Shown here piece after piece: positions 1-64,000 of a stretch of 64,000 nt of DNA (positions within the stretch are counted from its first letter, which is position 1; the number at the start of each line of letters is the position of its first letter). The DNA comes from an uncultured Desulfospira sp. (GTDB lineage: Bacteria; Desulfobacterota; Desulfobacteria; Desulfobacterales; Desulfobacteraceae): positions 1,152,001 through 1,216,000 of the forward strand of contig OY760175.1 of NCBI GenBank assembly GCA_963663165.1. Reading direction: 5' to 3'. The notes beneath the pieces were generated by a model that saw only the letters and a list, made by a program, of their open reading frames with translations, was not told the DNA's origin and made no database searches. Both the position numbers and the translations under genes were made by a program.

Positions 1-173
1 GAAATATTGTATTCGATAATAAAAGTTTTTTTATAGCCGAGTTGAAAAAAGGAATTCGCAAATCCGCAGCATCAGGGTTGATTTTGCTTTTTAACCGGAG
101 AGTCCATAAGTCTTTGAAAAAATAATAAAAGACTTGGGACAAGCTCTCCATAAAATAGCGGGAGGTTTACAAC

Positions 174-1193
174 ATGCAGGCGAGAAAAGTTATACCCTTT
201 TTGGCAATGGCAGTCATGTTATCGGTAACCGCTGGGATGGTAACGGCCCAGGCAAAAACAACCAAACTCACCTATGCGAACTTCTTTCCACCCTTTCACC
301 AGCAATCCGTGCTGGCTGAATCCTGGTGTAAAGAAGTTGAAAAGCGGACCAATGGCGAGGTAACCGTAGATTACTACCCGGGCTCCACCCTGGCCAAAGC
401 CCCCCAGATCTACGAGGCCGTGGCCACCGGCGTTGCCGACATCGGCATGACCTGTCTGGCCTATACCCGGGGCCGCTTCCCGGTCAGCGGCGCCATTGAT
501 CTTCCCATTGGCTATCCCGACGGAATGACGGCCACCAAAGTGGCCAATGCTGTCCTTGACAAATTTCACCCCAAGGAATTTGAGGACACCAAGGTCATGT
601 ACCTTCATGCCCACGGCCCGGGATACATCAACACCGTTGACACTGTCGTGACCAAACTCGAAGACCTTAAAGGCAAAAAAATCCGCTCCACGGGCATGAG
701 CACCATTCTGGTCACGGCATTGGGGGCCTCTCCTGTCGCCCAGAGTATGCGCGATGCCTACCAGAGCCTGCAAAAGAAAGTGGTTGACGGCTGCGCCCAT
801 CCCATTGAGGCCAACAAGGGATGGAAGCTCGGGGAAGTGGTCAAGTACTGCGTGGCGGAAAAATCCGTTGCCTATACCACGGCCATGATCGTCACCATGA
901 ACAAGGACAAATGGGCCGCACTGACCCCTGAACAGCAGAAGATCATCTCCGATATCAACCAGGAATGGATCCCCAAACACGGAAAAGCCTGGGATGATAT
1001 CGACGAAGAAGGCAAGGCCTTCTTGCTTGAAAAAGGCGGAAAAATTCTGACCCTTGACAAAGCCGAATCCGAAAGATGGCAGAAAACGGTCAGGCCCGAA
1101 CTTGATAAGTATGCAGAACAACTCAACGAAAAAGGCCTCAATGGAACTGAAGTTGTCAACTTCATCCTTGACACACTGGCGGCATCTCATTAG
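174..1193 (+). CDS. dctP: TRAP transporter substrate-binding protein (DctP family)
   Basis: Signal peptide, DLKGKKIRS motif, followed by small and large TRAP permeases. Confidence 0.92.
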   Translation: MQARKVIPFLAMAVMLSVTAGMVTAQAKTTKLTYANFFPPFHQQSVLAESWCKEVEKRTNGEVTVDYYPGSTLAKAPQIYEAVATGVADIGMTCLAYTRGRFPVSGAIDLPIGYPDGMTATKVANAVLDKFHPKEFEDTKVMYLHAHGPGYINTVDTVVTKLEDLKGKKIRSTGMSTILVTALGASPVAQSMRDAYQSLQKKVVDGCAHPIEANKGWKLGEVVKYCVAEKSVAYTTAMIVTMNKDKWAALTPEQQKIISDINQEWIPKHGKAWDDIDEEGKAFLLEKGGKILTLDKAESERWQKTVRPELDKYAEQLNEKGLNGTEVVNFILDTLAASH

Positions 1194-1213
1194 GGAATGA
1201 CAACTATGCCTAT

Positions 1214-1263
1214 GGCCGGCTCCGGCACCCCCTTAACCCGGCACTTCAACGCCGGGGCCGGCC
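1214..1263 (+). other. GC-rich stem-loop after dctP (probable mRNA-stabilising or attenuating hairpin)
   Basis: ggccggctccggc ... gccggggccggcc, 12/13 complementary. Confidence 0.5.
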
Positions 1264-1310
1264 CCCTTTCTTCTAAGCACTGACTCCCCGGAACATAAGG
1301 ATGTTTATCT

Positions 1311-1793
1311 ATGGAAAAAATCTGGACTTTATTAGATAAAATGCAGGACAAGATGAAGGCCCTTGCAGCGGTCTGTCTTATCGGCATGTGTTCGGTCACC
1401 TGTGCCGATATCTTCATGCGCAGCGTATTCAATATTCCCATCTTCGGTTCAGAGGAAATTGTTACCATATGCGCCGCCCTGGCCATTGCCCTGTCCCTGC
1501 CCTACTCCCATGTCAAAGATTCTCATATTGGTGTTGAAATACTGATACGCCTGCTGTCCAAATCCACCCAGGACCTGATCAAATTTGTAACCCGAGTCTG
1601 TTCCCTTTTGATCATGGGTGTTATCACCTGGCGGCTGTTCATTTATGCCCACGCATCCGGGGAAACCGGCGAACGCTCCATGAACCTGGAGCTGCCCATG
1701 CATTATCTGATATATGTGATGGGCTTTTGTTTCCTGATTTTCTTTTTGATGATCCTCAAAGACATTGTCCAGTTTTTTAAAGGAGGAAAATAA
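1311..1793 (+). CDS. dctQ: TRAP transporter small permease (DctQ)
   Basis: 160 aa, 4 TM segments, HIGVE motif, between dctP and dctM. Confidence 0.9.
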   Translation: MEKIWTLLDKMQDKMKALAAVCLIGMCSVTCADIFMRSVFNIPIFGSEEIVTICAALAIALSLPYSHVKDSHIGVEILIRLLSKSTQDLIKFVTRVCSLLIMGVITWRLFIYAHASGETGERSMNLELPMHYLIYVMGFCFLIFFLMILKDIVQFFKGGK

Positions 1794-1798
1794 GCCCT

Positions 1799-3112
1799 AT
1801 GAGTCCTACCACCATCGGTGTCATCGGTATTGTGATTATGCTTGCCATCTTTATGACCAAAATGCCTGTGGCCTATGTTATGACCATGGTCGGCTTTCTG
1901 GGATTCGGGATCCTGATTTCCTTTAAAGGGGCCCTGACCATGCTGCCCAGCAATTTTTATGATTCCTTTTCCTCCTATGAACTGACCACCATTCCCTTGT
2001 TTGTTCTCATGGGACAGCTGGCCTTTAACGGCGGCATCAGCCGCAAACTTTACAATACGGCCTACAGTTTCTTAGGCAATATCAAAGGCGGCCTTGCCAT
2101 GGCCACGGTGTCCACCTGTACGGCCTTTGGTGCGGTCTGCGGGTCAAGCCCGGCAACGGCGGCCACCATGGCGACCGTGGGCATGCCTGAAATGAAGCGC
2201 TTTGGGTACAGCAACTCCCTGTCCGCCGGCTCCGTGGCATCGGGCGGCGGCCTTGGCATGATCATGCCGCCGTCAGTGGTGCTGATCATTTACGGTATTT
2301 TAACCGAGCAGTCCATTGGCGCCCTTTTTGTTTCCGGCATTCTGCCGGCATTTTTAATGACCTTTTTGTTTATCACCTGTGTGTATGTTACCTGTAAAAT
2401 AGACCCGTCCCATGGGCCCAGGGGCGAAAAGTTCACCTTGAGCCAGAAGGTCAAAGCCCTGGCAGGCCTTGCCGACACCCTTATCGTATTCGGCGTGGTC
2501 ATGAGCGGTCTGTTTTACGGGTTTTTCACCCCCACGGAATCGGCAGCCGTCGGGGTCCTCGGGGTGCTGGTGGTCTCTTTGATCAGAAAGCAGCTGACCT
2601 GGCACGCCTTTGTGAAATCCTTATATGAGACCCTTGAGACATCGGCCATGATCATGTTCCTCATCGCAGGGGCCGTGATCTTCGGCAAATTCCTGGCCGT
2701 CACACGGATTCCCTTTGAGGTGGCCACCTGGGTGGCGGGCATGGACATGCCGGCCATCGGCATTATGGGGGTGATCATTTTGATCTACTTTGTGGGCGGA
2801 TGTTTCATGGACTCTTTGGGACTGATCATGCTCACCATCCCCATCTTTTATCCCATTGTGGTCAACCTAGGGTATGACCCCATCTGGTTTGGGGTCATTA
2901 TTGTGCTGATAACGGAAATGGGGGTGATCACCCCGCCGGTGGGCATCAACGTCTATGTGGTCTACGGGGTTTCCCGAAACATTGTTCCCGATATTTACCT
3001 TGAGGACATTTTTAAGGGCATCCTACCCTTTTTGCTGGCAACGGCCATCGGCATTGTTATTTTGATCATCTTTCCACAAATCATATTGTTTTTACCCAGG
3101 TTAATGTATTAA
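1799..3112 (+). CDS. dctM: TRAP transporter large permease (DctM)
   Basis: IPLFVLMG, IMPPSV, FTPTES and ITPPVG motifs. Confidence 0.93.
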   Translation: MSPTTIGVIGIVIMLAIFMTKMPVAYVMTMVGFLGFGILISFKGALTMLPSNFYDSFSSYELTTIPLFVLMGQLAFNGGISRKLYNTAYSFLGNIKGGLAMATVSTCTAFGAVCGSSPATAATMATVGMPEMKRFGYSNSLSAGSVASGGGLGMIMPPSVVLIIYGILTEQSIGALFVSGILPAFLMTFLFITCVYVTCKIDPSHGPRGEKFTLSQKVKALAGLADTLIVFGVVMSGLFYGFFTPTESAAVGVLGVLVVSLIRKQLTWHAFVKSLYETLETSAMIMFLIAGAVIFGKFLAVTRIPFEVATWVAGMDMPAIGIMGVIILIYFVGGCFMDSLGLIMLTIPIFYPIVVNLGYDPIWFGVIIVLITEMGVITPPVGINVYVVYGVSRNIVPDIYLEDIFKGILPFLLATAIGIVILIIFPQIILFLPRLMY

Positions 3113-3210
3113 TATATCCTTTTTTTAAGTAAAAGATTAATACAAACCCTTTTGACCGGGCACCGGCAAACCGTCTTGCCAGTGCCTGGGCCGTTGCGGA
3201 GACAACCCCT

Positions 3211-4161
3211 ATGACTGTTTTTCTGACTATTCTTGAATCGGTTGGTGTACTTCTTGGCCTGGGCGCCCTTGGATTTTACATTATCAGCAAACGAATCATG
3301 CCTGGAAATATTCTGGGATTCATCTCTCCTCTGGCCCTGGACATTGCCCTGCCCTGCCTCATTTTTGTCAGCATCACGAAAAACTTTACCCTGGAGGCGT
3401 TTCCCAACTGGTGGGCCATTCCCTTATGGTGGATCTTTTTTACCGTCCTGGCCCTTGGCTTAAGCATTCTGGGCGCCAAATTTGTCTCTCAGGAAAGCAC
3501 CCGGGAAGAATTCGCCATCAGCCTGTTTTACCAGAACGGCATTTTCTTTCCCCTGGCCGTTATCGCAGGCCTGTTTGGGGACGGCAGCCCCTACCTGGTG
3601 ATGCTGTTCCTTTTTATATCCTTTCATCCGGCCCTGTTTTTCAGCACCTACCGATTCTTCTTCAGCAACCGGACCAATGAAGAAATCAACTGGAAGCGAA
3701 TCATTCACCCGGTCCTGATCATGACCGGGGTTGCCCTGCTGCTGAAACTGGTACACTTAAGCCAGTTTATCCCAGATTTTATCATTTCCTCGTTTTCCAT
3801 TATCGGGGCCATGGCCCTGCCCCTGGTCATGATCATTCTCGGGGGAAATATTTTTATGGATTTCAAGGAAAAAGGCGTGTTCCAGCACAAGGAAATCATT
3901 AAATTCGTCCTGGTAAAGAATTTCATATTTCCGTTGTTCTTTCTTGTGGTGCTGCTGATCCTCCGGCCAGGCTACCCCATTGCCCTGATCATGTTCCTGC
4001 AAAGCACGGTGCCCCCGATCACGGCCATCCCCATTGTTACCCAGCGCCAGGGAGGTAATTTTAAAATCACCAACCAGTATATTGTGGCCAGCTACGTCAG
4101 CCTGATGATCTCCATCCCGTTGATGTTTTCGTTGTTCAGCGTCTTCTTTCCGGCACCTTAA
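3211..4161 (+). CDS. AEC (auxin efflux carrier/malate permease) family transporter
   Basis: 316 aa, about 10 TM segments, IALPCLIF and N-x-x-F-x-P-L motifs. Confidence 0.8.
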   Translation: MTVFLTILESVGVLLGLGALGFYIISKRIMPGNILGFISPLALDIALPCLIFVSITKNFTLEAFPNWWAIPLWWIFFTVLALGLSILGAKFVSQESTREEFAISLFYQNGIFFPLAVIAGLFGDGSPYLVMLFLFISFHPALFFSTYRFFFSNRTNEEINWKRIIHPVLIMTGVALLLKLVHLSQFIPDFIISSFSIIGAMALPLVMIILGGNIFMDFKEKGVFQHKEIIKFVLVKNFIFPLFFLVVLLILRPGYPIALIMFLQSTVPPITAIPIVTQRQGGNFKITNQYIVASYVSLMISIPLMFSLFSVFFPAP

Positions 4162-4546
4162 AAGAAGCGACAGTCCCTATTGTCGTGGTAAAAGCCATGC
4201 TTGAAACCGGGTTTGGCAAGGCAACGGCAAATATCTGGCCGTTTATCTGACCTGAAATCCGGGGCACTATTGTTGATGAGGCCCGGAAAAGAGGTCTGCC
4301 GCTGTGCGTCCATGCCGATAAAAGCAACGAACAGGGAATCGGACTTGATATGGGAGTTCACAGCTTTGCCCATAGCGGCTTGGCCCGTTTAAGATCCATG
4401 GGCGCAAAAGGGTGTGTCCTTGTGGGACTGCCCACTTATTATCACCGGTTTGGCTTTGGAAACCATCCTGTTTAGACGGTACGCTGGCCGATGGCGCAGG
4501 TTTCAATGCGGATGGCGTATCTTAAAGAAAGAGGACGGCTTTAATT

Positions 4547-5038
4547 TTAAACGGCGTCTAAAAATTTGCGGGGCAGCTTTTCGGCGTTAAGGTAATCAAC
4601 CGCCTCATAAATGGTCTGCTTATGATCGGTTACCATTAATTTAGAGGTGCCATGGGCCAGTAGTTTGCCGCCCTGGTTGACCATCTGAGCTTCTGTGAGA
4701 AACAGGGTTTTTCCTGATTTAACTCTTTTCCCTGTGACTATGGCGGCTTCATCAATAACCGGTGCCAGCAGATCCACCTTCAGGTCAATGGTGATCAACC
4801 CCTGGGTTTCCTCAAGGTCGCAGTAAGCAGACCAGAATGCCGCCGTGTCAATGGCACAAGAGTATACGCCGCCATGAACGCCGCCAAAAGGATTCATATG
4901 CCGGTTGCCGATGGATACCACCCCTTGAGAAAATCCGTTATCGAGTTTGGTAACACGCATTGCCAGATGTTTGAAAAAAGGCGCTTTATTGATCATCTCA
5001 ATCACTGATGTTAAATGTTCCTGATTAATCGGCGGCAT
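4547..5038 (-). CDS. PaaI-family (hotdog fold) thioesterase
   Basis: NPFGGVHGG...D motif. Confidence 0.88.
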   Translation of the reverse strand: MPPINQEHLTSVIEMINKAPFFKHLAMRVTKLDNGFSQGVVSIGNRHMNPFGGVHGGVYSCAIDTAAFWSAYCDLEETQGLITIDLKVDLLAPVIDEAAIVTGKRVKSGKTLFLTEAQMVNQGGKLLAHGTSKLMVTDHKQTIYEAVDYLNAEKLPRKFLDAV

Positions 5039-5089
5039 TTTATTCCTCCGTTTTGAGTGAAATCATCCAAGGTCCGAATATTTACCCTT

Positions 5090-5515
5090 TTAAAATTTAT
5101 GGATCATGGATCTGAGCACTTTTGAAAATGAGCTTATTTCCTCCCGGGTAAAGCCTTGGGCGATCTGGTCGTTAATGCGTTTGATAATTGCCCGGGCCTT
5201 TGCCAGCTCATTTTTCCCCGCTTGAGTGATCCGGATATTCCACCGTCTTCTGTCTTGGGGATCTGAAATCCGTTCAACCAATTTTTTGGCCTCAAGCCTG
5301 TCCACCAGGCCTGTTACAGTGGAATTCTTGATATCTAGAATTTTGCTCAGGTCATTCATGGATTTTCGCCCTTCTAAAAGCGAAAACATGATGCCTGTGT
5401 GGGCCGGTGTAATCTGAACGCCGCTGTCTTTATACGCTTGAACAAGATGGTTTTTCAGCCGGTGCTGTGCCGACAGGGTTAAAAAAATCAGCCGGTTGTC
5501 TTCTCCACTGGACAT
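5090..5515 (-). CDS. MarR-family transcriptional regulator
   Basis: STVTGLVDRLE...DPQDRR wHTH signature. Confidence 0.9.
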   Translation of the reverse strand: MSSGEDNRLIFLTLSAQHRLKNHLVQAYKDSGVQITPAHTGIMFSLLEGRKSMNDLSKILDIKNSTVTGLVDRLEAKKLVERISDPQDRRRWNIRITQAGKNELAKARAIIKRINDQIAQGFTREEISSFSKVLRSMIHKF

Positions 5516-5552
5516 GGCCGTCTCTCCTTTGTGAATTTGTACTTTATATATA

Positions 5553-5574
5553 AATATTTAGCATGCTAAATATT
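5553..5574. promoter_or_regulatory. Perfect 22-bp palindrome, probable MarR operator
   Basis: aatatttagcatgctaaatatt, about 40 bp upstream of the marR start. Confidence 0.65.
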
Positions 5575-5664
5575 GTCAAGCTAAATTTTTTATCCCCGTC
5601 CCGGCCTGACCATCTTGTTTGGGATCAACCGTATATGGCCGGGGCAAAGACCGGCATCCGCCAT

Positions 5665-5696
5665 AAAAAATATCACCCGAACGGGTGATGTTTTTT
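5665..5696. terminator. Bidirectional intrinsic terminator-like hairpin
   Basis: aaaaaa-tatcaccc-gaac-gggtgatg-tttttt. Confidence 0.6.
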
Positions 5697-5698
5697 AA

Positions 5699-6052
5699 AG
5701 ATGCAACAATCCTCTGGAGGTCTGCCTGCTGTTTAACGGGGTTGCTAAAGCTTTAATAAAAAAGAAAAAAGCGCGGTCAGTTGATCTTGAAGAAGCCTCA
5801 AAAATCATTAAAAAAGCCAATGAATGCGGTCTGGTGCATTTAAGTCTTTACATGCCGGACCATCAGATTTATGCATTGTGCAGTTGCTGTTCATGCTGCT
5901 GCCATGATTTACAAATTGTCAAAAAATACAACCGGGACGACCTGATGGCCGGGTCTGATTATATCGCTGTTACGGATAAAAATATGTGCATAAATTGTGG
6001 TGAATGCATTGACTTATGTGTGTTTGATGCCCGGTTCAGGCCATTGATATGA
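5699..6052 (+). pseudogene. 5'-truncated 4Fe-4S binding protein fragment
   Basis: Open frame RCNNPLEVCL...CSCCSCCCH...CINCGECIDLCVF with no proper start; ends after one ferredoxin motif. Confidence 0.6.
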
Positions 6053-6068
6053 AAGACAAGTGCGCCGG

Positions 6069-6944
6069 TTAAACAACTGGCAAGGCGCTGACAATGAATT
6101 CATCTAAAGGCACCCGGCTCTCCCATTGGGGCAGCCGGGCGTTTGGCCCTTCGATTTCCACCAGCGCCGGCACCCGGTCCGCAAGGCCGTTGATCCTGGC
6201 CCACAATGTTGTATCTCCCCAGAATTGCGGCGGGGTATCTGCTGCGGCGACTGAGGCAAAAATTTCATCCGGTGTCCGGCACCCCCCGTGGACCGCTTCA
6301 AGGGCCAGACGTTCAAGCCTCCCCAGGCCGGTTACAGGATCGGGCTGTTCGGCCAGCCATCGCGCTGCTGCGGCCGGCATAAAGGGCAACGGGGGGGATG
6401 CCGTTTGGGACAGCTCCGTTAACAAAGCGAAGTCCTGGAGGGCGAACGCCTCATCCGCCAACACCGCAAATTCAAATTGTTCACCGGAGACCGGGCGCCG
6501 GCTGTCATAAAGCGAAGCGAACTGCTCAGGCTGCAATTGCCCAAGCCCGTGAAATGGCTGTATCCCGGGAAAGGCATTCACACAAATAAGATCAACGTTC
6601 CGGATTTGCGTTAAGGATAAGCACGCCAGGATATGGGCCAGCATGGACTGGTCAAACAGACAGGCGTCAAACCAGAGGACCACCCGGTCATAAGATGCGG
6701 CTTTGGCAAGCTTCTGGTATTGATCATGAAATGTTTCCAGAATAAAGTTCATGACCAGGCCTCCTGCCGTGAAATTTTCCAGGAACAGGGCACGGGCCTT
6801 AAGAATATCCTCATTTGGCCAGCCCGGTTGCCTGGGGCCGTCATAGAGAATGTCATGCCAGACCAGCACCTCCCCTTCAAGGCCTGCCTTGGAAAGGCTT
6901 TTTCCGGCTATGTCCCCGCTGGTGATATGAAAAACCTTTGGCAT
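6069..6944 (-). CDS. DUF1835-like protein
   Basis: HITSGD...VLVWHDILYDGP N-terminus and VLWFDACLFDQ motif. Confidence 0.7.
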   Translation of the reverse strand: MPKVFHITSGDIAGKSLSKAGLEGEVLVWHDILYDGPRQPGWPNEDILKARALFLENFTAGGLVMNFILETFHDQYQKLAKAASYDRVVLWFDACLFDQSMLAHILACLSLTQIRNVDLICVNAFPGIQPFHGLGQLQPEQFASLYDSRRPVSGEQFEFAVLADEAFALQDFALLTELSQTASPPLPFMPAAAARWLAEQPDPVTGLGRLERLALEAVHGGCRTPDEIFASVAAADTPPQFWGDTTLWARINGLADRVPALVEIEGPNARLPQWESRVPLDEFIVSALPVV

Positions 6945-7269
6945 TTTTTCCCCCTTATTTTCAATTTGCTATGATAGCTTGCAAAATAATGTCATTAAAC
7001 CAGACAAGGTCATGATACCGGTCTGCAAAGAAAAAATATACCCCCAATATTTTCCAAATAACCGGGAGCTTTCTAGGCACCATGATGGAAACTTTTGCAC
7101 CAAATCGCCGACAACATAAGATGACAAAATAATATGTTTTAACGAAAAGCCACCCATCTACTGTATTGCAGGAAAAATGGCAATCCTTACACCCCCTTGG
7201 TTGCTCCGGTTGCCACTTTGCCTGCGCCTTTCATCTTAATCAACTTTTTGCCCAAACACGGGGTTTCCG

Positions 7270-7504
7270 TTCAGGCACTATCTATTTAAATTTCATCCGG
7301 TTCATCGAGAAACTTCATACGATCTACGGCGGAGAACAATGCTGTCCTTTTCAATATATCATCACAACCACAACGGCCCCGCCTGAAGAATTAAAGGATA
7401 CGGACCGGGTAAAGCAGACCTTAAATGCAGGCCATGAAGATGGCCTGCTGCTGAAAAAAGATATTTTTCTGGCACCTGAACCCGTTAACCTTTTTGGGAG
7501 TTAA
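7270..7504 (+). pseudogene. Possible C-terminal remnant of an SMC-like ABC ATPase (ABC three-component type)
   Basis: PFQYIITTTTAPPEEL...LLLKKDI resembles the C-terminus of such ATPases (recalled motif); no N-terminal part present. Confidence 0.35.
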
Positions 7505-7506
7505 AT

Positions 7507-8288
7507 ATGGCAAAAAAGAAAGAACCCGAAAACAAACCGGTCCCGGTTCCGGCAACATCCGACTTTATCCTCTACACATCCGGTTCCGGGGATGTGAGGG
7601 TGGACGTTTTTTTTCACGATGAATCGGTCTGGATGACCCAAAAAAAAATAGGAGGGCTCTTTGAAAAAGAGAGAAGCGTCATTACCAAGCATTTAAAAAA
7701 TATATTCCAGACCGGTGAACTGGAAGAAGAATCAGTATGTGCAAATTTTGCACGTACTGCGGCAGACGGAAAAACATACCAGACCAAATACTACAATCTG
7801 GACGCCATCATCTCCGTAGGCTACCGTGTAAACTCATATAAAGCCACACAATTTCGCATCTGGGCAACCCGGACATTAAAAGAATACATCATCAAGGGCT
7901 TTATCCTGGACGATGAACGCTTAAAGCAGGGTAAACAGGTCTTTGGAAAAGACTATTTTGATGAACTGATAGAACGCATCCGGGAAATCCGGGCCAGTGA
8001 AAGACGCTTTTACCAGAAAATCACCGATATTTATGCGCTGTCCGCCGATTACGACAAACAGGCACCCACGACAAAAGAGTTCTTTGCAACGGTTCAAAAC
8101 AAATTGCATTGGGCCATTTCAGGAAAAACAGCTACCCGATTCTGAAGGACAAAGGAAAGGTAAGTGCCCTGGAAGCCAAACTCAAGGCCGAACAGGAGTA
8201 CGAAATTTACCGGAAAATCCAGGATGAAAATTACCTCTCTGATTTTGATCAGGAAATAAAACGGATTCAGGGCAAAAAGAACGAATAG
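7507..8288 (+). pseudogene. rhuM: RhuM-family DNA-binding protein with internal deletion and frameshift
   Basis: YNLDAIISVGYRVNS, IREIRASERRFYQK, FFATVQNKLHWA. At about 8133 it jumps to the family C-terminus (YPILKDKGKVSALEAKLKAEQEY...SDFD) in another frame, stop at 8286-8288. Confidence 0.8.
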
Positions 8289-8396
8289 CTGATTTTCCAC
8301 AGGACAAAAAACAGCCATGAACACACTGGAGCGCGCGTTAATAGAAAAAACAGGCCGGGAGCACGGATGGGAAAATACTCTGACCAGTGATGAACA

Positions 8397-10381
8397 ATCG
8401 GGTAGCCGGGGGTTTTTTAATCCCCCAGCCCCCACAACACCCTGCATGCGGGTCCGCACAGGGCGTTTCATCAAAATTACCGGGCCGTGGCCGGGTAATG
8501 AATTTTCACCCACTGATCTTTGACAGATATTAACCCTTGTTCCATCAGCCATTTATTGGTCATTCCCGATTGCGTAGCCATGGTCCTGGAAAGATGCCAA
8601 GGACCTCTTCGGCTGAGTGCCGTCATGATGGCCTGTCTTTTGGATGTTCCCAGCTTAAGAAGATTTCGGACTTTGGTCCGGACGTAGCGCCACTGTTTCC
8701 AGTAACACATCCGTATCCGGCGACGGAGCCATTCATCTATCAACGGGATAGGACGATAGTACTCCGAGATCCCGTAATAGTTCATCCAGCCCCGCACATA
8801 TTCCGCTAACTTCTTGTACCGGTACTCCATTGACACAAACCAGCTCCTTCCGCTAAACAGGCGCAAGCGTCGCTTGAACTCCTGAAAGGATTTATCACTC
8901 CATCTGATTTTGCCGTTTACAAAGACAAACCCAAGAAAACCGCACTCCTTCACCGGAGCGACTTTGCTTTTCTTCTCGTTGACCTGGAGCCGCAGCTTAC
9001 GTTCGAGGAATTTTCGGATACTGGTCATCACGCGGTTTCCGGCACGCTGGCTTTTCACCATGATGATGAAGTCGTCGGCGTACCGGACAAAACGATGGCC
9101 GCGTTTTTCCAATTCCTTGTCAAGATCGTCAAGAAGAATATTTGCGAGCAGCGGTGAAAGTGGGCCGCCCTGGGGAACGCCGGCGGGCGTTGCCTGGAGG
9201 CTGCCGTTGACCATCACACCGGCCCTGAGATATTTACCGATAAGCTTGAGAACCCTCTTATCTTTAATCTGACGGGAAACTCTTACCATAAGGACATCGT
9301 GATCAACTTTATCGAAAAACTTCGACAAGTCGGTATCCACAGCCACTGTGTAGCCCTGTCCGATGAATTGTTTGACCCGTCTTACACCGTCATGGGCCGA
9401 TCGACCAGGTCTGAAACCGCAACTTGATTCTGAAAACAACGGATCAAATATGCGCCCCATAACCTGGGCTATGGCTTGCTGGATGACGCGATCCAGCACG
9501 GTTGGAATGCCCAGGGGACGTTTACTGCCGTCCGGTTTGAGTATCTCAACTCGTAGAACAGGAGAAGGGGCATATGTCCCTTCAAAAAGGCTTGAACGTA
9601 TTTGAGGCCACAACTCTCGGAAGGTGCCCGGAAAATTCTCAACGGTTACGCCGTCGATTCCAGGGGCTCCCTTGTTGGCCCGCACCTGCTTCCAGGCTTG
9701 GCCAACATTCTTTGTACTTAGAATACGCTCCAGTAGTTGATCTTCCGGGAACTGTTTTTCCACAGCACCGCCATACACTACTCCCCCGTTCGGGTTCACT
9801 GTACGTATAAGATTCCATGGACACATATTTCCCTCCTTGATGTTCGGCCCTTCACCATGTCCGGGGCATTACCCCCGGCGTTGGGCTAATATGGCCTTTG
9901 CTGACTTCTGCCCTGTCACCCAACAAGTTACCCTGTAAGGCGCAATGGAACTTCTTTTGCAGGTGCTGCCCATCATTCGTTCATCATCACCGTCGGCAGC
10001 AGCCGGTAATGCCTGGACCTTGGTATCCCGGTGGTCCGGGCCGGGAGTTGCTGCAAGAGAGATTCAATGCCGGCAAGACAGATCTCCCCGGATAAGAACG
10101 TGAACTGTCACTACACAACCGCAGCATTTACCCTGTCTCCTGAATCCTGGGCTTCGACATGTTGCACCCTAAAGGGCAGGCCTGCTGCCTTGCCCGGAGA
10201 CCAGGCCTTATATGCTGTTTCTGTTCGTCGGCTCATAGTTTTGCACTCCAACTTCCTTCAGACGGTCCCTCGCGGTTCCGCCCTTGTTTTCGGCTAATAC
10301 TTCTGATAATGCTGTATGCATTAACAGGATTCACGTATAGGGGACTTTCACCCCATTAGTTCACGCCCATGCCGGGCGTAC
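8397..10381 (-). mobile_element. Group II intron, class IIC (1985 nt)
   Basis: 5' end GUACGCCCGGCAUGGGCG...GGUGAAAGUCCC; domain V with CGC triad at about 8434-8469; domain VI ending ...CUACCCGAU; encodes an RT. Confidence 0.92.
8477..9826 (-). CDS. ltrA: Group II intron reverse transcriptase/maturase without endonuclease domain (true start may be about 20 codons downstream)
   Basis: NKGAPGIDG, RPLGIPTVLDR, PQGGPLSPLL, RYADDF, maturase RGWMNYY. Confidence 0.95.
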   Translation of the reverse strand: MCPWNLIRTVNPNGGVVYGGAVEKQFPEDQLLERILSTKNVGQAWKQVRANKGAPGIDGVTVENFPGTFRELWPQIRSSLFEGTYAPSPVLRVEILKPDGSKRPLGIPTVLDRVIQQAIAQVMGRIFDPLFSESSCGFRPGRSAHDGVRRVKQFIGQGYTVAVDTDLSKFFDKVDHDVLMVRVSRQIKDKRVLKLIGKYLRAGVMVNGSLQATPAGVPQGGPLSPLLANILLDDLDKELEKRGHRFVRYADDFIIMVKSQRAGNRVMTSIRKFLERKLRLQVNEKKSKVAPVKECGFLGFVFVNGKIRWSDKSFQEFKRRLRLFSGRSWFVSMEYRYKKLAEYVRGWMNYYGISEYYRPIPLIDEWLRRRIRMCYWKQWRYVRTKVRNLLKLGTSKRQAIMTALSRRGPWHLSRTMATQSGMTNKWLMEQGLISVKDQWVKIHYPATAR

Positions 10382-11293
10382 ACAAGTGGTGCTGGCATCC
10401 GGCCGTCACAAATCTATTCTAAAAATATCTGAAGCACCTTTTCCATCTGCCTGGCATATCGAAATATCGGGGCATCTGACAAAAAAAGAACTGAAACGCT
10501 CATTTCCCAAAGCAATATCAAATGATGAGCGATTCCTGGCAAAGGGAACTGACCAGCTCGCCCAAATACTGAGACGTTGTGCAGAACTGGCGGTATCACT
10601 CCCCGACCAGGCCTACCAAAACTATAATCAGCTGGTAAAAAACGAAATTAAAAACAACCGCCCGTCCAAAACAGAAGTGGAGCGGCTGATCCGCCAGAGA
10701 ATCGGGCAGTCTGTTTTCAAAGACGCATTACTGGATTATTGGGAGGGCCGCTGTGCCGTTACCGGTATTGCTCTTCCTCAGATCCTTCGCGCATGCCATA
10801 TCAAGCCCTGGGCCAAATGTGATACCGATAAGGAGCGCCTGGATGTTTTTAACGGCCTGCTCCTGAGCGCCAATCTGGACGCCCTGTTTGACCGGGGGCT
10901 GATCACCTTTAACGAAAATGGCAAACTGATATGTTCACCCCAGGTAAGCAAAGAGCATCAGAGCCTGCTCCAGTTAAAAGGAAACCCTCGCTTACGTTGG
11001 ATTTCTTCCGAACATACCAACTATCTTGACTGGCACAAAAAAAATATATTCAGCCCTTGTTAATTTTTCGGGCATACATCTTCTTCCTAAGCAAAATAGA
11101 GCAACTGGAAAGCAGCCTAAATCTTCGCTTCAATGCTACATAAAATAATCGGGATCAGACATAGCCATATCCCGTGATGTTCCACCGGCTGAAAGCCCGG
11201 GCATCATGTCCGGCAAAAATCTCCGGCATTGCGAATTTTCTACCAAAGGTATAGAACCATATTAAACACAGTGTCTCATATAGGAAAATAAAA

Positions 11294-11746
11294 ATGAAAA
11301 CCGCAAAAGACATCATGGAAAAACAAGTTATCTCCGTAACCCCGGAGACCGACATAACCCGGGCCGTGGAAATCCTGTTAAACAACCACATTAACGGCGT
11401 CCCTGTGGTGGATGAAACCGGCAGGCTCAAGGGAATTTTATGCCAGAGTGATCTGATTTTTGCGCAAAAAACCATCTCCCTGCCCCCCATCCTCACCTTT
11501 CTGGATGGTATTATTCCCTTATCTTCTTCTAAAAAGCTGGAGCTTGAAATGAAAAAAATAGCCGCCAGCACCGTGGCCCAAGCCATGGTTGCCGATCCGG
11601 TCACGGTAACACCGGACACACCGGTCAGCGACATTGCCGCCCTGATGGTTGAAAAGCACTTTCATACCATTCCTGTAGTTCAGGAAGGAAACCTGGTGGG
11701 AATTGTGGGCAAGGAAGATGTGTTAAAGACCATGATCAATCCATAA
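11294..11746 (+). CDS. CBS-domain pair protein
   Basis: Two CBS repeats (GVPVVDETGRLKGIL; IPVVQEGNLVGIV). Confidence 0.9.
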   Translation: MKTAKDIMEKQVISVTPETDITRAVEILLNNHINGVPVVDETGRLKGILCQSDLIFAQKTISLPPILTFLDGIIPLSSSKKLELEMKKIAASTVAQAMVADPVTVTPDTPVSDIAALMVEKHFHTIPVVQEGNLVGIVGKEDVLKTMINP

Positions 11747-11817
11747 GCCTTTGCACCCTTACCCTTTGAATGCCGAATTCATTTTCCCGGCCGCCTTTTG
11801 AATTCTCAGGCCGGTTT

Positions 11818-13665
11818 TCAATCCGGTACCGGCCTTTGCCTGAACTGGCTTTGATACAGCCGGTAATAGTGGCCCTTCCCGGCCAGAAGGTCCTTGTGAG
11901 AGCCCTGTTCGACAACCCTGCCCTGGTCAATGACCATTACCTGGTCGGCATTGGCAATGGTGGACAGGCGATGGGCAATGACAAAGCTTGTGCGATCTCG
12001 CATCAACCGGTCTAAGGCCTGCTGGATGAGAACCTCGGTGCGGGTGTCCACGGAGCTTGTGGCCTCGTCCAGGACCAGGATGGCCGGATCGGACAGGATG
12101 GCCCGGGCAATGGCCAAAAGCTGGCGCTGGCCCTGGGACAGGTTTGACCCCCGCTCGGAAAGCCGGGTGTTATAGCCCTGGGGCAGCCTTCGGATAAAAC
12201 CGTCTGCCCGGGCGGTCCGGGCAGCGGCAAAGACGTCTTCATCCGTGGCATTCAGCCGTCCGTAACGGATATTTTCCAGTACGGATTCACTGAATAAAAA
12301 GGTCTGCTGCAGCACCACGCCCAGCTGCCGCCGCAGGCTTTTCCGGGAAGCGGTGAGGATATCCACGCCGTCAATATAAATGGCTCCCCGGTCGTTATCG
12401 TAAAACCCGGACAAGAGGTTGATCAATGTGGTTTTTCCGGCGCCTGTAGGTCCCACCAGGGCAATGCGCTGACCGGGCCGGGCATGGAAACTGACATCAT
12501 TCAGCACCGGAACGCCGGGAATGTACGAAAAGCAGACCCGGTCAAACCGGACATCCCCGGCCACCTGCCTGAATTCATGAGCCCCGGGCGGATCGGTTAA
12601 GTCGGGAACCGTATCCATGATTTCAAATACCCGCTCCGCCCCGGCCAGGGCGGCCTGAACCTGATTGTACACATTGCCCAGCTGGCGCAGGGGCTCGGCA
12701 AACCGCCGGGAATATGAAATAAATGCGGCAATGGTGCCCACGGATACCATGCCGTGAATGGCCAGCCACCCCCCTAAGCCGCAGACCACGGCAATGTTAA
12801 GGTTGGACAAAATGCCCATCATGGGCATGACCAGAAGCGACAGGGTCATGGCGGCCGTTCCGGAAACCCGGACAGACTCATTGGCTTTATCAAACTGGGC
12901 CAGGGCGTTTTGCTCCTGCCCAAAGGCCAGTACCACCCGCTGGCCGCTGTAAGTTTCCTCCAAAGAGGCGTTCAGTTTACCCAGGTCCTTTTGATAGGCC
13001 TGAAATTTATTCCGGGTTTTCCGGCCCACCAGGCTCACAAGGCCGATCATCAGCGGAAAAGCCAGCATTGAACCTGTGGCCAGCCACGGGTTTAAAATAA
13101 AGATAATGAGCACAATCCCGATAAGGGTGGCAAGGCCGGTAAACAACTGGGCCGCATGGTTGGTCAGCACCTGGTTAATGGCATCCATGTCATTGGTCAG
13201 CCGGCTCATCAACTCTCCCTGGGAGCGGGTGTCAAAAAATTTGAGCGACAGGGTCTGCATATGGTTAAACAGGTCAGCGCGCAGGGTTCTCATGGCCTTT
13301 TGGGCCACCCGGGCAATGAAAAGGCCCTGGACCAGCTGGGCAGCTGCGGAAAGTACATAAGCCCCCAGCATGAGCAGGATGGGGATGATCACCGCACCTG
13401 GGTTATGGCTGCCCAACTGGTCTATGGCCCGGCCCACCAGGTAAGGCCCGGACAGGGCCATTGCCGTTCCCAAGACAGCGGCCCCAATGATCAGGCAAAG
13501 GGTGTTGCCATATGGGCTCAGGTATTGGGAAAGACGGCGCAGGGTCCCCCGGGCGTCTTTGGCGCGCCGGATGTCGCGCCCCTGAAAAGGGCCGCCGCCC
13601 CGGCCCGGGCCAGGCATCCCGGGAACAGTATGACGGTCAGATGGCCGGTTCAGGTTATGGGTCAT
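11818..13665 (-). CDS. ABC exporter, fused permease/ATPase (heterodimer subunit)
   Basis: GPTGAGKT, LSQGQRQ, LDEATS. Confidence 0.92.
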   Translation of the reverse strand: MTHNLNRPSDRHTVPGMPGPGRGGGPFQGRDIRRAKDARGTLRRLSQYLSPYGNTLCLIIGAAVLGTAMALSGPYLVGRAIDQLGSHNPGAVIIPILLMLGAYVLSAAAQLVQGLFIARVAQKAMRTLRADLFNHMQTLSLKFFDTRSQGELMSRLTNDMDAINQVLTNHAAQLFTGLATLIGIVLIIFILNPWLATGSMLAFPLMIGLVSLVGRKTRNKFQAYQKDLGKLNASLEETYSGQRVVLAFGQEQNALAQFDKANESVRVSGTAAMTLSLLVMPMMGILSNLNIAVVCGLGGWLAIHGMVSVGTIAAFISYSRRFAEPLRQLGNVYNQVQAALAGAERVFEIMDTVPDLTDPPGAHEFRQVAGDVRFDRVCFSYIPGVPVLNDVSFHARPGQRIALVGPTGAGKTTLINLLSGFYDNDRGAIYIDGVDILTASRKSLRRQLGVVLQQTFLFSESVLENIRYGRLNATDEDVFAAARTARADGFIRRLPQGYNTRLSERGSNLSQGQRQLLAIARAILSDPAILVLDEATSSVDTRTEVLIQQALDRLMRDRTSFVIAHRLSTIANADQVMVIDQGRVVEQGSHKDLLAGKGHYYRLYQSQFRQRPVPD

Positions 13666-15425
13666 GGGGTCGCCCTTTCAATCCCGGAGCCGGCTAATTG
13701 AGAGCGGTAAATATCCTGATAAATAGGGCTTGATAAAAGAAGCTGCTCATGGGTGCCGGCGGCCGCAATCCGGCCCTGGTCAAGAAGAAGAATTCTGTCG
13801 GCATTGAGGACCGTGCTGATGCGCTGGGCCACCACAAACCGGGTAACCCCGGGCTTTTGGCCGGCGGCCCATTGGTCCAGGGCCTGTTGAAGCTTAAATT
13901 CCGTGTCCGCATCCAGGGCGCTGGTGGCATCGTCCAGAATCAGCACCCTGGGCCTGACCAGCAGGGCCCTGGCAATGGCAATCCGCTGCTGCTGCCCCCC
14001 GGAAAGGGTTGATCCGCGCTGGCCGATTTTTGTATCCAGCCCTTGGGGCATGCGCTGGATAAATTCCGTTGCCTGGGCCACCTGGGCCGCCGCCGTCACC
14101 TCTTCCGGAGTAGCGGTCATCCGGCCGTAGCGAATGTTGTCGCCAATGGTTCCGCTGAACAGCACGGCCTCCTGGAGAACCACCCCCACAGCGCTGCGCA
14201 GCCTTCCCAAATCCAGTTGTCTGACATCAATGCCGTCAAGGGTCACCCGGCCGTGGGCAACATCGTAAAACCGAGGGATCAGATGGACCAGGGATGATTT
14301 CCCGGCACCGGTGGCACCGAGAATGGCCACGGTTTCCCCGGGTTCGGCGGCAAAGGTCAAATCGTTTAAAACCGGTTCGGCACAGTCGTCGCCATAACTG
14401 AAACAGACCTTTTCAAAGGTGATCCGGCCCTTAAAATCCACCGGGCCTTCCGGAGACGGCGGCGGTTTGACCCCGGGCGCGGCATCCAGCACCTCCAGAA
14501 TCCTTCCGGCCGAGGCATCGGCTGCGGCCAGGGGACCGAGCATGCCCCCCAGCAAAAGGACCGGAAAAAGCGAAAACCCCAGATAATTGATGGCCGCCAC
14601 CATATGGCCAAGGGACATGTCCCCGGACTGAACACTGCCGCTGCCAAGCCAGATAGCGCCCACCAGGGCCAGGTTCAGGACCAGGTGCATCAGCGGCATG
14701 AACACGGCGGCCAGTTCAGAGACCTTTACGGCCTGGGCCATGAGTTCCTGGTTGGCATGATCAAACCGTGTGATTTCATGGGCCGTTCGGACAAAGGCCT
14801 TGACCACCCGGATACCGGCCAGGTTTTCCTGAAGGATGGTATTCATCCGGTCAAGGCGTTCCTGCATTTTTAAAAACAACTGGCGGGACCTTCTGGCAAA
14901 TACCCGCATCATGCCAATGATAAAGGGCACAAAAACCGCTGCCGTAAGCGCCAGGCGGGGGCTTGTCATGGCCAGCATCACAATGGCCCCGGCCGCCCAG
15001 ACCGGGGCCCTGGTCATGATGCGCAAAGACAGGATCACGATGGTCTGTACCGTGTTGACATCACTGGTGGAGCGGACAATAAGGCTGCCGGTCTTCAGAT
15101 GATCCAGGTTCCCAAAGGAAAAGGACTGGACCTTTCGCATCAAAGCGCTTCGCAGGTTGGCCCCGAATCCCATGGCCGCCACCACCGACAGCCGGTTGTT
15201 GGCCAGGGCAAAGACCATGGAAAGGATGGCGGCACCGGCCATGCCAAGGGCCGTGGTCACCACCACAGAAAGGTCATTGGCCAGGATTCCCTGATCAATG
15301 ATCCGCTGGGCCAGGCGGGGAATGGCAAGGTCGGCCGCCACCATGAACAGCAGCAGGACCAGGGCGGTCACCGCCTGGAAGCCATAGGGGCGCAAAAACC
15401 GGTAAAGGCGGGGAAGAAATGTCAC
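13662..15425 (-). CDS. ABC exporter, fused permease/ATPase (heterodimer subunit with degenerate site)
   Basis: GATGAGKS, LSGGQQQ, LDDATS, AQRIS; the D-for-E and Q-for-H changes are typical of TM287-like subunits. Confidence 0.92.
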   Translation of the reverse strand: MTFLPRLYRFLRPYGFQAVTALVLLLFMVAADLAIPRLAQRIIDQGILANDLSVVVTTALGMAGAAILSMVFALANNRLSVVAAMGFGANLRSALMRKVQSFSFGNLDHLKTGSLIVRSTSDVNTVQTIVILSLRIMTRAPVWAAGAIVMLAMTSPRLALTAAVFVPFIIGMMRVFARRSRQLFLKMQERLDRMNTILQENLAGIRVVKAFVRTAHEITRFDHANQELMAQAVKVSELAAVFMPLMHLVLNLALVGAIWLGSGSVQSGDMSLGHMVAAINYLGFSLFPVLLLGGMLGPLAAADASAGRILEVLDAAPGVKPPPSPEGPVDFKGRITFEKVCFSYGDDCAEPVLNDLTFAAEPGETVAILGATGAGKSSLVHLIPRFYDVAHGRVTLDGIDVRQLDLGRLRSAVGVVLQEAVLFSGTIGDNIRYGRMTATPEEVTAAAQVAQATEFIQRMPQGLDTKIGQRGSTLSGGQQQRIAIARALLVRPRVLILDDATSALDADTEFKLQQALDQWAAGQKPGVTRFVVAQRISTVLNADRILLLDQGRIAAAGTHEQLLLSSPIYQDIYRSQLAGSGIERATP

Positions 15426-15925
15426 CGGTCCCCCTGACGGGTATCTTCTGACCCTTTCGGGCCGTTGGCATCTTGTTCCCGGGTTTGCCCGGACAAATGA
15501 TGCTGGACTTTGAGCAGGGAAGAGACCAGATTGTCCTGTTCGGCCCGGCTCAGCACCGAGGTGAGTTCAAGGTCCAGCTCTTTAAAAGTTTTACGGATTT
15601 CCCTGCCCAGGGATCTGGCTTTTTCAGTCAAAAACACCTGGATGACCCTCTGATCGGCCGCCAGTCGCCGGCGCTGGACCCAGCCGTTTTTTTCCATTCG
15701 CTGCAGGGTGCTGGTGGTCGTGGCCGGGGTGATGTTCAAGGCATGGGCAAGGGTCGCCTGGGCCACCCCGTCTTTATGCCAGAGATCAGCCAGCACCATC
15801 CCCTGGGTATGGGACAGCCCGAACTCATGCAGTTTTAAGCGCATGCGCATCCCCACAAGCCGGCTGACATGGGCCAGCAGATGCCCGATGGTCTGTTTTT
15901 GAGAATCTGAATTAAAATGGGTCAT
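15422..15925 (-). CDS. MarR-family regulator heading the ABC exporter operon
   Basis: ATTTSTLQRMEKNGWVQR...DQR wHTH; overlaps the ABC gene start. Confidence 0.9.
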   Translation of the reverse strand: MTHFNSDSQKQTIGHLLAHVSRLVGMRMRLKLHEFGLSHTQGMVLADLWHKDGVAQATLAHALNITPATTTSTLQRMEKNGWVQRRRLAADQRVIQVFLTEKARSLGREIRKTFKELDLELTSVLSRAEQDNLVSSLLKVQHHLSGQTREQDANGPKGSEDTRQGDR

Positions 15926-15942
15926 TTTTATTAGCGGTCTAA

Positions 15943-15964
15943 TTATTAGATATCAAACTAATAA
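15943..15964. promoter_or_regulatory. Inverted repeat, possible MarR operator
   Basis: ttattag-N8-ctaataa directly upstream of marR. Confidence 0.45.
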
Positions 15965-16202
15965 CTGGGCTGAAATATATTGTCAACCCAAAACACACGG
16001 GATAAAAGAAAACCGGAAACGAAAGACCGGATATGGCGCCCCCCTCTGGTTTATGCATTCCGGTGTGCGGTTTTCGGTTTGTTTCATTTTCCCCTGATTT
16101 ATCCCAGGCTGATCCGGGTGTCAGCATTTCTTACACCTTGGAAAAACAGCCCGGCACTTTTTTTTCATCTGCATTTTCCCAAAGGCTGCCTCATCCGGGA
16201 TT

Positions 16203-16293
16203 TATATCAAAGTCTCACTAACATCTTGAGAAGACTTTAAAGCATTTGTTGTGGGCGGTTCTTGGTTGGATAACCAAGCGGCCCGTGGCCGTT
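16203..16293 (+). repeat. Dispersed ~95-bp intergenic repeat, copy 1
   Basis: aaagtctcactaacatcttgagaagacttt...gggcggttcttggttggataaccaag...ggcccgtggccgtt. Confidence 0.85.
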
Positions 16294-16376
16294 TCGCCGA
16301 TGAATTCACAAAAATCTTACCCCTTCCCCCCTTTATTGTGCCGGATTTGGCCCGACCCGTGCCCCGCCGGCCCTGT

Positions 16377-16393
16377 CTGGCACCCAACTTGCT
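16377..16393 (+). promoter_or_regulatory. Sigma-54 (-24/-12) promoter
   Basis: CTGGCAC-ccaac-TTGCT, a consensus match about 90 bp upstream of the kinase gene. Confidence 0.7.
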
Positions 16394-16479
16394 ACTGTCC
16401 TGTATAGTTCAATATAGAACCAGGGGCTTGAAAGTCCTTTACTGATGAATGGCAATGAATTGCCAGGGGGGAAGACTTC

Positions 16480-18321
16480 ATGTTTTATTCTACCCGGTCC
16501 AAACTTGTTTTAGGCCTGATCAGTGTTGCGCTGGTGGTGGGGAGCATCTCATTTACGGCCGGCTGGCGCCTCCTGTACAACTCTGTACTCAATGAAGCGT
16601 TTAACCGGGTCCGGCAGGACCTGAATGTGGCCCGGGTCATCTATGACGACCGGGTTAAGGCCATTTGCATTTCCCTCCAAACCGCTGCTGAGGCCGATGA
16701 CCTGAAATCCGCACTGGCCCATAAGGATTTACGCCTTCCCATGGATCGGGTCCGCCACCAGTCCCTCAAGCTCAACCTGGATTTTTCCGGCATTTTGACC
16801 CCCGACGGCCAGGTCATTCCCTGTTCCGGCTTTGAGGCATCACCCCCTCCCCAAAAAGCCGACCTGCCCATGGCCGCAAAAGCCTTTCAAGAAAAACAGA
16901 CCATATCCGGAACCGCCATCGCCGGCCAGGGGCTTGTGGCCGGGGCGGCTGTTCCCGTCACCTTTGGCAATGGCGTCACCGCGGTTGTTTTCGGCGGTAT
17001 CCGCCTGAACCAGGATGTGACCATTGTGGACAAGATCGGGGATACGGTGTTTAGAAACGAGGTGTACAAGGGACGGAATGTGGGCACGGCCACCATCTTT
17101 TTTAAAGACTTGAGAATCTCCACCTCGGTACTGACCTCTGACGGGACAAGGGCCGTGGGCACCCGGGCAAGCGACGCGGTTGCCCGTCAGGTGCTGGGCA
17201 ACGGCCTGAACTGGACCGACCGGGCCTTTGTGGTCAATGACTGGTACATCACCGCTTATGAACCCATCCTGGACATTTTTGGGAACCGGGCCGGCATGCT
17301 TTATGTCGGGGTACTGGAAGCCAAATACAGGGATGTCCGGCAAAAAGCCATCTGGCTGTTTTCCGCCGTCATCCTGGTGGGGGTGCTGCTGGCCATTGGT
17401 GCCGGTACCCTTCTGGCCGCCCGGATCATGCAGCCGGTCAGCCACCTGATCCAGGCCAGCGCCCAGATCGCCAAAGGCAACCTGTCGCCGGATATCGGAC
17501 CGGCCAGCTCAGGCGACATCGGGCTGCTTCAAAAGGCCTTTATATCCATGTCCCAGTCCCTGGTCAGGCGGAATCAGGAACAGCTCGAAGAACGAAGACG
17601 GGAGCTGATCCGATCGGAAAAACAGGCCAGCATCGGCAAACTGGCTGCCGGGGTGGCCCATGAAATCAACAATCCCCTGACACCGGTACTGACCTTTACC
17701 CATCTGCTTTTAAACAGAAAAGACCTGCCCGAGCCGGTGCGAAAAGACCTTGAGACCATTGCCTTTCAGACCGAACGGGTCAGAAAGATTGTCAAAGGAC
17801 TGCTGGACTTTTCCCGACAGCCCAAGCTGGACCGGGAGACCATTGATCCGGGTGCGCTGCTGTCGGACACGGTGGAGCTGATGAAAAACCAGGCCCTGCT
17901 CCAGCAGGTTTCTCTTGTTTATGAAGGGCAAATACCCCTGCCCCTGGTCCGGATCGATAAAAACCAGATCCAGAGTGTGATCGTCAACCTGGTGATCAAT
18001 GCCCTGGATGCCACCGGACCCGGCGGCAGTGTCCGGGTAACCGCCATGCCTTTTGTTGAAAATCAGGTTGAGGGCATTGAAATTAAGGTCCGGGATACCG
18101 GTTCAGGCATCAGTCCTGAAGATATGAACAAACTGTTTGAACCTTTTTTTACCACCAAGCCGGCCGGAGAGGGCACCGGCTTAGGCCTTGCCGTATCCCT
18201 TGGCATTGTGGAGCGCCATGGCGGCCGGATCAGGGTGGAAAGCAGCCCGGGCCAGGGGGCTTGTTTTTTTGTCCGGCTGCCCTGCAATACCCGGGAAACG
18301 GCGGCAAAGGAGGGGATATGA
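16480..18321 (+). CDS. Membrane sensor histidine kinase (Cache-HAMP-HisKA-HATPase)
   Basis: 2 TM segments, GTATIF...RIST Cache-like region, AHEINNPL H-box, NALDA, DTGSG, GTGLGL. Confidence 0.92.
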   Translation: MFYSTRSKLVLGLISVALVVGSISFTAGWRLLYNSVLNEAFNRVRQDLNVARVIYDDRVKAICISLQTAAEADDLKSALAHKDLRLPMDRVRHQSLKLNLDFSGILTPDGQVIPCSGFEASPPPQKADLPMAAKAFQEKQTISGTAIAGQGLVAGAAVPVTFGNGVTAVVFGGIRLNQDVTIVDKIGDTVFRNEVYKGRNVGTATIFFKDLRISTSVLTSDGTRAVGTRASDAVARQVLGNGLNWTDRAFVVNDWYITAYEPILDIFGNRAGMLYVGVLEAKYRDVRQKAIWLFSAVILVGVLLAIGAGTLLAARIMQPVSHLIQASAQIAKGNLSPDIGPASSGDIGLLQKAFISMSQSLVRRNQEQLEERRRELIRSEKQASIGKLAAGVAHEINNPLTPVLTFTHLLLNRKDLPEPVRKDLETIAFQTERVRKIVKGLLDFSRQPKLDRETIDPGALLSDTVELMKNQALLQQVSLVYEGQIPLPLVRIDKNQIQSVIVNLVINALDATGPGGSVRVTAMPFVENQVEGIEIKVRDTGSGISPEDMNKLFEPFFTTKPAGEGTGLGLAVSLGIVERHGGRIRVESSPGQGACFFVRLPCNTRETAAKEGI

Positions 18322-18731
18322 ACATTCTGGTAGTGGACGATGATGGCATGGTGGTGGAAAGCTGCAAACGGATTCTTCTCGATGCCGGATTTGCCGTGAT
18401 CACAGCCCCGGATGCGCACACGGCCATCACCTTGCTCAAAGAGGGCACCACGTCCGTGGACATGGTCCTTACGGACATCAAAATGCCGGGCATGGACGGA
18501 TTCAGTTTAATTGAACAGATCAACCAGGCCTTTCCCGGGACCGCGGTCCTGATGATGACCGGCTACCTTGTGCCGGAAACAAAAATCAAAGGATCGGATC
18601 TCGGGGCCCGGGGCTGCATTGCCAAACCCTTTACCCCGGATGAACTCACCTATGCGGTAAAAAAGGCAATGACGGCAGCAGAACCATATTCTTCCCCGGT
18701 TCAGGGGATAACAAAGGGAGACAAAAAATGA
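18318..18731 (+). CDS. Single-domain response regulator (REC)
   Basis: ILVVDDD, TDIKMPGMDG, MTG, KPF; ATG at 18318 with RBS. Confidence 0.88.
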   Translation: MNILVVDDDGMVVESCKRILLDAGFAVITAPDAHTAITLLKEGTTSVDMVLTDIKMPGMDGFSLIEQINQAFPGTAVLMMTGYLVPETKIKGSDLGARGCIAKPFTPDELTYAVKKAMTAAEPYSSPVQGITKGDKK

Positions 18732-19987
18732 AAAAAGACCGGATGCTTGTAATTGATGATGACAATGCCGTCCTGATTTCCTGTCAGGCAATTTTCCGGG
18801 ATAGCGGGTTTGAGGTGGATGTGACCTCAGACCCCAGGGCAGGGATTGAAATGAGCACCAAAGGTAACTATGCCGTTATCTTATGCGACTGGAAAATGCC
18901 GGGTCTCAACGGTCTGGATGTGATATCCGAACTTGAAGAGCGCAGCCCGGATTCCGCCGTGGTCATGTTCAGCGGCTTTCCATCCCCGGACCGGGCGGCA
19001 GAGGCCATTAAAAGAGGGGCCATGGAATTTCTAACCAAACCCTTTACCCCGGATGAACTCACCGGTGCGGTCCAAAAGGCCCTTAAGGGAAAGGTGAACC
19101 AGGAGAAAAAAGTCATGACCCGGGCCCAGCAGGTGCTTGGAAAATTCCCGGTGCCCAGCCTGGACGACAAGGGGCCCGGGATCATTGCCGAAACCGTGGC
19201 CCAGACCGTGGGCGTGGCCAAGGCCAACTCTCCCTGGATCTCTTTGTTTGTCCTGGGGGTACTGGCCGGGGCCTATATCGGATTTGGCGGGCTTTTTTCC
19301 ACCTCCGTCACCTTTGACTTTTCCCCTGCCCTGGGGCTGGGCTTTAAGAAACTGGTCTCTGGCGCGGCCTTCAGTATTGGCCTGATGCTGGTGGTGATCG
19401 CCGGTGCCGAGCTGTTTACCGGCAACAGCCTCATGGTGTCCAGTGTCATGACCGGGCAGATCACCTTAAAAAAGATGGCGGCCCAGTGGGGCATTGTCTA
19501 TGGGGCCAATTTCCTGGGGTCTGTGCTGCTGGCCCTTCTGTTCTACGGGTCCGGCCTGTGGAAGGCCGGCAATGGCCAGCTGGGACTTTCAGCGGTCAAC
19601 GTTGCCCTGGCCAAGGTTCACCTGCCCTGGAGCGAAGCCTTTATCCGGGCTGTGGGGTGTAACTGGATGGTCTGCCTGGCCGTGTGGATGGCCCTGGCCT
19701 CCCGCCAGACCATTTCCAAGATCTTTGCCGTTTTCTTTCCCATCATGGGGTTTGTGGCCATTGGATTTGAGCATTGCGTGGCCAACATGTACTTTATCCC
19801 CTCGGGTATTTTTCTTTCCCATTGGGCCGGGATCGCCGGGCCTGCCGGTGCTGACCTGACCTGGACCGCCTTTATTGTTAACAACCTGGTGCCGGTCACC
19901 CTGGGCAATATTATTGGCGGTGCTTTGTTTGTGGGGGTGGGTTACTGGGGGGCCTACTTAAGGCCCAAGGCCGATGCCGTCCGATAG
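18728..19987 (+). CDS. REC domain fused to a formate/nitrite transporter (FNT) channel
   Basis: N-terminal REC (VIDDD, DWKMPG, KPF); C-terminal GAELFTGN, CNWMVCLAVW, FEHCVANMY, TLGNIIGG. Confidence 0.9.
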   Translation: MKKDRMLVIDDDNAVLISCQAIFRDSGFEVDVTSDPRAGIEMSTKGNYAVILCDWKMPGLNGLDVISELEERSPDSAVVMFSGFPSPDRAAEAIKRGAMEFLTKPFTPDELTGAVQKALKGKVNQEKKVMTRAQQVLGKFPVPSLDDKGPGIIAETVAQTVGVAKANSPWISLFVLGVLAGAYIGFGGLFSTSVTFDFSPALGLGFKKLVSGAAFSIGLMLVVIAGAELFTGNSLMVSSVMTGQITLKKMAAQWGIVYGANFLGSVLLALLFYGSGLWKAGNGQLGLSAVNVALAKVHLPWSEAFIRAVGCNWMVCLAVWMALASRQTISKIFAVFFPIMGFVAIGFEHCVANMYFIPSGIFLSHWAGIAGPAGADLTWTAFIVNNLVPVTLGNIIGGALFVGVGYWGAYLRPKADAVR

Positions 19988-20108
19988 CCGGTGTCTGGGT
20001 GGACCTTGTGGACATGGTGGCCCCAGTGGACCTTTGTGACTGAGAATTGTTTACGGATCGGGGCCTTACATGGGGTGGCCGGGGTTATGATGGAACCGGG
20101 GAAAAAGG

Positions 20109-20145
20109 AAGACAGGGAGGGCATTTTCTTTGCCCTCCCTGTCTT
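20109..20145. terminator. Bidirectional intrinsic terminator
   Basis: aagacagggagggca-N7-tgccctccctgtctt between convergent genes. Confidence 0.75.
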
Positions 20146-20156
20146 TTACGGCGTTC

Positions 20157-20405
20157 TCATAATTTAGGTGAAATTTCAATGCCAGGCTGGATCTTTTCAA
20201 TTTTAATGGTTTCTTTCTGGGGTTTTTTCTCGTTTTCCGCCTGGACGTGCTTGACGGTTTCAGTGCCTGCGACAACCGCCACAAAAATGGACCCGCAGAT
20301 AACGGTCAGTGCCGTTGTCCCAACAAATGCCTGGGCTGAATGAACTGTGCCAAACGATACCATCGCCAGGATGGCGATCCCTATCACTAAGCTTTTTTTC
20401 ATCAT
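20157..20405 (-). CDS. Small exported or membrane hypothetical protein
   Basis: GGAGG RBS, MMKKSLVIGIAIL...AQA signal peptide, second hydrophobic stretch. Confidence 0.6.
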   Translation of the reverse strand: MMKKSLVIGIAILAMVSFGTVHSAQAFVGTTALTVICGSIFVAVVAGTETVKHVQAENEKKPQKETIKIEKIQPGIEISPKL

Positions 20406-20451
20406 CACAACCTCCTTGATTATTTCGGTTGCACCGATTTCCGGCTTTAAC

Positions 20452-20530
20452 AACTGACTTCCGGTCAGTTAACTATATTATAATTAACCAGCGGTCATCT
20501 GTCAACTGACAAATGACCACTGGTCAATTA
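20452..20530. promoter_or_regulatory. Cluster of TGAC-N5-GTCA-type palindromes (TetR-like operators)
   Basis: aactgac-ttccg-gtcagtt, plus a 24-bp-arm inverted repeat at 20481-20530 containing two further boxes. Confidence 0.55.
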
Positions 20531-20732
20531 TTTTTTTCGTCCAAAATTCCGGTGTCGGCCCACAGGGTAAAACAACGCCCGGCTCATGTTCATCCCCCCA
20601 TAATTTCGCGGATAGTGAACCTTGAAATATTACGGGTTGTCATTTGGGCTCTGATACATCTATAATGTGGACACATGCCGACAAATACATGATGTTCAAT
20701 ATCCGCAAAAGTTAATGAAGAAAGGAGTTCAA

Positions 20733-22238
20733 ATGCCGGCCCAAACTGTTGTTGTTGCCGGATGGGGACAGGTAACCCAGCCAAAACACCTTGAAACCAA
20801 AGCCAAAGACCCCATGGGACTGATGGCCCAGGCCTCCTGGACGGCTGCCGGAATGCTCAAGAATCCCAAATGCTTTGCCGCTGTGGACGGCCTGTTTGCC
20901 GTAAAAAGCCTGAGTGCCTATTATAAAACCCCGGCCCTGGATCTTGCCCGGCAACTGGGGCTCAATCCCAAGGTGTCCTTGGAATCCCACATCGGCGGCA
21001 ACTCCCCCCAGGCCCTGATCAACCGGGCGGCTGGAATGATCGCCAGAAAAGAACTGAACATGGTGCTTGTGGCCGGTGCAGAGGCCTATGTTCCCCGGGG
21101 GAATGATGAGGCCGGCAAAAGAGACGGCAATGCGCTGTTAAAAGGGGTTCCCGAAGATTATAAGGCAGATGACGCCTCGGGTGCCACCCCCTTGGAAATC
21201 CGATACGGCATTGAGCATCCCATCCATGGGTTTCCGTTGTTTGAAACAGCGCTCTGGGCTGAGTCAGGACTTGACCTTAAGACCTATATGACCAAAACAG
21301 CCGCCATGTGGGCCGGGTTCAGCCGTGTGGCCAAAGACAACCCCTATGCCTGGAGCCGCACCCCCCGGTCCCCTGAAGAAATCCTGACTGTTTCCAAGCA
21401 AAACCGGCCCATTTCCTTTCCCTATCCCAAATACATGAATTCTTTTGTGACCGTGGATCAGGGGGCTGCCGTCATTCTCATGTCAGAGGAACTTGCCGAC
21501 GATCTTTGCCCTTCCGCCGGAAACCGGATCTACTTTTGCGGGGGCGGATCGGCCAGGGACCGGCAGCCCTATATCATCCAGAAAACAGACTTTACCGTCA
21601 GCCATCCGTTAAAGGCTGCGTCGGATCAGGCCTTTGAGGTCTCAGGGGTCCACCTGGACCAGATTGAGGCCTTTGACCTGTACTCCTGTTTTCCCTGCGC
21701 TGTCAATATGGCTAAAAAAATGCTGGGGATTGCGGATGAGGATCCCCGCCCCCTGACACTGACCGGGGGACTGGGATTTTTCGGCGGCCCGGGCAACAAC
21801 TACAACCTTCATGCCGTGGCCACCCTGTGTGAACAAATCTATTCTGGACGGCTGCAGACCGGTATGGTCACCGCTTTGGGCTGGTTTCTGCAAAAGCATG
21901 CCGCCGGCATCTATTCTGCCCTGCCCCCCCAAAAGGCCCTTGACGCCATGGGACTGGAAGATGAAAAAGGCCACCTGGCCGGCCCCCCTCCCATGGACAT
22001 TGACCCTGATCCCGCCGGCAACGGGTGTATAGAGACCTACACCATTGTTTACAACGTGGACCAGACCCCGGCATATGCGGTGATTTACGGGAAAACCGAG
22101 GCGGGAAAAAGGTTTATCGCAAGGTCTTTGGATACCCCCGAAACCTATAATCGGCTTTCCGGCAGCCCTATGGTGGGAAGGCGTGTATCACTTGAACATG
22201 ACCCAGACTTAAGCATGACGGTCGCCGGGTTTAAATAG
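20733..22238 (+). CDS. Thiolase-like (acetyl-CoA acetyltransferase-like) protein
   Basis: GGNSPQ, VDQGAAVIL, DLYSCFP, LTGGLGFFGGPGNNY; RBS aaggag before ATG 20733. Confidence 0.85.
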   Translation: MPAQTVVVAGWGQVTQPKHLETKAKDPMGLMAQASWTAAGMLKNPKCFAAVDGLFAVKSLSAYYKTPALDLARQLGLNPKVSLESHIGGNSPQALINRAAGMIARKELNMVLVAGAEAYVPRGNDEAGKRDGNALLKGVPEDYKADDASGATPLEIRYGIEHPIHGFPLFETALWAESGLDLKTYMTKTAAMWAGFSRVAKDNPYAWSRTPRSPEEILTVSKQNRPISFPYPKYMNSFVTVDQGAAVILMSEELADDLCPSAGNRIYFCGGGSARDRQPYIIQKTDFTVSHPLKAASDQAFEVSGVHLDQIEAFDLYSCFPCAVNMAKKMLGIADEDPRPLTLTGGLGFFGGPGNNYNLHAVATLCEQIYSGRLQTGMVTALGWFLQKHAAGIYSALPPQKALDAMGLEDEKGHLAGPPPMDIDPDPAGNGCIETYTIVYNVDQTPAYAVIYGKTEAGKRFIARSLDTPETYNRLSGSPMVGRRVSLEHDPDLSMTVAGFK

Positions 22239-22319
22239 TATTTGATTAAAACCCGGGCCCGGCCCCTTCATTATCGGGGTTTCAGCTCACAAAGTTGCAT
22301 ATACAAGAGACAAAGACAA

Positions 22320-22351
22320 CGGCGCTTACAACCTTGAGATTGTAAGCGCCG
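22320..22351. terminator. Intrinsic terminator hairpin
   Basis: cggcgcttacaa-N8-ttgtaagcgccg followed by a T-run, between convergent genes. Confidence 0.7.
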
Positions 22352-22394
22352 CCATTTTTTGCAACAACTGGAATGAATTTTCGTTCGGCCCCGC

Positions 22395-23852
22395 CTAATT
22401 GGTCAATATGGGCATGCCCATGATGGGCCAGATCACCTTGACGGCGAGGGCCACCACGACCATGAGAATCACACTGGCCGGAATGCCGTACAAGAAGAAC
22501 TCACCTGTGGTAAACTGCTTTGAGTCATAGGCAATGGCATTGGGCGCCGCCCCCACCAGCAGCAGGAAGGGCATACCCGCCGTCACCAGGGCAGCAAACA
22601 AAATGACTTCCGGAGCCACGTTCAGATAAGGTGCGATCACCAGGGCTACCGGCAGGGAGATGGCTATGGCCGCCACGTTCATGATAAAGTTGGTCATGAT
22701 CATGACAAAAAAGGCAATGGACAAAATAAAAATAAAAGGCGGCGAACTCTGGAACATGGTCAGCCAGTTGATGGCCAGCCACTCGGCCGCCCCGGTTTCC
22801 CAGAGGCAGAACCCGATGCTCATGGCCCCGCCGAACAGCAAAATGATGTTCCATGGAATGGCTTCAAGGTCTTTGATGTCCAGAATTTTCAAGACAAAAA
22901 ACAGGACCGTGGACACCAGGATAATCCCGTTTTTGTCCAGGGGTTTGAGGGCCGGGACAAACTGCTTGACAGACATGACAAAGATACAGACAAAGATAAT
23001 GGTGGCGGCCAGGATCTCCTGGGTGGTCAGTTTTCCCATGCCGGCACTCAGTTTCTTGGCCTTTTCCCTCAACCCCGGGATGGTGGCTTTTTCCGGCTTG
23101 AAAAAAATCATGAAAAATCCCCACAGCAGAAATGTCATGCCCCAGCCAATGGGGAACATATAATAGGTCAGCTCAAAAAAGCTGATATCCCGGCCTGCAA
23201 TATCCTTGAAAAATCCCAGGGCCACAGCGCCCCGGGCCGCACCGAGCAGGGTGATGATACTGCCGGCACCGGCCACAAAGGCCATTCCCATGAACAGGCC
23301 CTTGCCGAACTTGGTGGGCTTGTTATCCTCGGTGTACATGGCATAAATCGTCATGAGCAAGGGGAACATGGTGGCGGCCACGGCCGTATGGGCCATGATA
23401 TGGGTTAAGGCTGCCGTGACCACAAAACAGCCCAGGTAGATCATGCTGGTCTTTTCCCCCACAATGGCCAGCATTTTATAAGCCAGCCGCTTGGTCAGCC
23501 CGGTTTTGGTAAACACCATGCCGATAACCAGGGAACCGAAAATAAACAGTACGGACGGGGTCATAAAGTCCTTTAGCGCCTTTTCCGCAGGCCTGACCAT
23601 GAACAAAACCTGTAAGGCGCCAATGGCCAGACTGGTGATGCCGATGGGAATGACCTCAAATACCCACCAGGTCCCGGCCAGTAAAAAGATGGCCAAGGCA
23701 CCCTTTCCCTGCTGGCTCAAAACAAAATGCTTACCTGCCGGATCTATGGCATCCGGCCATGGCGGGGCAAAGTTGACAATACCAAACAAGGTGACGCCGA
23801 TGAGCAGAAAAACTACCCGTTTCCAGTCAAAACTCAATGCTGTTTTCGTCAT
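22395..23852 (-). CDS. SLC13/DASS family anion permease
   Basis: Polytopic membrane protein; IPWNIILLFGGAMS and AAPNAIAY motifs. Confidence 0.88.
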   Translation of the reverse strand: MTKTALSFDWKRVVFLLIGVTLFGIVNFAPPWPDAIDPAGKHFVLSQQGKGALAIFLLAGTWWVFEVIPIGITSLAIGALQVLFMVRPAEKALKDFMTPSVLFIFGSLVIGMVFTKTGLTKRLAYKMLAIVGEKTSMIYLGCFVVTAALTHIMAHTAVAATMFPLLMTIYAMYTEDNKPTKFGKGLFMGMAFVAGAGSIITLLGAARGAVALGFFKDIAGRDISFFELTYYMFPIGWGMTFLLWGFFMIFFKPEKATIPGLREKAKKLSAGMGKLTTQEILAATIIFVCIFVMSVKQFVPALKPLDKNGIILVSTVLFFVLKILDIKDLEAIPWNIILLFGGAMSIGFCLWETGAAEWLAINWLTMFQSSPPFIFILSIAFFVMIMTNFIMNVAAIAISLPVALVIAPYLNVAPEVILFAALVTAGMPFLLLVGAAPNAIAYDSKQFTTGEFFLYGIPASVILMVVVALAVKVIWPIMGMPILTN

Positions 23853-23877
23853 GTTCTTATTGATCTCCTCACTTGAA

Positions 23878-23981
23878 TTAGCTTTTAGCTGTTAGCTGTT
23901 AGCTGTTTAGCTTTTAGCTGTTAGCTGTTAGCTTTTAGCTGTGCCGGCCGGCTCAAGGCTAATGGCTAACAGCTAATGGCT
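23878..23981. repeat. Heptamer tandem repeat (TTAGCTG/T, about 9 units) followed by inverted units
   Basis: ttagctt ttagctg ttagctg ttagctg...; then gctaatg gctaaca gctaatg. Confidence 0.85.
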
Positions 23982-24177
23982 TCTATATAATTAGACATCC
24001 GGTCTAAATTCCAAGTATCAGCAAACTGTTTCATTTAGAAACGATCCTTAAATAAGATGAGAATCTGTTTTTTGTCAAGCAAAGAGTCGCAGGTTAGAAA
24101 AAAATTAGGGCCCCGGGCTTTGAAACTTATTAATATTTGACAAGGGCTTCAAACAAAGGTAAATCTGCTTCCAGGTC

Positions 24178-24278
24178 TATATGAAAGACTCACTAACATC
24201 TTGAGAAGACCTTTATTATTTGTTATGGGCGGTTCTTGGTTGGATAACCAAGACGGGCCCGTGGCCGTTATTCAGGCC
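24178..24278 (+). repeat. Dispersed ~95-bp intergenic repeat, copy 2
   Basis: Matches copy 1; ends about 25 bp before trkA. Confidence 0.85.
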
Positions 24279-24301
24279 ACCGTTAGATTCAGGGGAAAAG
24301 C

Positions 24302-25666
24302 GTGAAAATTATCATAGTCGGTGCCGGTGAGGTCGGCTACAACATAGCCAACCGTCTGGCGTCTGAAAACAAGCATGTGATTGTGATTGACAAACACCCG
24401 GAAGCGGCCCGGCGCCTTGAAGAAGATATTGATGTCCAGGTGATCACCGGCTCCGGGGCAAGCCCCAGGGTTCTAACCGAGGCCGGCATTCAGGAGGCCG
24501 ATATTCTCTTGGCCGTCACCGACAGTGACGAGGTCAACCTGGTGGCCTGCATGATGACCGATATCCTGTCCCCTTCCACCAAAAAGCTGGCCCGGATCAG
24601 GAACTCCGATTTTGACGAGTACCATAAAATCTTCCGGAAAAACATTCCCAACATCGACACCATTATCAACCCTGAAATCGAAGTGGTAAAAACCATTCGA
24701 AAGCTGATGGAAGTGCCCCAGGCCGTGGATGTGGGAAGCTTCATTGACGGCCGGGTCAATTATGTGGGGATCCGGCTGACCAAAAATTCGCCCCTGGCCG
24801 GCATGCACCTGGTGGATTTTCACGACAAATTCGGCGATGACCGCCCGTTGATCGCCGCCATTGTCCGGCACAACGAGGTGATTGTCCCCCGGGGCGGCCA
24901 TAAAATCGAACCCGGGGACCTGGTTTATTTTGTCTCAGAAAGCGATAAAGTAGAACAAACCCTTAAGTTATTCGGCATCCGGATCAGCCCCATTAAAAAC
25001 GTGCTGATTATCGGCGGCGGCCATGTGGGGGCAAGGCTTGCCACCATTCTGGATAAGGACGGCATTAAAACAAAGATCATTGAATCAGACGCCCAAAGGT
25101 GCCGGGAACTGTCCGAACAGATGGAAAAAACAGTTGTCCTGCATGGGGATGGATCAGACCAGAAGCTGTTTTTAGAAGAAAATATCCGTCAAAGTGATGT
25201 GGTGGTATCGGTCACCAATGACGACGAAACCAACGTACTGGTCTCCCTGCTGGTGAAAAATTTAGGCGTAAAAAATACCATCACACGGATCGGCAAGTCA
25301 GATTACTATCCGCTGCTGGCCACCTTAGGCATTGAAAAGGTCGTGTCTACTCGTCTTTCAGCGGTCAGCTCCATTCTTCAGGATGTCAGAAAAGGCCAGG
25401 TGCTTTCCGACATATCCATTTTCGGGGAGCGAGGCGAATTCATTGAGGCCATTGCCCTTGAAACCTCGGACCTGACCAACCGGCCGTTGAAGAAGATTCC
25501 CTTTCCCAAAGGGGCCCTTCTGGTCTGTATTATCCGGGACGATCAGGTGACCCTTCCCACCGGTGAAAGCGTGATCAACCCCGGTGACCGGATTATCTTA
25601 TTCGCCGTTCAGCAAGCCGTCAAAAAACTGGAAAAGCTGTTAACCGTTAAACTGGACTTTTTCTGA
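24302..25666 (+). CDS. trkA: Trk potassium uptake protein TrkA
   Basis: Two RCK units (GAGEVG; GGGHVG), 454 aa. Confidence 0.95.
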   Translation: MKIIIVGAGEVGYNIANRLASENKHVIVIDKHPEAARRLEEDIDVQVITGSGASPRVLTEAGIQEADILLAVTDSDEVNLVACMMTDILSPSTKKLARIRNSDFDEYHKIFRKNIPNIDTIINPEIEVVKTIRKLMEVPQAVDVGSFIDGRVNYVGIRLTKNSPLAGMHLVDFHDKFGDDRPLIAAIVRHNEVIVPRGGHKIEPGDLVYFVSESDKVEQTLKLFGIRISPIKNVLIIGGGHVGARLATILDKDGIKTKIIESDAQRCRELSEQMEKTVVLHGDGSDQKLFLEENIRQSDVVVSVTNDDETNVLVSLLVKNLGVKNTITRIGKSDYYPLLATLGIEKVVSTRLSAVSSILQDVRKGQVLSDISIFGERGEFIEAIALETSDLTNRPLKKIPFPKGALLVCIIRDDQVTLPTGESVINPGDRIILFAVQQAVKKLEKLLTVKLDFF

Positions 25667-27117
25667 TGCGCTGGAGGTTTATCGCCAGAATCATCGGCAT
25701 TCTCCTGGCCTTTCTGGGCTTTGCCATGGTGGTCCCCTTAGCCAGCAGCCTGATCTTTGGGGACAACGCCTTCAAGGGCATGTTAAGCTCCATCAGCATT
25801 ACCTTAGGAACGGCCACAGGACTGATCCTTTTATCCAGGAAAAAGAACGAAGACGCCTATATCAATCAACGGGAAGGCATGGCCGTGGTGGCTTTGGGAT
25901 GGGCAGCCATCGGATTTTTCGGGTGCCTGCCCTTTTATTTTGCCCCGGGATTTACCGGGTTTACCGATGCCGTGTTTGAGTCCGTATCCGGCTTTACCAC
26001 CACGGGATCATCCATCATGACCAACATTGAAGGCATGGTGCCCAGCGTCCTGCTCTGGCGAAGCCTGATCCAGTGGCTGGGGGGCATGGGAATTATCGTT
26101 CTGTCCCTGGCCATTCTCCCTTTTCTTGGGGTTGGTGGTATTCAGCTTTACAAGGCCGAGGTGCCCAGCCCGGTTCCGGACAAGCTCACCCCGCGATTAA
26201 CCGATTCAGCCAAAATCCTCTGGATGGTCTACGCCGGTATTACTGTGCTGGAAATTATCTTTCTGCTGGCCGGGGGCATGCCATTTTTTGAGGCCCTATG
26301 CCACTCACTGACCACCCTTCCCACCGGGGGGTTTTCTCCCAAAAACGCCTCTATCGCCCATTACGACAGTGTTTATTTTGATATGGTCATTACCGGATTC
26401 ATGCTGCTGGCCGGGATCAACTTCTCCCTTCATTACCAAATTCTCAAAGGCCGGACCCTGGCCTTCTGGCAGGATACGGAATGCAAAATATTCCTGGGCT
26501 CTGTCCTTGTCCTGACCCTGGTGGTGACCTGGAATACCTGTGGCGCCGTCTATGAAACCGTTGGCACGGCCTTCCGGTTTTCCTTTTTTCAAATTGCCTC
26601 CATCATTACCACCACCGGTTTTGCCACGGCCGACTATGAGCTGTATCCGGGGTTAAGCCAGATTATTATCTTTGTCTGCATGTTTTTAGGGGCGTCCGCA
26701 GGCTCCACAGGCGGCGGCATGAAATTTGCCCGGATCATCGTATGTGTTAAGTATTGTTACCGGGAATTGTTCAGGCTTATTCACCCGAGAAGCGTCCAGG
26801 TCATTAAATTGAACAACCAGGTGATCCGGACCGAAGTGCTTCACGCCATCATGGGGTTTTTAGCCCTGTACATCCTGGTGTTCATTCTGGCCAGCGCCAT
26901 TTTAGCGGCCATGGGGCTGGACATGATGACAGCCTTTGGGGCTGCCGCCTCCTGCATCGGCAATATCGGCCCCGGATTCGGCACCGTGGGCCCTGCCGAA
27001 AACTTTGCCCACCTGCCCTGCGCGGCCAAATGGCTGTTATCCTGGTGCATGCTGCTGGGACGATTGGAAATTTATACCTTTATCATTCTGTTAGTACCGG
27101 AATTCTGGCGAAACTAA
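25666..27117 (+). CDS. trkH: Trk potassium uptake protein TrkH
   Basis: FESVSGFTTTG, WLGGMG, TGGFS, TTTGF, GSTGGGMK, GNIGPG, GRLEI. Confidence 0.95.
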   Translation: MRWRFIARIIGILLAFLGFAMVVPLASSLIFGDNAFKGMLSSISITLGTATGLILLSRKKNEDAYINQREGMAVVALGWAAIGFFGCLPFYFAPGFTGFTDAVFESVSGFTTTGSSIMTNIEGMVPSVLLWRSLIQWLGGMGIIVLSLAILPFLGVGGIQLYKAEVPSPVPDKLTPRLTDSAKILWMVYAGITVLEIIFLLAGGMPFFEALCHSLTTLPTGGFSPKNASIAHYDSVYFDMVITGFMLLAGINFSLHYQILKGRTLAFWQDTECKIFLGSVLVLTLVVTWNTCGAVYETVGTAFRFSFFQIASIITTTGFATADYELYPGLSQIIIFVCMFLGASAGSTGGGMKFARIIVCVKYCYRELFRLIHPRSVQVIKLNNQVIRTEVLHAIMGFLALYILVFILASAILAAMGLDMMTAFGAAASCIGNIGPGFGTVGPAENFAHLPCAAKWLLSWCMLLGRLEIYTFIILLVPEFWRN

Positions 27118-27233
27118 GGTATTTGGCCCCAAACTTACCCATCTGCTGCGTTGCTGCGAAAATCTGCAATCCCCATAACCACAAGGTTCCATACCTCAGA
27201 AACAGAGTGAATTTATTCAAAAAAAATTGTAGC

Positions 27234-27330
27234 ATGAAAGTCTTCCCAACATCCTGAGAAGACTTTCATTTTTTGTTGTGGACAGTTCTTGGTTGGATAA
27301 TCCAAGCCGTCCGTGACGGTTATTCAGGCC
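27234..27330 (+). repeat. Dispersed ~95-bp intergenic repeat, copy 3 (diverged)
   Basis: tgaaagtcttcccaacatcctgagaagacttt...ttcttggttggataatccaag...gttattcaggcc. Confidence 0.75.
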
Positions 27331-30300
27331 CTACTCAATCGCCGGGCATTGATCATAGGTGAGATCTTCGCAGGCCGACACGTCACTGAACCATACGCCG
27401 CCAAGTTCTTTACACTGTTCATTCGTTCTTGCGTCCACACATCTCATATTCGGGCTTTGGTTAAAACTAAGACAGCAGGCGCCCACCGGGTCCTGGGTGG
27501 TTTCGCATTTAAATTCAGGATCGGAACATTGATATCCATCAGAAAACCGCCCGTTTAATTCTTCACAATCCGTTTTCCGCATAAAGTCTTCACACTGGAC
27601 ACCATATTCATTTTCATAACAGCAGGCGCCAATGAGGGTACACTTTTCTGATCTGATCAGCATTTCGCATGTTATCTTTTCATCTCCATGTTGATACCAT
27701 TCACCGCCAAGCACCTCGCACTGGGCATTTGTCCTGTCATCAAGGCAGCTTATGGTTGCCCCGTCAACGTTACTGAGGCAGCAGGCACCTAAATCCGGAC
27801 TGCCGTAGCATCCAGCGTCGGCACACTGTGTGTTTGGATAGAACTTTCCGGATAATTTGTTACAATTGGTTTCCAGCATCCAGTTGGCGCATTTGGCACC
27901 TGTCGTATCTTTATAGCAACAGGCCCCATAGGGCGCGCATTCAGTTTCTGAAAGATATGCACAGACCCCGTCTTCACTCCATGAACCCTGGAGGATCTTA
28001 CATTTATACTCTGTCAGGTTGTCCAGACATTGTACCGGGAATACACCAGACTCATTTACATAGGAAATCTTGGGATGGCAACAGGAACCGGTGGCCGCAG
28101 GAACCGGACACTCTTCAGATGTCAGGTCTGAACACAGGCGATCGGCAAAGAAGGATCCGCCGGCATCAGAACAGTCACTGCCGGTCACATTGTCATTGCA
28201 CATCGCAGTGGTTGTGCCCCCGGACACCATGGTTATACAACAGGCCCCGGTGGCCTCTGCAATGGCCGGGCATTGCCCATAGGTCAGTTCAGAGCACTGG
28301 ACACCGTCTTCGTCCCCGTCTTCCGGCTCGAACCAGGTGCCGCCGATACTGGCGCACTGGATCTGGGTTCTTGCATCAATACACCTTACCGGCGTGATCG
28401 CGTCCGAATCCTCAGTGGTCAGACAGCAGGCACTCACCACCGGGGGATCTACACATCCGGCCTGGGCACAGGTCTCATTTGGATGGAAGGTTCCGGATAG
28501 CTTGGCACAACTGGTTTCCAGCATCCAGTTAGCACATTTCGTCATACCAGTGGAGGTGTCTTTATAACAACAGGACCCATAAGGCGGGCACTCTTCTTCG
28601 GTGAGGTCCGCACAGATCCCGGCTTCAGACCAGGCCCCCTGGAGCAGCTTGCATTTATATTCGGTCAGGCTGTCCAGGCATTGCACCGGGAACACCCCGC
28701 TTTCGTTCACATAGGATATTTTCGGATGGCAGCAGGACCCGACGGCTGCCGGGCGCGGGCACTCCTCTGAGGTCAGATCCGAACACAGGCGGTTGGCATA
28801 AAGAGATCCGCCAGCGTCAGAACAGGCCGAACCGGTCATGCTGTCAAAACAGTTGGCTGTGGCTGAACTGCCGGAGCCGTAGCTCACGCAGCAGGCCCCT
28901 GACAACTCGGCGACTTCCGGGCATTGTGCATAGGTCAGATCCGCACAGGCTTCTTCTTCATGCCAGAAACCGCCAAGAGCGGTACACTGGGCCAGAGTTC
29001 TGGCGTCTAGGCACCTTACAGGGGTTGAAAGGCCTGAAGACGTAAGGCAGCAGGCGCCGGTTGAAACAGGGCCCGGACAACCGCTTGTCCCTGTCAGGTC
29101 TGAGCATTTCTCATTTGGATGGAAGGTTCCGGATAATTTATCACAATTGGTTTCCAGCATCCAGTTGGCACATTTATCCGCTGTACCGTCGTTATAACAG
29201 CATCCGCCATAGGACGGGCACTCTTCCTCTGAAAGGTCTTCACAGATGCCCCCTTCATTCCAGGTTCCCTGAAGCAGCTTGCATTTATATTCGGTCAGGC
29301 TGTTCAGGCATTGTACCGGAAACACCCCGCTTTCGTTGACATAGGAAATTTTCGGGTGGCAGCAGGACCCGACGGCTGCCGGACGCGGGCACTCCTCTGA
29401 GGTCAAATCCGAACACAGGCGGTTGGCATAAAGAGATCCGCCAGCGTCAGAACAGGCCGAACCGGTCATGCTGTCAAAACAGTTGGCTGTGGCTGAACTG
29501 CCGGAGCCGTAGCTCACGCAGCAGGCCCCTGACAACTCGGCGACTTCCGGGCATTGTGCATAGGTCAGATCCGCACAGGCTTCTTCTTCATGCCAGGAAC
29601 CGCCAAGAGCGGTACACTGGGCCAGGGTTCTGGCATCTAGACACCTTAAGGATGTTGAAAGGCCGGAAGATGTCAGGCAGCAGGCTCCGGTTGAAACAGG
29701 GCCAGGACAACCGCTTGTCCCCGTCAGGTCTGAGCATTTCTCATTTGGATGGAAGGTTCCGGATAGCTTGGCACAACTGGTTTCCAGCATCCAGTTGGCG
29801 CATTTATCCGCTGTACCGTCGTTATAACAGCATCCGCCATAGGACGGGCACTCTTCCTCTGAAAGGTCTTCACAGATGCCCCCTTCATTCCATGTGCCCT
29901 GAAGCAGCTTGCATTTATATTCGGTCAGGCTGTCCAGGCATTGCACCGGGAACACCCCGCTTTCGTTCACATAGGATATTTTCGGATGGCAGCAGGACCC
30001 GACGGCTGCCGGGCGCGGGCACTCCTCTGAGGTCAGATCCGAACACAGGCGGTTGGCATAAAGAGATCCGCCGGCATCAGAACAGGCCGAACCGGTCATG
30101 CTGTCAAAACAGTTGGCTGTGGCTGAACTGCCGGAGCCGTAGCTCACGCAGCAGGCCCCTGACAACTCGGCGACTTCCGGGCATTGTGCATAGGTCAGAT
30201 CCGCACAGGCTTCTTCGTCATGCCAGGAACCGCCAAGAGCGGTACACTGGGCCAGGGTTCTGGCATCTATACACCTTAAGGATGTTGAAAGGCCGGAAGA

Positions 30301-32547
30301 TGTCAGGCAGCAGGCTCCGGTTGAAACAGGGCCAGGACAACCGCTTGTCCCCGTCAGGTCTGAGCATTTCTCATTTGGATGGAAGGTTCCGGATAGCTTG
30401 GCACAACTGGTTTCCAGCATCCAGTTGGCGCATTTATCCGCTGTACCGTCGTTATAACAGCATCCGCCATAGGACGGGCACTCTTCCTCTGAAAGGTCTT
30501 CACAGATGCCCCCTTCATTCCATGTGCCCTGAAGCAGCTTGCATTTATATTCGGTCAGGCTGTCCAGGCATTGCACCGGGAACACCCCGCTTTCGTTCAC
30601 ATAGGATATTTTCGGATGGCAGCAGGACCCCACCCCGGCCAAAACCGGACATTCTTCATTCGTCAGGTCGGCACATGCGCGATCGGCAAAGAATGATCCG
30701 CCACCGTCCGTACAGTCTGTGATATTCAGCCCATCATTGCAGACAGCCGTGGTTGAGCCGTTTTCGGCCACGATGGTATTGCAGCAGGCCCCGGTTGTCC
30801 CTTCAATAGCCGGACACTGCTCAAGGGTCAGGTCGGCGCATTGATCTTCTTCAAACCAGTTGCCGCCAAGGGACTCACACTGGGTCTGTGTTCTGCCGTC
30901 GATACACCGAACCGGTGTGCTTGAAAGGTCACTGAGGCAGCAGGCCCCAACCGTTTCCGGAATAACCGAACATTGTTCCATGGTAAGTTCGGAACACTGC
31001 TGATCAGCAAAAAAAGTACCGCCTAAAGTGGTACACTCTGCTGGAAGCTTCCCGTTGGCGCATTTGGCAATGCCTTCAGAATCCGTATAGCAGCATCCGC
31101 CATAGGGCGCACACGCTTCATCTGTGCATGCCCCCCCCTGGGTCCAGGTGCCCTGAAGCAGTTGGCATTGATATTCGGTCCGGTTTTCCAGGCATTGAAC
31201 CGGGAATACCCCGCTTTCATTGACATAGGAAATTTTCGGATGACAGCAGCTGCCTTTAAGGACAGCAGCCTGGCATTCTTCTGTTAAGAGGGTCTCACAG
31301 GAGCGGGATGCAAAAAACGACTCCCCTTCCCCCTCACATTGAGAAGCGGCCACGCCATCCTCACACATCCCTTCCAAACTCCGGCAGCAGGCACCGGTTT
31401 CACTGCCCGCCGCGCATTCGGCAGCGCTGAGATCAGAACACGACCGCTCCCCATAGAAAGACCCGTTCAGTTCATTTATGCATGCCTGCTCCGATACATT
31501 ATCATCGCATTTGACCACCGAGGGGCAATCTTCTTCTGAGTTATAGCAGCAGGCACCAAAGGGCGGGCATTCCGGCCCGGTTATTTCCGGGTTTATATCC
31601 GGATTCAAATCATCACAGTCACCTGAAATCCCATCAAGCTCCCCCTGGCTGTAGTATGTGTTATCGGGCCGGTTCTGCCCCCATACGCTTGTCCCGTCAG
31701 AATACCCGTCGCCATCCAGATCCCTGTACCAGTGAAACTTACCCATGCTTTCCGAGAAAAACCCCAGATCCGCCCCGTCAACATCACCGTCCGAGGTGAT
31801 ATCCAGCCCCAGGGTGGGATCGTACAGCAACTGAACTTCCGTTTGGGAAAGGGTCCGGCCGTATATGCGCACATCATCCATTTCACCGGAGAAAAAATGG
31901 GCCGGGGCGGCACCGCTCCATGACGCCCCCATGGCAATGGGCAGGCCGGTGATATCTTCAATGGGATCAAAATGGCTTTTGGACCACAACAGCCTGCCGT
32001 TTTTGTAAAACAGGACCCGGCTGTAAAAAGCACTGGCCTTTTCCACCACAACGGCGATGTGCTGCCAGCCAATGGTCACGTCTCCGGCAGCATGGGATTC
32101 CCCATGAAGGCTGACCAAATAACGATCGTCTGCAGAAAAACCGACGCTGACTATTGGTATTGAACCTGAGGATTGTTTCCCAAAAAATGTTTTCCCGGCT
32201 GTGGTCCCCTGGGGGTTGACCCACAGGGACAGGGAAAAAACCGAGGGCAGGTCAAAGCTGCCGGCCTGGATATGAGCACCGGTCCCGTCAAAAGAATAGG
32301 CCCTGCCGGGATTCCCGGACCGGTCCGCTGCCAGGGCGACACTATATGCAGTCCCGTCATACCCATTGGGCCCCATATCCAACACATTGCCGTCAAGGGG
32401 ATAATACGAGATCAGGCCGGCCGGCAGCTCGGCGGACACCGGGACGGTTACCCCTAAAACGCTGATTAAAAACATGCCCACCCAGCAGACCGCCTGGATG
32501 AAAAAAAGTTTCCCGGGGATTGATTTTATATTGCGTGTGGTATTCAT
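27331..32547 (-). CDS. Giant secreted protein: signal peptide, LamG/ConA-like domain, Ca/metal-binding motifs, 27 six-Cys 'GxCC' modules
   Basis: YYPLDGN...WQHIAVV...GEMDDVRIYGRTLS (LamG-like); WYRDLDGDGY...GDCDD (MopE-like motif); G[A/S/G]CC units counted in the translation. Confidence 0.85.
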   Translation of the reverse strand: MNTTRNIKSIPGKLFFIQAVCWVGMFLISVLGVTVPVSAELPAGLISYYPLDGNVLDMGPNGYDGTAYSVALAADRSGNPGRAYSFDGTGAHIQAGSFDLPSVFSLSLWVNPQGTTAGKTFFGKQSSGSIPIVSVGFSADDRYLVSLHGESHAAGDVTIGWQHIAVVVEKASAFYSRVLFYKNGRLLWSKSHFDPIEDITGLPIAMGASWSGAAPAHFFSGEMDDVRIYGRTLSQTEVQLLYDPTLGLDITSDGDVDGADLGFFSESMGKFHWYRDLDGDGYSDGTSVWGQNRPDNTYYSQGELDGISGDCDDLNPDINPEITGPECPPFGACCYNSEEDCPSVVKCDDNVSEQACINELNGSFYGERSCSDLSAAECAAGSETGACCRSLEGMCEDGVAASQCEGEGESFFASRSCETLLTEECQAAVLKGSCCHPKISYVNESGVFPVQCLENRTEYQCQLLQGTWTQGGACTDEACAPYGGCCYTDSEGIAKCANGKLPAECTTLGGTFFADQQCSELTMEQCSVIPETVGACCLSDLSSTPVRCIDGRTQTQCESLGGNWFEEDQCADLTLEQCPAIEGTTGACCNTIVAENGSTTAVCNDGLNITDCTDGGGSFFADRACADLTNEECPVLAGVGSCCHPKISYVNESGVFPVQCLDSLTEYKCKLLQGTWNEGGICEDLSEEECPSYGGCCYNDGTADKCANWMLETSCAKLSGTFHPNEKCSDLTGTSGCPGPVSTGACCLTSSGLSTSLRCIDARTLAQCTALGGSWHDEEACADLTYAQCPEVAELSGACCVSYGSGSSATANCFDSMTGSACSDAGGSLYANRLCSDLTSEECPRPAAVGSCCHPKISYVNESGVFPVQCLDSLTEYKCKLLQGTWNEGGICEDLSEEECPSYGGCCYNDGTADKCANWMLETSCAKLSGTFHPNEKCSDLTGTSGCPGPVSTGACCLTSSGLSTSLRCLDARTLAQCTALGGSWHEEEACADLTYAQCPEVAELSGACCVSYGSGSSATANCFDSMTGSACSDAGGSLYANRLCSDLTSEECPRPAAVGSCCHPKISYVNESGVFPVQCLNSLTEYKCKLLQGTWNEGGICEDLSEEECPSYGGCCYNDGTADKCANWMLETNCDKLSGTFHPNEKCSDLTGTSGCPGPVSTGACCLTSSGLSTPVRCLDARTLAQCTALGGFWHEEEACADLTYAQCPEVAELSGACCVSYGSGSSATANCFDSMTGSACSDAGGSLYANRLCSDLTSEECPRPAAVGSCCHPKISYVNESGVFPVQCLDSLTEYKCKLLQGAWSEAGICADLTEEECPPYGSCCYKDTSTGMTKCANWMLETSCAKLSGTFHPNETCAQAGCVDPPVVSACCLTTEDSDAITPVRCIDARTQIQCASIGGTWFEPEDGDEDGVQCSELTYGQCPAIAEATGACCITMVSGGTTTAMCNDNVTGSDCSDAGGSFFADRLCSDLTSEECPVPAATGSCCHPKISYVNESGVFPVQCLDNLTEYKCKILQGSWSEDGVCAYLSETECAPYGACCYKDTTGAKCANWMLETNCNKLSGKFYPNTQCADAGCYGSPDLGACCLSNVDGATISCLDDRTNAQCEVLGGEWYQHGDEKITCEMLIRSEKCTLIGACCYENEYGVQCEDFMRKTDCEELNGRFSDGYQCSDPEFKCETTQDPVGACCLSFNQSPNMRCVDARTNEQCKELGGVWFSDVSACEDLTYDQCPAIE
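28630..30630 (-). repeat. 630-bp tandem repeat (about 3 near-identical copies) inside the Cys-rich gene
   Basis: Anchor gacggctgccgg at 28741, 29371 and 30001. Confidence 0.9.
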
Positions 32548-32549
32548 TT

Positions 32550-33422
32550 TTATTTGCCTTTGCTGAGTTCCTGATTAATTATTTCCTGAACAGCCGACAA
32601 ACTGCGGCCCTTCAACAGTTTCCCATTGATAAACAGGGTGGGTGTCCCTGTAACATCGGCCTTAGAGGCGTCCTGCATGTCTTTGGCCACCTGATCCCGG
32701 ACCGGTGCGCTGTTCATGTCAGTTTTCCATTTTTCCATATCCAGGGCCAGGGACCGGGCAATGTCTTCAATGCCTTCTTGAGTCAACTTTTCTTGGGCAA
32801 ACAGCTGATCGTGAAATTCCCAGAATTTTCCCTGATTGTGGGCAGAAAGGGCGGCCCGGGCAGCCTGATCCGCCAGGGGGTGGAGTCGGCGAAGGGGCAT
32901 GTTTTTAAACACCAGCTTTACCGTGGCCGGGTTGTTTTTGAGAATCATGTCCAACAAAGGATTCATTTTCCTGCAAAAGGGGCATTCAAAATCCGTGAAT
33001 AAAGCAAGGGTGACCGGCGCATCCTCAGGGCCTTTAAACGGGGAACCGCTGATGTCAATATGATGGACAAAATCAATGGACAGGGCGGTCAGTGTGTTTG
33101 TCCGGCCGTCAATGAGGTAAAGGGTTTCAGCCCGGGGAGAAACATCAATACCGGTGACCCCTTTGCCAACCGACACCCCGCCGGCCAGCTGTCCGTCGGT
33201 GTCATAGACCAGTACCTTGCTTTCTTTGGTCAGGACAAAAACGTATTTCCCGTCATCTGAATGAACGATATCCACAGGGCTTTCCGGCAGCCGCCATTGT
33301 TTGGCCATATGCCATTCAATGGCCACGGTGTTTTCAGGTTCAGGGGATGCGGCAAGGGTAAAATCGGCCAAACAAGCCGTCATCAGGGCCGCAAGAATAA
33401 AAAAATACGGTTTTAAATTCAT
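32550..33422 (-). CDS. Exported DsbA-family thiol-disulfide oxidoreductase with N-terminal beta-propeller-like segment
   Basis: Signal peptide MNLKPYFFILAAL..., FTDFECPFC, GTPT cis-Pro loop; stop lies 2 bp before the giant gene start. Confidence 0.85.
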   Translation of the reverse strand: MNLKPYFFILAALMTACLADFTLAASPEPENTVAIEWHMAKQWRLPESPVDIVHSDDGKYVFVLTKESKVLVYDTDGQLAGGVSVGKGVTGIDVSPRAETLYLIDGRTNTLTALSIDFVHHIDISGSPFKGPEDAPVTLALFTDFECPFCRKMNPLLDMILKNNPATVKLVFKNMPLRRLHPLADQAARAALSAHNQGKFWEFHDQLFAQEKLTQEGIEDIARSLALDMEKWKTDMNSAPVRDQVAKDMQDASKADVTGTPTLFINGKLLKGRSLSAVQEIINQELSKGK

Positions 33423-33555
33423 GGCGTTAAATGGTTTCCATCCATAAGCGGTTGTGTGGGGATATATCTTTAAAAATGTATAGGATAGGAACTCCCTTTT
33501 TGTCAAGGAAATGTGAAGAGAATGTGACGGATTGGCCGTTTTTAAAGCAGAAAAC

Positions 33556-34737
33556 TTAGCGCATGGCCTTGTCAATTGAGGCAAAAACCCTGTCCCAGGT
33601 ATATGCTTCCTTTGCCAGGCACCGGGCGTTTTTCTGAATCGCCTGCCACAGGGGTTTGTCCGTTAACAGGGAGTGGATGTCGCCGGCCATTTTGCCCGGA
33701 TCTTCGGATATAATCGCATGGACCCGGTCTTTGAGCGCCAGCCCCGCTGTTCCCGTCGGCGTTGTGGCCACGGGGATGCCCCGGTACAGGGCGTTAATGA
33801 TTTTAACCTTTATCCCGCCCCCGAATCTTACCGGGGCGACAAACACCCGGCATTGGTCATAATACGGGGTCAGATCCGCCACAAACCCGGTCAGGATAAT
33901 ATCTGCTTTAGACGCCACCAATCTTTGCAGTGCGTTGCCCGGGGCGGCGCCCACAATATAAAAGCGCAGCTGCGGGTTTTGGGCCTTGAGGCGGTCCCAG
34001 ACATGGGTTATAAACCAGGTCAGGCCGTCTGAGTTCGGCTCCCAGCTCAAGGTTCCCACATAAAGCAGCGTCACCTGTGTCCGGTCAAAATCAATGCCGG
34101 GCAGATCCAGCAGCCGGGCATCCCCTAAATGAAAGGTTTCATAGAATTTCTCCGGCCGGGTCCCGAGCCGTAACAAATCCAGCCGGTCATTGGGGGCGGC
34201 CAGGATGCCGTGGGCTTTTTTTCCGGCGGCTGTTTCCCAGGCCTTGATCCGTTTGGACTCCAGATAAATCACCAGTTTTTTAATGGGATTTCTTTCAAGG
34301 TGGGCCAGTTTCTCCCAGATCACATATTCCGCATTATGGGCATGCAGAATAATGCGGCCGCCAAACCCTTCCGGTATATAGGGGGCCATGATAAGGGAAT
34401 CTAAAAACAGGATATCATACCCGTCGGCAATTTGTTCGACATGGGCTTTAAACGTGGCCGAATAATTTCTGTACAGGGACAGCGGCATGTGTTTAAAATA
34501 GCTTTTCAAAAGATTCCGGATGGTCCTGGGTCTGCTCAGCATTTCCCCATAAAACGCCGTTGTTCTGATTTTTGACAACAGCATGGCTTCTCGCCGGTCA
34601 AAATTGTCCGCAAAAAACACACAAACAGCCAGGTCGTAATGCCTTGAAAGGTATTCGGCCATTTCCCACCGTTTTACGGCACCCCCGCTGACCGGCGGAT
34701 AGTCCAGCTGATGGGCAAGAAAAAGGATCTTTTTCAA
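33556..34737 (-). CDS. GT4-family glycosyltransferase
   Basis: PPVSGG, HNAEY, LYVGTLSWEPN, GGGIKVKIINAL. Confidence 0.85.
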   Translation of the reverse strand: MKKILFLAHQLDYPPVSGGAVKRWEMAEYLSRHYDLAVCVFFADNFDRREAMLLSKIRTTAFYGEMLSRPRTIRNLLKSYFKHMPLSLYRNYSATFKAHVEQIADGYDILFLDSLIMAPYIPEGFGGRIILHAHNAEYVIWEKLAHLERNPIKKLVIYLESKRIKAWETAAGKKAHGILAAPNDRLDLLRLGTRPEKFYETFHLGDARLLDLPGIDFDRTQVTLLYVGTLSWEPNSDGLTWFITHVWDRLKAQNPQLRFYIVGAAPGNALQRLVASKADIILTGFVADLTPYYDQCRVFVAPVRFGGGIKVKIINALYRGIPVATTPTGTAGLALKDRVHAIISEDPGKMAGDIHSLLTDKPLWQAIQKNARCLAKEAYTWDRVFASIDKAMR

Positions 34738-36527
34738 GGGGAAACCAGCCTTTGAAATACGGTCCTTTTATTGATCAGATCCTGGGGGGTTCCCAAGGTT
34801 TTTATCCGGCCGTTTTGAAGCAGTACAATCCGGTCACACTGTGTCAGGGCGCTCATGCGGTGGGCCACAATGATCATGGTCTTTTTGCCGTGGAGGGCAT
34901 TGACGGCCCGGGATAGATCCTGCTCGGTGTGTTCGTCCAAAGCCGATGTGGCTTCGTCAAATATGAGAAGCTCAGGGTCATGGTAAAGGGCCCGGGCAAT
35001 GGCAACCCGCTGTTTTTCCCCGCCGGACAGGGTCAGCCCCCGCTCCCCGATGTCTGTGTCCAGGCCCTGGGGCAGCGTAGATATAAAATCTTCCAGCTGG
35101 GCCATATGGACGGCTTTGGCCACTTTAGTGCGGTCAATTTCATGGGCATTGATCCCAAAGGCGATATTTTGTGCCAGGGTGTCATCGGTCAGATAGATGT
35201 CCTGGGGGACAAACCCGATTTTCCGGCGCCAGGATGCCATCCGGCTTTGAATATTCGCATCATCCACGAGAATCCGGCCTTTTAAAGGCGGTATCAGTCC
35301 CAGTATAAGATCGATAATGGTGCTTTTGCCACTGCCGGTAGGCCCCATAATGCCGATAAATTCTCCGGGATGAATGGTTATTGAAACATCGGTTAAAACC
35401 GGCCCGCGCTCCTTTTCATAGGTAAAGGAAACCTGATCCAGAACCAGATGGTGTTGAAAGGTCATGTCCGGCTGCGAATCCTGCGGGTCAGCAGATTCCG
35501 ATTCATATGTCGCTAAAAGTGCCATATCTGCGGCCAGAAGGTCTGCCTCAGCCCCGCCGTACCGGATGAGGTTGATATGCATGGACAGCCGGTTAAATGA
35601 CGGAATGGCCCGGAACCCGGCATAGGTAAAAAGGCCTAAAAGCGGCAGCACATCCTGCATCCCGCCGGCCTTTTCCATGGTTAAAAATACAATGATGAGC
35701 GGCACACAGACAAAAACGGTTTCCACCAGAAACCGGGGGCTGTGGTTCAAGGTGACCACCAGCCGCCTTTGCCGGGAAAGGGCGTTCTGGGTATGGCAAA
35801 ACATGTCATGCCAGAAGGATTCCCGGCCCATGACCTTTACTTCTTTTAATGCGCCAAACGCCTGCTGCATGGTCTTCAGGGCATTTTGCCGCATGTGTTG
35901 TTCCTGGACACCGAGCCTGGCAAACAGGCGGTGCAGCGCTATCAGCAGGGCGCCAAGCAAAAGAGACAGCAAAGAAACGCAACCGATCGTCATCATGGGA
36001 GAGGCCATGATCAGCACGGTAATAATGCCGCAAAGAATGAGGATTTCCGACAGGCCGGCGACAACGGATTCCAAGAGCAGGTGTACCGTGGCCTCCATGC
36101 CCTTGGAAGTCCGGTCAATAAGGGCGGCGGAGTTGCGGTGGAAATGAAAGGAAAACGGTGCGCCAAGATACCGCTTGAACAGGTTGGCGGACAGGAGGGC
36201 AATGGTGGTGTTGGTGAGCCGGCTTCTCAGATAGCAGGCGGTCAGCAGAAAAAAATTTTTCAGCATATAGTACAGACAGACCATTAAGACAAAGCTGAAT
36301 ATGACCGTTTTTTCATCTGCCAGGGCCAATCCCGTATAAAGCCGCGAGACCACGGGGATGTCATAAACAGCGGCCGGGTCCATCATCACCTTTAGCAGGG
36401 CATACACCGCAGCCGCGCCAAGCCCTTCGGCTGCGGCTTCTGCCGCAGAAAGCGGTATGAGGCCCGCCCAGTAACGGCGCATGGACGGCGGCAGGAGCAA
36501 AAAGGCGGTTTTTATTTGCTTAAACAC
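34734..36527 (-). CDS. ABC transporter, fused permease/ATPase, PglK/MsbA-like glycan-export type
   Basis: FHFHRNSA, KEVKVMG, GPTGSGKST, LSGGEKQR, FDEATSALD; sits between glycosyltransferase genes. Confidence 0.8.
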   Translation of the reverse strand: MFKQIKTAFLLLPPSMRRYWAGLIPLSAAEAAAEGLGAAAVYALLKVMMDPAAVYDIPVVSRLYTGLALADEKTVIFSFVLMVCLYYMLKNFFLLTACYLRSRLTNTTIALLSANLFKRYLGAPFSFHFHRNSAALIDRTSKGMEATVHLLLESVVAGLSEILILCGIITVLIMASPMMTIGCVSLLSLLLGALLIALHRLFARLGVQEQHMRQNALKTMQQAFGALKEVKVMGRESFWHDMFCHTQNALSRQRRLVVTLNHSPRFLVETVFVCVPLIIVFLTMEKAGGMQDVLPLLGLFTYAGFRAIPSFNRLSMHINLIRYGGAEADLLAADMALLATYESESADPQDSQPDMTFQHHLVLDQVSFTYEKERGPVLTDVSITIHPGEFIGIMGPTGSGKSTIIDLILGLIPPLKGRILVDDANIQSRMASWRRKIGFVPQDIYLTDDTLAQNIAFGINAHEIDRTKVAKAVHMAQLEDFISTLPQGLDTDIGERGLTLSGGEKQRVAIARALYHDPELLIFDEATSALDEHTEQDLSRAVNALHGKKTMIIVAHRMSALTQCDRIVLLQNGRIKTLGTPQDLINKRTVFQRLVSP

Positions 36528-37750
36528 GGTCTGTCCCCATTGACTAATGATAATAGGATATTTTCTAATCGTCTTCCAAATACCGGCATAGAAAATAAGG
36601 CCTGGGCCCTTTTCTGGGCAGCTTTTCCCATGTCGGCGGCTCTGGCCGGATCAGCGATAAATGTTTTCATGGCCCGGGCAAAATCGCCGGCTGCCGGGTC
36701 ACACAAAAAACCGGTCAGCCCGTTCACGACGGTTTCTTTGGGTCCTCCCCGGTTGACCGCTATGACCGGCTTGCCGGCGGCCATGGCCTCGACAATCCCG
36801 ATGCCGAAATGTTCGTTAACACTGGTATAAACCATGATATCACAGTCCTTGAGCAAGCTTAAGCGCCGGCTGTCCGAAATGGAGGACAAAAAGACCACCT
36901 GGCCGTGCAGGTTTAACTGGTCTGCCTGTGCCTTTAAATCATCTAAGGTCTGCCGCTGCTCCGGGAGACGCTCATCACAGGCACCCGCCATGATAAGCTG
37001 TATTCCATGGAATGTCTCCGGTGAAACCGTCCCGCGAAGGGCTGCCAGGGCATCCAGGGCCAGGGCCAGATTTTTTTCAGGAGCAAACCGGTTGATGGAC
37101 AACAAATTGATCCGGCCTTTATCCGTTAATCCGGAATACATTGGCCCACTGCCCGCCGGGGTCAGAAATTGCGGGATATCAACGCCGGGATAAAGGACCT
37201 TGGGCGGTTTGCGTGAAAAATAAGGGAATGAATCTTTAAATGTCCGGGCTGTAAACTCACTGTTCACCAGGATCTGATGGGCAAACCGCATCCCAAACCG
37301 TTCCAGGCCGTTTACCGGCACCCTGTAAACCCGGTACAGCCCCTTTTTTTGAGGCGCAAGAAGGACATCCGGGTAATGGCCGTAAAACAAAATCTTTGCC
37401 CTGGATATCAGGCGGTAAAAGGGAATAACATGGGGCACCAGGTCACAAACCATAACGTCACAGCAGCGGGATGCCTGTTTCATGGCCAGGGCCATCACCA
37501 TCATCCGGGCAATGGCACAAGGGACGCGAAACCGGCCGGACAGGCCATGGGGGACGAAATTACCCGCGACCTTTATGGTCAGCATGGGGTTGCGTGTCTT
37601 CTCAAGACAATGGCAGGGATCATACCGGCCGGTAAAAATGGTAACCTCATGGCCCTGGTTCACAAGTTCAACCGCCGCATCAACCATCAGCCGTTCAGCG
37701 CCGCCAATGCCCAGATCCGGATGTAAAAATGCAATCTTGAGCCGTTTCAT
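36512..37750 (-). CDS. ALG2-like GT4 mannosyltransferase
   Basis: FLHPDLGIGGAERLMVDAA, KILFYGHYPD, ILVNSEFT, LLSINRF, NEHFGI, AVNRGGP, TGFLC occur in the same order as in eukaryotic ALG2. Confidence 0.85.
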   Translation of the reverse strand: MKRLKIAFLHPDLGIGGAERLMVDAAVELVNQGHEVTIFTGRYDPCHCLEKTRNPMLTIKVAGNFVPHGLSGRFRVPCAIARMMVMALAMKQASRCCDVMVCDLVPHVIPFYRLISRAKILFYGHYPDVLLAPQKKGLYRVYRVPVNGLERFGMRFAHQILVNSEFTARTFKDSFPYFSRKPPKVLYPGVDIPQFLTPAGSGPMYSGLTDKGRINLLSINRFAPEKNLALALDALAALRGTVSPETFHGIQLIMAGACDERLPEQRQTLDDLKAQADQLNLHGQVVFLSSISDSRRLSLLKDCDIMVYTSVNEHFGIGIVEAMAAGKPVIAVNRGGPKETVVNGLTGFLCDPAAGDFARAMKTFIADPARAADMGKAAQKRAQALFSMPVFGRRLENILLSLVNGDRPCLSK

Positions 37751-37986
37751 TTTTTGTTATGTTCCAAAAAACAAAATATCCCGTTAAAAAAAGTCTCCAA
37801 GGTTAGAATACGGCCTTAGACGCGATACGGTTTCATCATGTTGAGGCAGTATCAGGTCCAAAGTCGCCCCGTCAAGAAAAAAATAGCTTGAGAAAAAACC
37901 GCTGCTTTGGTTACCATGATGTTTTGGCAAATTAAAAATAATCCAGGCACACATAACAACAAAGAAGCGTACTATCGAGGTCACCC

Positions 37987-39414
37987 ATGATCGGTCCTGT
38001 GTTTTTTTTCATCCCCCTTGTATTTATCATTTTCCTTTGGCTCTGGTTCCGGTCAAAGACCGCATGGAAAAAGCCGCGCCGGCCAAATGAAACGGTTGTG
38101 GCGTTTTTCCATCCCAATGCCCTGTGCGGCGGCGGGGGAGAACGGGTCCTGTGGATGATGATCCATGCGCTGCAAAAAAGGGATCAGGCAAACGCGGTCC
38201 GGTACGTGATCTATCTGAGTGGGCCGGCCCCAGTGTCATTTTTTGAAGCATCCCGGAAAATCAAATCCCAGTTTAACATCCAACTGAAGGACCCTGTAGA
38301 ATTTATCCCGGTTAAGAAATCACACTTGATTGACGGGGACAGATACCGCCGTTTTACAATGATCCGCCAGGCCATCGGCTCCATCCGGCTGGCCTTTGAA
38401 TGCCTGACCCGGCTTTGCCCCGATTATTACGTGGACACCACCGGGTTTGCCTTTTGCTATCCCCTTGCCCGGCTGGCCGGCTGCAAGGTCATGACATACA
38501 CCCACTACCCGGCCATCAGCGCCGACATGGTATCTGTTGTCCGCGCTAAAACCAACGCCCACAATAACCAGGCCGTCATCGCGCAAAGCCAATGGCTGAC
38601 CGGAATTAAAATATTCTACTATGGTGTGTTTTCTCTTGTATACGGTCTTTGCGGGAAATGCGCCCACCGGGTCATGGTAAACTCCTCGTGGACATGGTCC
38701 CATATTCAGGCCATCTGGTCTCCAAAGGATATTCATATTGTGTTTCCCCCGGCGCCGGTTGAGCATTTAATGAACCTGCCCCTGGGCCCGCGGCAGAACC
38801 AGATTATCTCAGTGGCCCAATTTCGTCCTGAAAAACGGCACGATTTTCAGATCCGTGTGTTTGCCAACGTATTAGAAAGGTGCCGGAAGGAACGTATTAA
38901 GGAAGAACCCCGGTTGGTTCTCGTGGGCGGGTGCCGCAACAAAGCCGATGAGCAATACGTCAGGGACTTGAAAGAACTGGCCCGGCAGTTAGGGGTCCAA
39001 AGCCATGTCGTATTTGCCCCCAACGCGCCATACGAAAAACTGACAGCGTATTTAGGGTCGTCCAAAATTGGCCTGCACGCCATGTGGAACGAACACTTCG
39101 GCATTGGTGTGGTGGAGTACATGGCCGCAGGCTGCATTGCCGTGGCTCACAAAAGCGGCGGGCCTGCACTGGATATCCTTGTCCCGGCCCATGACGGGCC
39201 AAGGGGGTTCCTTGCCGATTCCATGGAGACCTATGTTGCCGCACTGTGCCATATTCTGCTTGGGGAACGGCCCGAAAAGGACCTTGAAAACATACGAATC
39301 CGAGGCCGTAAGCAGTGTCAGAAATTTTCCAACGACATATTTATCAAAAAAATACAGCGACTGATGGTCTTTACCGGCACATCTTTGTGTTTATTCTGGC
39401 CAGCGCCATTTTAG
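37987..39414 (+). CDS. ALG11-like GT4 mannosyltransferase with N-terminal membrane anchor
   Basis: AFFHP..GGGGERVLW, HYPAISADM, VMVNSSWT, QFRPEK, GGCRNKAD, GLHAMWNEHFGIGVVEYMAAG, HKSGGP occur in the same order as in eukaryotic ALG11. Confidence 0.88.
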   Translation: MIGPVFFFIPLVFIIFLWLWFRSKTAWKKPRRPNETVVAFFHPNALCGGGGERVLWMMIHALQKRDQANAVRYVIYLSGPAPVSFFEASRKIKSQFNIQLKDPVEFIPVKKSHLIDGDRYRRFTMIRQAIGSIRLAFECLTRLCPDYYVDTTGFAFCYPLARLAGCKVMTYTHYPAISADMVSVVRAKTNAHNNQAVIAQSQWLTGIKIFYYGVFSLVYGLCGKCAHRVMVNSSWTWSHIQAIWSPKDIHIVFPPAPVEHLMNLPLGPRQNQIISVAQFRPEKRHDFQIRVFANVLERCRKERIKEEPRLVLVGGCRNKADEQYVRDLKELARQLGVQSHVVFAPNAPYEKLTAYLGSSKIGLHAMWNEHFGIGVVEYMAAGCIAVAHKSGGPALDILVPAHDGPRGFLADSMETYVAALCHILLGERPEKDLENIRIRGRKQCQKFSNDIFIKKIQRLMVFTGTSLCLFWPAPF

Positions 39415-39478
39415 CGGCCATGGGGCTGGACATGATGACCGCCTTTGGGGCTGCAGCATCCTGCATCGGCAATATCGG
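39379..39478 (+). repeat. 100-bp duplicate of the trkH segment 26870-26969
   Basis: Direct alignment with 6 mismatches; encodes FILASAILAAMGLDMMTAFGAAASCIGNIG. Confidence 0.92.
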
Positions 39479-39506
39479 GGGGCCCTTTTCAAATGATCCG
39501 GGGAAC

Positions 39507-40760
39507 CTACTTGATTCTTTGGATATCCGCACCCAGTTGTGAAAACTTCTTTTCAATGGCCTCGTACCCCCGGTCCATGTGGTACACCCGGGAGATCACC
39601 GTGGTGCCCCGGGCCATAAGGCCTGCGATGACCAGGGAGGCCGAGGCCCGAAGATCCGATGCCATGACCGGCGCCCCCTGAAGGGACTTAACCCCCCGGA
39701 CCATGGCGTAATTGCCGCTGGACACGGTGATTCTGGCCCCCAAGCGAATCAGTTCATTGGCATGAATGAAGCGGTTTTCAAAAATCGACTCATGAATAAC
39801 GGAATCCCCTTTGGCCACCGAGAGCATGGCCATGAACTGGGCCTGCATGTCCGTTGGAAACCCGGGGTATGGCAGGGTTTTGATGTCCACGCTTTTAATG
39901 GTTTCCTGCCCCTTTACCCGGATACGGTCCTGGCCGGTTTCTATCAGGGCACCAGTCCCTTTTAACTTGCTGATCACCCCGCCGATATGGTCCGGACAGC
40001 AGCCCTCAATGGTGACATCCCCGCCGGTTGCCGCCGCCGCCACCATAAAGGTGCCGGTTTCAATCCGGTCAGGAATGACATTGACCGTTGCCGGATGAAG
40101 GGCGTCCACCCCTTCGATCTCAATGATGGCGGTCCCGGCCCCGGACACCTTAGCCCCCATCTGGTTCAATGCATCGGCCAGACAGACAATTTCAGGCTCT
40201 CTGGCCGCATTCCTGATCACGGACCGCCCCCTGGCCAGCACTGCGGCCATCATCAGGTTTTCTGTCCCGGTTACCGTCGGGGTATCAAAGTAAATGTCCC
40301 CCCCGGTGAGCCGGTCGGCCTTGGCCTCAATATACCCGTGATCAATGGAAATCTTTGCCCCTAAAGATTCAAGCCCGGAAAGATGCATATTCACCGGTCT
40401 TGCCCCAATGGCGCACCCGCCGGGCATGGAGACCTTGGCATGGCCGAACCGGGCTGTCAGAGGACCTAACACCAGAATAGAGGCCCTCATTTTTCTGACC
40501 AGGTCATATTCGGCCTCAATCTTGTTGATGCCGGAACCGTCTACGGTGAACACATGATCTTCAAAGGTACACCGGGCACCTAAATCTTCAAGCAGAAGCC
40601 GGATGCTTTTGATATCCATCAGGTCCGGAACATTGTAAAAAGTGGTGGTGCCGTTGACCAGAATTCCTGAAGCAATCAGGGGAAGGGCCGCATTTTTAGC
40701 CCCGCTGATCTTGACCGTCCCGTGAAGTTTTCTGCCGCCATTTATCTGTATTTTATCCAT
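39507..40760 (-). CDS. murA: UDP-N-acetylglucosamine 1-carboxyvinyltransferase
   Basis: [39 protein letters not shown]. Confidence 0.97.
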
Positions 40761-40788
40761 AAGCTCCGGTTGAAACAATTTCCTTAAC

Positions 40789-41034
40789 TAACGGTCACGG
40801 GCCGTCTTGGTTATCCAACCAAGCACCGCCCACAACGAATAATGAAACTGAAGATACCAGCAACGGTAGACTATAAATTGGGCACCGCAGGTGCTTCGCC
40901 CTCTTGTCTCTTGTTTCTTGTTTCTTGTCTCCAGTTTCTTATAAACGGCCACGGGCCGCCCTGGTTGTCCAACCAAGAACCGCCCACAACAAATAATGAA
41001 AGTCTTCTCAAGATGTTAGTGAGACTTTCATATA
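40789..41034 (-). repeat. Dispersed repeat copies 4 (partial, 40789-40847) and 5 (40944-41034) flanking a TCTTG(T/C)-heptamer element (40872-40940)
   Basis: Both are reverse complements of copy 1/2; the central element is homologous to 44031-44086. Confidence 0.85.
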
Positions 41035-41182
41035 AAAAATATCAAACCATTTTTCTTGCCCTGCAACTTAGGGGATATGGACCATTTTTTCCAGAAAAAA
41101 ATTATTTTTACCCTTCATGCATTGATTTCCCCATCCTCCCCCGAAAGAATAAAGGCTCAGCCATGCCGGTCACCGGCGTTTA

Positions 41183-42802
41183 TCATGCCTCAGACGGTTC
41201 CGGGTCAGATGCCGATGGCACAGCCGGGTAGAGCGGGTTCCATTGCCCTGAAACATGAATCAGGTAATGCTCTGTGGGAAGCTGCTCCAAAAACGGCGGA
41301 TCTCCCAGCCAGCGGCGGTGTTGCTGCCAGGCGGCCACTTCCAGGGCCCCCCTTGGGCTGCGCAGGGAACCATCAGATGCGATCTCGCTGAACTTTAAAC
41401 GGTGGCTTCTGACGGGGAGATCCCCTTTCCGGAGTATTTCCAGCCGGCCGTGAACGTGAAGACCGTATTTTTCAGCGTTTCTGGCAAAATGGGTTTGTTC
41501 AAACAGGACAAAGGCGCTGGCGGTCAGACTGTTCAGGCAGTCATAGGCCCCCTGGATGAACTCAAACGTCTTTTCAAGGTCATGGTCTGTGCTGGTGGGC
41601 AGGCCAAAAATCATCAGGCCCATATTTGAAATCCCGGCCAGGCTGCCCGCCTCCAGGACCTTTTGAATATCCGGCACCACCGTTCCCTTGTTCACCAGAT
41701 CCAGCAGGCGCTGGGACCCGGTCTCAATCCCCCACCCGATCCACCGGCACCCGGCAGCTGACCAGAGAGCCATGCGGCCGGGGGTGCAGTCCCGGGTGGG
41801 GCGGCCCAGAATATGAAGGTTCACCGACAGCCCCCGGGCCAGAATCGCCTCACAGATGGCATCCATGTCTTCTGGCTGAATAAACTCGTCTGCCGAATAA
41901 AAATAGCGAACCCCCAGGGTCCGGGCATAGGTTTCAATTTCAGAAACAAAGGCCTGGGCATTTTTTTTCCGGAACCCCCCAAAGGAAAAATTATGGGAGC
42001 AGAACCGGCAGCGCCGCCAGGCACAGCCTCTGGAAAAAAGAACCGGCAGAACCGGTTCCGGGTTGAAGTATGCCTCCAGGGGAAGCCTTGAAAAATCGGG
42101 TGGCGGCAACGCTTCCAAGGAAGGGGCTGACCTGGAATTGACCTGAATCCCCCAGCCGGATCTGTACACCAGGCCGGGGACCCTGGAAAAGTCCGTTTTC
42201 CGGCAAAGGGCTGCCAGAGCGCCCTCCCCTTCCCCCTTTACGATACCGTCAATTTCCGGTACAGCGGTGAGCAGGTCTTTTACAGACAGGGCAGACATCA
42301 TGGCCCCGCCCATCACCAGGCAAGCCTTCCGGCCTGTGCCGGCCATGGCCTGATTTACTGACACGGCCAGGGCGGCGGCAAAGGGCACCTGTTCAGGGAA
42401 CAGAACCGAAACCCCGATCAGCTCGGGGTCAAAGGACAGAACCTGTTCGGTCATGGCCCCCAGCAAGGAGATGAATTTGGGGTCAGATGATCCGGCAGCG
42501 ACAAAATTTTTGGCCTGTTCCACCAGCCCGGCCATGGCCTGCCTGATCCGGTTCCAGGCTGTTTTGTGGAAAAGGGTAAGGCCGGGGTCCAGAAAATTCC
42601 CCTGCAGGCCCCGGACAAAGGCCATAAGGTCCTGACCGCCAGGGTCTTCACCTGCAGCTCTGATCCAGGCTGCGATATTCAGATCCACCAGGCGCACAGC
42701 CGTTCCGGGAACGGCCCATTCAACAAAAGGGGCCAGCGATGCAATCCCTAACGGCACATAGGTTGCCCCGGCCCCGGGCGGAAAAACAAGAACCACTCTC
42801 AA
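41183..42802 (-). CDS. B12-binding domain radical SAM protein
   Basis: PLGIASL, GEGE, SRGCAWRRCRFC, GIETGSQRLL. Confidence 0.85.
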   Translation of the reverse strand: MRVVLVFPPGAGATYVPLGIASLAPFVEWAVPGTAVRLVDLNIAAWIRAAGEDPGGQDLMAFVRGLQGNFLDPGLTLFHKTAWNRIRQAMAGLVEQAKNFVAAGSSDPKFISLLGAMTEQVLSFDPELIGVSVLFPEQVPFAAALAVSVNQAMAGTGRKACLVMGGAMMSALSVKDLLTAVPEIDGIVKGEGEGALAALCRKTDFSRVPGLVYRSGWGIQVNSRSAPSLEALPPPDFSRLPLEAYFNPEPVLPVLFSRGCAWRRCRFCSHNFSFGGFRKKNAQAFVSEIETYARTLGVRYFYSADEFIQPEDMDAICEAILARGLSVNLHILGRPTRDCTPGRMALWSAAGCRWIGWGIETGSQRLLDLVNKGTVVPDIQKVLEAGSLAGISNMGLMIFGLPTSTDHDLEKTFEFIQGAYDCLNSLTASAFVLFEQTHFARNAEKYGLHVHGRLEILRKGDLPVRSHRLKFSEIASDGSLRSPRGALEVAAWQQHRRWLGDPPFLEQLPTEHYLIHVSGQWNPLYPAVPSASDPEPSEA

Positions 42803-43110
42803 TATCTTTATCTCCAGTTAATCCAGACGGTTACCATTTTCAAACAAAAATGGGCGATAACCTCTATCACCATTTTCAAGCTTGGGCAAGTTGAAAATCC
42901 ACTTTAATATCCGGCCCGGGTTGAAATTGAAAAAAACTGTTTAGCACATCGTTTTATGGGTGAACTTGAATCGTCCTCATTCAAAACGGCAGAACAGTTA
43001 AACCAGGGGATTTAACATGTTAAACGCCTTTTATTTCAGAACGGTTTACATGGTCTTTGAAAACAGTCTAAAATAGAGATAAACAATCTGTGAAAAGCAA
43101 AGAGGTTATT

Positions 43111-43602
43111 ATGGAGAGACGTTTCGGTCCTGAATATGCGTCCCTGGAAGATCCATCATTTATTCCCAAATACAAGGCCGCCTGTTTCTGCGGTGCCGTT
43201 CAATATGAGGTCAACGCCGACCCGGTGGATGCCAAGATTTGCCATTGCCTGACCTGCCAGAGGCTGCACGGTGCCCCGATGCAGTGGGCGGCCATTTTCC
43301 ACAAGCGTCATGTGAGATTTACCGCCGGTTTGGAGACCCTGGTGTTTTATAACAGCGAGCAGGACAGGCCGGAGCGCATTCTCCCCTGCAAGGTTCGCTG
43401 CGGCCGGTGCGGCACACCCATTGCCGATGAAGGACGCAGGATGTGGCTGGCGTTCCCGGAATTGTTTGATTTCGGATATCCTGTAAAAATACCGGCCCCA
43501 TTTAAACCAACCTGCCATATTCTATACGGCACGAGGGTCATAGAGCCTCAGGACCATCTGCCCAGGTGGTCCGGACACAAAAACCATTCCACACTGATGT
43601 GA
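43111..43602 (+). CDS. GFA (glutathione-dependent formaldehyde-activating/CENP-V) family protein
   Basis: CFCGAV, CHCLTCQR, CGRCGT zinc ligands. Confidence 0.88.
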   Translation: MERRFGPEYASLEDPSFIPKYKAACFCGAVQYEVNADPVDAKICHCLTCQRLHGAPMQWAAIFHKRHVRFTAGLETLVFYNSEQDRPERILPCKVRCGRCGTPIADEGRRMWLAFPELFDFGYPVKIPAPFKPTCHILYGTRVIEPQDHLPRWSGHKNHSTLM

Positions 43603-43669
43603 CCATGCCGTTCATTGGAAGACCGTGTTTTGTGAATTCAGAATCTTTCATTACGGCCTGTTTGGGGCC

Positions 43670-43849
43670 TTATCCACTGGAAATAATATACGTTCCATCC
43701 AGCCGTTTCCACATATCCTCCAATTTCTGGTCAAGATCAGACACGGCCAGCTCATATTCTTCCGGTGTTATTTTTCCGGCGTTCAGTTTGGTCTGAATCA
43801 TGAAAAGTTCATCATCATACCATTTATCAGGATCAAAATTATAGGTCAT
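43670..43849 (-). CDS. Small hypothetical protein (59 aa), missing from the ORF track
   Basis: MTYNFDPDKWYDDELFMIQTKLNAGKITPEEYELAVSDLDQKLEDMWKRLDGTYIISSG*. Confidence 0.6.
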   Translation of the reverse strand: MTYNFDPDKWYDDELFMIQTKLNAGKITPEEYELAVSDLDQKLEDMWKRLDGTYIISSG

Positions 43850-44004
43850 GGCTTAATTGGGGTAAAGGGTTCGCTGCCTCTTCCGGCGTCAAAAAGAATC
43901 TGAGAGATATTAAAAAACCATGAGATCTCCAATTTTCAAATTCGACATCGCTGCTTACTGATTTTTATATCAAGACATGGATCAAAATTCAATCAATGTC
44001 ACTC

Positions 44005-44128
44005 CAATGTCATTAACTTAAGCGTTAATACAAGAAACTGGAAACAAGAGACAAGAGGGTGAAGCACCGTTGGCGCCCATTTTATACCCCCTGCGCGCTA
44101 TGCCAAATTTCTTAAGTTAATGGCATTG
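44005..44128. mobile_element. 124-bp MITE with IS4-like 18-bp terminal inverted repeats
   Basis: caatgtcattaacttaag / cttaagttaatggcattg (1 mismatch); flanks aatgtcactc / actgtcactc resemble a 10-bp target duplication. Confidence 0.75.
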
Positions 44129-44214
44129 ACTGTCACTCTTTTCATCATGGTCGTCCCGTCCTTTTCTCGCCCCGCCATACAACGATGATCCAGGGGCAAA
44201 ACCTTGGGGCTGCT

Positions 44215-44331
44215 GCTGCGACACCAGGGGCAGCCTTAAAAAACCGCCACAGACCCTTTGGGCAACACCACTGAATACGAATATGACGATGCCGGCAGGC
44301 GAAACAAAATCCGTTACTTTGCATCTTCAAC
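44215..44331 (+). pseudogene. RHS/YD-repeat gene remnant
   Basis: From 44249 translates TDPLGNTTEYEYDDAGRRNKIRYF; upstream DTRGSLK is in a shifted frame. Confidence 0.6.
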
Positions 44332-44459
44332 GGGTGCAATCCCATTTAGTGGCATGAACTGACATGTATCCAATTTTTCCGTTTTTCATGCTGCATTGAA
44401 TACTCTGCCCTCCCAAAAAAAGCTGGACTCCTGGCTCATGAAAGGTTATATAGATTTGC

Positions 44460-45332
44460 ATGAGCAGGACTTTAACCATTCAAGGACGTGAATTTTCAGA
44501 AGTTGATATACAAACGATACGCCATTTGATTAACGACAATCCCGCCTGGCACCGCACTCGTTTATCCAAAGAATTGTGTGCTCGCTGGGATTGGCGCACG
44601 GAAAAAGGTCTGCTCAAGGACATGGCCTGTCGAAGCATGCTGAGAAAACTTGAGCAAAAAGGGATGGTCACACTTCCCGTTGCCCGTCATAGCGGTAACC
44701 GTCAGCGGCGTATTCCCGATGTCCCCCATGATTGTAAGCCGATAGAAACCACTTTGCGTAAGATCCGCCCGATACAATTGATACCGGTATCGGGCCGTGG
44801 AGATATTGATGATTTATTCCATTGCCTTATGGATCGATATCATTACCTTGGGTGTAAAGGGTATGTCGGAGAACATATGAAGTATATGGCTTTTGATCGC
44901 AATTCTCGTCCGGTTGCCTGCCTGCTTTTTGGCTCAGCAGCATGGAAAACGGCCCCTCGTGACCGATTCATCGGTTGGGATAGGTCGGCTCGTCGCAGGA
45001 ACCTGCATATGACGACCAACAATACCCGATTTTTGATTTTGCCATGGATTCGAATTCCCCATCTTGCCAGTCATATTCTGGGTTCATGTCTTAGGCGGCT
45101 GAGCCGGGACTGGACAGCTAAATATGGTCACGATATCTGTCTGGTAGAAACTTTCGTGGATCGATCACGCTTTGCCGGAACTTGCTACCAGGCGGCAAAT
45201 TGGCAAAAAATTGGTCAAAGCAAAGGGCGAAGCCGTCAAGACAGGCACCACAGACTTCAGGTGCCGATAAAAGACATCTATGTATACCCGTTGACTTCCA
45301 ATTATAAAAAGCAGCTATGCACACAAACTTGA
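44460..45332 (+). CDS. DUF4338 (DruA-like) protein, IS-associated
   Basis: LKDMACRSMLRKLE, YHYLG, RDRFIGW, NNTRFLILPW, ETFVD, GTCYQAANW. Confidence 0.85.
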   Translation: MSRTLTIQGREFSEVDIQTIRHLINDNPAWHRTRLSKELCARWDWRTEKGLLKDMACRSMLRKLEQKGMVTLPVARHSGNRQRRIPDVPHDCKPIETTLRKIRPIQLIPVSGRGDIDDLFHCLMDRYHYLGCKGYVGEHMKYMAFDRNSRPVACLLFGSAAWKTAPRDRFIGWDRSARRRNLHMTTNNTRFLILPWIRIPHLASHILGSCLRRLSRDWTAKYGHDICLVETFVDRSRFAGTCYQAANWQKIGQSKGRSRQDRHHRLQVPIKDIYVYPLTSNYKKQLCTQT

Positions 45333-45389
45333 GGGTTTCAGTCATCGAAATGACAGGTAATTTTTCAACCTGCAATTCGAGGACTGATC

Positions 45390-46277
45390 ATGAAACTTGC
45401 TTCCACTATAAGGGATATTCGAACCCTTCTAACAAAAGCCGTAGCTGATTTCCAAAACCATCAAAATGCTAATATCCTGTGTGAGCAGGTACGGAACGGC
45501 CTCTTCATTATTGTGGAAGCATTTCTGGTTCCCGTCATTGAAAAGGCACTGTCTGACCCGGATCTTTTATCTGAACTGAAAATTGGTGCCGGTAAAAAGG
45601 GACTGCGTTTCAACGGATACCGCCCCAGCAGCATTCGATTATTGACAGGAACTACCCTGAGCATCCGATCCCCTTACTTTTCAAAAGTTGTTTCCAAACA
45701 ACGGCCAGGCCCTAAAACAAAAAAACGACAAAAGGGGACAGGCCGCCATTTTGGGCTTGATTACCTTGGTTTTATCGGCAGGTGTTCAACGCTGTTCGCT
45801 TCGTCGGTGGTCCATGCAGCATTGCTTTGCCCCTCTTTTGAAATTGCCCGAAGATCCCTGGAAAACCATGCAATCAACTTAAATGTCAAAACCATACGCC
45901 GCATAACAATGAATCTTGCACAGGAAGCTATGCCCCTGCGTGGCCGGGTATCTTTTGGAGATACTGATCGCGTTGGTGGCAAAACGGTTCTGGTTTGTAT
46001 CGACGGCGGTCGCCTTCGAGAGCGGAGGCCAAAACGGGGACGTAAATCAAAAGGCCAAAAGCGGCAGGGATATCATGCTGAATGGAAAGAACCCATTCAG
46101 TTTGTCATACATATTGTCGATCCGGACGGCACAATATCCAAAAAACACTTGCCGGTTTATGATGCCACAATGGGCGGTATTGATGCCGCTTTTGATATTC
46201 TTGAGATCTACTTGCGTGAATTAGATATTCCCAAAGCCAAGCGTGTTGTTTTCTGCTGTGACGGTGCACGTAGATAG
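45390..46277 (+). pseudogene. Truncated DDE transposase (ISKra4/ISLre2-like)
   Basis: VCIDGGRLR...WKEP...FCCDGA, then a stop at the boundary of another IS end. Confidence 0.7.
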
Positions 46278-47425
46278 TGCCTGACCGGAAACCCCGATTT
46301 TGAAATTTTCAGGGGGTCGATGTTTGAAAAAACCTTAAATCTTTGTTGTTCCTGTCATCACAAACCGGGAGAAATGCTTCCATCTCTGCCGGTTTTCGGC
46401 AACTTTCTCCTTTTCCGGACGCAACTGTAGTGTTTGCCGTGTTTTTTTTAAGCAATGGCCTGTTTTAAGCTGCTTTGCGCTGTTCAGACCCTTGCAGCTT
46501 TTTTAATCCCTTTTGTTGTATGTGATGCCCGATGATCTGGAGATTTCTTGCCAAAACCGACAGGCTCACATACCTCTTAAACCCTTGAATGCCATGATCC
46601 GGGCATCTGTCAAGACCATGATTTTCCAGTCCGTTTATGGCAGATTCCACCGCTGAATGTTTTCTTTTAAAACGAATGAAATCTTCCGCTGTTTCTTCTT
46701 CATATTCCGCCTTGTTGCATCTGCCTTTTTTCGGAAGCACCAAAATATCCAATCTGCCCTTCAGGTCCTTTTTGTTGCCTGGAGAGTAAAACCCTTTATC
46801 AAAACTGCATCCTTTGAGATCAGAAAATTTGCTTTGTGCCAATGTTACCATCGCAACGGCGACTTTATCATCGGCTTCTTTCTCCATCACCCGGTGGTGC
46901 AGGATAAAGCCATATTGGTCCTCCAGGATACATACCCGCAAGCCCAATTCCTGGGGAACACCGGCCTTGCCTTTTGAAATCCACTCCGTGTGGGGTTCGA
47001 AAATCGAAAAAATCTTGTCTTCATGGGGGATCTTTTCATCCTGTAACACCCGGCGTTTGATCAAATCAATTTGCCAAAGTGCGTAGTTGATATATGTTTG
47101 TAATTCTTCAGCTCGGGCTGCACATATAATATCGGATGCCGGTATCATTTCCACGGTCAATCGCGCCTTTTGAATATATTTTTCAGCAAGCTTGATATAT
47201 GCTGTATGGGCATCCATAATTTGCTGGACTCTTTTGGCCTTTTTCTTTTCATCCTTTGATGTGGAATGTTTCAAACGCTGGACTATTCGATAAAGCTTTT
47301 TAAATGCTTTAATATTATACGCTGATTGCCGCCACATACTCGTTCCAATGTCCTGGCTGATAATAGCGGCAATTTGAATCATTTTTCGGACTGCATCAAA
47401 AAGCAGGTTGATATCTGTGGGATCT
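46277..47425 (-). mobile_element. Right half of an IS (ISNCY/IS5-like): transposase C-terminal ~320 aa plus right end
   Basis: PTDINLLFDA, KIFSIFEPHTEWISKGK, FDKGFYS, HSAVESAINGLE; putative end gtgcctgaccggaaac. Confidence 0.75.
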
Positions 47426-47637
47426 CGAAACCCTCCACGCTTCCCTTTTTTTTGATCTGTTGAACCGACACGAACTTTATAGACCGTCCCGGGAAAGTCT
47501 TGTAATTCATCGCCTTCAAAAATTTCCTGTTCAAGTTGATCAAGCAGGGAGGATAAATCTTTTTTTATTTGAGGGTATTTTTTGGAAAGTTTTTTTAAAT
47601 CACGTTTAAACAGGCCAGTAAGTTCAATTTGAAACAT
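46465..47637 (-). pseudogene. Chimeric ORF: RelE/HigB-like toxin N-terminus (~71 aa) fused in frame to a transposase C-terminus
   Basis: FKRDLKKLSKKYP...YKVRV...KGKRGGFR|DPTDINLL. Confidence 0.8.
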
Positions 47638-47638
47638 A

Positions 47639-47899
47639 TTACAGAGTCTTTAAAAATTCTCTTGCATTGGTGAGTCGTTTTCCTTGTCTTTTGGCTTCAG
47701 CTATTTCTTTTGCACTTTCAAGTAAAACTTCTCCCAAATTTTCCATATCATATTCGTCGTTATGCTCTTCGACCTCAACTGTTACTTTTAAAAATTGATG
47801 GGGTTTTATGTTGAATACTTTTTGCAATTCGGGGGGAAATTCTGCCCCTTGCATACGTCGAGTTGTAACTGGCATTGGTTGTCCCTCTAATGTTGCCAT
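47639..47899 (-). CDS. Putative antitoxin upstream of the RelE-like toxin
   Basis: 86 aa with acidic/helical C-terminus (EIAEAKRQG...AREFL), ends 1 bp before the toxin start. Confidence 0.6.
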   Translation of the reverse strand: MATLEGQPMPVTTRRMQGAEFPPELQKVFNIKPHQFLKVTVEVEEHNDEYDMENLGEVLLESAKEIAEAKRQGKRLTNAREFLKTL

Positions 47900-48059
47900 T
47901 TTAATTTAATATACCAATATAATAAGCGCATTTGCCTTATTAGTCAAATTATCTTAGAGCCACTCCCTTTTTAGATAATTGCCATTAGGCATCTCCACCC
48001 GGCTCTGCCAGGGGACTCACCAGTGTTTGACACTTCTGGGTATGCCAGCGCATGTCAGG

Positions 48060-48830
48060 TGAGAATCAAAACCATAGATCAAACTGGTTTTATTTGCCTT
48101 ACTGATATTGCAAAATCCAAGAACCCGGAACATCCTGACGATCGGATTCGAAACTGGCTGCGGAATCGAAATACCCTTGAGCTTTTGGGTATATGGGAAC
48201 AACTTTACAATTCCGATTTTAACCTCGTCGAATTCGACGGGATTAAAAAGCAGGCCGGCCTTAACAGTTTCATCCTCACCCAAACAGTGGATTTCTTTAA
48301 CAGGGCGCAATAAGATTAAGTTCCAAAGAAGGCCGTTATGGTGGAACCTACGCCCATAAGGATATCGCTTTTGAATTCGCATCATGGATATCCGTTGAAT
48401 TTAAGCTTTATCTGCTCAAAGGGTTCCAGCGGCTCAAAGAAGAAGGGGAAAGGCAGCTCGGCTGGGATGTTAAACACAGCCTTACAAAAATAAATTACCG
48501 CATTCATACGGATGCGATTCAAGAAAAACTGATTCCGCCGGAGCTGACCCAACAGCAGATCAATTTTGTCTATGCGTTGGGGGCGGATTTGCTGAATATG
48601 GCTCTCTTTGGTAAAACAGCAAAACCATAGCGGGATGAAAGTCCCGACAAAAAGGGCAATATCAGGGATTATGCCAATGTCAGCCAGCTGGTCTGCCTGG
48701 CGAACCTTGAAAACCTGAATACCCATTTGATCCAGCAGGCACTGCCCCAGACTGAAAGAATAAGATTATTGAACAATACAGCCATCCAGCAAATGCGCTT
48801 ACTGATACAAGACAGCAGCCGAATACAGTC
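48060..48830 (+). pseudogene. KilA-N domain protein, frameshifted with a premature stop
   Basis: ICLTDIAK, NWLRNRNTLELLGIWE, then GRYGGTYAHKDIAFEFASWISVEFKLYL, KINYRIHTDAI and GNIRDYAN across frames. Confidence 0.8.
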
Positions 48831-48928
48831 CGGTTGGCCTGATGGACATCTACGACAGTATAGAACCGGACCGCTCAGTAACCGGTTCCATGGGGATTTA
48901 ATTTTTACAATAGGCCGATATGTTATAC

Positions 48929-50260
48929 TCAATAAGTCTTATTTTTGATGCCATATTTTTGAAGTCGGTATCGTAGTGCTCCCCTGGTGATACCAAGTTT
49001 TCTAGCCGCCTGCGACTGGTTCCAGCCGCAATGGTCCATTGCGGCCAGCATCAGGCTTTGCTCTTGCGCAGCCATATCAAAATCCCCCAAATGAAGAATA
49101 TTATCCTCGGATGCCGGCTTGGGTGTTATTATATAGGCTGGCAGGTGAGGACTCTCCACTTGTGTATCGGTGCAGGTTAATGCCACACGTTCCATAATAT
49201 TTTTAAGCTCGCGTACATTACCGGGCCAAGTATATTTTTTCAGGCATTGCAGCGCATCATCTGACACTAAAAGAGTCGGTTTGGCAAAATCTCTACAAAA
49301 TTTTTCAAGGAAAAAACAGACAAGTTCAGGGATATCAGATTTTTTTTCGCGTAATGGCGGCATATCAAGGTTGACAGTATTAAGGCGATAATACAAATCT
49401 GACCGGAATTGAGACAAACTGATCATTGTTTCTAAATTCTGGTTGGTCGCGGATACGATCTTGACAGATATACTGATCTCACGATTTGAACCTATTGGTG
49501 TAATGGTTTTTTCCTCCACCGCATGCAGCAATTTTGCCTGAAGTTCCAAGGGTAACTCTCCAATTTCATCCAGAAATAAAACTCCGTTGTCTGCACTGAT
49601 AAAAGCGCCTTTACGGTCTTGCAGAGCTCCTGTAAAAGCCCCTTTTTTGTGGCCGAACAACTCACTTTCAATAAGGTCTTTTGGAATGGCTGCACAATTA
49701 ACTTTCACAAAAGGCCCATCTTTTCTGTCAGAAGAAATATGGATGGCCCGGGCGGCAATTTCTTTGCCGGTCCCGGATTCTCCCTGAATAAGGACGGATG
49801 AATCAGTAGAGGCAAACAGGGCAATATCCTGACGAATTTTTTCCATGATAGATGAGGTGCCAAGAAGCCCATCTATCGGGTCTGCATCATAGGTATTTTC
49901 ATTTAAAGCGTGGGCGGCTGCTTCCAGAAGCTGTTTATGGTCTACAGGTTTTGTCAGGAAATCAAACGCTCCTTTTTTCATAGCATCCACAGCGGTTTCT
50001 ATAGAGCCGAATGCAGTGAGAATGATAAGGGGGACTGTTGAATAATTCAGCCGCCCGAATCTTAATAGAGCCATACCGTCCACAGGTTTCATGTTAAGGT
50101 CCGTGATGACCAGATCCGGGTGCCATTTTTGCCACAGGGACATTGCCTGGCCTCCTTCGGCTGCGGTTTTAACATCATACCCATTGTCTTGAAAAACCAG
50201 GCTAATAATCCGTAAAAGGCGCTCTTCGTCTTCGACAAGGAGGATTTTGGGTTTTGTCAT
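48929..50260 (-). CDS. Sigma-54-dependent response regulator (NtrC family)
   Basis: REC, GESGTGKE, ELFGHKKGAFTGA, LFLDEIGE, WPGNVREL, Fis-type HTH. Confidence 0.95.
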   Translation of the reverse strand: MTKPKILLVEDEERLLRIISLVFQDNGYDVKTAAEGGQAMSLWQKWHPDLVITDLNMKPVDGMALLRFGRLNYSTVPLIILTAFGSIETAVDAMKKGAFDFLTKPVDHKQLLEAAAHALNENTYDADPIDGLLGTSSIMEKIRQDIALFASTDSSVLIQGESGTGKEIAARAIHISSDRKDGPFVKVNCAAIPKDLIESELFGHKKGAFTGALQDRKGAFISADNGVLFLDEIGELPLELQAKLLHAVEEKTITPIGSNREISISVKIVSATNQNLETMISLSQFRSDLYYRLNTVNLDMPPLREKKSDIPELVCFFLEKFCRDFAKPTLLVSDDALQCLKKYTWPGNVRELKNIMERVALTCTDTQVESPHLPAYIITPKPASEDNILHLGDFDMAAQEQSLMLAAMDHCGWNQSQAARKLGITRGALRYRLQKYGIKNKTY

Positions 50261-50291
50261 GTTTAGCTCCTGTATTATTTGGACAGGGGGA

Positions 50292-51563
50292 TCAATGAGC
50301 CTCGGCTCGGCTCTGGAAAACAGACGTCTTCGGCAGCCTGATGTTTGTCACAACACCACTTGGGCCGTCTGTTCTGTTTGTCATGCGGATGCTGCCGCCA
50401 TGTGCCTGAACAATTTGTCGGCACGTTGCCAGTTCCAGCCCCATTTTCTGCCCTTTGGCTGTAATAAAATTTTCAAATATTTGATCCGGGCTCCCCTCAA
50501 GGATTTCTGGGCTATTGTCCATAATCGAGACTAAAACATTTTCATTATCCTGCTCAACCGCTATGTTGATCTGCCCTCCATCAGGCATCATTTCTTCACT
50601 GTTGCGGATCAGATTACGAAGCAGTTGAGCCACTTGCCTGGTATCCGCATAGATAGTTGTCGTGCCAGGGCCTTCAGCCACATGGATATCAATATTTTGC
50701 CTGTGATCTTCACTTTCTATCCACTGATCCACAAAAAGTTGAATTATCTGCTCAAGAAAAATTTGCGAAAATTCAGGGAGAGCTTGCCGAGCCAGGTTGA
50801 GAATACCACTAGTGGATTCATTGAGCTGTGCCACTGCGGAAATTATATGTTCAAGCATTTCATGGGCCGTACTTTCAAGGTTCTTTCCAATGGACAGATA
50901 CTGGGCCGAACTATAGATAATGCCCAAATAATTTTTCAGTTCATGTGCCAAATTTGAGGTCATTTTCCCGATAAGCGCCATATTTTCGTCCTGAACTTTC
51001 TGGTCAAACAGCTGCTCAAACCGTTGTTTGCTTTTCACAAGGGCTTCACGGCAGGTGGCATTTGACAAGGCAACAGCCACCTGATTGGTAAAGCTGCCAA
51101 GCATAAGGATATCAACCTCACTGAAAATCTCACCACTGTTTTTTGATCCTACGAAAAAAAGTCCGGAAATGGTTTGGGAAATTCGCAAAGGCAGAATCAA
51201 ATTAAAGCCGTTTAGTTGAATTTCCCTGAGTTCATTTTCAAGTGCGGGGTCCTGACAGACCTGAAACGTATCAATGTACCATATTTGCGGTGCCATCAAC
51301 TCCTTTACAAGACCACTTCTATGCCAGGACAAGTGCCCGAATCGAAGGGTTTTGGGGAAGAATTGGGAATCAGTTTTATCAAATAATATCAACGCTGTAG
51401 CACCTACTTGAATGGCTTTGGGAAATTCTTCTGTCACGGTCTTTATCAGGGTTGACAGTTCCGGTGCGGCGGCGATGAGCCGGCTAAATTCATATATTAC
51501 CTTAATTAAGGAGTTATTATTCATATGATCAATCCAAATTTCATGGGCGCTCCTGTTTAGCAC
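50292..51563 (-). CDS. GAF-containing histidine kinase-like protein with degenerate ATP-binding boxes
   Basis: AHELKN H-box and NLIRNS N-box present, but G1 reads DNSPEI and G2 reads GLEL. Confidence 0.75.
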   Translation of the reverse strand: MLNRSAHEIWIDHMNNNSLIKVIYEFSRLIAAAPELSTLIKTVTEEFPKAIQVGATALILFDKTDSQFFPKTLRFGHLSWHRSGLVKELMAPQIWYIDTFQVCQDPALENELREIQLNGFNLILPLRISQTISGLFFVGSKNSGEIFSEVDILMLGSFTNQVAVALSNATCREALVKSKQRFEQLFDQKVQDENMALIGKMTSNLAHELKNYLGIIYSSAQYLSIGKNLESTAHEMLEHIISAVAQLNESTSGILNLARQALPEFSQIFLEQIIQLFVDQWIESEDHRQNIDIHVAEGPGTTTIYADTRQVAQLLRNLIRNSEEMMPDGGQINIAVEQDNENVLVSIMDNSPEILEGSPDQIFENFITAKGQKMGLELATCRQIVQAHGGSIRMTNRTDGPSGVVTNIRLPKTSVFQSRAEAH

Positions 51564-51799
51564 CTTAAAATCCGAAACAGGGAACCATAGGTATGATTCT
51601 GGCGTATCTTTTCAAAAAAATAATCATTATTTAAGATTGAATAGCGATTTTACCCAGCACCTTATTCGATATATATATCAATTTAGCTTCCGGAATTACA
51701 GTGATTTTAAAAGAAAAAATATCCGTATAACAATTCATGCCTTCAAAAAGCCGGTCCAATTCTTTCTTAGGGCTGTACCTTCGCTGCTCTTGAAATGGG

Positions 51800-51849
51800 T
51801 TGGCTGAAATCAGCCAATATTGGCTGCAAAAGTAGTGCAAATTAGCCAC
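51800..51849. promoter_or_regulatory. Putative upstream activator sites for an NtrC-type activator
   Basis: ttggctga-aa-tcagccaa palindrome plus further tggctg/tagcca half-sites about 100 bp upstream of a sigma-54 motif. Confidence 0.55.
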
Positions 51850-51899
51850 CTTTGACGACAAATAATATTCGTAAGCGTTTATTTATCTAATACAACACG

Positions 51900-51916
51900 T
51901 TGGAACACCTTTTGCA
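51900..51916 (+). promoter_or_regulatory. Sigma-54 (-24/-12) promoter
   Basis: TTGGAAC-acctt-TTGCA, GG-N10-GC spacing; divergent NtrC-family gene nearby. Confidence 0.65.
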
Positions 51917-52103
51917 AGATTTCTATCCATTATGAATTTAGTGATCATGAAATCTACAGCCCTAAAGGCGATGGCGAAATCCAGACCTGGCCGGAAAACC
52001 GTATTGATGGCAGCCAAGGACAAACAAAGAATATTGGTTGGGGGTATCGAATATTACGGTACTCAGCCAAATTTTCATTAAAAATAAAAAATAGAGGAAT
52101 GAT

Positions 52104-55100
52104 ATGAGACAGACACTCCATATTATAAAAACATTGGTGGTTGTCCTTATAATTTCATTATATTCAATACCAACCGCCTTTTCAGGCGATAGTGTCTGCG
52201 CCCGGGTGAAGATCGAAATAGAGCAGGAGATCGCCCTGGAGCGCCAGGCTTTTGATGCTCATATGCGCATCACCAACGGGCTGACCCATGTTTCCCTGGA
52301 AAATGTGGAAATAGAAGTTTCTTTTTCAGATGAGGAAGGCAACAATGTCGTGGCTTCCTCTGACCCGGACAATTCAGATGCCCTGTTTTTCATCCGTATT
52401 GATACCATGAGCGGGATAGATGATGTAAGCGGTGGCGGCGTGGTAGGTCCGGATACCGTGGCCGACATTCACTGGCTGATCATTCCGGCCCAGGGGGCCA
52501 GTGACGGCCTGGAGCAGGGAACCCTTTATTATGTGGGAGCCCACCTTATTTATACTATTGGCGGCGAAGAACATATTACCATGGTCTCTCCCGACTATAT
52601 TTTTGTCAAGCCCATGCCTGATTTAGTTTTGGATTATTTTATTCCCAATGATGTATACGGCGATGATCCGTTTACCAGTGAAATAGAAGAGGCGGTTCCG
52701 TTTTCTTTAGGAGTCAGGGTAAGCAACACCGGTCAAGGCACAGCCAAATCCCTTAAAATAGAATCAGCCCAGCCCAAGATCGTGGAAAATGAGCAAGGGT
52801 TATTGATCAACTTCTTCATCCAAGGTAGTGAGGTAAATGGTCAGGAGGAAACCCCAGGACTGTTGGTGGATTTCGGTGACCTTGAGCCTGCTAAAGCTGG
52901 AACGGCAAGGTGGACAATGACTTGCTCTCTTTATGGAAAATTTGTAGAATTTTCGGCCGAACTGACCCATTCAGACGAGCTGGGCGGGGAACTGACCTCT
53001 CTTATTTCAGCTTATAATACCCATTTTTTGGTTCGCGACGTACTGGTGGACCTGCCCGGCCGGGACGGAATCAGGGATTTCCTGGCCTTAGAGGGTGAAG
53101 AGTATACTGTTTACGAGTCTGATAATATAGACACCCAGGTTACGGACCAGAGCGCATTGGCCAATATGATACAAATCGGAACCAACGGCACCCAAAGCAT
53201 TTACACCCTCACCGTTCCAGTTACGGATGGGCCTATGGTCGTCCGGCTTGACGACCCCCTGTCCGGCACAAAAGAAATCCTGTCCGCAATCCGTTCAGAC
53301 GGCAAAGCGATCTCCATGGATAATGTCTGGCTCTACAAGACCCGGACAACGGACAATCCATGGCAATTTTATTTTTATTTATTTGATGTGAATACCCCAG
53401 GGACCTATACCATTGTGTTTGAAAATTCGTCAATCCTGGCCAAAGCTCCGGTACTGCAGTATATACCGGATCGGCAGCGGGGCGAGGAAGAACAGCTGTC
53501 CTTTATTGTCGAAGCCAGTGATCCCAACGGTTCGGTTCCCTCACTTTCAACTTCATCCCTTCCGCCAGGGGCCATTTTTGTAGACAACGGCGACGGCACA
53601 GGATTATTTGATTGGATTCCCATAGAAGGCCAGGCCGGATCTTATCCCGTAAAATTTACGGCCTCCGACGGTATCCTGACAGATTCCCAGACCACCATCA
53701 TAAAAATTTGTCCCATCAACGACTCAGACTGTGACGGAATGGACGACCAATGGGAACTGGACAACTTCGGCAGCCTGGACCGGGACGGCACCGATGATTA
53801 TGATGGAGACGGTATTTCTGATCTGAATGAGTACCTGAACGGAACAGATCCCACAGGAACCGAAAATGCGCCCAGTGTTCCCGTCATCAATTCTCCTGAG
53901 ATTAATGAAATCGTATCTCTTCTCCAGCCTGAGTTGTCTGTCCTTTGCAGCACCGATGCAGATGGAGACATCCTGACCTATGAATTTGAGCTTTTTTCGG
54001 ATGCCGGATATACCACGTTGGTGGCAGGTGAAAGCGGCGTGCCGGAATCAGGCAGCATTGTCCTCTGGACAGTACCGGAAGAACTTGTTGAAAACAAGAC
54101 CTACTATTGGCGCGCCAGGGCTTTTGACGGAGTTGCTTATACCCTCTGGACCCATGGCAGGTTTCTTGTCAGCCAGACCAATGAACCGCCTATTCCTTTT
54201 GATCTTTTAACCCCGAAAGATTCAATGACTGTGGACTCCGTCCGTCCGACTCTTTTTTCAGGTTATAGTAACGACCCTGAAGATGATTCTTTGACATATA
54301 TGTTCTCAATTTATTCTGACCAGGCCCTGACCCAACAGGTGGCATCAGGGCCGGGGGAAGCAGACAAAGAAACCGGAATGGTCTCATGGCAGGTAAATGA
54401 AGACCTGACAGACGCAACCTTGTATTTTTGGCAGGTAACGGTTGAGGATTCTTCCCAAAACACCGAATCCAGTGAGATTTTTTCTTTTACAGTACAGACC
54501 GCCAACCATACGCCATCAGCTCCTGAAATACTGTTTCCATCAGCCTGCAGCCAGGTCGAAACAGTTGATCCGGTGCTGACCATTGTTTCTGTTACTGACC
54601 CTGACGGTGACAGTGTTGAATACGATTTCCAGATTGATGTTTCAAAAAATTTTAACTCAGAAAACTTAATTACATCCGGCCCGGATCAGATCATAATTTC
54701 CAATGAAAAGGTGCAATGGCATCTTCAGGGCCTCCAGGATGACACTGTATATTATTGGCGGATAAGATCAAAAGACAGCGTTTCTACGAGCAAATGGGCT
54801 TGCAATCGTTTTTTCGTAAACACATACAATAATTCCCCTGAAACACCAGTTGTTAAAAATCCGGGGAATTTATCGTGGGTGGACAGGTTAACCCCCGAAC
54901 TGTCACTTCATCCTGCCGAAGAACCGGATAATGATAGTATTGAGATAATAGTCCAATTATACACTGACAATAACCTTAACAACCTTGTGTTTGAGGGTTC
55001 TTCACAGGGGTCGGTTTTAACGGTTTCCAATGAACTCGAAGATGCCACTTGGTATTACTGGAGAGCCAGGCTGGTAGATGAACATGGTGTACCGGGCTCG

Positions 55101-57179
55101 TGGAGCGAGACTAAAGCATTTTTTGTTAAAGAAAATACACAGAATGAGTCTCCCAACATCAATGTTTATGAAGATGCGGAAGACGGTACCACCAGTGGCT
55201 GGGATATCTACGCAAACGACCCTGAGGGAGCCATAATTTCCAATGTTTACGATGCCCTCAAAGAAAGCCGGGTCATCGAATTTACAGGTTCGGGCACATC
55301 CAATGGATACTGGCTTGGAAATGATGATTTCAGTGATTGGAATGACGAGCAATTCAAGGTCATAGAATGGTCCATGTGCTATGCCGAAGACTTTGTAATT
55401 CATGTTGTCGTACAAACCAGGGACGGTTTCAGGTACCTCAAGTATACCACTGATGAAATCGATGACCTTGGTGATGGGACTTATATCCATCACGGTCTTG
55501 GCAGCTTTGCAACAGACGGCAACTGGCATACCCTTGTCAGGGACCTTGAATATGATCTTAAAGAAGCGCAACCGAACAATGAGCTGGAAGCGGTTCTTGG
55601 TTTTCTTATTCGCGGCAGCGGGAAGGTGGATGATATTAAAACCATTGGTGCTATTCCCGAGTCCCTTGATTCAGATGGAGACGACCTTACAGACCTTGAA
55701 GAAATAAACATATACGGCACCCATCCATACCATGCAGATAGCGATGGTGATGCCCTGACCGACGAAGAGGAACTTAATTATTGGGATTCTGACTGGAATG
55801 AAGATATAGACGGCGATGGAAAAATTAATCTGCTGGATGATGACTCAGACGATGATGGTTATTCAGACGGTTATGAGCTGGTTGCCGGGTCAGACCCCGG
55901 TGACGGGTTTAGTTTTCCTGATTCATTTGTTTACGAAGATGCGGAAGACGGTACCACCAGTGGCTGGGATATCTACGCAAACGACCCTGAGGGAGCCATA
56001 ATTTCCAATGTTTACGATGCCCTCAAAGAAAGCCGGGTCATCGAATTTACAGGTTCGGGCACATCCAATGGATACTGGCTTGGAAATGATGATTTCAGTG
56101 ATTGGAATGACGAGCAATTCAAGGTCATAGAATGGTCCATGTGCTATGCCGAAGACTTTGTTATTCATGTTGCCGTACAGACCAGGGACGGTTTCAGGTA
56201 CCTCAAATATACCACTGATGAAATCGATGACCTTGGTGATGGGACTTATATCCATCACGGTCTTGGCAGCTTGGCAACAGACGGCAACTGGCATACCCTT
56301 GTCAGGGACCTTGAATATGATCTTAAAGAAGCGCAACCGAACAATGAGCTGGAAGCGGTTCTTGGTTTTCTTATTCGCGGCAGCGGGAAGGTGGATGATA
56401 TTAAAACCATTGGTGCTATTCCCGAGTTCCTTGATTCAGATGGAGACGACCTTACAGACCTTGAAGAAATAAACATATACGGCACCCATCCATACCATGC
56501 AGATAGCGATGGTGATGCCCTGACCGACGAAGAGGAACTTAATTATTGGGATTCTGACTGGAATGAAGATATAGACGGCGATGGAAAAATTAATCTGCTG
56601 GATGATGACTCAGACGATGATGGTTATTCAGACGGTTATGAGCTGGTTGCCGGGTCAGACCCCGGTGACGGGTTTAATTTTCCTGATTCATTTGTTTACG
56701 AAGATGCGGAAGACGGTACCACCAGTGGCTGGGATATCTACGCAAACGACCCTGAGGGAGCCATAATTTCCAATGTTTACGATGCCCTCAAAGAAAGCCG
56801 GGTCATCGAATTTACAGGTTCGGGCACATCCAATGGATACTGGCTTGGAAATGATGATTTCAGTGATTGGAATGACGAGCAATTCAAGGTCATAGAATGG
56901 TCCATGTGCTATGCCGAAGACTTTGTAATTCATGTTGTCGTACAAACCAGGGACGGTTTCAGGTACCTCAAGTATACCACTGATGAAACCGATGACCTTG
57001 GCGACGGGACATATATCCATCACGGTCTTGGCAGCTTGGCAACAGACGGCAACTGGCATACCCTTGTCAGGGATCTTGAATATGATCTTAAAGAAGCGCA
57101 ACCGAACAATGAGCTGGAAGCGGTTCTTGGTTTTCTTATTCGCGGCAGCGGGAAGGTGGATGATATCATTTTAAAATGA
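52104..57179 (+). CDS. Giant secreted acidic protein: Ig/FN3-like domains, DxDxDG Ca-binding repeats, three C-terminal repeated beta-domains
   Basis: Signal peptide; ASDPNG Ig-like unit; YYWR[A/I]R FN3-like units; DSDGD/DSDDDG motifs; YEDAEDG domain x3. Confidence 0.85.
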   Translation: MRQTLHIIKTLVVVLIISLYSIPTAFSGDSVCARVKIEIEQEIALERQAFDAHMRITNGLTHVSLENVEIEVSFSDEEGNNVVASSDPDNSDALFFIRIDTMSGIDDVSGGGVVGPDTVADIHWLIIPAQGASDGLEQGTLYYVGAHLIYTIGGEEHITMVSPDYIFVKPMPDLVLDYFIPNDVYGDDPFTSEIEEAVPFSLGVRVSNTGQGTAKSLKIESAQPKIVENEQGLLINFFIQGSEVNGQEETPGLLVDFGDLEPAKAGTARWTMTCSLYGKFVEFSAELTHSDELGGELTSLISAYNTHFLVRDVLVDLPGRDGIRDFLALEGEEYTVYESDNIDTQVTDQSALANMIQIGTNGTQSIYTLTVPVTDGPMVVRLDDPLSGTKEILSAIRSDGKAISMDNVWLYKTRTTDNPWQFYFYLFDVNTPGTYTIVFENSSILAKAPVLQYIPDRQRGEEEQLSFIVEASDPNGSVPSLSTSSLPPGAIFVDNGDGTGLFDWIPIEGQAGSYPVKFTASDGILTDSQTTIIKICPINDSDCDGMDDQWELDNFGSLDRDGTDDYDGDGISDLNEYLNGTDPTGTENAPSVPVINSPEINEIVSLLQPELSVLCSTDADGDILTYEFELFSDAGYTTLVAGESGVPESGSIVLWTVPEELVENKTYYWRARAFDGVAYTLWTHGRFLVSQTNEPPIPFDLLTPKDSMTVDSVRPTLFSGYSNDPEDDSLTYMFSIYSDQALTQQVASGPGEADKETGMVSWQVNEDLTDATLYFWQVTVEDSSQNTESSEIFSFTVQTANHTPSAPEILFPSACSQVETVDPVLTIVSVTDPDGDSVEYDFQIDVSKNFNSENLITSGPDQIIISNEKVQWHLQGLQDDTVYYWRIRSKDSVSTSKWACNRFFVNTYNNSPETPVVKNPGNLSWVDRLTPELSLHPAEEPDNDSIEIIVQLYTDNNLNNLVFEGSSQGSVLTVSNELEDATWYYWRARLVDEHGVPGSWSETKAFFVKENTQNESPNINVYEDAEDGTTSGWDIYANDPEGAIISNVYDALKESRVIEFTGSGTSNGYWLGNDDFSDWNDEQFKVIEWSMCYAEDFVIHVVVQTRDGFRYLKYTTDEIDDLGDGTYIHHGLGSFATDGNWHTLVRDLEYDLKEAQPNNELEAVLGFLIRGSGKVDDIKTIGAIPESLDSDGDDLTDLEEINIYGTHPYHADSDGDALTDEEELNYWDSDWNEDIDGDGKINLLDDDSDDDGYSDGYELVAGSDPGDGFSFPDSFVYEDAEDGTTSGWDIYANDPEGAIISNVYDALKESRVIEFTGSGTSNGYWLGNDDFSDWNDEQFKVIEWSMCYAEDFVIHVAVQTRDGFRYLKYTTDEIDDLGDGTYIHHGLGSLATDGNWHTLVRDLEYDLKEAQPNNELEAVLGFLIRGSGKVDDIKTIGAIPEFLDSDGDDLTDLEEINIYGTHPYHADSDGDALTDEEELNYWDSDWNEDIDGDGKINLLDDDSDDDGYSDGYELVAGSDPGDGFNFPDSFVYEDAEDGTTSGWDIYANDPEGAIISNVYDALKESRVIEFTGSGTSNGYWLGNDDFSDWNDEQFKVIEWSMCYAEDFVIHVVVQTRDGFRYLKYTTDETDDLGDGTYIHHGLGSLATDGNWHTLVRDLEYDLKEAQPNNELEAVLGFLIRGSGKVDDIILK
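55164..57166 (+). repeat. 765-bp near-identical tandem repeat (about 2.6 copies)
   Basis: gttta(t/c)gaagatgcggaagacgg at 55164, 55929 and 56694. Confidence 0.92.
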
Positions 57180-57486
57180 TAGACATCAAATACTGGTTTT
57201 ACCTTATTAGTGCCTTACTCTTCAGTTGGTTCTAAAGAAAAAAAGAAAATGGAGAGTAAGGTACATGGGTTTCGGATTTCCTGTTTTGTTCCTAAAATAT
57301 TTGATTTAATGGAATAAAAATGGCAAGATAGGAAATACACTCAACAATCTGAAAAAAATACAGGACCAGCTAAAGCTCGGCTCAGGATGAATTGTGATTG
57401 GAATGGCGAAATTTCGATGCCGGATTTCGTATGCCTGATATCATAAAATAGTCCACAATCCTTAAAAATAAAAACCGGAACTAATT

Positions 57487-57513
57487 AAAAAAAAAGGGGG
57501 GGGGGGGGGGGGG
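57487..57513 (+). repeat. A9-G18 homopolymer tract immediately upstream of a start codon
   Basis: 9 A followed by 18 G, then agaa-ATG (57518). Confidence 0.85.
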
Positions 57514-57517
57514 AGAA

Positions 57518-58480
57518 ATGCATCGCCTAACTTTAATAAAAATAGGTTTTTTCTCGGTAATCGGGCTTTCAGGTGTATTTCTATTATTGCCGGTATTAGA
57601 CTTGAGTAAACAAAAAACTGATACCGGCCGTTATTCCATCCCAAGGCAGGTCCGCTATTCTTTTACCCTAAAAAACACCTTTGGCAAATTAATCCAAAAC
57701 GCAGATCTTTGGGCTTATGGACCGGTAAAACAGACCCCTGCTCAAAAATGCATCAGTATTAAAGCGTCTCATCCCTATAAACTGATTGAAGACGAGTCAG
57801 GCAATCAGATTCTTCATTTTGTTTTAGAAAAATTGCCCCCCTATGCTAACCGGACCATTTCCATTGAGGCGGACTTAATGATGGCAGATTCGCCGAATCC
57901 CACCGGGCCTGAGAACTTACAACCCTTTATAAATCCCTCAAAATTTATTGAATGTGATGATGCAAAGGTTATAGAGTTGGCCGAAACACTCAAATCAACC
58001 AGTCCTGAAAAGACAACCGAAAACATATATCATTGGGTATCAAATCATATAACTTATACCGGTTTTTCAGGAAAAGACCGGGGAGCGCTTTATGCCCTTA
58101 AAAATAAAAAAGGGGATTGCACTGAATATACCTACCTGTATGCAGCCTTGTGCCGGGCCAATGCTATCCCGGTCCGGTGTGTCGGTGGATATATCTGCAC
58201 ACAAAATGAAATATTAAGTCCCGCTGGGTACCACAACTGGGCTGAAATTTTTGACAACAGCACCTGGCAACCCGTGGATCCCCAAAGACAGATGTTCAGG
58301 AAAAACGCTTCCTGGTTTGTTGCCATGCGGATTTTTGGAAATGATACAACAAATCCCATGGGAGAATACCACCGTTTTCGGTTCAAAGGAGACGGCCTGA
58401 AAGTGAAAATGGCAGGGACCCAACGCTGGAAAAAAAGCAATCCCCTGAAAAACGAAAAAAAATCCCCCATCTGTTCCTGA
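57518..58480 (+). CDS. Transglutaminase-like (Cys-His-Asp) protein with N-terminal membrane anchor
   Basis: GDCTEY, LCRANAIPVR, YHNWAE, WQPVDP. Confidence 0.88.
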   Translation: MHRLTLIKIGFFSVIGLSGVFLLLPVLDLSKQKTDTGRYSIPRQVRYSFTLKNTFGKLIQNADLWAYGPVKQTPAQKCISIKASHPYKLIEDESGNQILHFVLEKLPPYANRTISIEADLMMADSPNPTGPENLQPFINPSKFIECDDAKVIELAETLKSTSPEKTTENIYHWVSNHITYTGFSGKDRGALYALKNKKGDCTEYTYLYAALCRANAIPVRCVGGYICTQNEILSPAGYHNWAEIFDNSTWQPVDPQRQMFRKNASWFVAMRIFGNDTTNPMGEYHRFRFKGDGLKVKMAGTQRWKKSNPLKNEKKSPICS

Positions 58481-58507
58481 AAAATTATTGGGAATAAGGA
58501 GATAAAT

Positions 58508-61500
58508 ATGTGTTTCACAGGCCCTGCCGGAAATAATCATCATCAATCAATTACCATAAATAAAAAATTAAACCGGATATTTAGTCTATTGGTTATCGCA
58601 GCAACAGCTGTTTTATTGTCCTTTTCCAATGCAGGTGCTGTTTCAGGTGTATTGAACTCTGATGAGACCTGGACCGGCAACGTCATAGTTACTGGAGATA
58701 TAACGGTTGGGGAAGGCGTTACGCTTACCATTGCTCCCGGGACCGTGGTTAAATTCAAAGCACATGCCGATGATACGGCCGACGGGAATGATGCGTCGAT
58801 ATCTGAATTAATTGTTAAAGGTTCCCTGATAGCAAACGGCACTGAAGATAGTCCTATTCTGTTCACTTCGGATGCATCAATCGGTTCAGCAGGGGACTGG
58901 GGCGGAATATATGGAAAATGGAACCAGGCCGGTGAGAATATTTTTCAATTTCAGCATTGTGAAATTGGATACTCCACCGTTGGTGTGAGTTTTGAATACA
59001 CTCAAGGCATAAATGAACTTATTATTAACGGCTGCAGTATTCATGATCAAACTTATGACGCAGTTCGGACCTATTATTCTGAGGAGTTCAAAGGCGGCAC
59101 CGTTATTAACACTCAGCTTGAAATATCAGTAGATAATAACAAAATAAAAAATGCAGGCGGGTACGGGATATGGACCAATGACTACGCGGGTCTTTCAAAG
59201 ATAACAGGTAATACGATTCAAAATGCGGGTAATGCCGGCATTTACGTTGAAGCGAATACCGCTCTCGAAACGGATAATTCTCTTGATATAAGTGGCAATA
59301 TTATTTCGTTAACCAATTATTTTGGTATATGCATAAAAGGTCTGAACAATCTTCTGTTCATACAGATAAACAACAATGAACTGTATAATATAACAGGCAC
59401 ACAAAATCACCATGCCGGCATTTATTTTCAAGATTATTCCGGCCTGAATAACAAGACTGTTCGAATTACCGGAAACCAGGTTCATGACAATACCGGTGCC
59501 TGTGGAATATTCATATGGGGTTCCGGATCGAATACTGATGTCAGTATTGCCTTGAACAAAATTTACGGTAACGGCCTGGAGGGGATCTACTACACAGCCA
59601 GCAGCAGCGAGACGGCTGTAATCTTGTACAACGACATCCACAACAACGGTTCAGACGGTTTGTTCATTAATTCTGAAGCGGATGCTGTGGTTAACTTTAA
59701 TAACATTACAGATAACGGGGATGCCGGTTATGCTGTCCGCAATAACAGCACCAATACGGTTGACGCCCGGTTTAACTGGTGGGGAGCTTTGGTAACCCAA
59801 GAGATCAATGCAGGTGGCAACCCCAAGAATATCACCAGAATCTATGATACATATGATGAACGTTCCAAGGGCAAGGTAGACTACTCGGGCTGGCTGAGTC
59901 AGGCGGTGATACAGCCCACAGAGCTGGTTTCTAAGATTACATCCCCCATGGATAATGACCGGGTAAAGGCCACCGAACTGGTTATTCTGGGAGTCGCAGT
60001 TGCATCGGCCGGCGTGAAACAGGTGGAAATCAACCTGAATGACGGCACCGGCTGGCACGGGGCAAGCGGAACCGAAAACTGGTCTTACTCCTGGAGCGAT
60101 CCCGGCGACGGGACTTATACATTATTGACCCGTGTGACCGACAACCAGGGCATTGTGGAAACACCCGGGACAGGTGTGGTCGTAATCATAGACAGTACTC
60201 TTCCCACCACATCCGGCACCCTTACCACAGATGAAATCTGGTCCGGCACTATAACGCTGACAGGGGATGTAACCATACCTGACGGCGTGACCCTGACCAT
60301 TCAGCCCGGCACCACGGTTCAATGTGCCGCACTGAGTGACGATCAGGCTGGCGGCAGCGATACCTCCCGCATAGAAATCCTGGTAAACGGCAGTTTAAAC
60401 GTCCCGGGGATTGAGGGGTCTCCCATTGTGTTTACCTCGGATTCAGGCAATCCGACGTCAGGAGACTGGGCCGGAATCCGCCTGGCGTCTGAATCCGGCA
60501 ATCCAAATTTTACCATGAGCTATTGCACGGTAAGCTATTGCACAACGGCGATATATTATGAAAGCAGCGGGGATTCAGCAACCGTTGAAATAACCGGCAG
60601 CAAATTTGAGCACCTCTCCGGTAACGGACTGCACTTTTACGGAAACAGCAGCACCAACCTGGAAATTTTCGTGAATAATAATACGATAGCAGATGCCGGT
60701 GGCTACGGGATACAGTCCAACGATTATGGAAGCAATTCAAAGATAACGGGCAATACAATTCAAAATACGGGCAATGCCGGCATTTATATTCAGGAGAATA
60801 TCAGTCCGGAAACTGAAAGCAGACTTGAGATAAGCGGCAACACTATTTCGTATGCTATGGATCACGGTATGTACATAAAAACCCTTGCCAACGCCAGGTA
60901 TATACAAATTAAAAATAATGAAGTGTCTGATATAACCGGTACAGCATATAATCGTGCCGGCATTTATTTGTATGATAGTTTTGACAGCAGCAAAGTGATT
61001 AGTGTCAACGGGAACCAAGTGCATGACAATACCGATGCCTGTGGAATATTTATCATGAGTCATGGTTCGAGTACTGATGTCGATATTGCCCTAAACGAAA
61101 TATACGGCAATAGTATGGAGGGGATTGTCTGGGGAACAGTCTCCAGTAGCGAACCAGCGGAGATCTTTTACAATGATGTTCATGACAACGGTTGGGACGG
61201 TTTGTTTATATATTCCAAAGGCGGTGCGATTGTTAACTATAACAACTTCACCGGTAATGGTGCCGGGTGTTATGCTGTCCAAAATGATGGCGGTATCCCT
61301 GTTGATGCCAGGTTCAACTGGTGGGGGGCCGTAGTAACCGAAGAAATTAAAACTGGCGGCAATCCCAAAGACATAAGCCGGATTTATGATACATATGATG
61401 ATAGCTCCAGAGGCACGGTAGACTATTCGGGATGGATGGACGAAGCCATAATTACCCCTACTGAGCCCTTTTCCTGGATCATATCTCCCCAAAACGATTC

Positions 61501-64000
61501 ACAGCTAAAAGATTTTCAGCAGGTTATTCGAGGGAAAGCCGTTTCATCGGCTAACATTTTGCGGGTTGAGGTGAGTACCGACAACGGTATCACCTGGCAG
61601 GAAGCCCAGGGTACGAAAACCTGGTCCTACAATTGGACCGCTCCCGGGGATGGGGTCTATTCTCTTTATTCAAGGATGATTGACCAAAACAACGTTATCA
61701 GTACGCCGGCTGAGGTTGTGACCATCACCATAGACATCTCCCAGCCCACCACATCCGGTACCCTTACTGAAAACGAGACCTGGACCGGAGCAGTTATGCT
61801 GACCGGAGATGTGACTGTACCTGAAGGCATGACCCTGACCATACAACCCGGAACAATAATTCAATGTGCGGCGCAAACCGATGATCAGGCCGCAGGCCGC
61901 AATGCCTCCAGGATAGAATTCCTGGCCTATGGTTCCCTGGTTGCACAGGGAACGGCTGATGAACCAATTGTTTTCACTTCCGGAGCCGGGCCGGATGCCT
62001 CTCCAGGGGACTGGGAAGGCATTTATACTACAGACGAACTATCACTGGAATATGTAACCATAGCGTATGCTCAAACTGGCATTGAAGTGTTTATTGAAGA
62101 AAGCGGAAACATTTTTTCTTTTAAAAACGGAATAATTCAATATAGTGCGGAAGACGGTATTTATATTTACCGCGAAGGAGATGGAATAGCTGCTGTCAAA
62201 ATTGAAAGAAACCTAATATCAGACAACGGCCGGCATGGTATTTATACACATGTTCTTTCAGGGACTACCTCCCTGGACCTTTCAATCACTTTCAACGAAA
62301 TCGGAGACAACAGTGACACAGGAATTAACATCAATATAGGCGGCAGCCCCTCGGCCATTATAGCCTTGGTTGAAGGTAATCATCTTTATGGGAATACCGA
62401 GCACGGCCTTTCTTTTGGATTCAACTCTACAAACGGCGCGTCTGATATTAATGTGTTGAACAATGTTGTGGAAGAGAACAATACTGGCATTGATATATTC
62501 TTTTATTATGCGGATTCCAATTACTTGTTTAAAGTGGTAGGCAATGATGTCCAGTCCAACCAGACCGGTATCAGCCTGAAAAGTCATCACACAACAGTTT
62601 CACCGCAGATTGCATCCAATCGGGTATCAAGAAATTTAAAAAATGGAATTGAATGCATTTTTAGCGGTATAGAAAGCTACACTTTCCTGCCACAGCTTTC
62701 CGACAACGTGGTAACCCATAACAGTGGCAACGGGATTCATCTGAACCTTGCGCACGCTGTCAGTCTTGCCGGCAATACCATTTACGGGAATAACACCTAT
62801 GACCTTTATAATGACAGTGCCGTGGATATTGATGCAAAGGGCAACGGGTGGGGCACTGCCACCACCAATGAGATCAACCAGGGCGGTAACCCCAAAGACC
62901 TTAAAATGATCTACGATTTCCATGACGATGATGCAAAAGGAACCGTGGACTATGCGGACTGGATCGAAAGCGATTCGATCCCTGATCCCCCGACCCTTAA
63001 TCCCGTATCGTCGCCTACCACAGGAGATGACCTGGGCGGTGGCGTTCTGGGGCAGTTGATCTCAGGAACCAAAGGCGATCAAACGGCAGTGCTGTGCAAC
63101 AATGAAGTGATCGTACCCCTGGACGGCACCACAACCTGGTCTTATCCCCTGCCCCTTAATGAAGGGGTGAATTCTTTAACTTTTCAATGCATGAATTCCG
63201 ATCAGGAAGCCGGTACCAGTATCAGTGAAATCATTCAGATGGATTCAACACCTCCCCAGGTCCAATCCAGTTCTCCGGAGAATGGATCATCAGTAGATGC
63301 GGATGTGAGCCGGGTCGAAATTGTCTTAAACGAGACCGGTGTCGGGATAGATGAAACCGAAACCCTGGACAGCGCTGCCATAACAGACGAAACAGGCAAG
63401 AGCATTGAGGGCCAATGGTCGATAACCGGAAATCAGCTTTCTTTCACGCCGGAATCCCCCATGGGAGAGGGCGGTTATATGATTTCCCTTACACCGGCGG
63501 ATACTCTTGGAAATGCTCAACCGGTACAGATAGCCTTTTCAATTGTTCCAACAGATACCGTGGCACCTGAAGATGTAACAAACCTGGCCGTCCAGTGCGG
63601 CCAAACCCAGCTTATATTCACCTGGACGGCCCCGGCCGATTCCGACGGTGACTTTGCAGGCTACACCATCTATTTTAATGGGGATGCTGTTGGGCAATCT
63701 CTGGAGAAGACCCAAAACAGCTATACGGCTAACGGTCTTTCAGCAGCCGACCGGTACAATTTCACCATTAAGACCCGGGACAACGACGGCAACTTAAGCA
63801 ACGGTATCTCCCTGGACGGAGTCACCCTGCTGCCCAATCCGTCCGGTATTACCGCTACTGCCAACAGTCAATACGCAAGCGTTTCCTGGAATCCGGTTTC
63901 ACCGGCCGGCCTGGTGAAGCATTACGCCGTATATGTAAAAAATGCGGATTATGCTTCAGTGGGAGGACTGGCCCCGGAAATGACCACCACCGGCACCTCT
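58508..64000 (+). CDS. Giant secreted right-handed beta-helix/Ig/FN3 repeat protein, at least 1831 aa, runs off the window (absent from the ORF track)
   Basis: aaggag RBS, ATG 58508, signal-like IFSLLVIAATAVLLSFSNAGA; three ~520-aa modules starting SG.L..[D/N]E.W.G...TGD.T...G.TLTI.PG; frame consistent at sampled points up to the window end. Confidence 0.85.
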   Translation, partial: MCFTGPAGNNHHQSITINKKLNRIFSLLVIAATAVLLSFSNAGAVSGVLNSDETWTGNVIVTGDITVGEGVTLTIAPGTVVKFKAHADDTADGNDASISELIVKGSLIANGTEDSPILFTSDASIGSAGDWGGIYGKWNQAGENIFQFQHCEIGYSTVGVSFEYTQGINELIINGCSIHDQTYDAVRTYYSEEFKGGTVINTQLEISVDNNKIKNAGGYGIWTNDYAGLSKITGNTIQNAGNAGIYVEANTALETDNSLDISGNIISLTNYFGICIKGLNNLLFIQINNNELYNITGTQNHHAGIYFQDYSGLNNKTVRITGNQVHDNTGACGIFIWGSGSNTDVSIALNKIYGNGLEGIYYTASSSETAVILYNDIHNNGSDGLFINSEADAVVNFNNITDNGDAGYAVRNNSTNTVDARFNWWGALVTQEINAGGNPKNITRIYDTYDERSKGKVDYSGWLSQAVIQPTELVSKITSPMDNDRVKATELVILGVAVASAGVKQVEINLNDGTGWHGASGTENWSYSWSDPGDGTYTLLTRVTDNQGIVETPGTGVVVIIDSTLPTTSGTLTTDEIWSGTITLTGDVTIPDGVTLTIQPGTTVQCAALSDDQAGGSDTSRIEILVNGSLNVPGIEGSPIVFTSDSGNPTSGDWAGIRLASESGNPNFTMSYCTVSYCTTAIYYESSGDSATVEITGSKFEHLSGNGLHFYGNSSTNLEIFVNNNTIADAGGYGIQSNDYGSNSKITGNTIQNTGNAGIYIQENISPETESRLEISGNTISYAMDHGMYIKTLANARYIQIKNNEVSDITGTAYNRAGIYLYDSFDSSKVISVNGNQVHDNTDACGIFIMSHGSSTDVDIALNEIYGNSMEGIVWGTVSSSEPAEIFYNDVHDNGWDGLFIYSKGGAIVNYNNFTGNGAGCYAVQNDGGIPVDARFNWWGAVVTEEIKTGGNPKDISRIYDTYDDSSRGTVDYSGWMDEAIITPTEPFSWIISPQNDSQLKDFQQVIRGKAVSSANILRVEVSTDNGITWQEAQGTKTWSYNWTAPGDGVYSLYSRMIDQNNVISTPAEVVTITIDISQPTTSGTLTENETWTGAVMLTGDVTVPEGMTLTIQPGTIIQCAAQTDDQAAGRNASRIEFLAYGSLVAQGTADEPIVFTSGAGPDASPGDWEGIYTTDELSLEYVTIAYAQTGIEVFIEESGNIFSFKNGIIQYSAEDGIYIYREGDGIAAVKIERNLISDNGRHGIYTHVLSGTTSLDLSITFNEIGDNSDTGININIGGSPSAIIALVEGNHLYGNTEHGLSFGFNSTNGASDINVLNNVVEENNTGIDIFFYYADSNYLFKVVGNDVQSNQTGISLKSHHTTVSPQIASNRVSRNLKNGIECIFSGIESYTFLPQLSDNVVTHNSGNGIHLNLAHAVSLAGNTIYGNNTYDLYNDSAVDIDAKGNGWGTATTNEINQGGNPKDLKMIYDFHDDDAKGTVDYADWIESDSIPDPPTLNPVSSPTTGDDLGGGVLGQLISGTKGDQTAVLCNNEVIVPLDGTTTWSYPLPLNEGVNSLTFQCMNSDQEAGTSISEIIQMDSTPPQVQSSSPENGSSVDADVSRVEIVLNETGVGIDETETLDSAAITDETGKSIEGQWSITGNQLSFTPESPMGEGGYMISLTPADTLGNAQPVQIAFSIVPTDTVAPEDVTNLAVQCGQTQLIFTWTAPADSDGDFAGYTIYFNGDAVGQSLEKTQNSYTANGLSAADRYNFTIKTRDNDGNLSNGISLDGVTLLPNPSGITATANSQYASVSWNPVSPAGLVKHYAVYVKNADYASVGGLAPEMTTTGTS

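Follow-up and report, generated by a model that had tools for sequence, protein, structure and literature searches.

According to a study on bacterial ALG1/ALG2 homologues, a GIGGAER loop and an EX7E motif define ALG2, the Val in the EX7E motif was found to be important, and three of four bacterial ALG2s tested in vitro are active alpha-1,3/1,6-mannosyltransferases (Xu et al., bioRxiv 10.1101/2025.10.15.682550). Relaxed deltaproteobacterial oligosaccharyltransferases (OSTs) are documented in PMC4894442, where R331 is described as not being the sole determinant of specificity for the residue at position -2 of the sequon. Searches of the open-access literature revealed neither a bacterial ALG11 nor an ALG-OST cluster associated with a Cys-rich substrate. 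What is new here is a bacterial ALG11 and a linked candidate substrate, found in a window (i.e., the whole stretch of 64,000 nucleotides analysed) from an uncultured Desulfospira sp., with the following features:

27331..32547, minus strand: gene of a giant, likely secreted Cys-rich protein (open reading frame and domain search)
28048..31221, minus strand: six PKISYV-N-E-S-GVFPVQC motifs within the giant gene (Asn codons start at 31221, 30597, 29967, 29337, 28707 and 28056)
32550..33422, minus strand: dsbA (open reading frame and domain search)
33423..33555, minus strand: inter-module gap of 133 nt between giant-dsbA and the cassette
33556..34737, minus strand: GT4 glycosyltransferase (profile search)
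34734..36527, minus strand: PglK-like ABC exporter (profile search)
36512..37750, minus strand: ALG2-like GT4 (motifs and profile search)
37987..39414, plus strand: ALG11-family mannosyltransferase (PF15924), oriented divergently from ALG2
39366..39478, plus strand: trkH scar, a 113-nt copy (90%) of trkH 26855-26969

An earlier note on this DNA had placed the ALG2-like, ABC, GT4, DsbA and giant genes on the minus strand, with a gap at 33422-33556 between dsbA and GT4; all five strands were confirmed and the gap is real, while the gene inventory of 27331..39414, correct for the genes named, overlooked the ALG11 on the plus strand. The note's description of the block as a self-contained island fared less well. 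The block lacks an OST, an initiating transferase and a chitobiose-forming enzyme, and the term "island" agrees with the patchy distribution but not with composition, as there is no clear GC step (block GC 0.533 vs. 0.500 in the genome) and the window contains no tRNA; a compositional island was thus rejected. Nor does the block resemble a self-contained mobile island, given that OST, MurG2 (a spare MurG) and WecA are remote, no integrase was found in the block, and its genes fall into two dS classes. The trkH repeat is interpreted as the scar of a rearrangement that placed murA on the ALG11 side of the block, because the congeneric locus reads trkH-IS-murA-giant...ALG11-GFA without the repeat; on the same evidence an att site was ruled out. 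Misassembly was also rejected, as one contig of run X1 (which may be the source sample) spans 32000-39422 with zero differences and at a depth like that of its neighbours. A perfect TTGACA lies within the gap (33506-33501) but is not accompanied by a consensus -10; it may belong to a promoter of dsbA's own. Homology to the cassette of relative G057 ends close by, at 33584; a scan for promoters and terminators was uninformative (12 and 18 sites vs. 9.9 and 16.4 in shuffles).

The giant protein (1738 aa, 166 Cys) begins with a predicted signal peptide (approx. residues 1-39, with a hydrophobic stretch starting at residue 15) and is likely exported. It carries a LamG/ConA-like domain at residues 87-239 (PF13385, 6e-17) with an acidic linker after it, and 27 Cys modules of approx. 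50 aa (six Cys in 26, seven in one), of which modules 3-26 represent a four-module unit repeated six times with a period of 624-651 nt; Tandem Repeats Finder reported no repeat in the giant, the period being above its 500-nt limit. The Cys module matched no family in Pfam or NCBIfam, a two-module model (pLDDT 70.7) gave no Foldseek match at E 0.001, and the best fold match, a single VIA match to ADAM17 (Z 3.2, rmsd 2.0, 41 residues), was treated as no assignment. A Mastigamoeba protein is homologous to the repeat (31%). Clusters of Planctomycetota type were observed in the ESM Atlas at 0.91-0.92 with a low recognition score, which we mention as a lead only.

The sequons claimed for the giant were all recovered, i.e., SYVNESG in six copies in six modules (N at residues 443, 651, 861, 1071, 1281 and 1498) and all eight further types (NVS, NRT, NGS, NIT, NET, NVT, NLT, NQS); the six copies do not, however, represent independent sites, as they occupy a single position in the six-fold four-module unit. 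The total of 16 sequons, one of them within the predicted signal peptide, was borderline as compared to 5000 shuffles (10.7 +/- 2.9; P = 0.057), and after removal of the near-identical modules 7-19, 11 sequons were observed as compared to 5.8 +/- 2.2 expected (P = 0.023, post hoc). An acidic residue is found at -2 in 2 of the 16 sequons, Tyr occupying this position in the six SYVNESG copies; the SYVNESG motifs are predicted, with low confidence, to form a loop between two strands. Across the six OST-positive genomes, all 25 motif copies read N-E-S, with synonymous variation that includes switching of the Ser codon between AGY and TCT; all 16 residues of the repeat motif are invariant, sequon included. 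The single visible copy in the OST-negative genome G066 reads N-E-D. The Mastigamoeba homologue shows NES, NQS and NGS in three of four copies and 21 sequons (10.3 expected), homologue P0401 shows 24 sequons (12.7 expected) and NED in one of six copies, P0404 shows NEE, NEE and NEN plus one NVT, and P0406 shows NES and NEN at 2:2 and 11 sequons, fewer than expected by chance (19.3). The S/T-less motif versions in distant homologues represent the pattern that would be expected of an Asn-x-x-Gly turn.

The dsbA product shows the characters of a DsbA-type thiol oxidase, i.e., a DSBA/thioredoxin fold (PF01323 and PF13462), a CxxC active site (CPFC), a GTP motif and an N-terminal hydrophobic stretch as predicted export signal. 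Its gene, an extra copy (a second, 41% identical, is located at G000:5.85 Mb, G000 being this genome), ends with a stop codon 2 nt ahead of the giant start, and the adjacent DsbA likely oxidises the giant. The glycosylation proposed in the earlier note presupposed an OST, and the genome does have one: its only PglB-like OST gene (L007:9308-11497) lies 4.8 Mb from the block, adjoined by MurG2. The OST exceeds the cut-offs for PF02516 and PF21436 (STT3 N-domain and core domain). In an alignment with C. lari PglB 5OGL (E 2e-18) it retains WWD, the Asp of DGY, the DTD pair, the Glu of TxxE and the two Arg positions, among them metal- and lipid-binding residues, but the R331 position is not occupied by Arg. 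MurG2, a second GT28 of MurG fold with an intact GGH loop (33% to the other MurG of this genome), is a candidate for the chitobiose-forming enzyme in the role of ALG13/14. A WecA-like gene is located inside an exosortase cluster (G000:584763), remote from the block, and ManC-type genes are present. The ALG1 of a complete eukaryote-type Man5GlcNAc2 pathway was found neither in this genome (tblastn best E 0.03; best E 0.011 with an HMM of seven bacterial ALG1-like proteins; no match by motif) nor in any of five kin genomes examined, while the same query gave matches in 2 of 401 phylum genomes. The known ALG2 acceptor requires a beta-linked Man, and a WecG/TagA-family gene is a candidate source of a beta-linked third sugar.

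Among 161 genomes of the family, the giant was found in seven. In four of the six other carriers (G024, G057, G078 and G110) its neighbours include dsbA, a PglB-like OST and a MurG paralogue, and in all four it is the only non-enzyme gene beside OST-MurG2. In G110, dsbA and OST are separated by IS fragments, and a WecA-like gene adjoins the cluster; PEP-CTERM and dockerin genes flank the cluster of G057. OST and giant are unlinked in the present genome and in G113. The OST occurs in 6 of the 161 genomes (protein search and PF21436 agree) and in 4 of 19 genera, always within the seven giant carriers; the seventh, G066, is a 980-contig assembly also without dsbA and MurG2 matches, in which the OST may simply have been missed by the assembly. 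ALG2 (4/161) and ALG11 (3/161) are likewise confined to giant carriers, all of them belonging to the six OST carriers, and ALG11 was detected in none of 400 other phylum genomes sampled. As the giant carriers are kin rather than independent, hypergeometric values for these co-occurrences overstate the association. Because of the flanking in four relatives and the restriction of the OST to giant carriers, giant, DsbA, OST and MurG2 constitute the core, as read from gene content. The cassette is located on another contig than the giant cluster in G057, is reduced to GT4-ALG2, without ABC and ALG11, in G078, and was not found in the core carriers G024 and G110. Glycosyltransferase and giant genes do co-occur in other genomes, a point that the earlier note had named for checking; its proposal that substrate, disulfide catalyst and glycan genes travel together is strongly supported by these comparisons for giant, dsbA, OST and MurG2, but the GT/ABC cassette is not part of the same module.

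The gene at 37987..39414, by its domain content and tree position, is a true ALG11, oriented divergently from ALG2, with predicted alpha-1,2-mannosyltransferase activity; enzymes of this family attach two alpha-1,2-Man to Man3GlcNAc2-PP-lipid. Its product matches PF15924 (E 3e-71, 240 bits; cut-off 29.8) and a GT4 C-domain and shows an N-terminal membrane anchor and the motif EHFGIGVVE; the trkH scar has overwritten its last codon and added 12 residues. It is 43-46% identical to eukaryotic ALG11, its nearest relatives are four sequences followed by eukaryotic ones, and it falls into one branch with eukaryotic ALG11 (24 rows, SH-aLRT 96) that excludes ALG2 and the weak look-alikes from bacteria. 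In a quick tree of 31 rows it is nested within eukaryotes at support 82 (unstarred), with eukaryote monophyly not rejected (p-AU 0.425). A eukaryotic origin is likely; since the second tree did not repeat the placement of the bacterial ALG11 clade near Naegleria/Acrasis/Blastocystis/Rozella in a first FastTree (159 rows), no donor is named. As a close ALG11 is absent from all of the 80 best-scoring metagenome ALG2 loci (out of 505), the gene was apparently added to the cluster, not lost from it.

The gene at 36512..37750 has the GIGGAER loop and an EX7E motif (EHFGIGIVE) with Gly instead of Val, Gly being the consensus of the broad bacterial ALG2 clade in which it falls; it is filed as ALG2-like, with putative dual mannosyltransferase activity. 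PDB sequence searches with ALG11 and ALG2 returned generic GT4 matches only. The GT4, which accompanies ALG2 where found, best matches TIGR03087 (PEP-CTERM system GT) in NCBIfam, below cut-off, and the ABC exporter, a candidate lipid-linked glycan flippase, best matches PglK (295 bits; cut-off 1000), with close MsbA and HepA scores. Purifying selection is indicated by dN/dS of 0.14-0.36 in all 14 module comparisons (0.15-0.36 for the cassette genes, with open frames, across two genera). Measured against the congeneric locus, dS amounts to 0.07-0.12 in giant-dsbA vs. 0.22-0.31 in the cassette; judged on such comparisons, GT4-ABC-ALG2-ALG11 is an accessory cassette, a separate module with its own history. 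Of the 80 best-scoring ALG2 loci out of 505 from metagenomes (mostly short, 24 reaching 9 kb), 19 carry an ALG1-like gene, 18 this ABC and 12 a MurG-like gene, all six OST candidates scanned are STT3-family, and neither the giant repeat nor dsbA was present. The closest locus, L062, carries OST (40%), MurG2 (41%), ALG2 (49%) and ABC (51%) together, with no ALG1 inside its 13 kb; L063, L068, L073, L074 and L078 are ALG1-ALG2-MurG-flippase-STT3 clusters, and in L066 GT4 (48%) and ALG2 adjoin the LPS gene WavE.

On balance, we lean towards an ER-like maturation in which the giant, a candidate substrate of both enzymes, would be folded by DsbA and N-glycosylated by the OST, with the cassette extending and flipping the glycan. 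That the giant is an OST substrate is quite probable, and that the cassette feeds the OST is fairly probable; a glycan of exactly Man5GlcNAc2 is unlikely. Speaking against this reading are the missing ALG1, the Gly instead of Val in ALG2, the patchy cassette with its differing dS, the origin of the six sequons as copies of one repeat position, the invariance of all 16 motif residues, the S/T-less versions in distant homologues, and the lack of giant-repeat and dsbA matches in the metagenome loci. The WecA-like enzyme would form GlcNAc-PP-undecaprenol, to which MurG2, like ALG13/14 or Agl24, would add a beta-1,4-GlcNAc to give undecaprenyl-PP-chitobiose. A non-ALG1 enzyme, possibly the WecG/TagA-family protein, would contribute the beta-linked third sugar, ALG2 alpha-1,3/1,6-Man, ALG11 alpha-1,2-Man and GT4 one further sugar, before the ABC exporter flips the product and the OST, which has no Arg imposing an acidic -2 rule, transfers it onto the N-E-S loops of the giant; in G024 and G110, which have no cassette, a shorter glycan would be attached. 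We doubt the more far-reaching reading of a full cytosolic eukaryotic N-glycan half (Man5GlcNAc2-like on undecaprenol, with a protist ALG11 and a non-ALG1 beta-mannosyltransferase) maturing, with a dedicated DsbA, a eukaryote-like and disulfide-rich surface protein with a repeat also present in Mastigamoeba, in which a bacterial MurG/ALG2/flippase/OST cluster would have been completed by an ALG11 from an anaerobic protist.

The core may be right and the cassette unrelated to it, with the OST attaching a short MurG2-made glycan and GT4-ABC-ALG2-ALG11, inserted by chance beside dsbA-giant in this genus, building or decorating LPS or exopolysaccharide. The PEP-CTERM/exosortase-system match of GT4, the WecA-like gene in an exosortase cluster, the WavE neighbour in L066, the nearly equal MsbA, HepA and PglK scores, the missing ALG1, the two core carriers without cassette and the differing dS are all compatible with this explanation; it is nevertheless unlikely, as every ALG2 and ALG11 carrier is an OST carrier and as unrelated bacteria, with L062 as the closest case, also have ALG2 and this ABC in clusters that contain OST and MurG-like genes. 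The open frames and dN/dS of the cassette, the apparent gain of ALG11 and the same ALG1-less layout in L062 argue against an idle, productless remnant left by ALG1 loss from a complete ALG1-ALG2 cluster, which we consider very improbable even though ALG1 is missing, the ALG11 C-terminus is altered by the trkH scar and cassette genes are absent stepwise among kin.

A further possibility concerns the substrate: the OST could serve other envelope proteins (PEP-CTERM, dockerin, many secreted ones), in which case N-E-S-G in the giant would be a hairpin turn of structural function and the giant gene would simply lie in a shared surface-structure island. The occurrence of N-x-[E/N/D]-G in P0401, P0404, P0406 and G066, the borderline sequon total, the genes around the G057 cluster and the unlinked OST and giant in two genomes would be expected under such a scenario. 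Yet the giant is the sole non-enzyme neighbour of OST-MurG2 in the four linked genomes, Ser is kept in 25 of 25 copies despite the codon-family switch, and sequons are in excess in P0401 and in the Mastigamoeba protein; we regard this scenario as unlikely.

The giant represents a natural candidate substrate for bacterial ALG-type glycosylation clusters and, through its repeats, provides one recurrent peptide, ISYVNESGVFPVQC, in which a glycan could be sought. The rarity of bacterial ALG11 points to eukaryote-to-bacterium gene flow, which bears on the view of ALG1/ALG2 as bacterial in ancestry. If OST, flippase and mannosyltransferases do act jointly on a chitobiose-mannose lipid glycan, minimal sequons and disulfide-rich proteins, the system would be a small bacterial counterpart of endoplasmic reticulum protein maturation and useful for eukaryote-type glycoproteins in E. 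coli.

The system resembles Campylobacter pgl in its single-subunit PglB-type OST (the 5OGL match above), PglK-like ABC and GT4 enzymes, and would share with it the undecaprenyl carrier and periplasmic transfer. It is not of the Campylobacter type, as its genes score far below the equivalog cut-offs (PglB 77 of 1300, PglK 295 of 1000), the OST lacks the R331 of the acidic -2 rule, the glycosyltransferases are of ALG2/ALG11/MurG type rather than PglA/J/H, the genes are spread over three loci, and a dedicated Cys-rich substrate and DsbA are OST-linked in kin. With the eukaryotic lipid-linked oligosaccharide pathway (ALG7, ALG13/14, ALG1, ALG2, ALG11) plus STT3 and PDI it shares ALG11, an ALG2-like protein with both motifs, a MurG-fold ALG13/14 candidate, a thiol oxidase and, as a putative client, a Cys-rich protein that has a homologue in Mastigamoeba; in contrast, ALG1 was not found, an ABC exporter replaces RFT1 and the OST is bacterial. 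Like the Desulfovibrio PglBs with relaxed sequons (PMC4894442), the present OST is predicted to take N-X-S/T without an acidic -2, but it is no core gene, being rare in its family (6 of 161). The ALG2 is of the same clade type as in Xu et al. (bioRxiv 10.1101/2025.10.15.682550), the main text parts of which do not report gene neighbourhoods, an OST link, a bacterial ALG11 or a substrate. Finally, ALG2, the MurG paralogue, the PglK-like ABC and an OST are shared with the metagenome ALG1-ALG2-MurG-flippase-STT3 clusters, from which the present lineage differs in having no ALG1, a gained ALG11, an OST of PglB type and a tie to a Cys-rich protein and its DsbA.

The giant gene and the cassette (GT4-ABC-ALG2-ALG11, 33556-39414) were located within a genome assembled as a single contig of 6.74 Mb, of which the window covers positions 1152001-1216000, as follows.

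Between trkH and murA, minus strand: ALG2-like glycosyltransferase (GT), ABC exporter, GT4, dsbA and giant gene (27331-32547)
Same trkH-murA interval, plus strand: ALG11, divergent from ALG2
6.027 Mb: PglB-like oligosaccharyltransferase (OST), the only one in the genome
Directly after the OST: MurG2, a second MurG-fold GT28, 33% to the other MurG
0.585 Mb: WecA-like gene
Window 24178-24271, 27234-27300 and 40945-41039, also 44005-44128: dispersed repeats

The minus-strand orientation described in the earlier note was confirmed for the ALG2-like, ABC, GT4, dsbA and giant genes, while its range (27331-39414) also contains ALG11 on the plus strand. The note's view of the block as self-contained was not sustained, as the OST, MurG2 and the WecA-like gene all lie outside it; the genome does encode an oligosaccharyltransferase, the lack of which the note had named as evidence against its proposal. 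The ALG2/ABC and ABC/GT4 pairs overlap, GT4 and dsbA are 133 nt apart, and only 2 nt lie between the end of dsbA and the start of the giant gene. The same gene set was found in another uncultured Desulfospira locus (L005; 84-95% identity). A 113-nt trkH copy, which is a rearrangement scar, lies 3' of ALG11 and replaces its last codon; its closer match (39379-39478) to trkH of the relative G113 (96% over 100 nt) than to this genome's own trkH (90% over 115 nt) hints at an origin in another strain. The dispersed repeat (approx. 95 nt, internal inverted repeat) has >100 genome copies, often in tandem. The window also contains a second repeat family (125 nt), a multicopy IS starting at 44332 (DruA-like match on 44460-45332) and, in a lower-GC stretch (52104-57179), a gene for another large protein (1691 aa), whose domains are Ig-like and Glce beta-sandwich, adjoining a transglutaminase-like gene.

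Among 161 family genomes, the giant repeat was found in 7, the OST in 6 (two queries), ALG2 in 4 (E 1e-40) and ALG11 in 3, and the giant was present in every OST, ALG2 and ALG11 carrier. The corresponding hypergeometric values are very small and overstate the association because the four genera involved are kin. The OST, MurG2 and dsbA flank the giant gene in four relatives (G057, G078, G110 and G024), with an additional WecA-like gene in G110; in G000 (the genome studied) and G113 the OST-MurG2 pair is remote and the cassette adjoins the giant instead. The proposal that a Cys-rich substrate travels with its disulfide catalyst and glycosylation genes is strongly supported by the comparison with these four relatives; GT and giant genes do co-occur elsewhere. 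Searches for the OST, MurG2 and dsbA in the seventh giant carrier, G066 (980 contigs), found none, which may reflect an assembly gap. This DsbA type (query 32553-33422) occurs in 27/161 family genomes; one in-frame TGA, likely selenocysteine, is present in 17 of 29 matches and in none of the six giant-adjacent copies.

Besides a predicted signal peptide and a LamG domain, the giant comprises 27 Cys modules, with a total of 166 Cys. Modules 3-26 represent a four-module unit repeated six times; PKISYVNESGVFPVQC sits in the first module of every unit. All sequons listed in the earlier note are present, the six named ones being copies of one repeat position, and the total for the protein (16) represents only a borderline excess over shuffled sequences (10.7 +/- 2.9; p 0.057). 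In an AlphaFold model of a two-module fragment (25-row alignment, pLDDT 70.7), the sequon lies in a loop (pLDDT <50) between two strands; fold searches with this model assigned no fold. The motif reads N-E-S in 25/25 copies among the six OST-carrying genomes, and N-E-D in the sole copy visible in G066. A sequon reading is favored by the Ser, which every OST carrier retains although its codons vary synonymously and switch between AGY and TCT. It is also favored by the Mastigamoeba homologue, where 3/4 motif copies read N-x-S and sequons are twice as frequent as expected, and by a sequon excess in homologue P0401. Counting against it, the whole motif is invariant beyond the sequon, NEE, NEN or NED occurs in P0404, P0406 and one P0401 copy, P0406 has fewer sequons than expected, and Asn-x-x-Gly is a common turn. 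The Cys module with this loop motif was also seen in Mastigamoeba balamuthi and two further proteins of other architecture (P0405, P0404, P0406), one of these two with DUF4215 repeats.

In an alignment to C. lari PglB (5OGL), WWD and the active-site acidic and Arg positions are conserved in the OST, and the R331 column has no Arg. The roles of R147 and R331 are described in PMC4894442. MurG2 retains the GGH loop and, by analogy with the Agl24 and ALG13/14 precedent for MurG-fold enzymes (PMC8993221), can be considered a candidate chitobiose-core maker. An exosortase/EPS cluster (L149:1309-16400) with GT4, GT2, WecG/TagA and the WecA-like gene represents a candidate source of initiating and third sugars.

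The best 120 of 2529 ALG2 matches showed 43-84% identity, the few named ones being bacterial, and ALG2 is a member of a broad bacterial clade; in vitro activity of bacterial ALG2-type proteins is reported in bioRxiv 10.1101/2025.10.15.682550. Of 505 metagenome ALG2 loci, the best 80 had neighbors that were ALG1-like (19), ABC (18), MurG-like (12) and WecA-like (4), with no close ALG11, giant repeat or dsbA; such neighbors occur in 10 of the 24 loci of at least 9 kb, and some of the remaining loci are probably eukaryotic. All six OST candidates scanned were STT3-family. The full cluster closest to the G000 set (L062:5399-13007) has an OST, MurG2, ALG2, ABC and a Stealth-family phosphotransferase. 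Another metagenome cluster (L068:4323-18203) encodes an AglB/STT3-type OST, ALG1-like, ALG2, GT2 and MurG-like proteins, a PglK-like ABC, a sulfotransferase, a GnT-I/MGAT1-family protein (PF03071, E 7e-109) and a 657-aa Ig/PKD protein that carries 11 sequons. This cluster may mimic, in a bacterium, the synthesis of hybrid/complex N-glycans.

After the query, ALG11 matches (best 120 of 3017) were at 86, 73 and 51%, followed by eukaryotic ALG11 at 38-47%; none was found in 400 other phylum genomes sampled. In a quick tree (31 rows), the bacterial clade with proteins P0004 and P0373 fell inside the ALG11 family (support 96) and among eukaryotes with support of only 82, and eukaryote monophyly was not rejected (p-AU 0.425). 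Among 20 tree proteins looked up, 11 clusters were eukaryote-named or from a eukaryote database, one was a bacterial relative and 8 had no organism. Transfer from a eukaryote is suggested because of the rarity of the gene and not by the tree. In Lombard 2016 (PMC4973528), ALG2 and ALG11 are described as eukaryotic clades, and Kifer et al. (bioRxiv 2024.10.30.621208) place ALG11 at the level of cellular organisms, using similarity only; in an open-access literature search, a bacterial ALG11 did not come up in any paper.

ALG1 was not found in G000, in five kin or within L062, while the query matched in 2/401 phylum genomes. Therefore, the beta-linked third sugar must come from a different enzyme, or ALG2 uses another acceptor here.

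We hold it most likely, with modest confidence, that the giant would be exported and oxidised by its own DsbA, and that the remote OST would N-glycosylate it with an undecaprenyl-linked chitobiose glycan mannosylated and flipped by the cassette. Genes resembling a type II secretion cluster flank the G078 core (L054:1-4916) and have homologues at G000:530656-536608; the folded giant could plausibly be exported through such a system.

The cassette and the giant-dsbA pair are two separate modules. The cassette occurs without the giant and dsbA in G057 (L006; 74% DNA identity over window 33584-39372) and is cut down to GT4-ALG2 in G078; searches of G024 and G110 did not find it. In comparisons to the congeneric locus, dS was lowest for the giant N-terminus (0.07) and dsbA (0.12), followed by the cassette (0.22-0.31), OST-MurG2 (0.29-0.33) and trkH and murA (0.34-0.38). 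That the cassette serves LPS or EPS instead, as the earlier note allowed, is possible and rather unlikely. Slightly lower we rank the OST serving other proteins. An idle remnant seems very improbable; dN/dS was 0.14-0.36 in all 14 module comparisons.

Our open-access literature search found no paper on such a substrate-linked cluster, and what is new is ALG11, a layout lacking ALG1, and the linkage to a Cys-rich client with its DsbA. The G000 set falls outside the class of the Campylobacter pgl system, whose equivalog cut-offs it missed, and outside that of the cytosolic ALG pathway, with no ALG1 found; together, the giant, OST and cassette would work as a hybrid of these two systems.

Follow-up and report, generated by a model that had tools for sequence, protein, structure and literature searches.

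Why a sulfate-reducer-like bacterium should carry an ALG11 gene beside genes for an ALG2-like enzyme and a lipid–sugar exporter, and what the cassette builds, are questions that bear on the source of the eukaryotic pathway. The cassette lies in a window (the whole stretch of DNA analysed) of 64,000 nucleotides from an uncultured Desulfospira sp., where positions 33556–39414 hold four intact genes according to the ORF list:

33556–34737, minus strand: GT4 glycosyltransferase P0004, 393 amino acids, last gene of the minus-strand operon
34734–36527, minus strand: ABC half-transporter P0003, 597 amino acids
36512–37750, minus strand: ALG2-family GT4 P0002, 412 amino acids, first gene of the minus-strand operon
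37751–37986, no strand: intergenic region from which the ALG2-like operon and the ALG11-like gene diverge, 236 bp
37987–39414, plus strand: ALG11-family glycosyltransferase P0001, 475 amino acids

By ORF coordinates, the ABC transporter gene shares 16 bp with the ALG2-like gene and 4 bp with the GT4 gene; the four reading frames, the divergent gap, and the overlaps were all located where the original prediction had put them. The observation as a whole was confirmed, and its interpretation as a hybrid pathway for branched oligomannose glycans, perhaps acquired from eukaryotes, is partly supported. The intergenic region carries one sigma-70-like match per strand (37875–37848, minus; 37888–37917, plus), but the region-wide count of 11 is no excess over shuffled sequences (6.3, sd 3.1), so these matches are no evidence of function.

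In P0001, an N-terminal membrane anchor is followed by an ALG11_N and a GT1 domain. It matched the Pfam ALG11_N profile with an E-value of 3.1e-71 (240 bits against a cutoff of 29.8; profile positions 2–209 of 209) and Glycos_transf_1 with 3.8e-23, and it is the sole PF15924 match in the genome. For comparison, an alignment of eight eukaryotic-type sequences was used, six of which had an organism name, with plant, animal, and algal ALG11 among those matched; P0001 was 41–45% identical end to end to eukaryotic-type ALG11, with 96 invariant columns, and fell within the ALG11 clade of the tree with support of 98/99. Each motif on which the assignment to ALG11 had been based was present in the translation, namely AFFHPNALCGGGGERVLW, HYPAISADM, VMVNSSWT, QFRPEK, GGCRNKAD, and MWNEHFGIGVVEYMAAG, together with a hydrophobic N terminus; GGGGERVLW, HYP.S.DM, MVNS, QFRPEK, and EHFGI..VE.MAAG are invariant between P0001 and eukaryotic ALG11. 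The profile match, identity, and clade support place the protein with ALG11 rather than with generic LPS/EPS GT4s, and judged by its sequence P0001 is a genuine ALG11-family protein of the eukaryotic type. Eukaryotic ALG11 is a GT4 enzyme, GDP-Man:Man3GlcNAc2-PP-dolichol α-1,2-mannosyltransferase. P0001 shares its three-part architecture over the full length but, unlike it, is encoded on a bacterial chromosome next to a bacterial operon, and with the predicted activity it would work on a bacterial polyprenol as carrier. Unlike yeast ALG11, for which a complex with ALG1 is known (Gao 2004, as cited in PMC4973528), P0001 has no ALG1 here as a complex partner.

P0002 matched Glycos_transf_1 (4.2e-37) and Glyco_transf_4 (9.7e-14) in Pfam. 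All of the motifs that had been read as ALG2-like were likewise found in the translation (LHPDLGIGGAERLMVDAA, FYGHYPD, VNSEFT, LSINR, NEHFGI, and AVNRGGP), and the motif matches to ALG2 and ALG11 are far beyond chance. The nearest Atlas clusters bear the name ALG2, bacterial and arthropod alike, and many relatives are labelled α-1,3/α-1,6-mannosyltransferase by JGI. Membership in ALG2 rather than among generic LPS/EPS GT4s is supported by 38% identity (E 4e-99) to an ALG2-type protein of the choanoflagellate Bicosta minor (EukProt) and by grouping with ALG2 in the tree, in which eukaryotic ALG2 nests within the large bacterial family that holds P0002. The activities of the eukaryotic enzymes have been demonstrated, in vitro and in yeast, for bacterial homologs of ALG2 and ALG1, and a bacterial ancestry has been argued for both enzymes (Xu et al. 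2025, bioRxiv 10.1101/2025.10.15.682550). ALG11 is not analysed as a subject in that preprint, and the words “gene cluster” and “operon” are absent from it; of 10 Atlas or family clusters looked up here, none contained an accession tested there. Like those bacterial ALG2 homologs, P0002 has the GIGGAER loop and the EX7E spacing, and its family spans taxa of the same kind (Binatia, Deltaproteobacteria, and Pseudomonadota). Its EX7E motif, EHFGIGIVE, has G, unlike eukaryotic ALG2, in which Xu et al. describe V as important, and the present genome differs from their setting in being without an ALG1 homolog.

P0003 consists of a transmembrane domain and a nucleotide-binding domain (ABC_membrane, 1.2e-7; ABC_tran, 1.4e-32; Pfam). 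Its top NCBIfam match was PglK (NF050066, 294.7 bits), with MsbA at 285 bits and HepA nearly as good, and the top single-half-transporter match in the PDB was PglK/WlaB (6hrc/5c73; E 1e-72, residues 77–576). The flippase had been described as PglK-like; a half-transporter of PglK/MsbA type stands, whereas the PglK equivalog cutoff of 1000 bits was not reached. In 22 of 83 loci, an ortholog neighbors the ALG2-like gene; by homology, P0003 is a candidate flippase for a lipid-linked glycan. The third transferase, P0004, matched Glyco_trans_1_4 (1.1e-24) and, as its top NCBIfam, the PEP-CTERM/XrtA EPS glycosyltransferase family TIGR03087 (170.9 bits, under the cutoff of 316.65). Its Atlas matches were to generic bacterial GT4 clusters only. 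It is conserved at five other loci (L002, L003, L047, L049, and L065), and it appears to hold the place of the ALG1-like genes in other bacterial clusters.

The 14 ORFs scanned between 24302 and 47637 contained no ALG1, ALG13/14, or oligosaccharyltransferase, as had been noted for the window. At genome position C1:6027307–6030637, 4.84 Mb from the cassette in contig coordinates, lies a gene for a PglB-type oligosaccharyltransferase, its end overlapped by a MurG-like GT28 gene. The PglB-like protein (P0404, 729 amino acids) matched PF21436 (6e-14), PF02516 (1.4e-6), and Campylobacter lari PglB (E 1.7e-18) and carries a WWDKG motif; the GT28 is a second MurG-like copy, the housekeeping MurG being at a separate site adjoining MraY. 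The cassette itself recurs with different flanks in two other genomes (L002, 86%; L003, 72%), and both also have the oligosaccharyltransferase–GT28 pair (86/83% and 68/68% identity), which is thus present in 3/3 cassette genomes. These three genomes are kin, so their shared gene content counts as little more than one event. A P0404-like oligosaccharyltransferase was not found in a further genome of the same family (G206), and PF21436 matched none of 13 further genomes from this order or family, against 61 of 401 genomes of the phylum. Desulfobacterota PglBs are described as active, and Desulfovibrio gigas HmcA as bearing GlcNAc-Asn (PMC12229607). Among genes for GDP-Man synthesis, three of ManC type (PF01050) were identified. 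Apart from MraY, only one initiating transferase was found (PF00953), and it belongs to an exosortase EPS locus. ALG1 was not detected in any of the three cassette genomes, tblastn with seven family members as queries returning nothing at E ≤ 1e-3, and a search for Alg14 found none.

Related arrangements were seen on metagenome contigs. One of them (L065) has GT28, PglB-like, ALG2-like, ABC transporter, short ALG11-like, and P0004-like genes within 9 kb, and L048, L113, and L098 have parts of this arrangement; in L048, L065, and L113, the PglB-like gene lies next to the ALG2-like gene and diverges from it. GT28 lies beside the ALG2-like gene in 24 of 83 loci. Many contigs cluster ALG1-like, ALG2-like, short ALG11-like, GT28, PF00953, and STT3-type genes, and STT3/AglB-type oligosaccharyltransferases occur in the ALG1-linked clusters L080, L083, L093, L094, L104, and L124. 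Together with the pair in all three cassette genomes, this clustering supports the proposed link to N-glycosylation.

A PglB-dependent N-glycosylation system is probably split in two here: the cassette would be the half that builds and flips the lipid-linked glycan, and the oligosaccharyltransferase–GT28 locus would be the second. In the order of steps that we infer, the GT28 would make a GlcNAc-GlcNAc core on undecaprenyl-PP-GlcNAc, a step carried out in eukaryotes by ALG13/14. Three retaining GT4s (P0004, the ALG2-family enzyme, and the anchored ALG11-family enzyme) would then attach hexoses, most probably mannose donated by GDP-mannose, in putative linkages, the ALG11-family enzyme taking the role that in related clusters falls to a short bacterial ALG11-like gene. 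P0003 would move the finished glycan to the periplasmic side for presumed transfer to protein. The product is probably a chitobiose-based oligohexose similar to eukaryotic Man5GlcNAc2; it would not be identical, because the β-1,4-mannosyltransferase ALG1 is missing. With neither ALG1 nor Alg14 found and a retaining GT4 as third transferase, the canonical Man5GlcNAc2 product is not supported. Against the N-glycosylation reading, the pair lies apart from the cassette in this genome.

Alternatively, the cassette might make an LPS O-chain or exopolysaccharide, such as an ABC-exported polymannan, unrelated to the PglB-like enzyme. We regard this as unlikely, although the window lacks an oligosaccharyltransferase among its scanned ORFs, P0004 has an EPS family as its top match, and the exosortase EPS locus has its own initiating transferase. 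In another genome (G038), the surroundings of an ALG2-like gene include a Wzy_C (O-antigen ligase-type) protein, and a P0404-like oligosaccharyltransferase was not found in that genome. Against a surface polysaccharide stand the fused PglK/MsbA-type exporter, the divergent PglB-like and ALG2-like neighbors, the pair that follows the cassette, with no PF21436 match in 13 other genomes of the order, and the oligosaccharyltransferases of the ALG1-linked clusters.

As to origin, five of the genes (ALG2-like, ABC transporter, GT4, PglB-like, and GT28) come from bacterial stock. Very few prokaryotes have a true ALG11: it is present in 1 of 401 sampled genomes of the phylum and, at full length, at two loci among 185,579 species genomes. 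We lean toward capture, in which an ancestor of these Desulfobacteraceae-like bacteria would have taken up ALG11 from a eukaryote and lost to it the short ALG11-like gene of a bacterial N-glycosylation cluster that it already had. This rarity favors capture, as does L065, an otherwise equivalent cluster with the short gene; P0001 retains the eukaryote-type anchor and ALG11_N, for which the short family gave no Pfam match. The clade of P0001 also shares the entire 1.27-substitution ALG11 stem, and the best tree puts it within the eukaryotic radiation, by P0264 (90/75) and Spongospora (83/50). Against capture, this nesting is without strong support (eukaryotic-type sequences as one clade, 10.15 lnL worse, p-AU 0.303), no donor lineage was identified, and composition is fully host-like, so any transfer is old. 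The suggested eukaryotic acquisition is plausible for ALG11 only, not for the ALG2-like gene, whose bacterial family contains eukaryotic ALG2.

The reverse, in which eukaryotes received ALG11 from a bacterial lineage and the bacterial ALG11 clade survives as a relic of that lineage, seems decidedly doubtful; if true, the cytosolic mannosylation module (ALG1, ALG2, and ALG11) would descend from bacterial N-glycosylation clusters such as those on the metagenome contigs. A bacterial clade outside all eukaryotic-type ALG11 is not rejected by the AU test, the short ALG11-like family joins ALG11 (93, quick tree) and in 9/9 cases has a better score with ALG11 than with ALG2-like proteins, eukaryotic-type ALG2 (98) nests closest to the ALG1-like-linked bacterial ALG2-likes, and Xu et al. 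argue for a bacterial ancestry of ALG1 and ALG2. The extremely narrow distribution speaks against a relic, as do the placement of the bacterial clade among eukaryotes in the best tree, on a short stem (0.32) in a star-like radiation, and a rooting that depends on very long branches.

Contamination or an assembly chimera, to which the exclusively eukaryotic nearest relatives of P0001 (bar three bacterial-type sequences) might point, is effectively refuted by a single closed contig of 6,741,034 bp (96.7% complete) with ALG11 236 bp from a bacterial operon, by host-typical GC3 (ranks 0.35–0.62 among long ORFs for the four genes), by the same arrangement in two independent assemblies, one a 5.3-Mb chromosome, and by DNA runs of two studies that contain the stretch.

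The proposed pathway resembles Campylobacter pgl in its cytoplasmic assembly on undecaprenyl-PP by GT4s, its ABC half-transporter flippase, and its single-subunit oligosaccharyltransferase with a WWDxG motif. It differs in having ALG-type transferases rather than PglA/J/H/I, a MurG-like GT28 that implies a chitobiose core rather than bacillosamine, two separate loci, and an exporter below the PglK equivalog score. In engineered Escherichia coli, Man3GlcNAc2 has reportedly been made with yeast ALG13/14/1/2 and PglB. That system likewise combines ALG-type transferases with a bacterial oligosaccharyltransferase and lipid carrier but is synthetic, whereas the one proposed here is natural, with ALG11 and without ALG1.

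The four genes of the cassette were recovered as ORFs at exactly the positions claimed for them in the original prediction, and all of the motifs that it had quoted from the ALG2-like and ALG11-like proteins were found in the translations. The genes are arranged as follows.

33556-34737, minus strand: ORF, GT4 glycosyltransferase (P0004), 393 aa
34734-36527, minus strand: ORF, ABC protein (P0003), 597 aa
36512-37750, minus strand: ORF, ALG2-like GT4 (P0002), 412 aa
37987-39414, plus strand: ORF, ALG11-like protein (P0001), 475 aa, divergent across 236 bp

The minus-strand genes overlap by 4 and 16 bp in an operon-like fashion; a promoter scan gave matches that were not above chance, and none of the runs listed as carrying the stretch was RNA. 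The window sits in a single contig of 6,741,034 bp (estimated 96.7% complete, 1.1% contaminated), and neither GC nor GC3 sets the four genes apart from the rest of the genome. Two further assemblies carry all four genes in this arrangement but with other flanking genes, an uncultured Desulfospira sp. chromosome (locus L002, 86%) and a "Proteobacteria bacterium" MAG (locus L003, 72%). Contamination or chimerism was ruled out by the single contig, the host-typical GC3 and this repeated arrangement. The cassette is real, intact and conserved, and it holds a genuine ALG11 and an ALG2-family enzyme in a bacterium.

Two proteins are encoded directly downstream of the GT4 gene and on its strand (27331-33584), one Laminin_G_3/ConA-like (1738 aa) and one a DsbA-like thioredoxin protein (344 aa). 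They might act as helpers or be exported themselves as substrates; L002, unlike L003, also has the DsbA-like gene in an adjacent position. The variable flank at 41183-47637 encodes B12-binding radical SAM, GFA-domain and DruA-like (Druantia) proteins and an ISNCY-family transposase.

The assignment of P0001 to the ALG11 family held, and alpha-1,2-mannosyl transfer to Man3GlcNAc2-PP-lipid would be its predicted activity. The protein matched Pfam ALG11_N (PF15924) with an E value of 3.1e-71 (240.2 bits, the cutoff being 29.8) over profile positions 2-209 of 209, a match confirmed on the genome at 242.9 bits, and its C-terminal GT1 domain matched Glycos_transf_1 at 3.8e-23. Alignment with eight eukaryotic-type ALG11 proteins, six of them with an organism name, was collinear from the anchor to the C-terminus at 41-45% identity and gave 96 invariant columns, among them the EX7E motif (E369...E377). 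Residues 3-21, read directly from the sequence, are hydrophobic and followed by a basic stretch, and align with the eukaryotic membrane anchors. When 5.8 billion protein clusters were searched, the best 120 of 3017 matches comprised three unnamed close relatives (86, 73 and 51% identity) and then eukaryotic proteins named GDP-Man:Man3GlcNAc2-PP-Dol alpha-1,2-mannosyltransferase (38-47%, E values of about 1e-114 to 1e-107). The best GT4 match in the PDB scored just 21.7 bits. P0001 ends in a 15-residue tail (39370-39414, FTGTSLCLFWPAPF region) that is missing from the 86 and 73% relatives, which end in VFE.

Full-length ALG11 was rare outside these genomes. Among 401 sampled genomes of the phylum, ALG11_N was present only in the window's own. 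A pattern scan of 185,579 prokaryote species, with one genome per species, gave 21 loci, of which L002 and L003 alone were full-length matches, the other 19 matching the C-terminal GT1 part at 26-36%, and divergent forms may have been missed because the scan used two peptide patterns.

The ALG2-like protein P0002, by comparison, has many bacterial relatives at 45-54% identity (Desulfatiglans, Nitrospira, Binatia, Deltaproteobacteria), many of them labelled alpha-1,3/alpha-1,6-mannosyltransferase by JGI. Its predicted family was borne out by the match to a protein assigned to the choanoflagellate Bicosta minor (38% identity, 290 bits, E value of 4e-99), whereas no GT4 in the PDB scored above 65.8 bits. 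The nearest Atlas clusters are named ALG2, and an ALG2 group including P0002 had a support of 86 in a quick tree. Residues 14-20 read GIGGAER, the sequence of ALG2's G-rich N-terminal loop (Xu et al., bioRxiv 10.1101/2025.10.15.682550), and are invariant in 15 bacterial relatives. The EX7E motif (EHFGIGIVE) keeps its spacing and both glutamates with V replaced by G; the Bicosta minor protein has EHFGIVPLE, and a V to A change in the EX7E of ALG2 lowers activity (Xu et al.). P0002 could not be tied to the very proteins that these authors assayed, whose accessions were in none of the 10 clusters looked up. At E<=1e-60, matches to the ALG2-like protein occurred in 2 of the 401 genomes of the phylum, namely G038 and the genome of the window.

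For the ABC protein P0003, the predicted PglK-like flippase stood in part. PglK was the best NCBIfam match (NF050066, 294.7 bits, below the cutoff of 1000) and the best half-transporter match in the PDB (E value of 1e-72); MsbA came next in NCBIfam at 285 bits, likewise far under its equivalog cutoff. Because the PglK equivalog cutoff was not reached, P0003 is filed only as a PglK/MsbA-type ABC exporter. Its gene overlaps both neighbouring glycosyltransferase genes.

The genome searches suggested in the original prediction, for pglB/STT3 and for GDP-Man synthesis, returned one PglB-type oligosaccharyltransferase (OST) gene and three ManC-type genes. The OST gene, the only one of the STT3/PglB family in the genome, encodes a 729-aa protein (P0404, 6027307-6029496 of the contig) with matches to PF21436 (6e-14), PF02516 (1.4e-6) and C. 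lari PglB (E value of 1.7e-18) and the motif WWDKG. Its end is overlapped by the gene for a 383-aa GT28 protein whose N and C domains are of MurG type; a separate housekeeping MurG gene adjoins MraY at 2.70 Mb. Alg14 (PF08660) was not found in the genome, and the MurG-like paralog could perform the second-GlcNAc step of ALG13/ALG14. Rft1 (PF04506) gave no match in the genome, in a search that had no positive control anywhere. The sole non-MraY initiating transferase found (PF00953, 546 aa) is encoded in an exosortase EpsH/PEP-CTERM polysaccharide locus (575000-595000 of the contig) with TPR, Poly_export, Wzz/GNVR and ParA-like genes.

The OST and GT28 genes are kept and adjacent in both other cassette genomes, with identities of 86/83% and 68/68%. 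A search with P0404 gave no OST match in G206, a cassette-free genome of the same family, nor in G038, and PF21436 was found in 61 of the 401 phylum genomes and in 0 of the 13 others sampled from the window's order and family. Since the three carriers are kin, this co-occurrence counts as approximately one event.

Scanning metagenomes with an alignment of ALG2-like proteins yielded 80 loci; with L002, L003 and the G038 locus (L035) added, a set of 83 loci, many of only 1-5 kb, was searched with the window's proteins.

Families found near ALG2-like genes
GT28: 24 of 83 loci
"Short ALG11-like" GT4, about 400 aa: 12 of 83 loci
PF00953 transferase: 9 of 83 loci
STT3-type OST cluster, about 994 aa (two members scanned were OSTs): 7 loci
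P0004-like GT4: 5 of 83 loci
PglB-like OST of the window's type: 4 of 83 loci

The two members of the short ALG11-like family that were scanned had no ALG11_N match. An ortholog of the ABC gene stands beside the ALG2-like gene in 22 of the 83 loci, and in L048 and L065 it is clustered with a PglB-like gene. In L065, whose ALG2-like protein is almost identical to one bearing the name Nitrospira sp., a single 9-kb cluster holds GT28, PglB-like, ALG2-like, ABC, short ALG11-like and P0004-like genes, and a core of GT28, PglB-like and ALG2-like genes is present in L048 and L113. The synteny comparison that had been proposed joined the families of the cassette to a PglB-like OST, and no other evidence speaks as strongly for the cassette and the distant OST pair being halves of one system.

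Clusters 6, 16 and 18, three further "families" that recurred around ALG2-like genes, were Arg/Ala/Pro-rich spurious ORFs on high-GC contigs and were dropped. Several loci carried additional genes. In L080 (6342-19053), beside ALG1-like and ALG2-like genes, were a GNT-I family protein (PF03071, E value of 1e-108), an MGAT4_cons protein (1e-25), a GT2 and an AglB-type STT3 OST, the first two being bacterial look-alikes of Golgi N-glycan branching enzymes within an ALG/OST cluster. In L035 (10048-18844), ALG2-like and short ALG11-like genes were accompanied by genes for GT17 (MGAT3-like, 9.6e-27), an 850-aa Wzy_C protein, GT2 and UDP-sugar dehydrogenase/epimerase, with an ALG1-like gene about 13 kb beyond. 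Other bacterial ALG clusters included a Stealth (CR1-4) protein and an FGE-sulfatase (L048, 2226-6406), a PMT_2 GT-C protein (L051, 6838-8370) and a sulfotransferase with DUF763 (L083, 14231-16663).

Taken with the co-occurring OST and GT28 genes elsewhere in the genome, the clustering makes it probable that the cassette is one half of a PglB-dependent N-glycosylation system. What the analysis observed directly is the identity of the gene families, the operon structure, and their conservation, co-occurrence and clustering; the steps that follow are proposed from these. In the scheme, undecaprenyl phosphate would be primed with GlcNAc-P by a PF00953 enzyme and a second GlcNAc added by the GT28 paralog; P0004 and the ALG2-like and ALG11 enzymes would then add hexoses, probably mannose, at the cytoplasmic face, after which the ABC half-transporter would flip the product and the PglB-like enzyme would transfer it to Asn of exported proteins. 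The PglBs of Desulfobacterota are active (PMC12229607). The alternative, in which the cassette serves a surface polysaccharide and is unconnected with the OST, would suit the location of the initiating transferase and is opposed by the six-gene cluster of L065; we regard it as unlikely.

The origin of the ALG11 was addressed with a careful ML tree (LG+C20+F+G4, PMSF; 41 rows, 460 columns), its rows being those left of 61 after removal of 20 (6 of odd composition, 7 further ALG11 representatives, 5 short ALG11-like proteins, including 2 identical duplicates, and 2 ALG2-like proteins). It superseded a quick 61-row tree on which the AU test was uninformative, because the free search ended 88 lnL below the constrained search. 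Support was 98/99 for ALG11 with the window clade inside it and 100/99 for the window clade itself (P0001 and its closest relatives P0005, P0006, P0007 and P0376, the last two encoded on contigs of 2.2 and 34 kb). This clade joined one metagenome protein (90/75) and then Spongospora subterranea (83/50), within a deep ALG11 radiation that was a star. The 25 eukaryotic-type rows were mostly unnamed representatives, those with names including animals, plants, Picocystis, two red algae, Spongospora and Pharyngomonas. Forcing all 25 into one clade cost 10.15 lnL (p-AU 0.303), so that nested and sister positions of the window clade could not be distinguished. On balance we lean towards a eukaryote-to-bacterium transfer.

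In each of 9 cases the short bacterial family gave a better score against ALG11 than against ALG2-like proteins, and it grouped with ALG11 at 93 in a quick tree rooted on P0004-like GT4s. In the same tree the eukaryotic-type ALG2 rows (98) nested among bacterial ALG2-likes, nearest the ALG1-linked ones, and P0002 fell in a separate bacterial subclade; rooting is weak because long branches meet in the ALG11/ALG2 trees. Rather than a late eukaryotic import, the full-length bacterial clade could be a surviving relative of a bacterial cluster that gave eukaryotes an ALG1/ALG2/ALG11 block, with natural N-glycosylation by the same families, a reading that we consider quite improbable. If it were true, these bacteria would build a lipid-linked glycan with the families of the eukaryotic cytosolic half (GT28/ALG13-14-like, ALG2 and ALG11, and ALG1 in other lineages), flip it by an ABC transporter and transfer it by a PglB/STT3 enzyme. 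In earlier work, ALG2 and ALG11 were derived from proteoarchaeal GT1 (Lombard 2016), ALG11 was mapped to the oldest stratum by BLAST matches only (Kifer et al.), and a 2025 preprint reported eukaryotic activities for bacterial ALG1 and ALG2 homologs and argued for a bacterial ancestry of both (bioRxiv 10.1101/2025.10.15.682550). The available text of this preprint contains no ALG11 analysis, and the terms "gene cluster" and "operon" do not occur in it. A full-text literature search, most subscription journals lying outside its coverage, returned no paper on a bacterial full-length ALG11 or on such a cluster architecture.

The commonest neighbour of bacterial ALG2-like genes (31 of 83 loci) encodes a GT-B protein of about 414 aa, named beta-1,4-mannosyltransferase by JGI and with NCBI records in Binatia and Deltaproteobacteria. 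Both taxa are among those whose ALG1 homologs were tested in the preprint, the Binatia one complementing yeast alg1 (bioRxiv 10.1101/2025.10.15.682550). This ALG1-like family had no match in the three cassette genomes and did match in G038; tblastn with seven members gave no hit in the window's genome at E<=1e-3. P0004-like and ALG1-like genes did not occur together in these loci (0 of 5 P0004-like loci with an ALG1-like gene, 0 of 31 ALG1-like loci with a P0004-like gene), which is only suggestive because the contigs are short. P0004 was rejected as an ALG1 analog by homology, being a generic retaining GT4 in Atlas and Pfam and a different protein from the real bacterial ALG1-like family. We infer that P0004 may act after the chitobiose core is made and before the ALG2-like enzyme. 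GT4 is a retaining family (CAZy), so the beta-mannose in the eukaryotic core would not be a product of P0004.

Of the ALG2/ALG11 glycan pathway originally proposed, the enzyme families stood, a probable link to an OST was added, and canonical Man5GlcNAc2 was not supported, ALG1 not having been found in the three cassette genomes. The canonical Man5GlcNAc2-PP-lipid pathway (ALG7, 13/14, 1, 2, 11, RFT1) has ALG1, whereas the window's genome has no ALG1-family match, and because ALG1 is missing the cassette system is not the canonical eukaryotic one. Bacterial PglB systems are well known; this locus presents a full-length ALG11 in closed bacterial genomes as part of a conserved cassette, which co-occurs, and elsewhere clusters, with a PglB-type transferase. 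Its presence in an OST-associated cassette makes the origin of ALG11, and the question of the pathway as a block, directly testable by assay and phylogeny, and the predicted activities would offer natural bacterial enzymes, together with a flippase and an OST to match, for the bacterial production of mannose-rich N-glycans.
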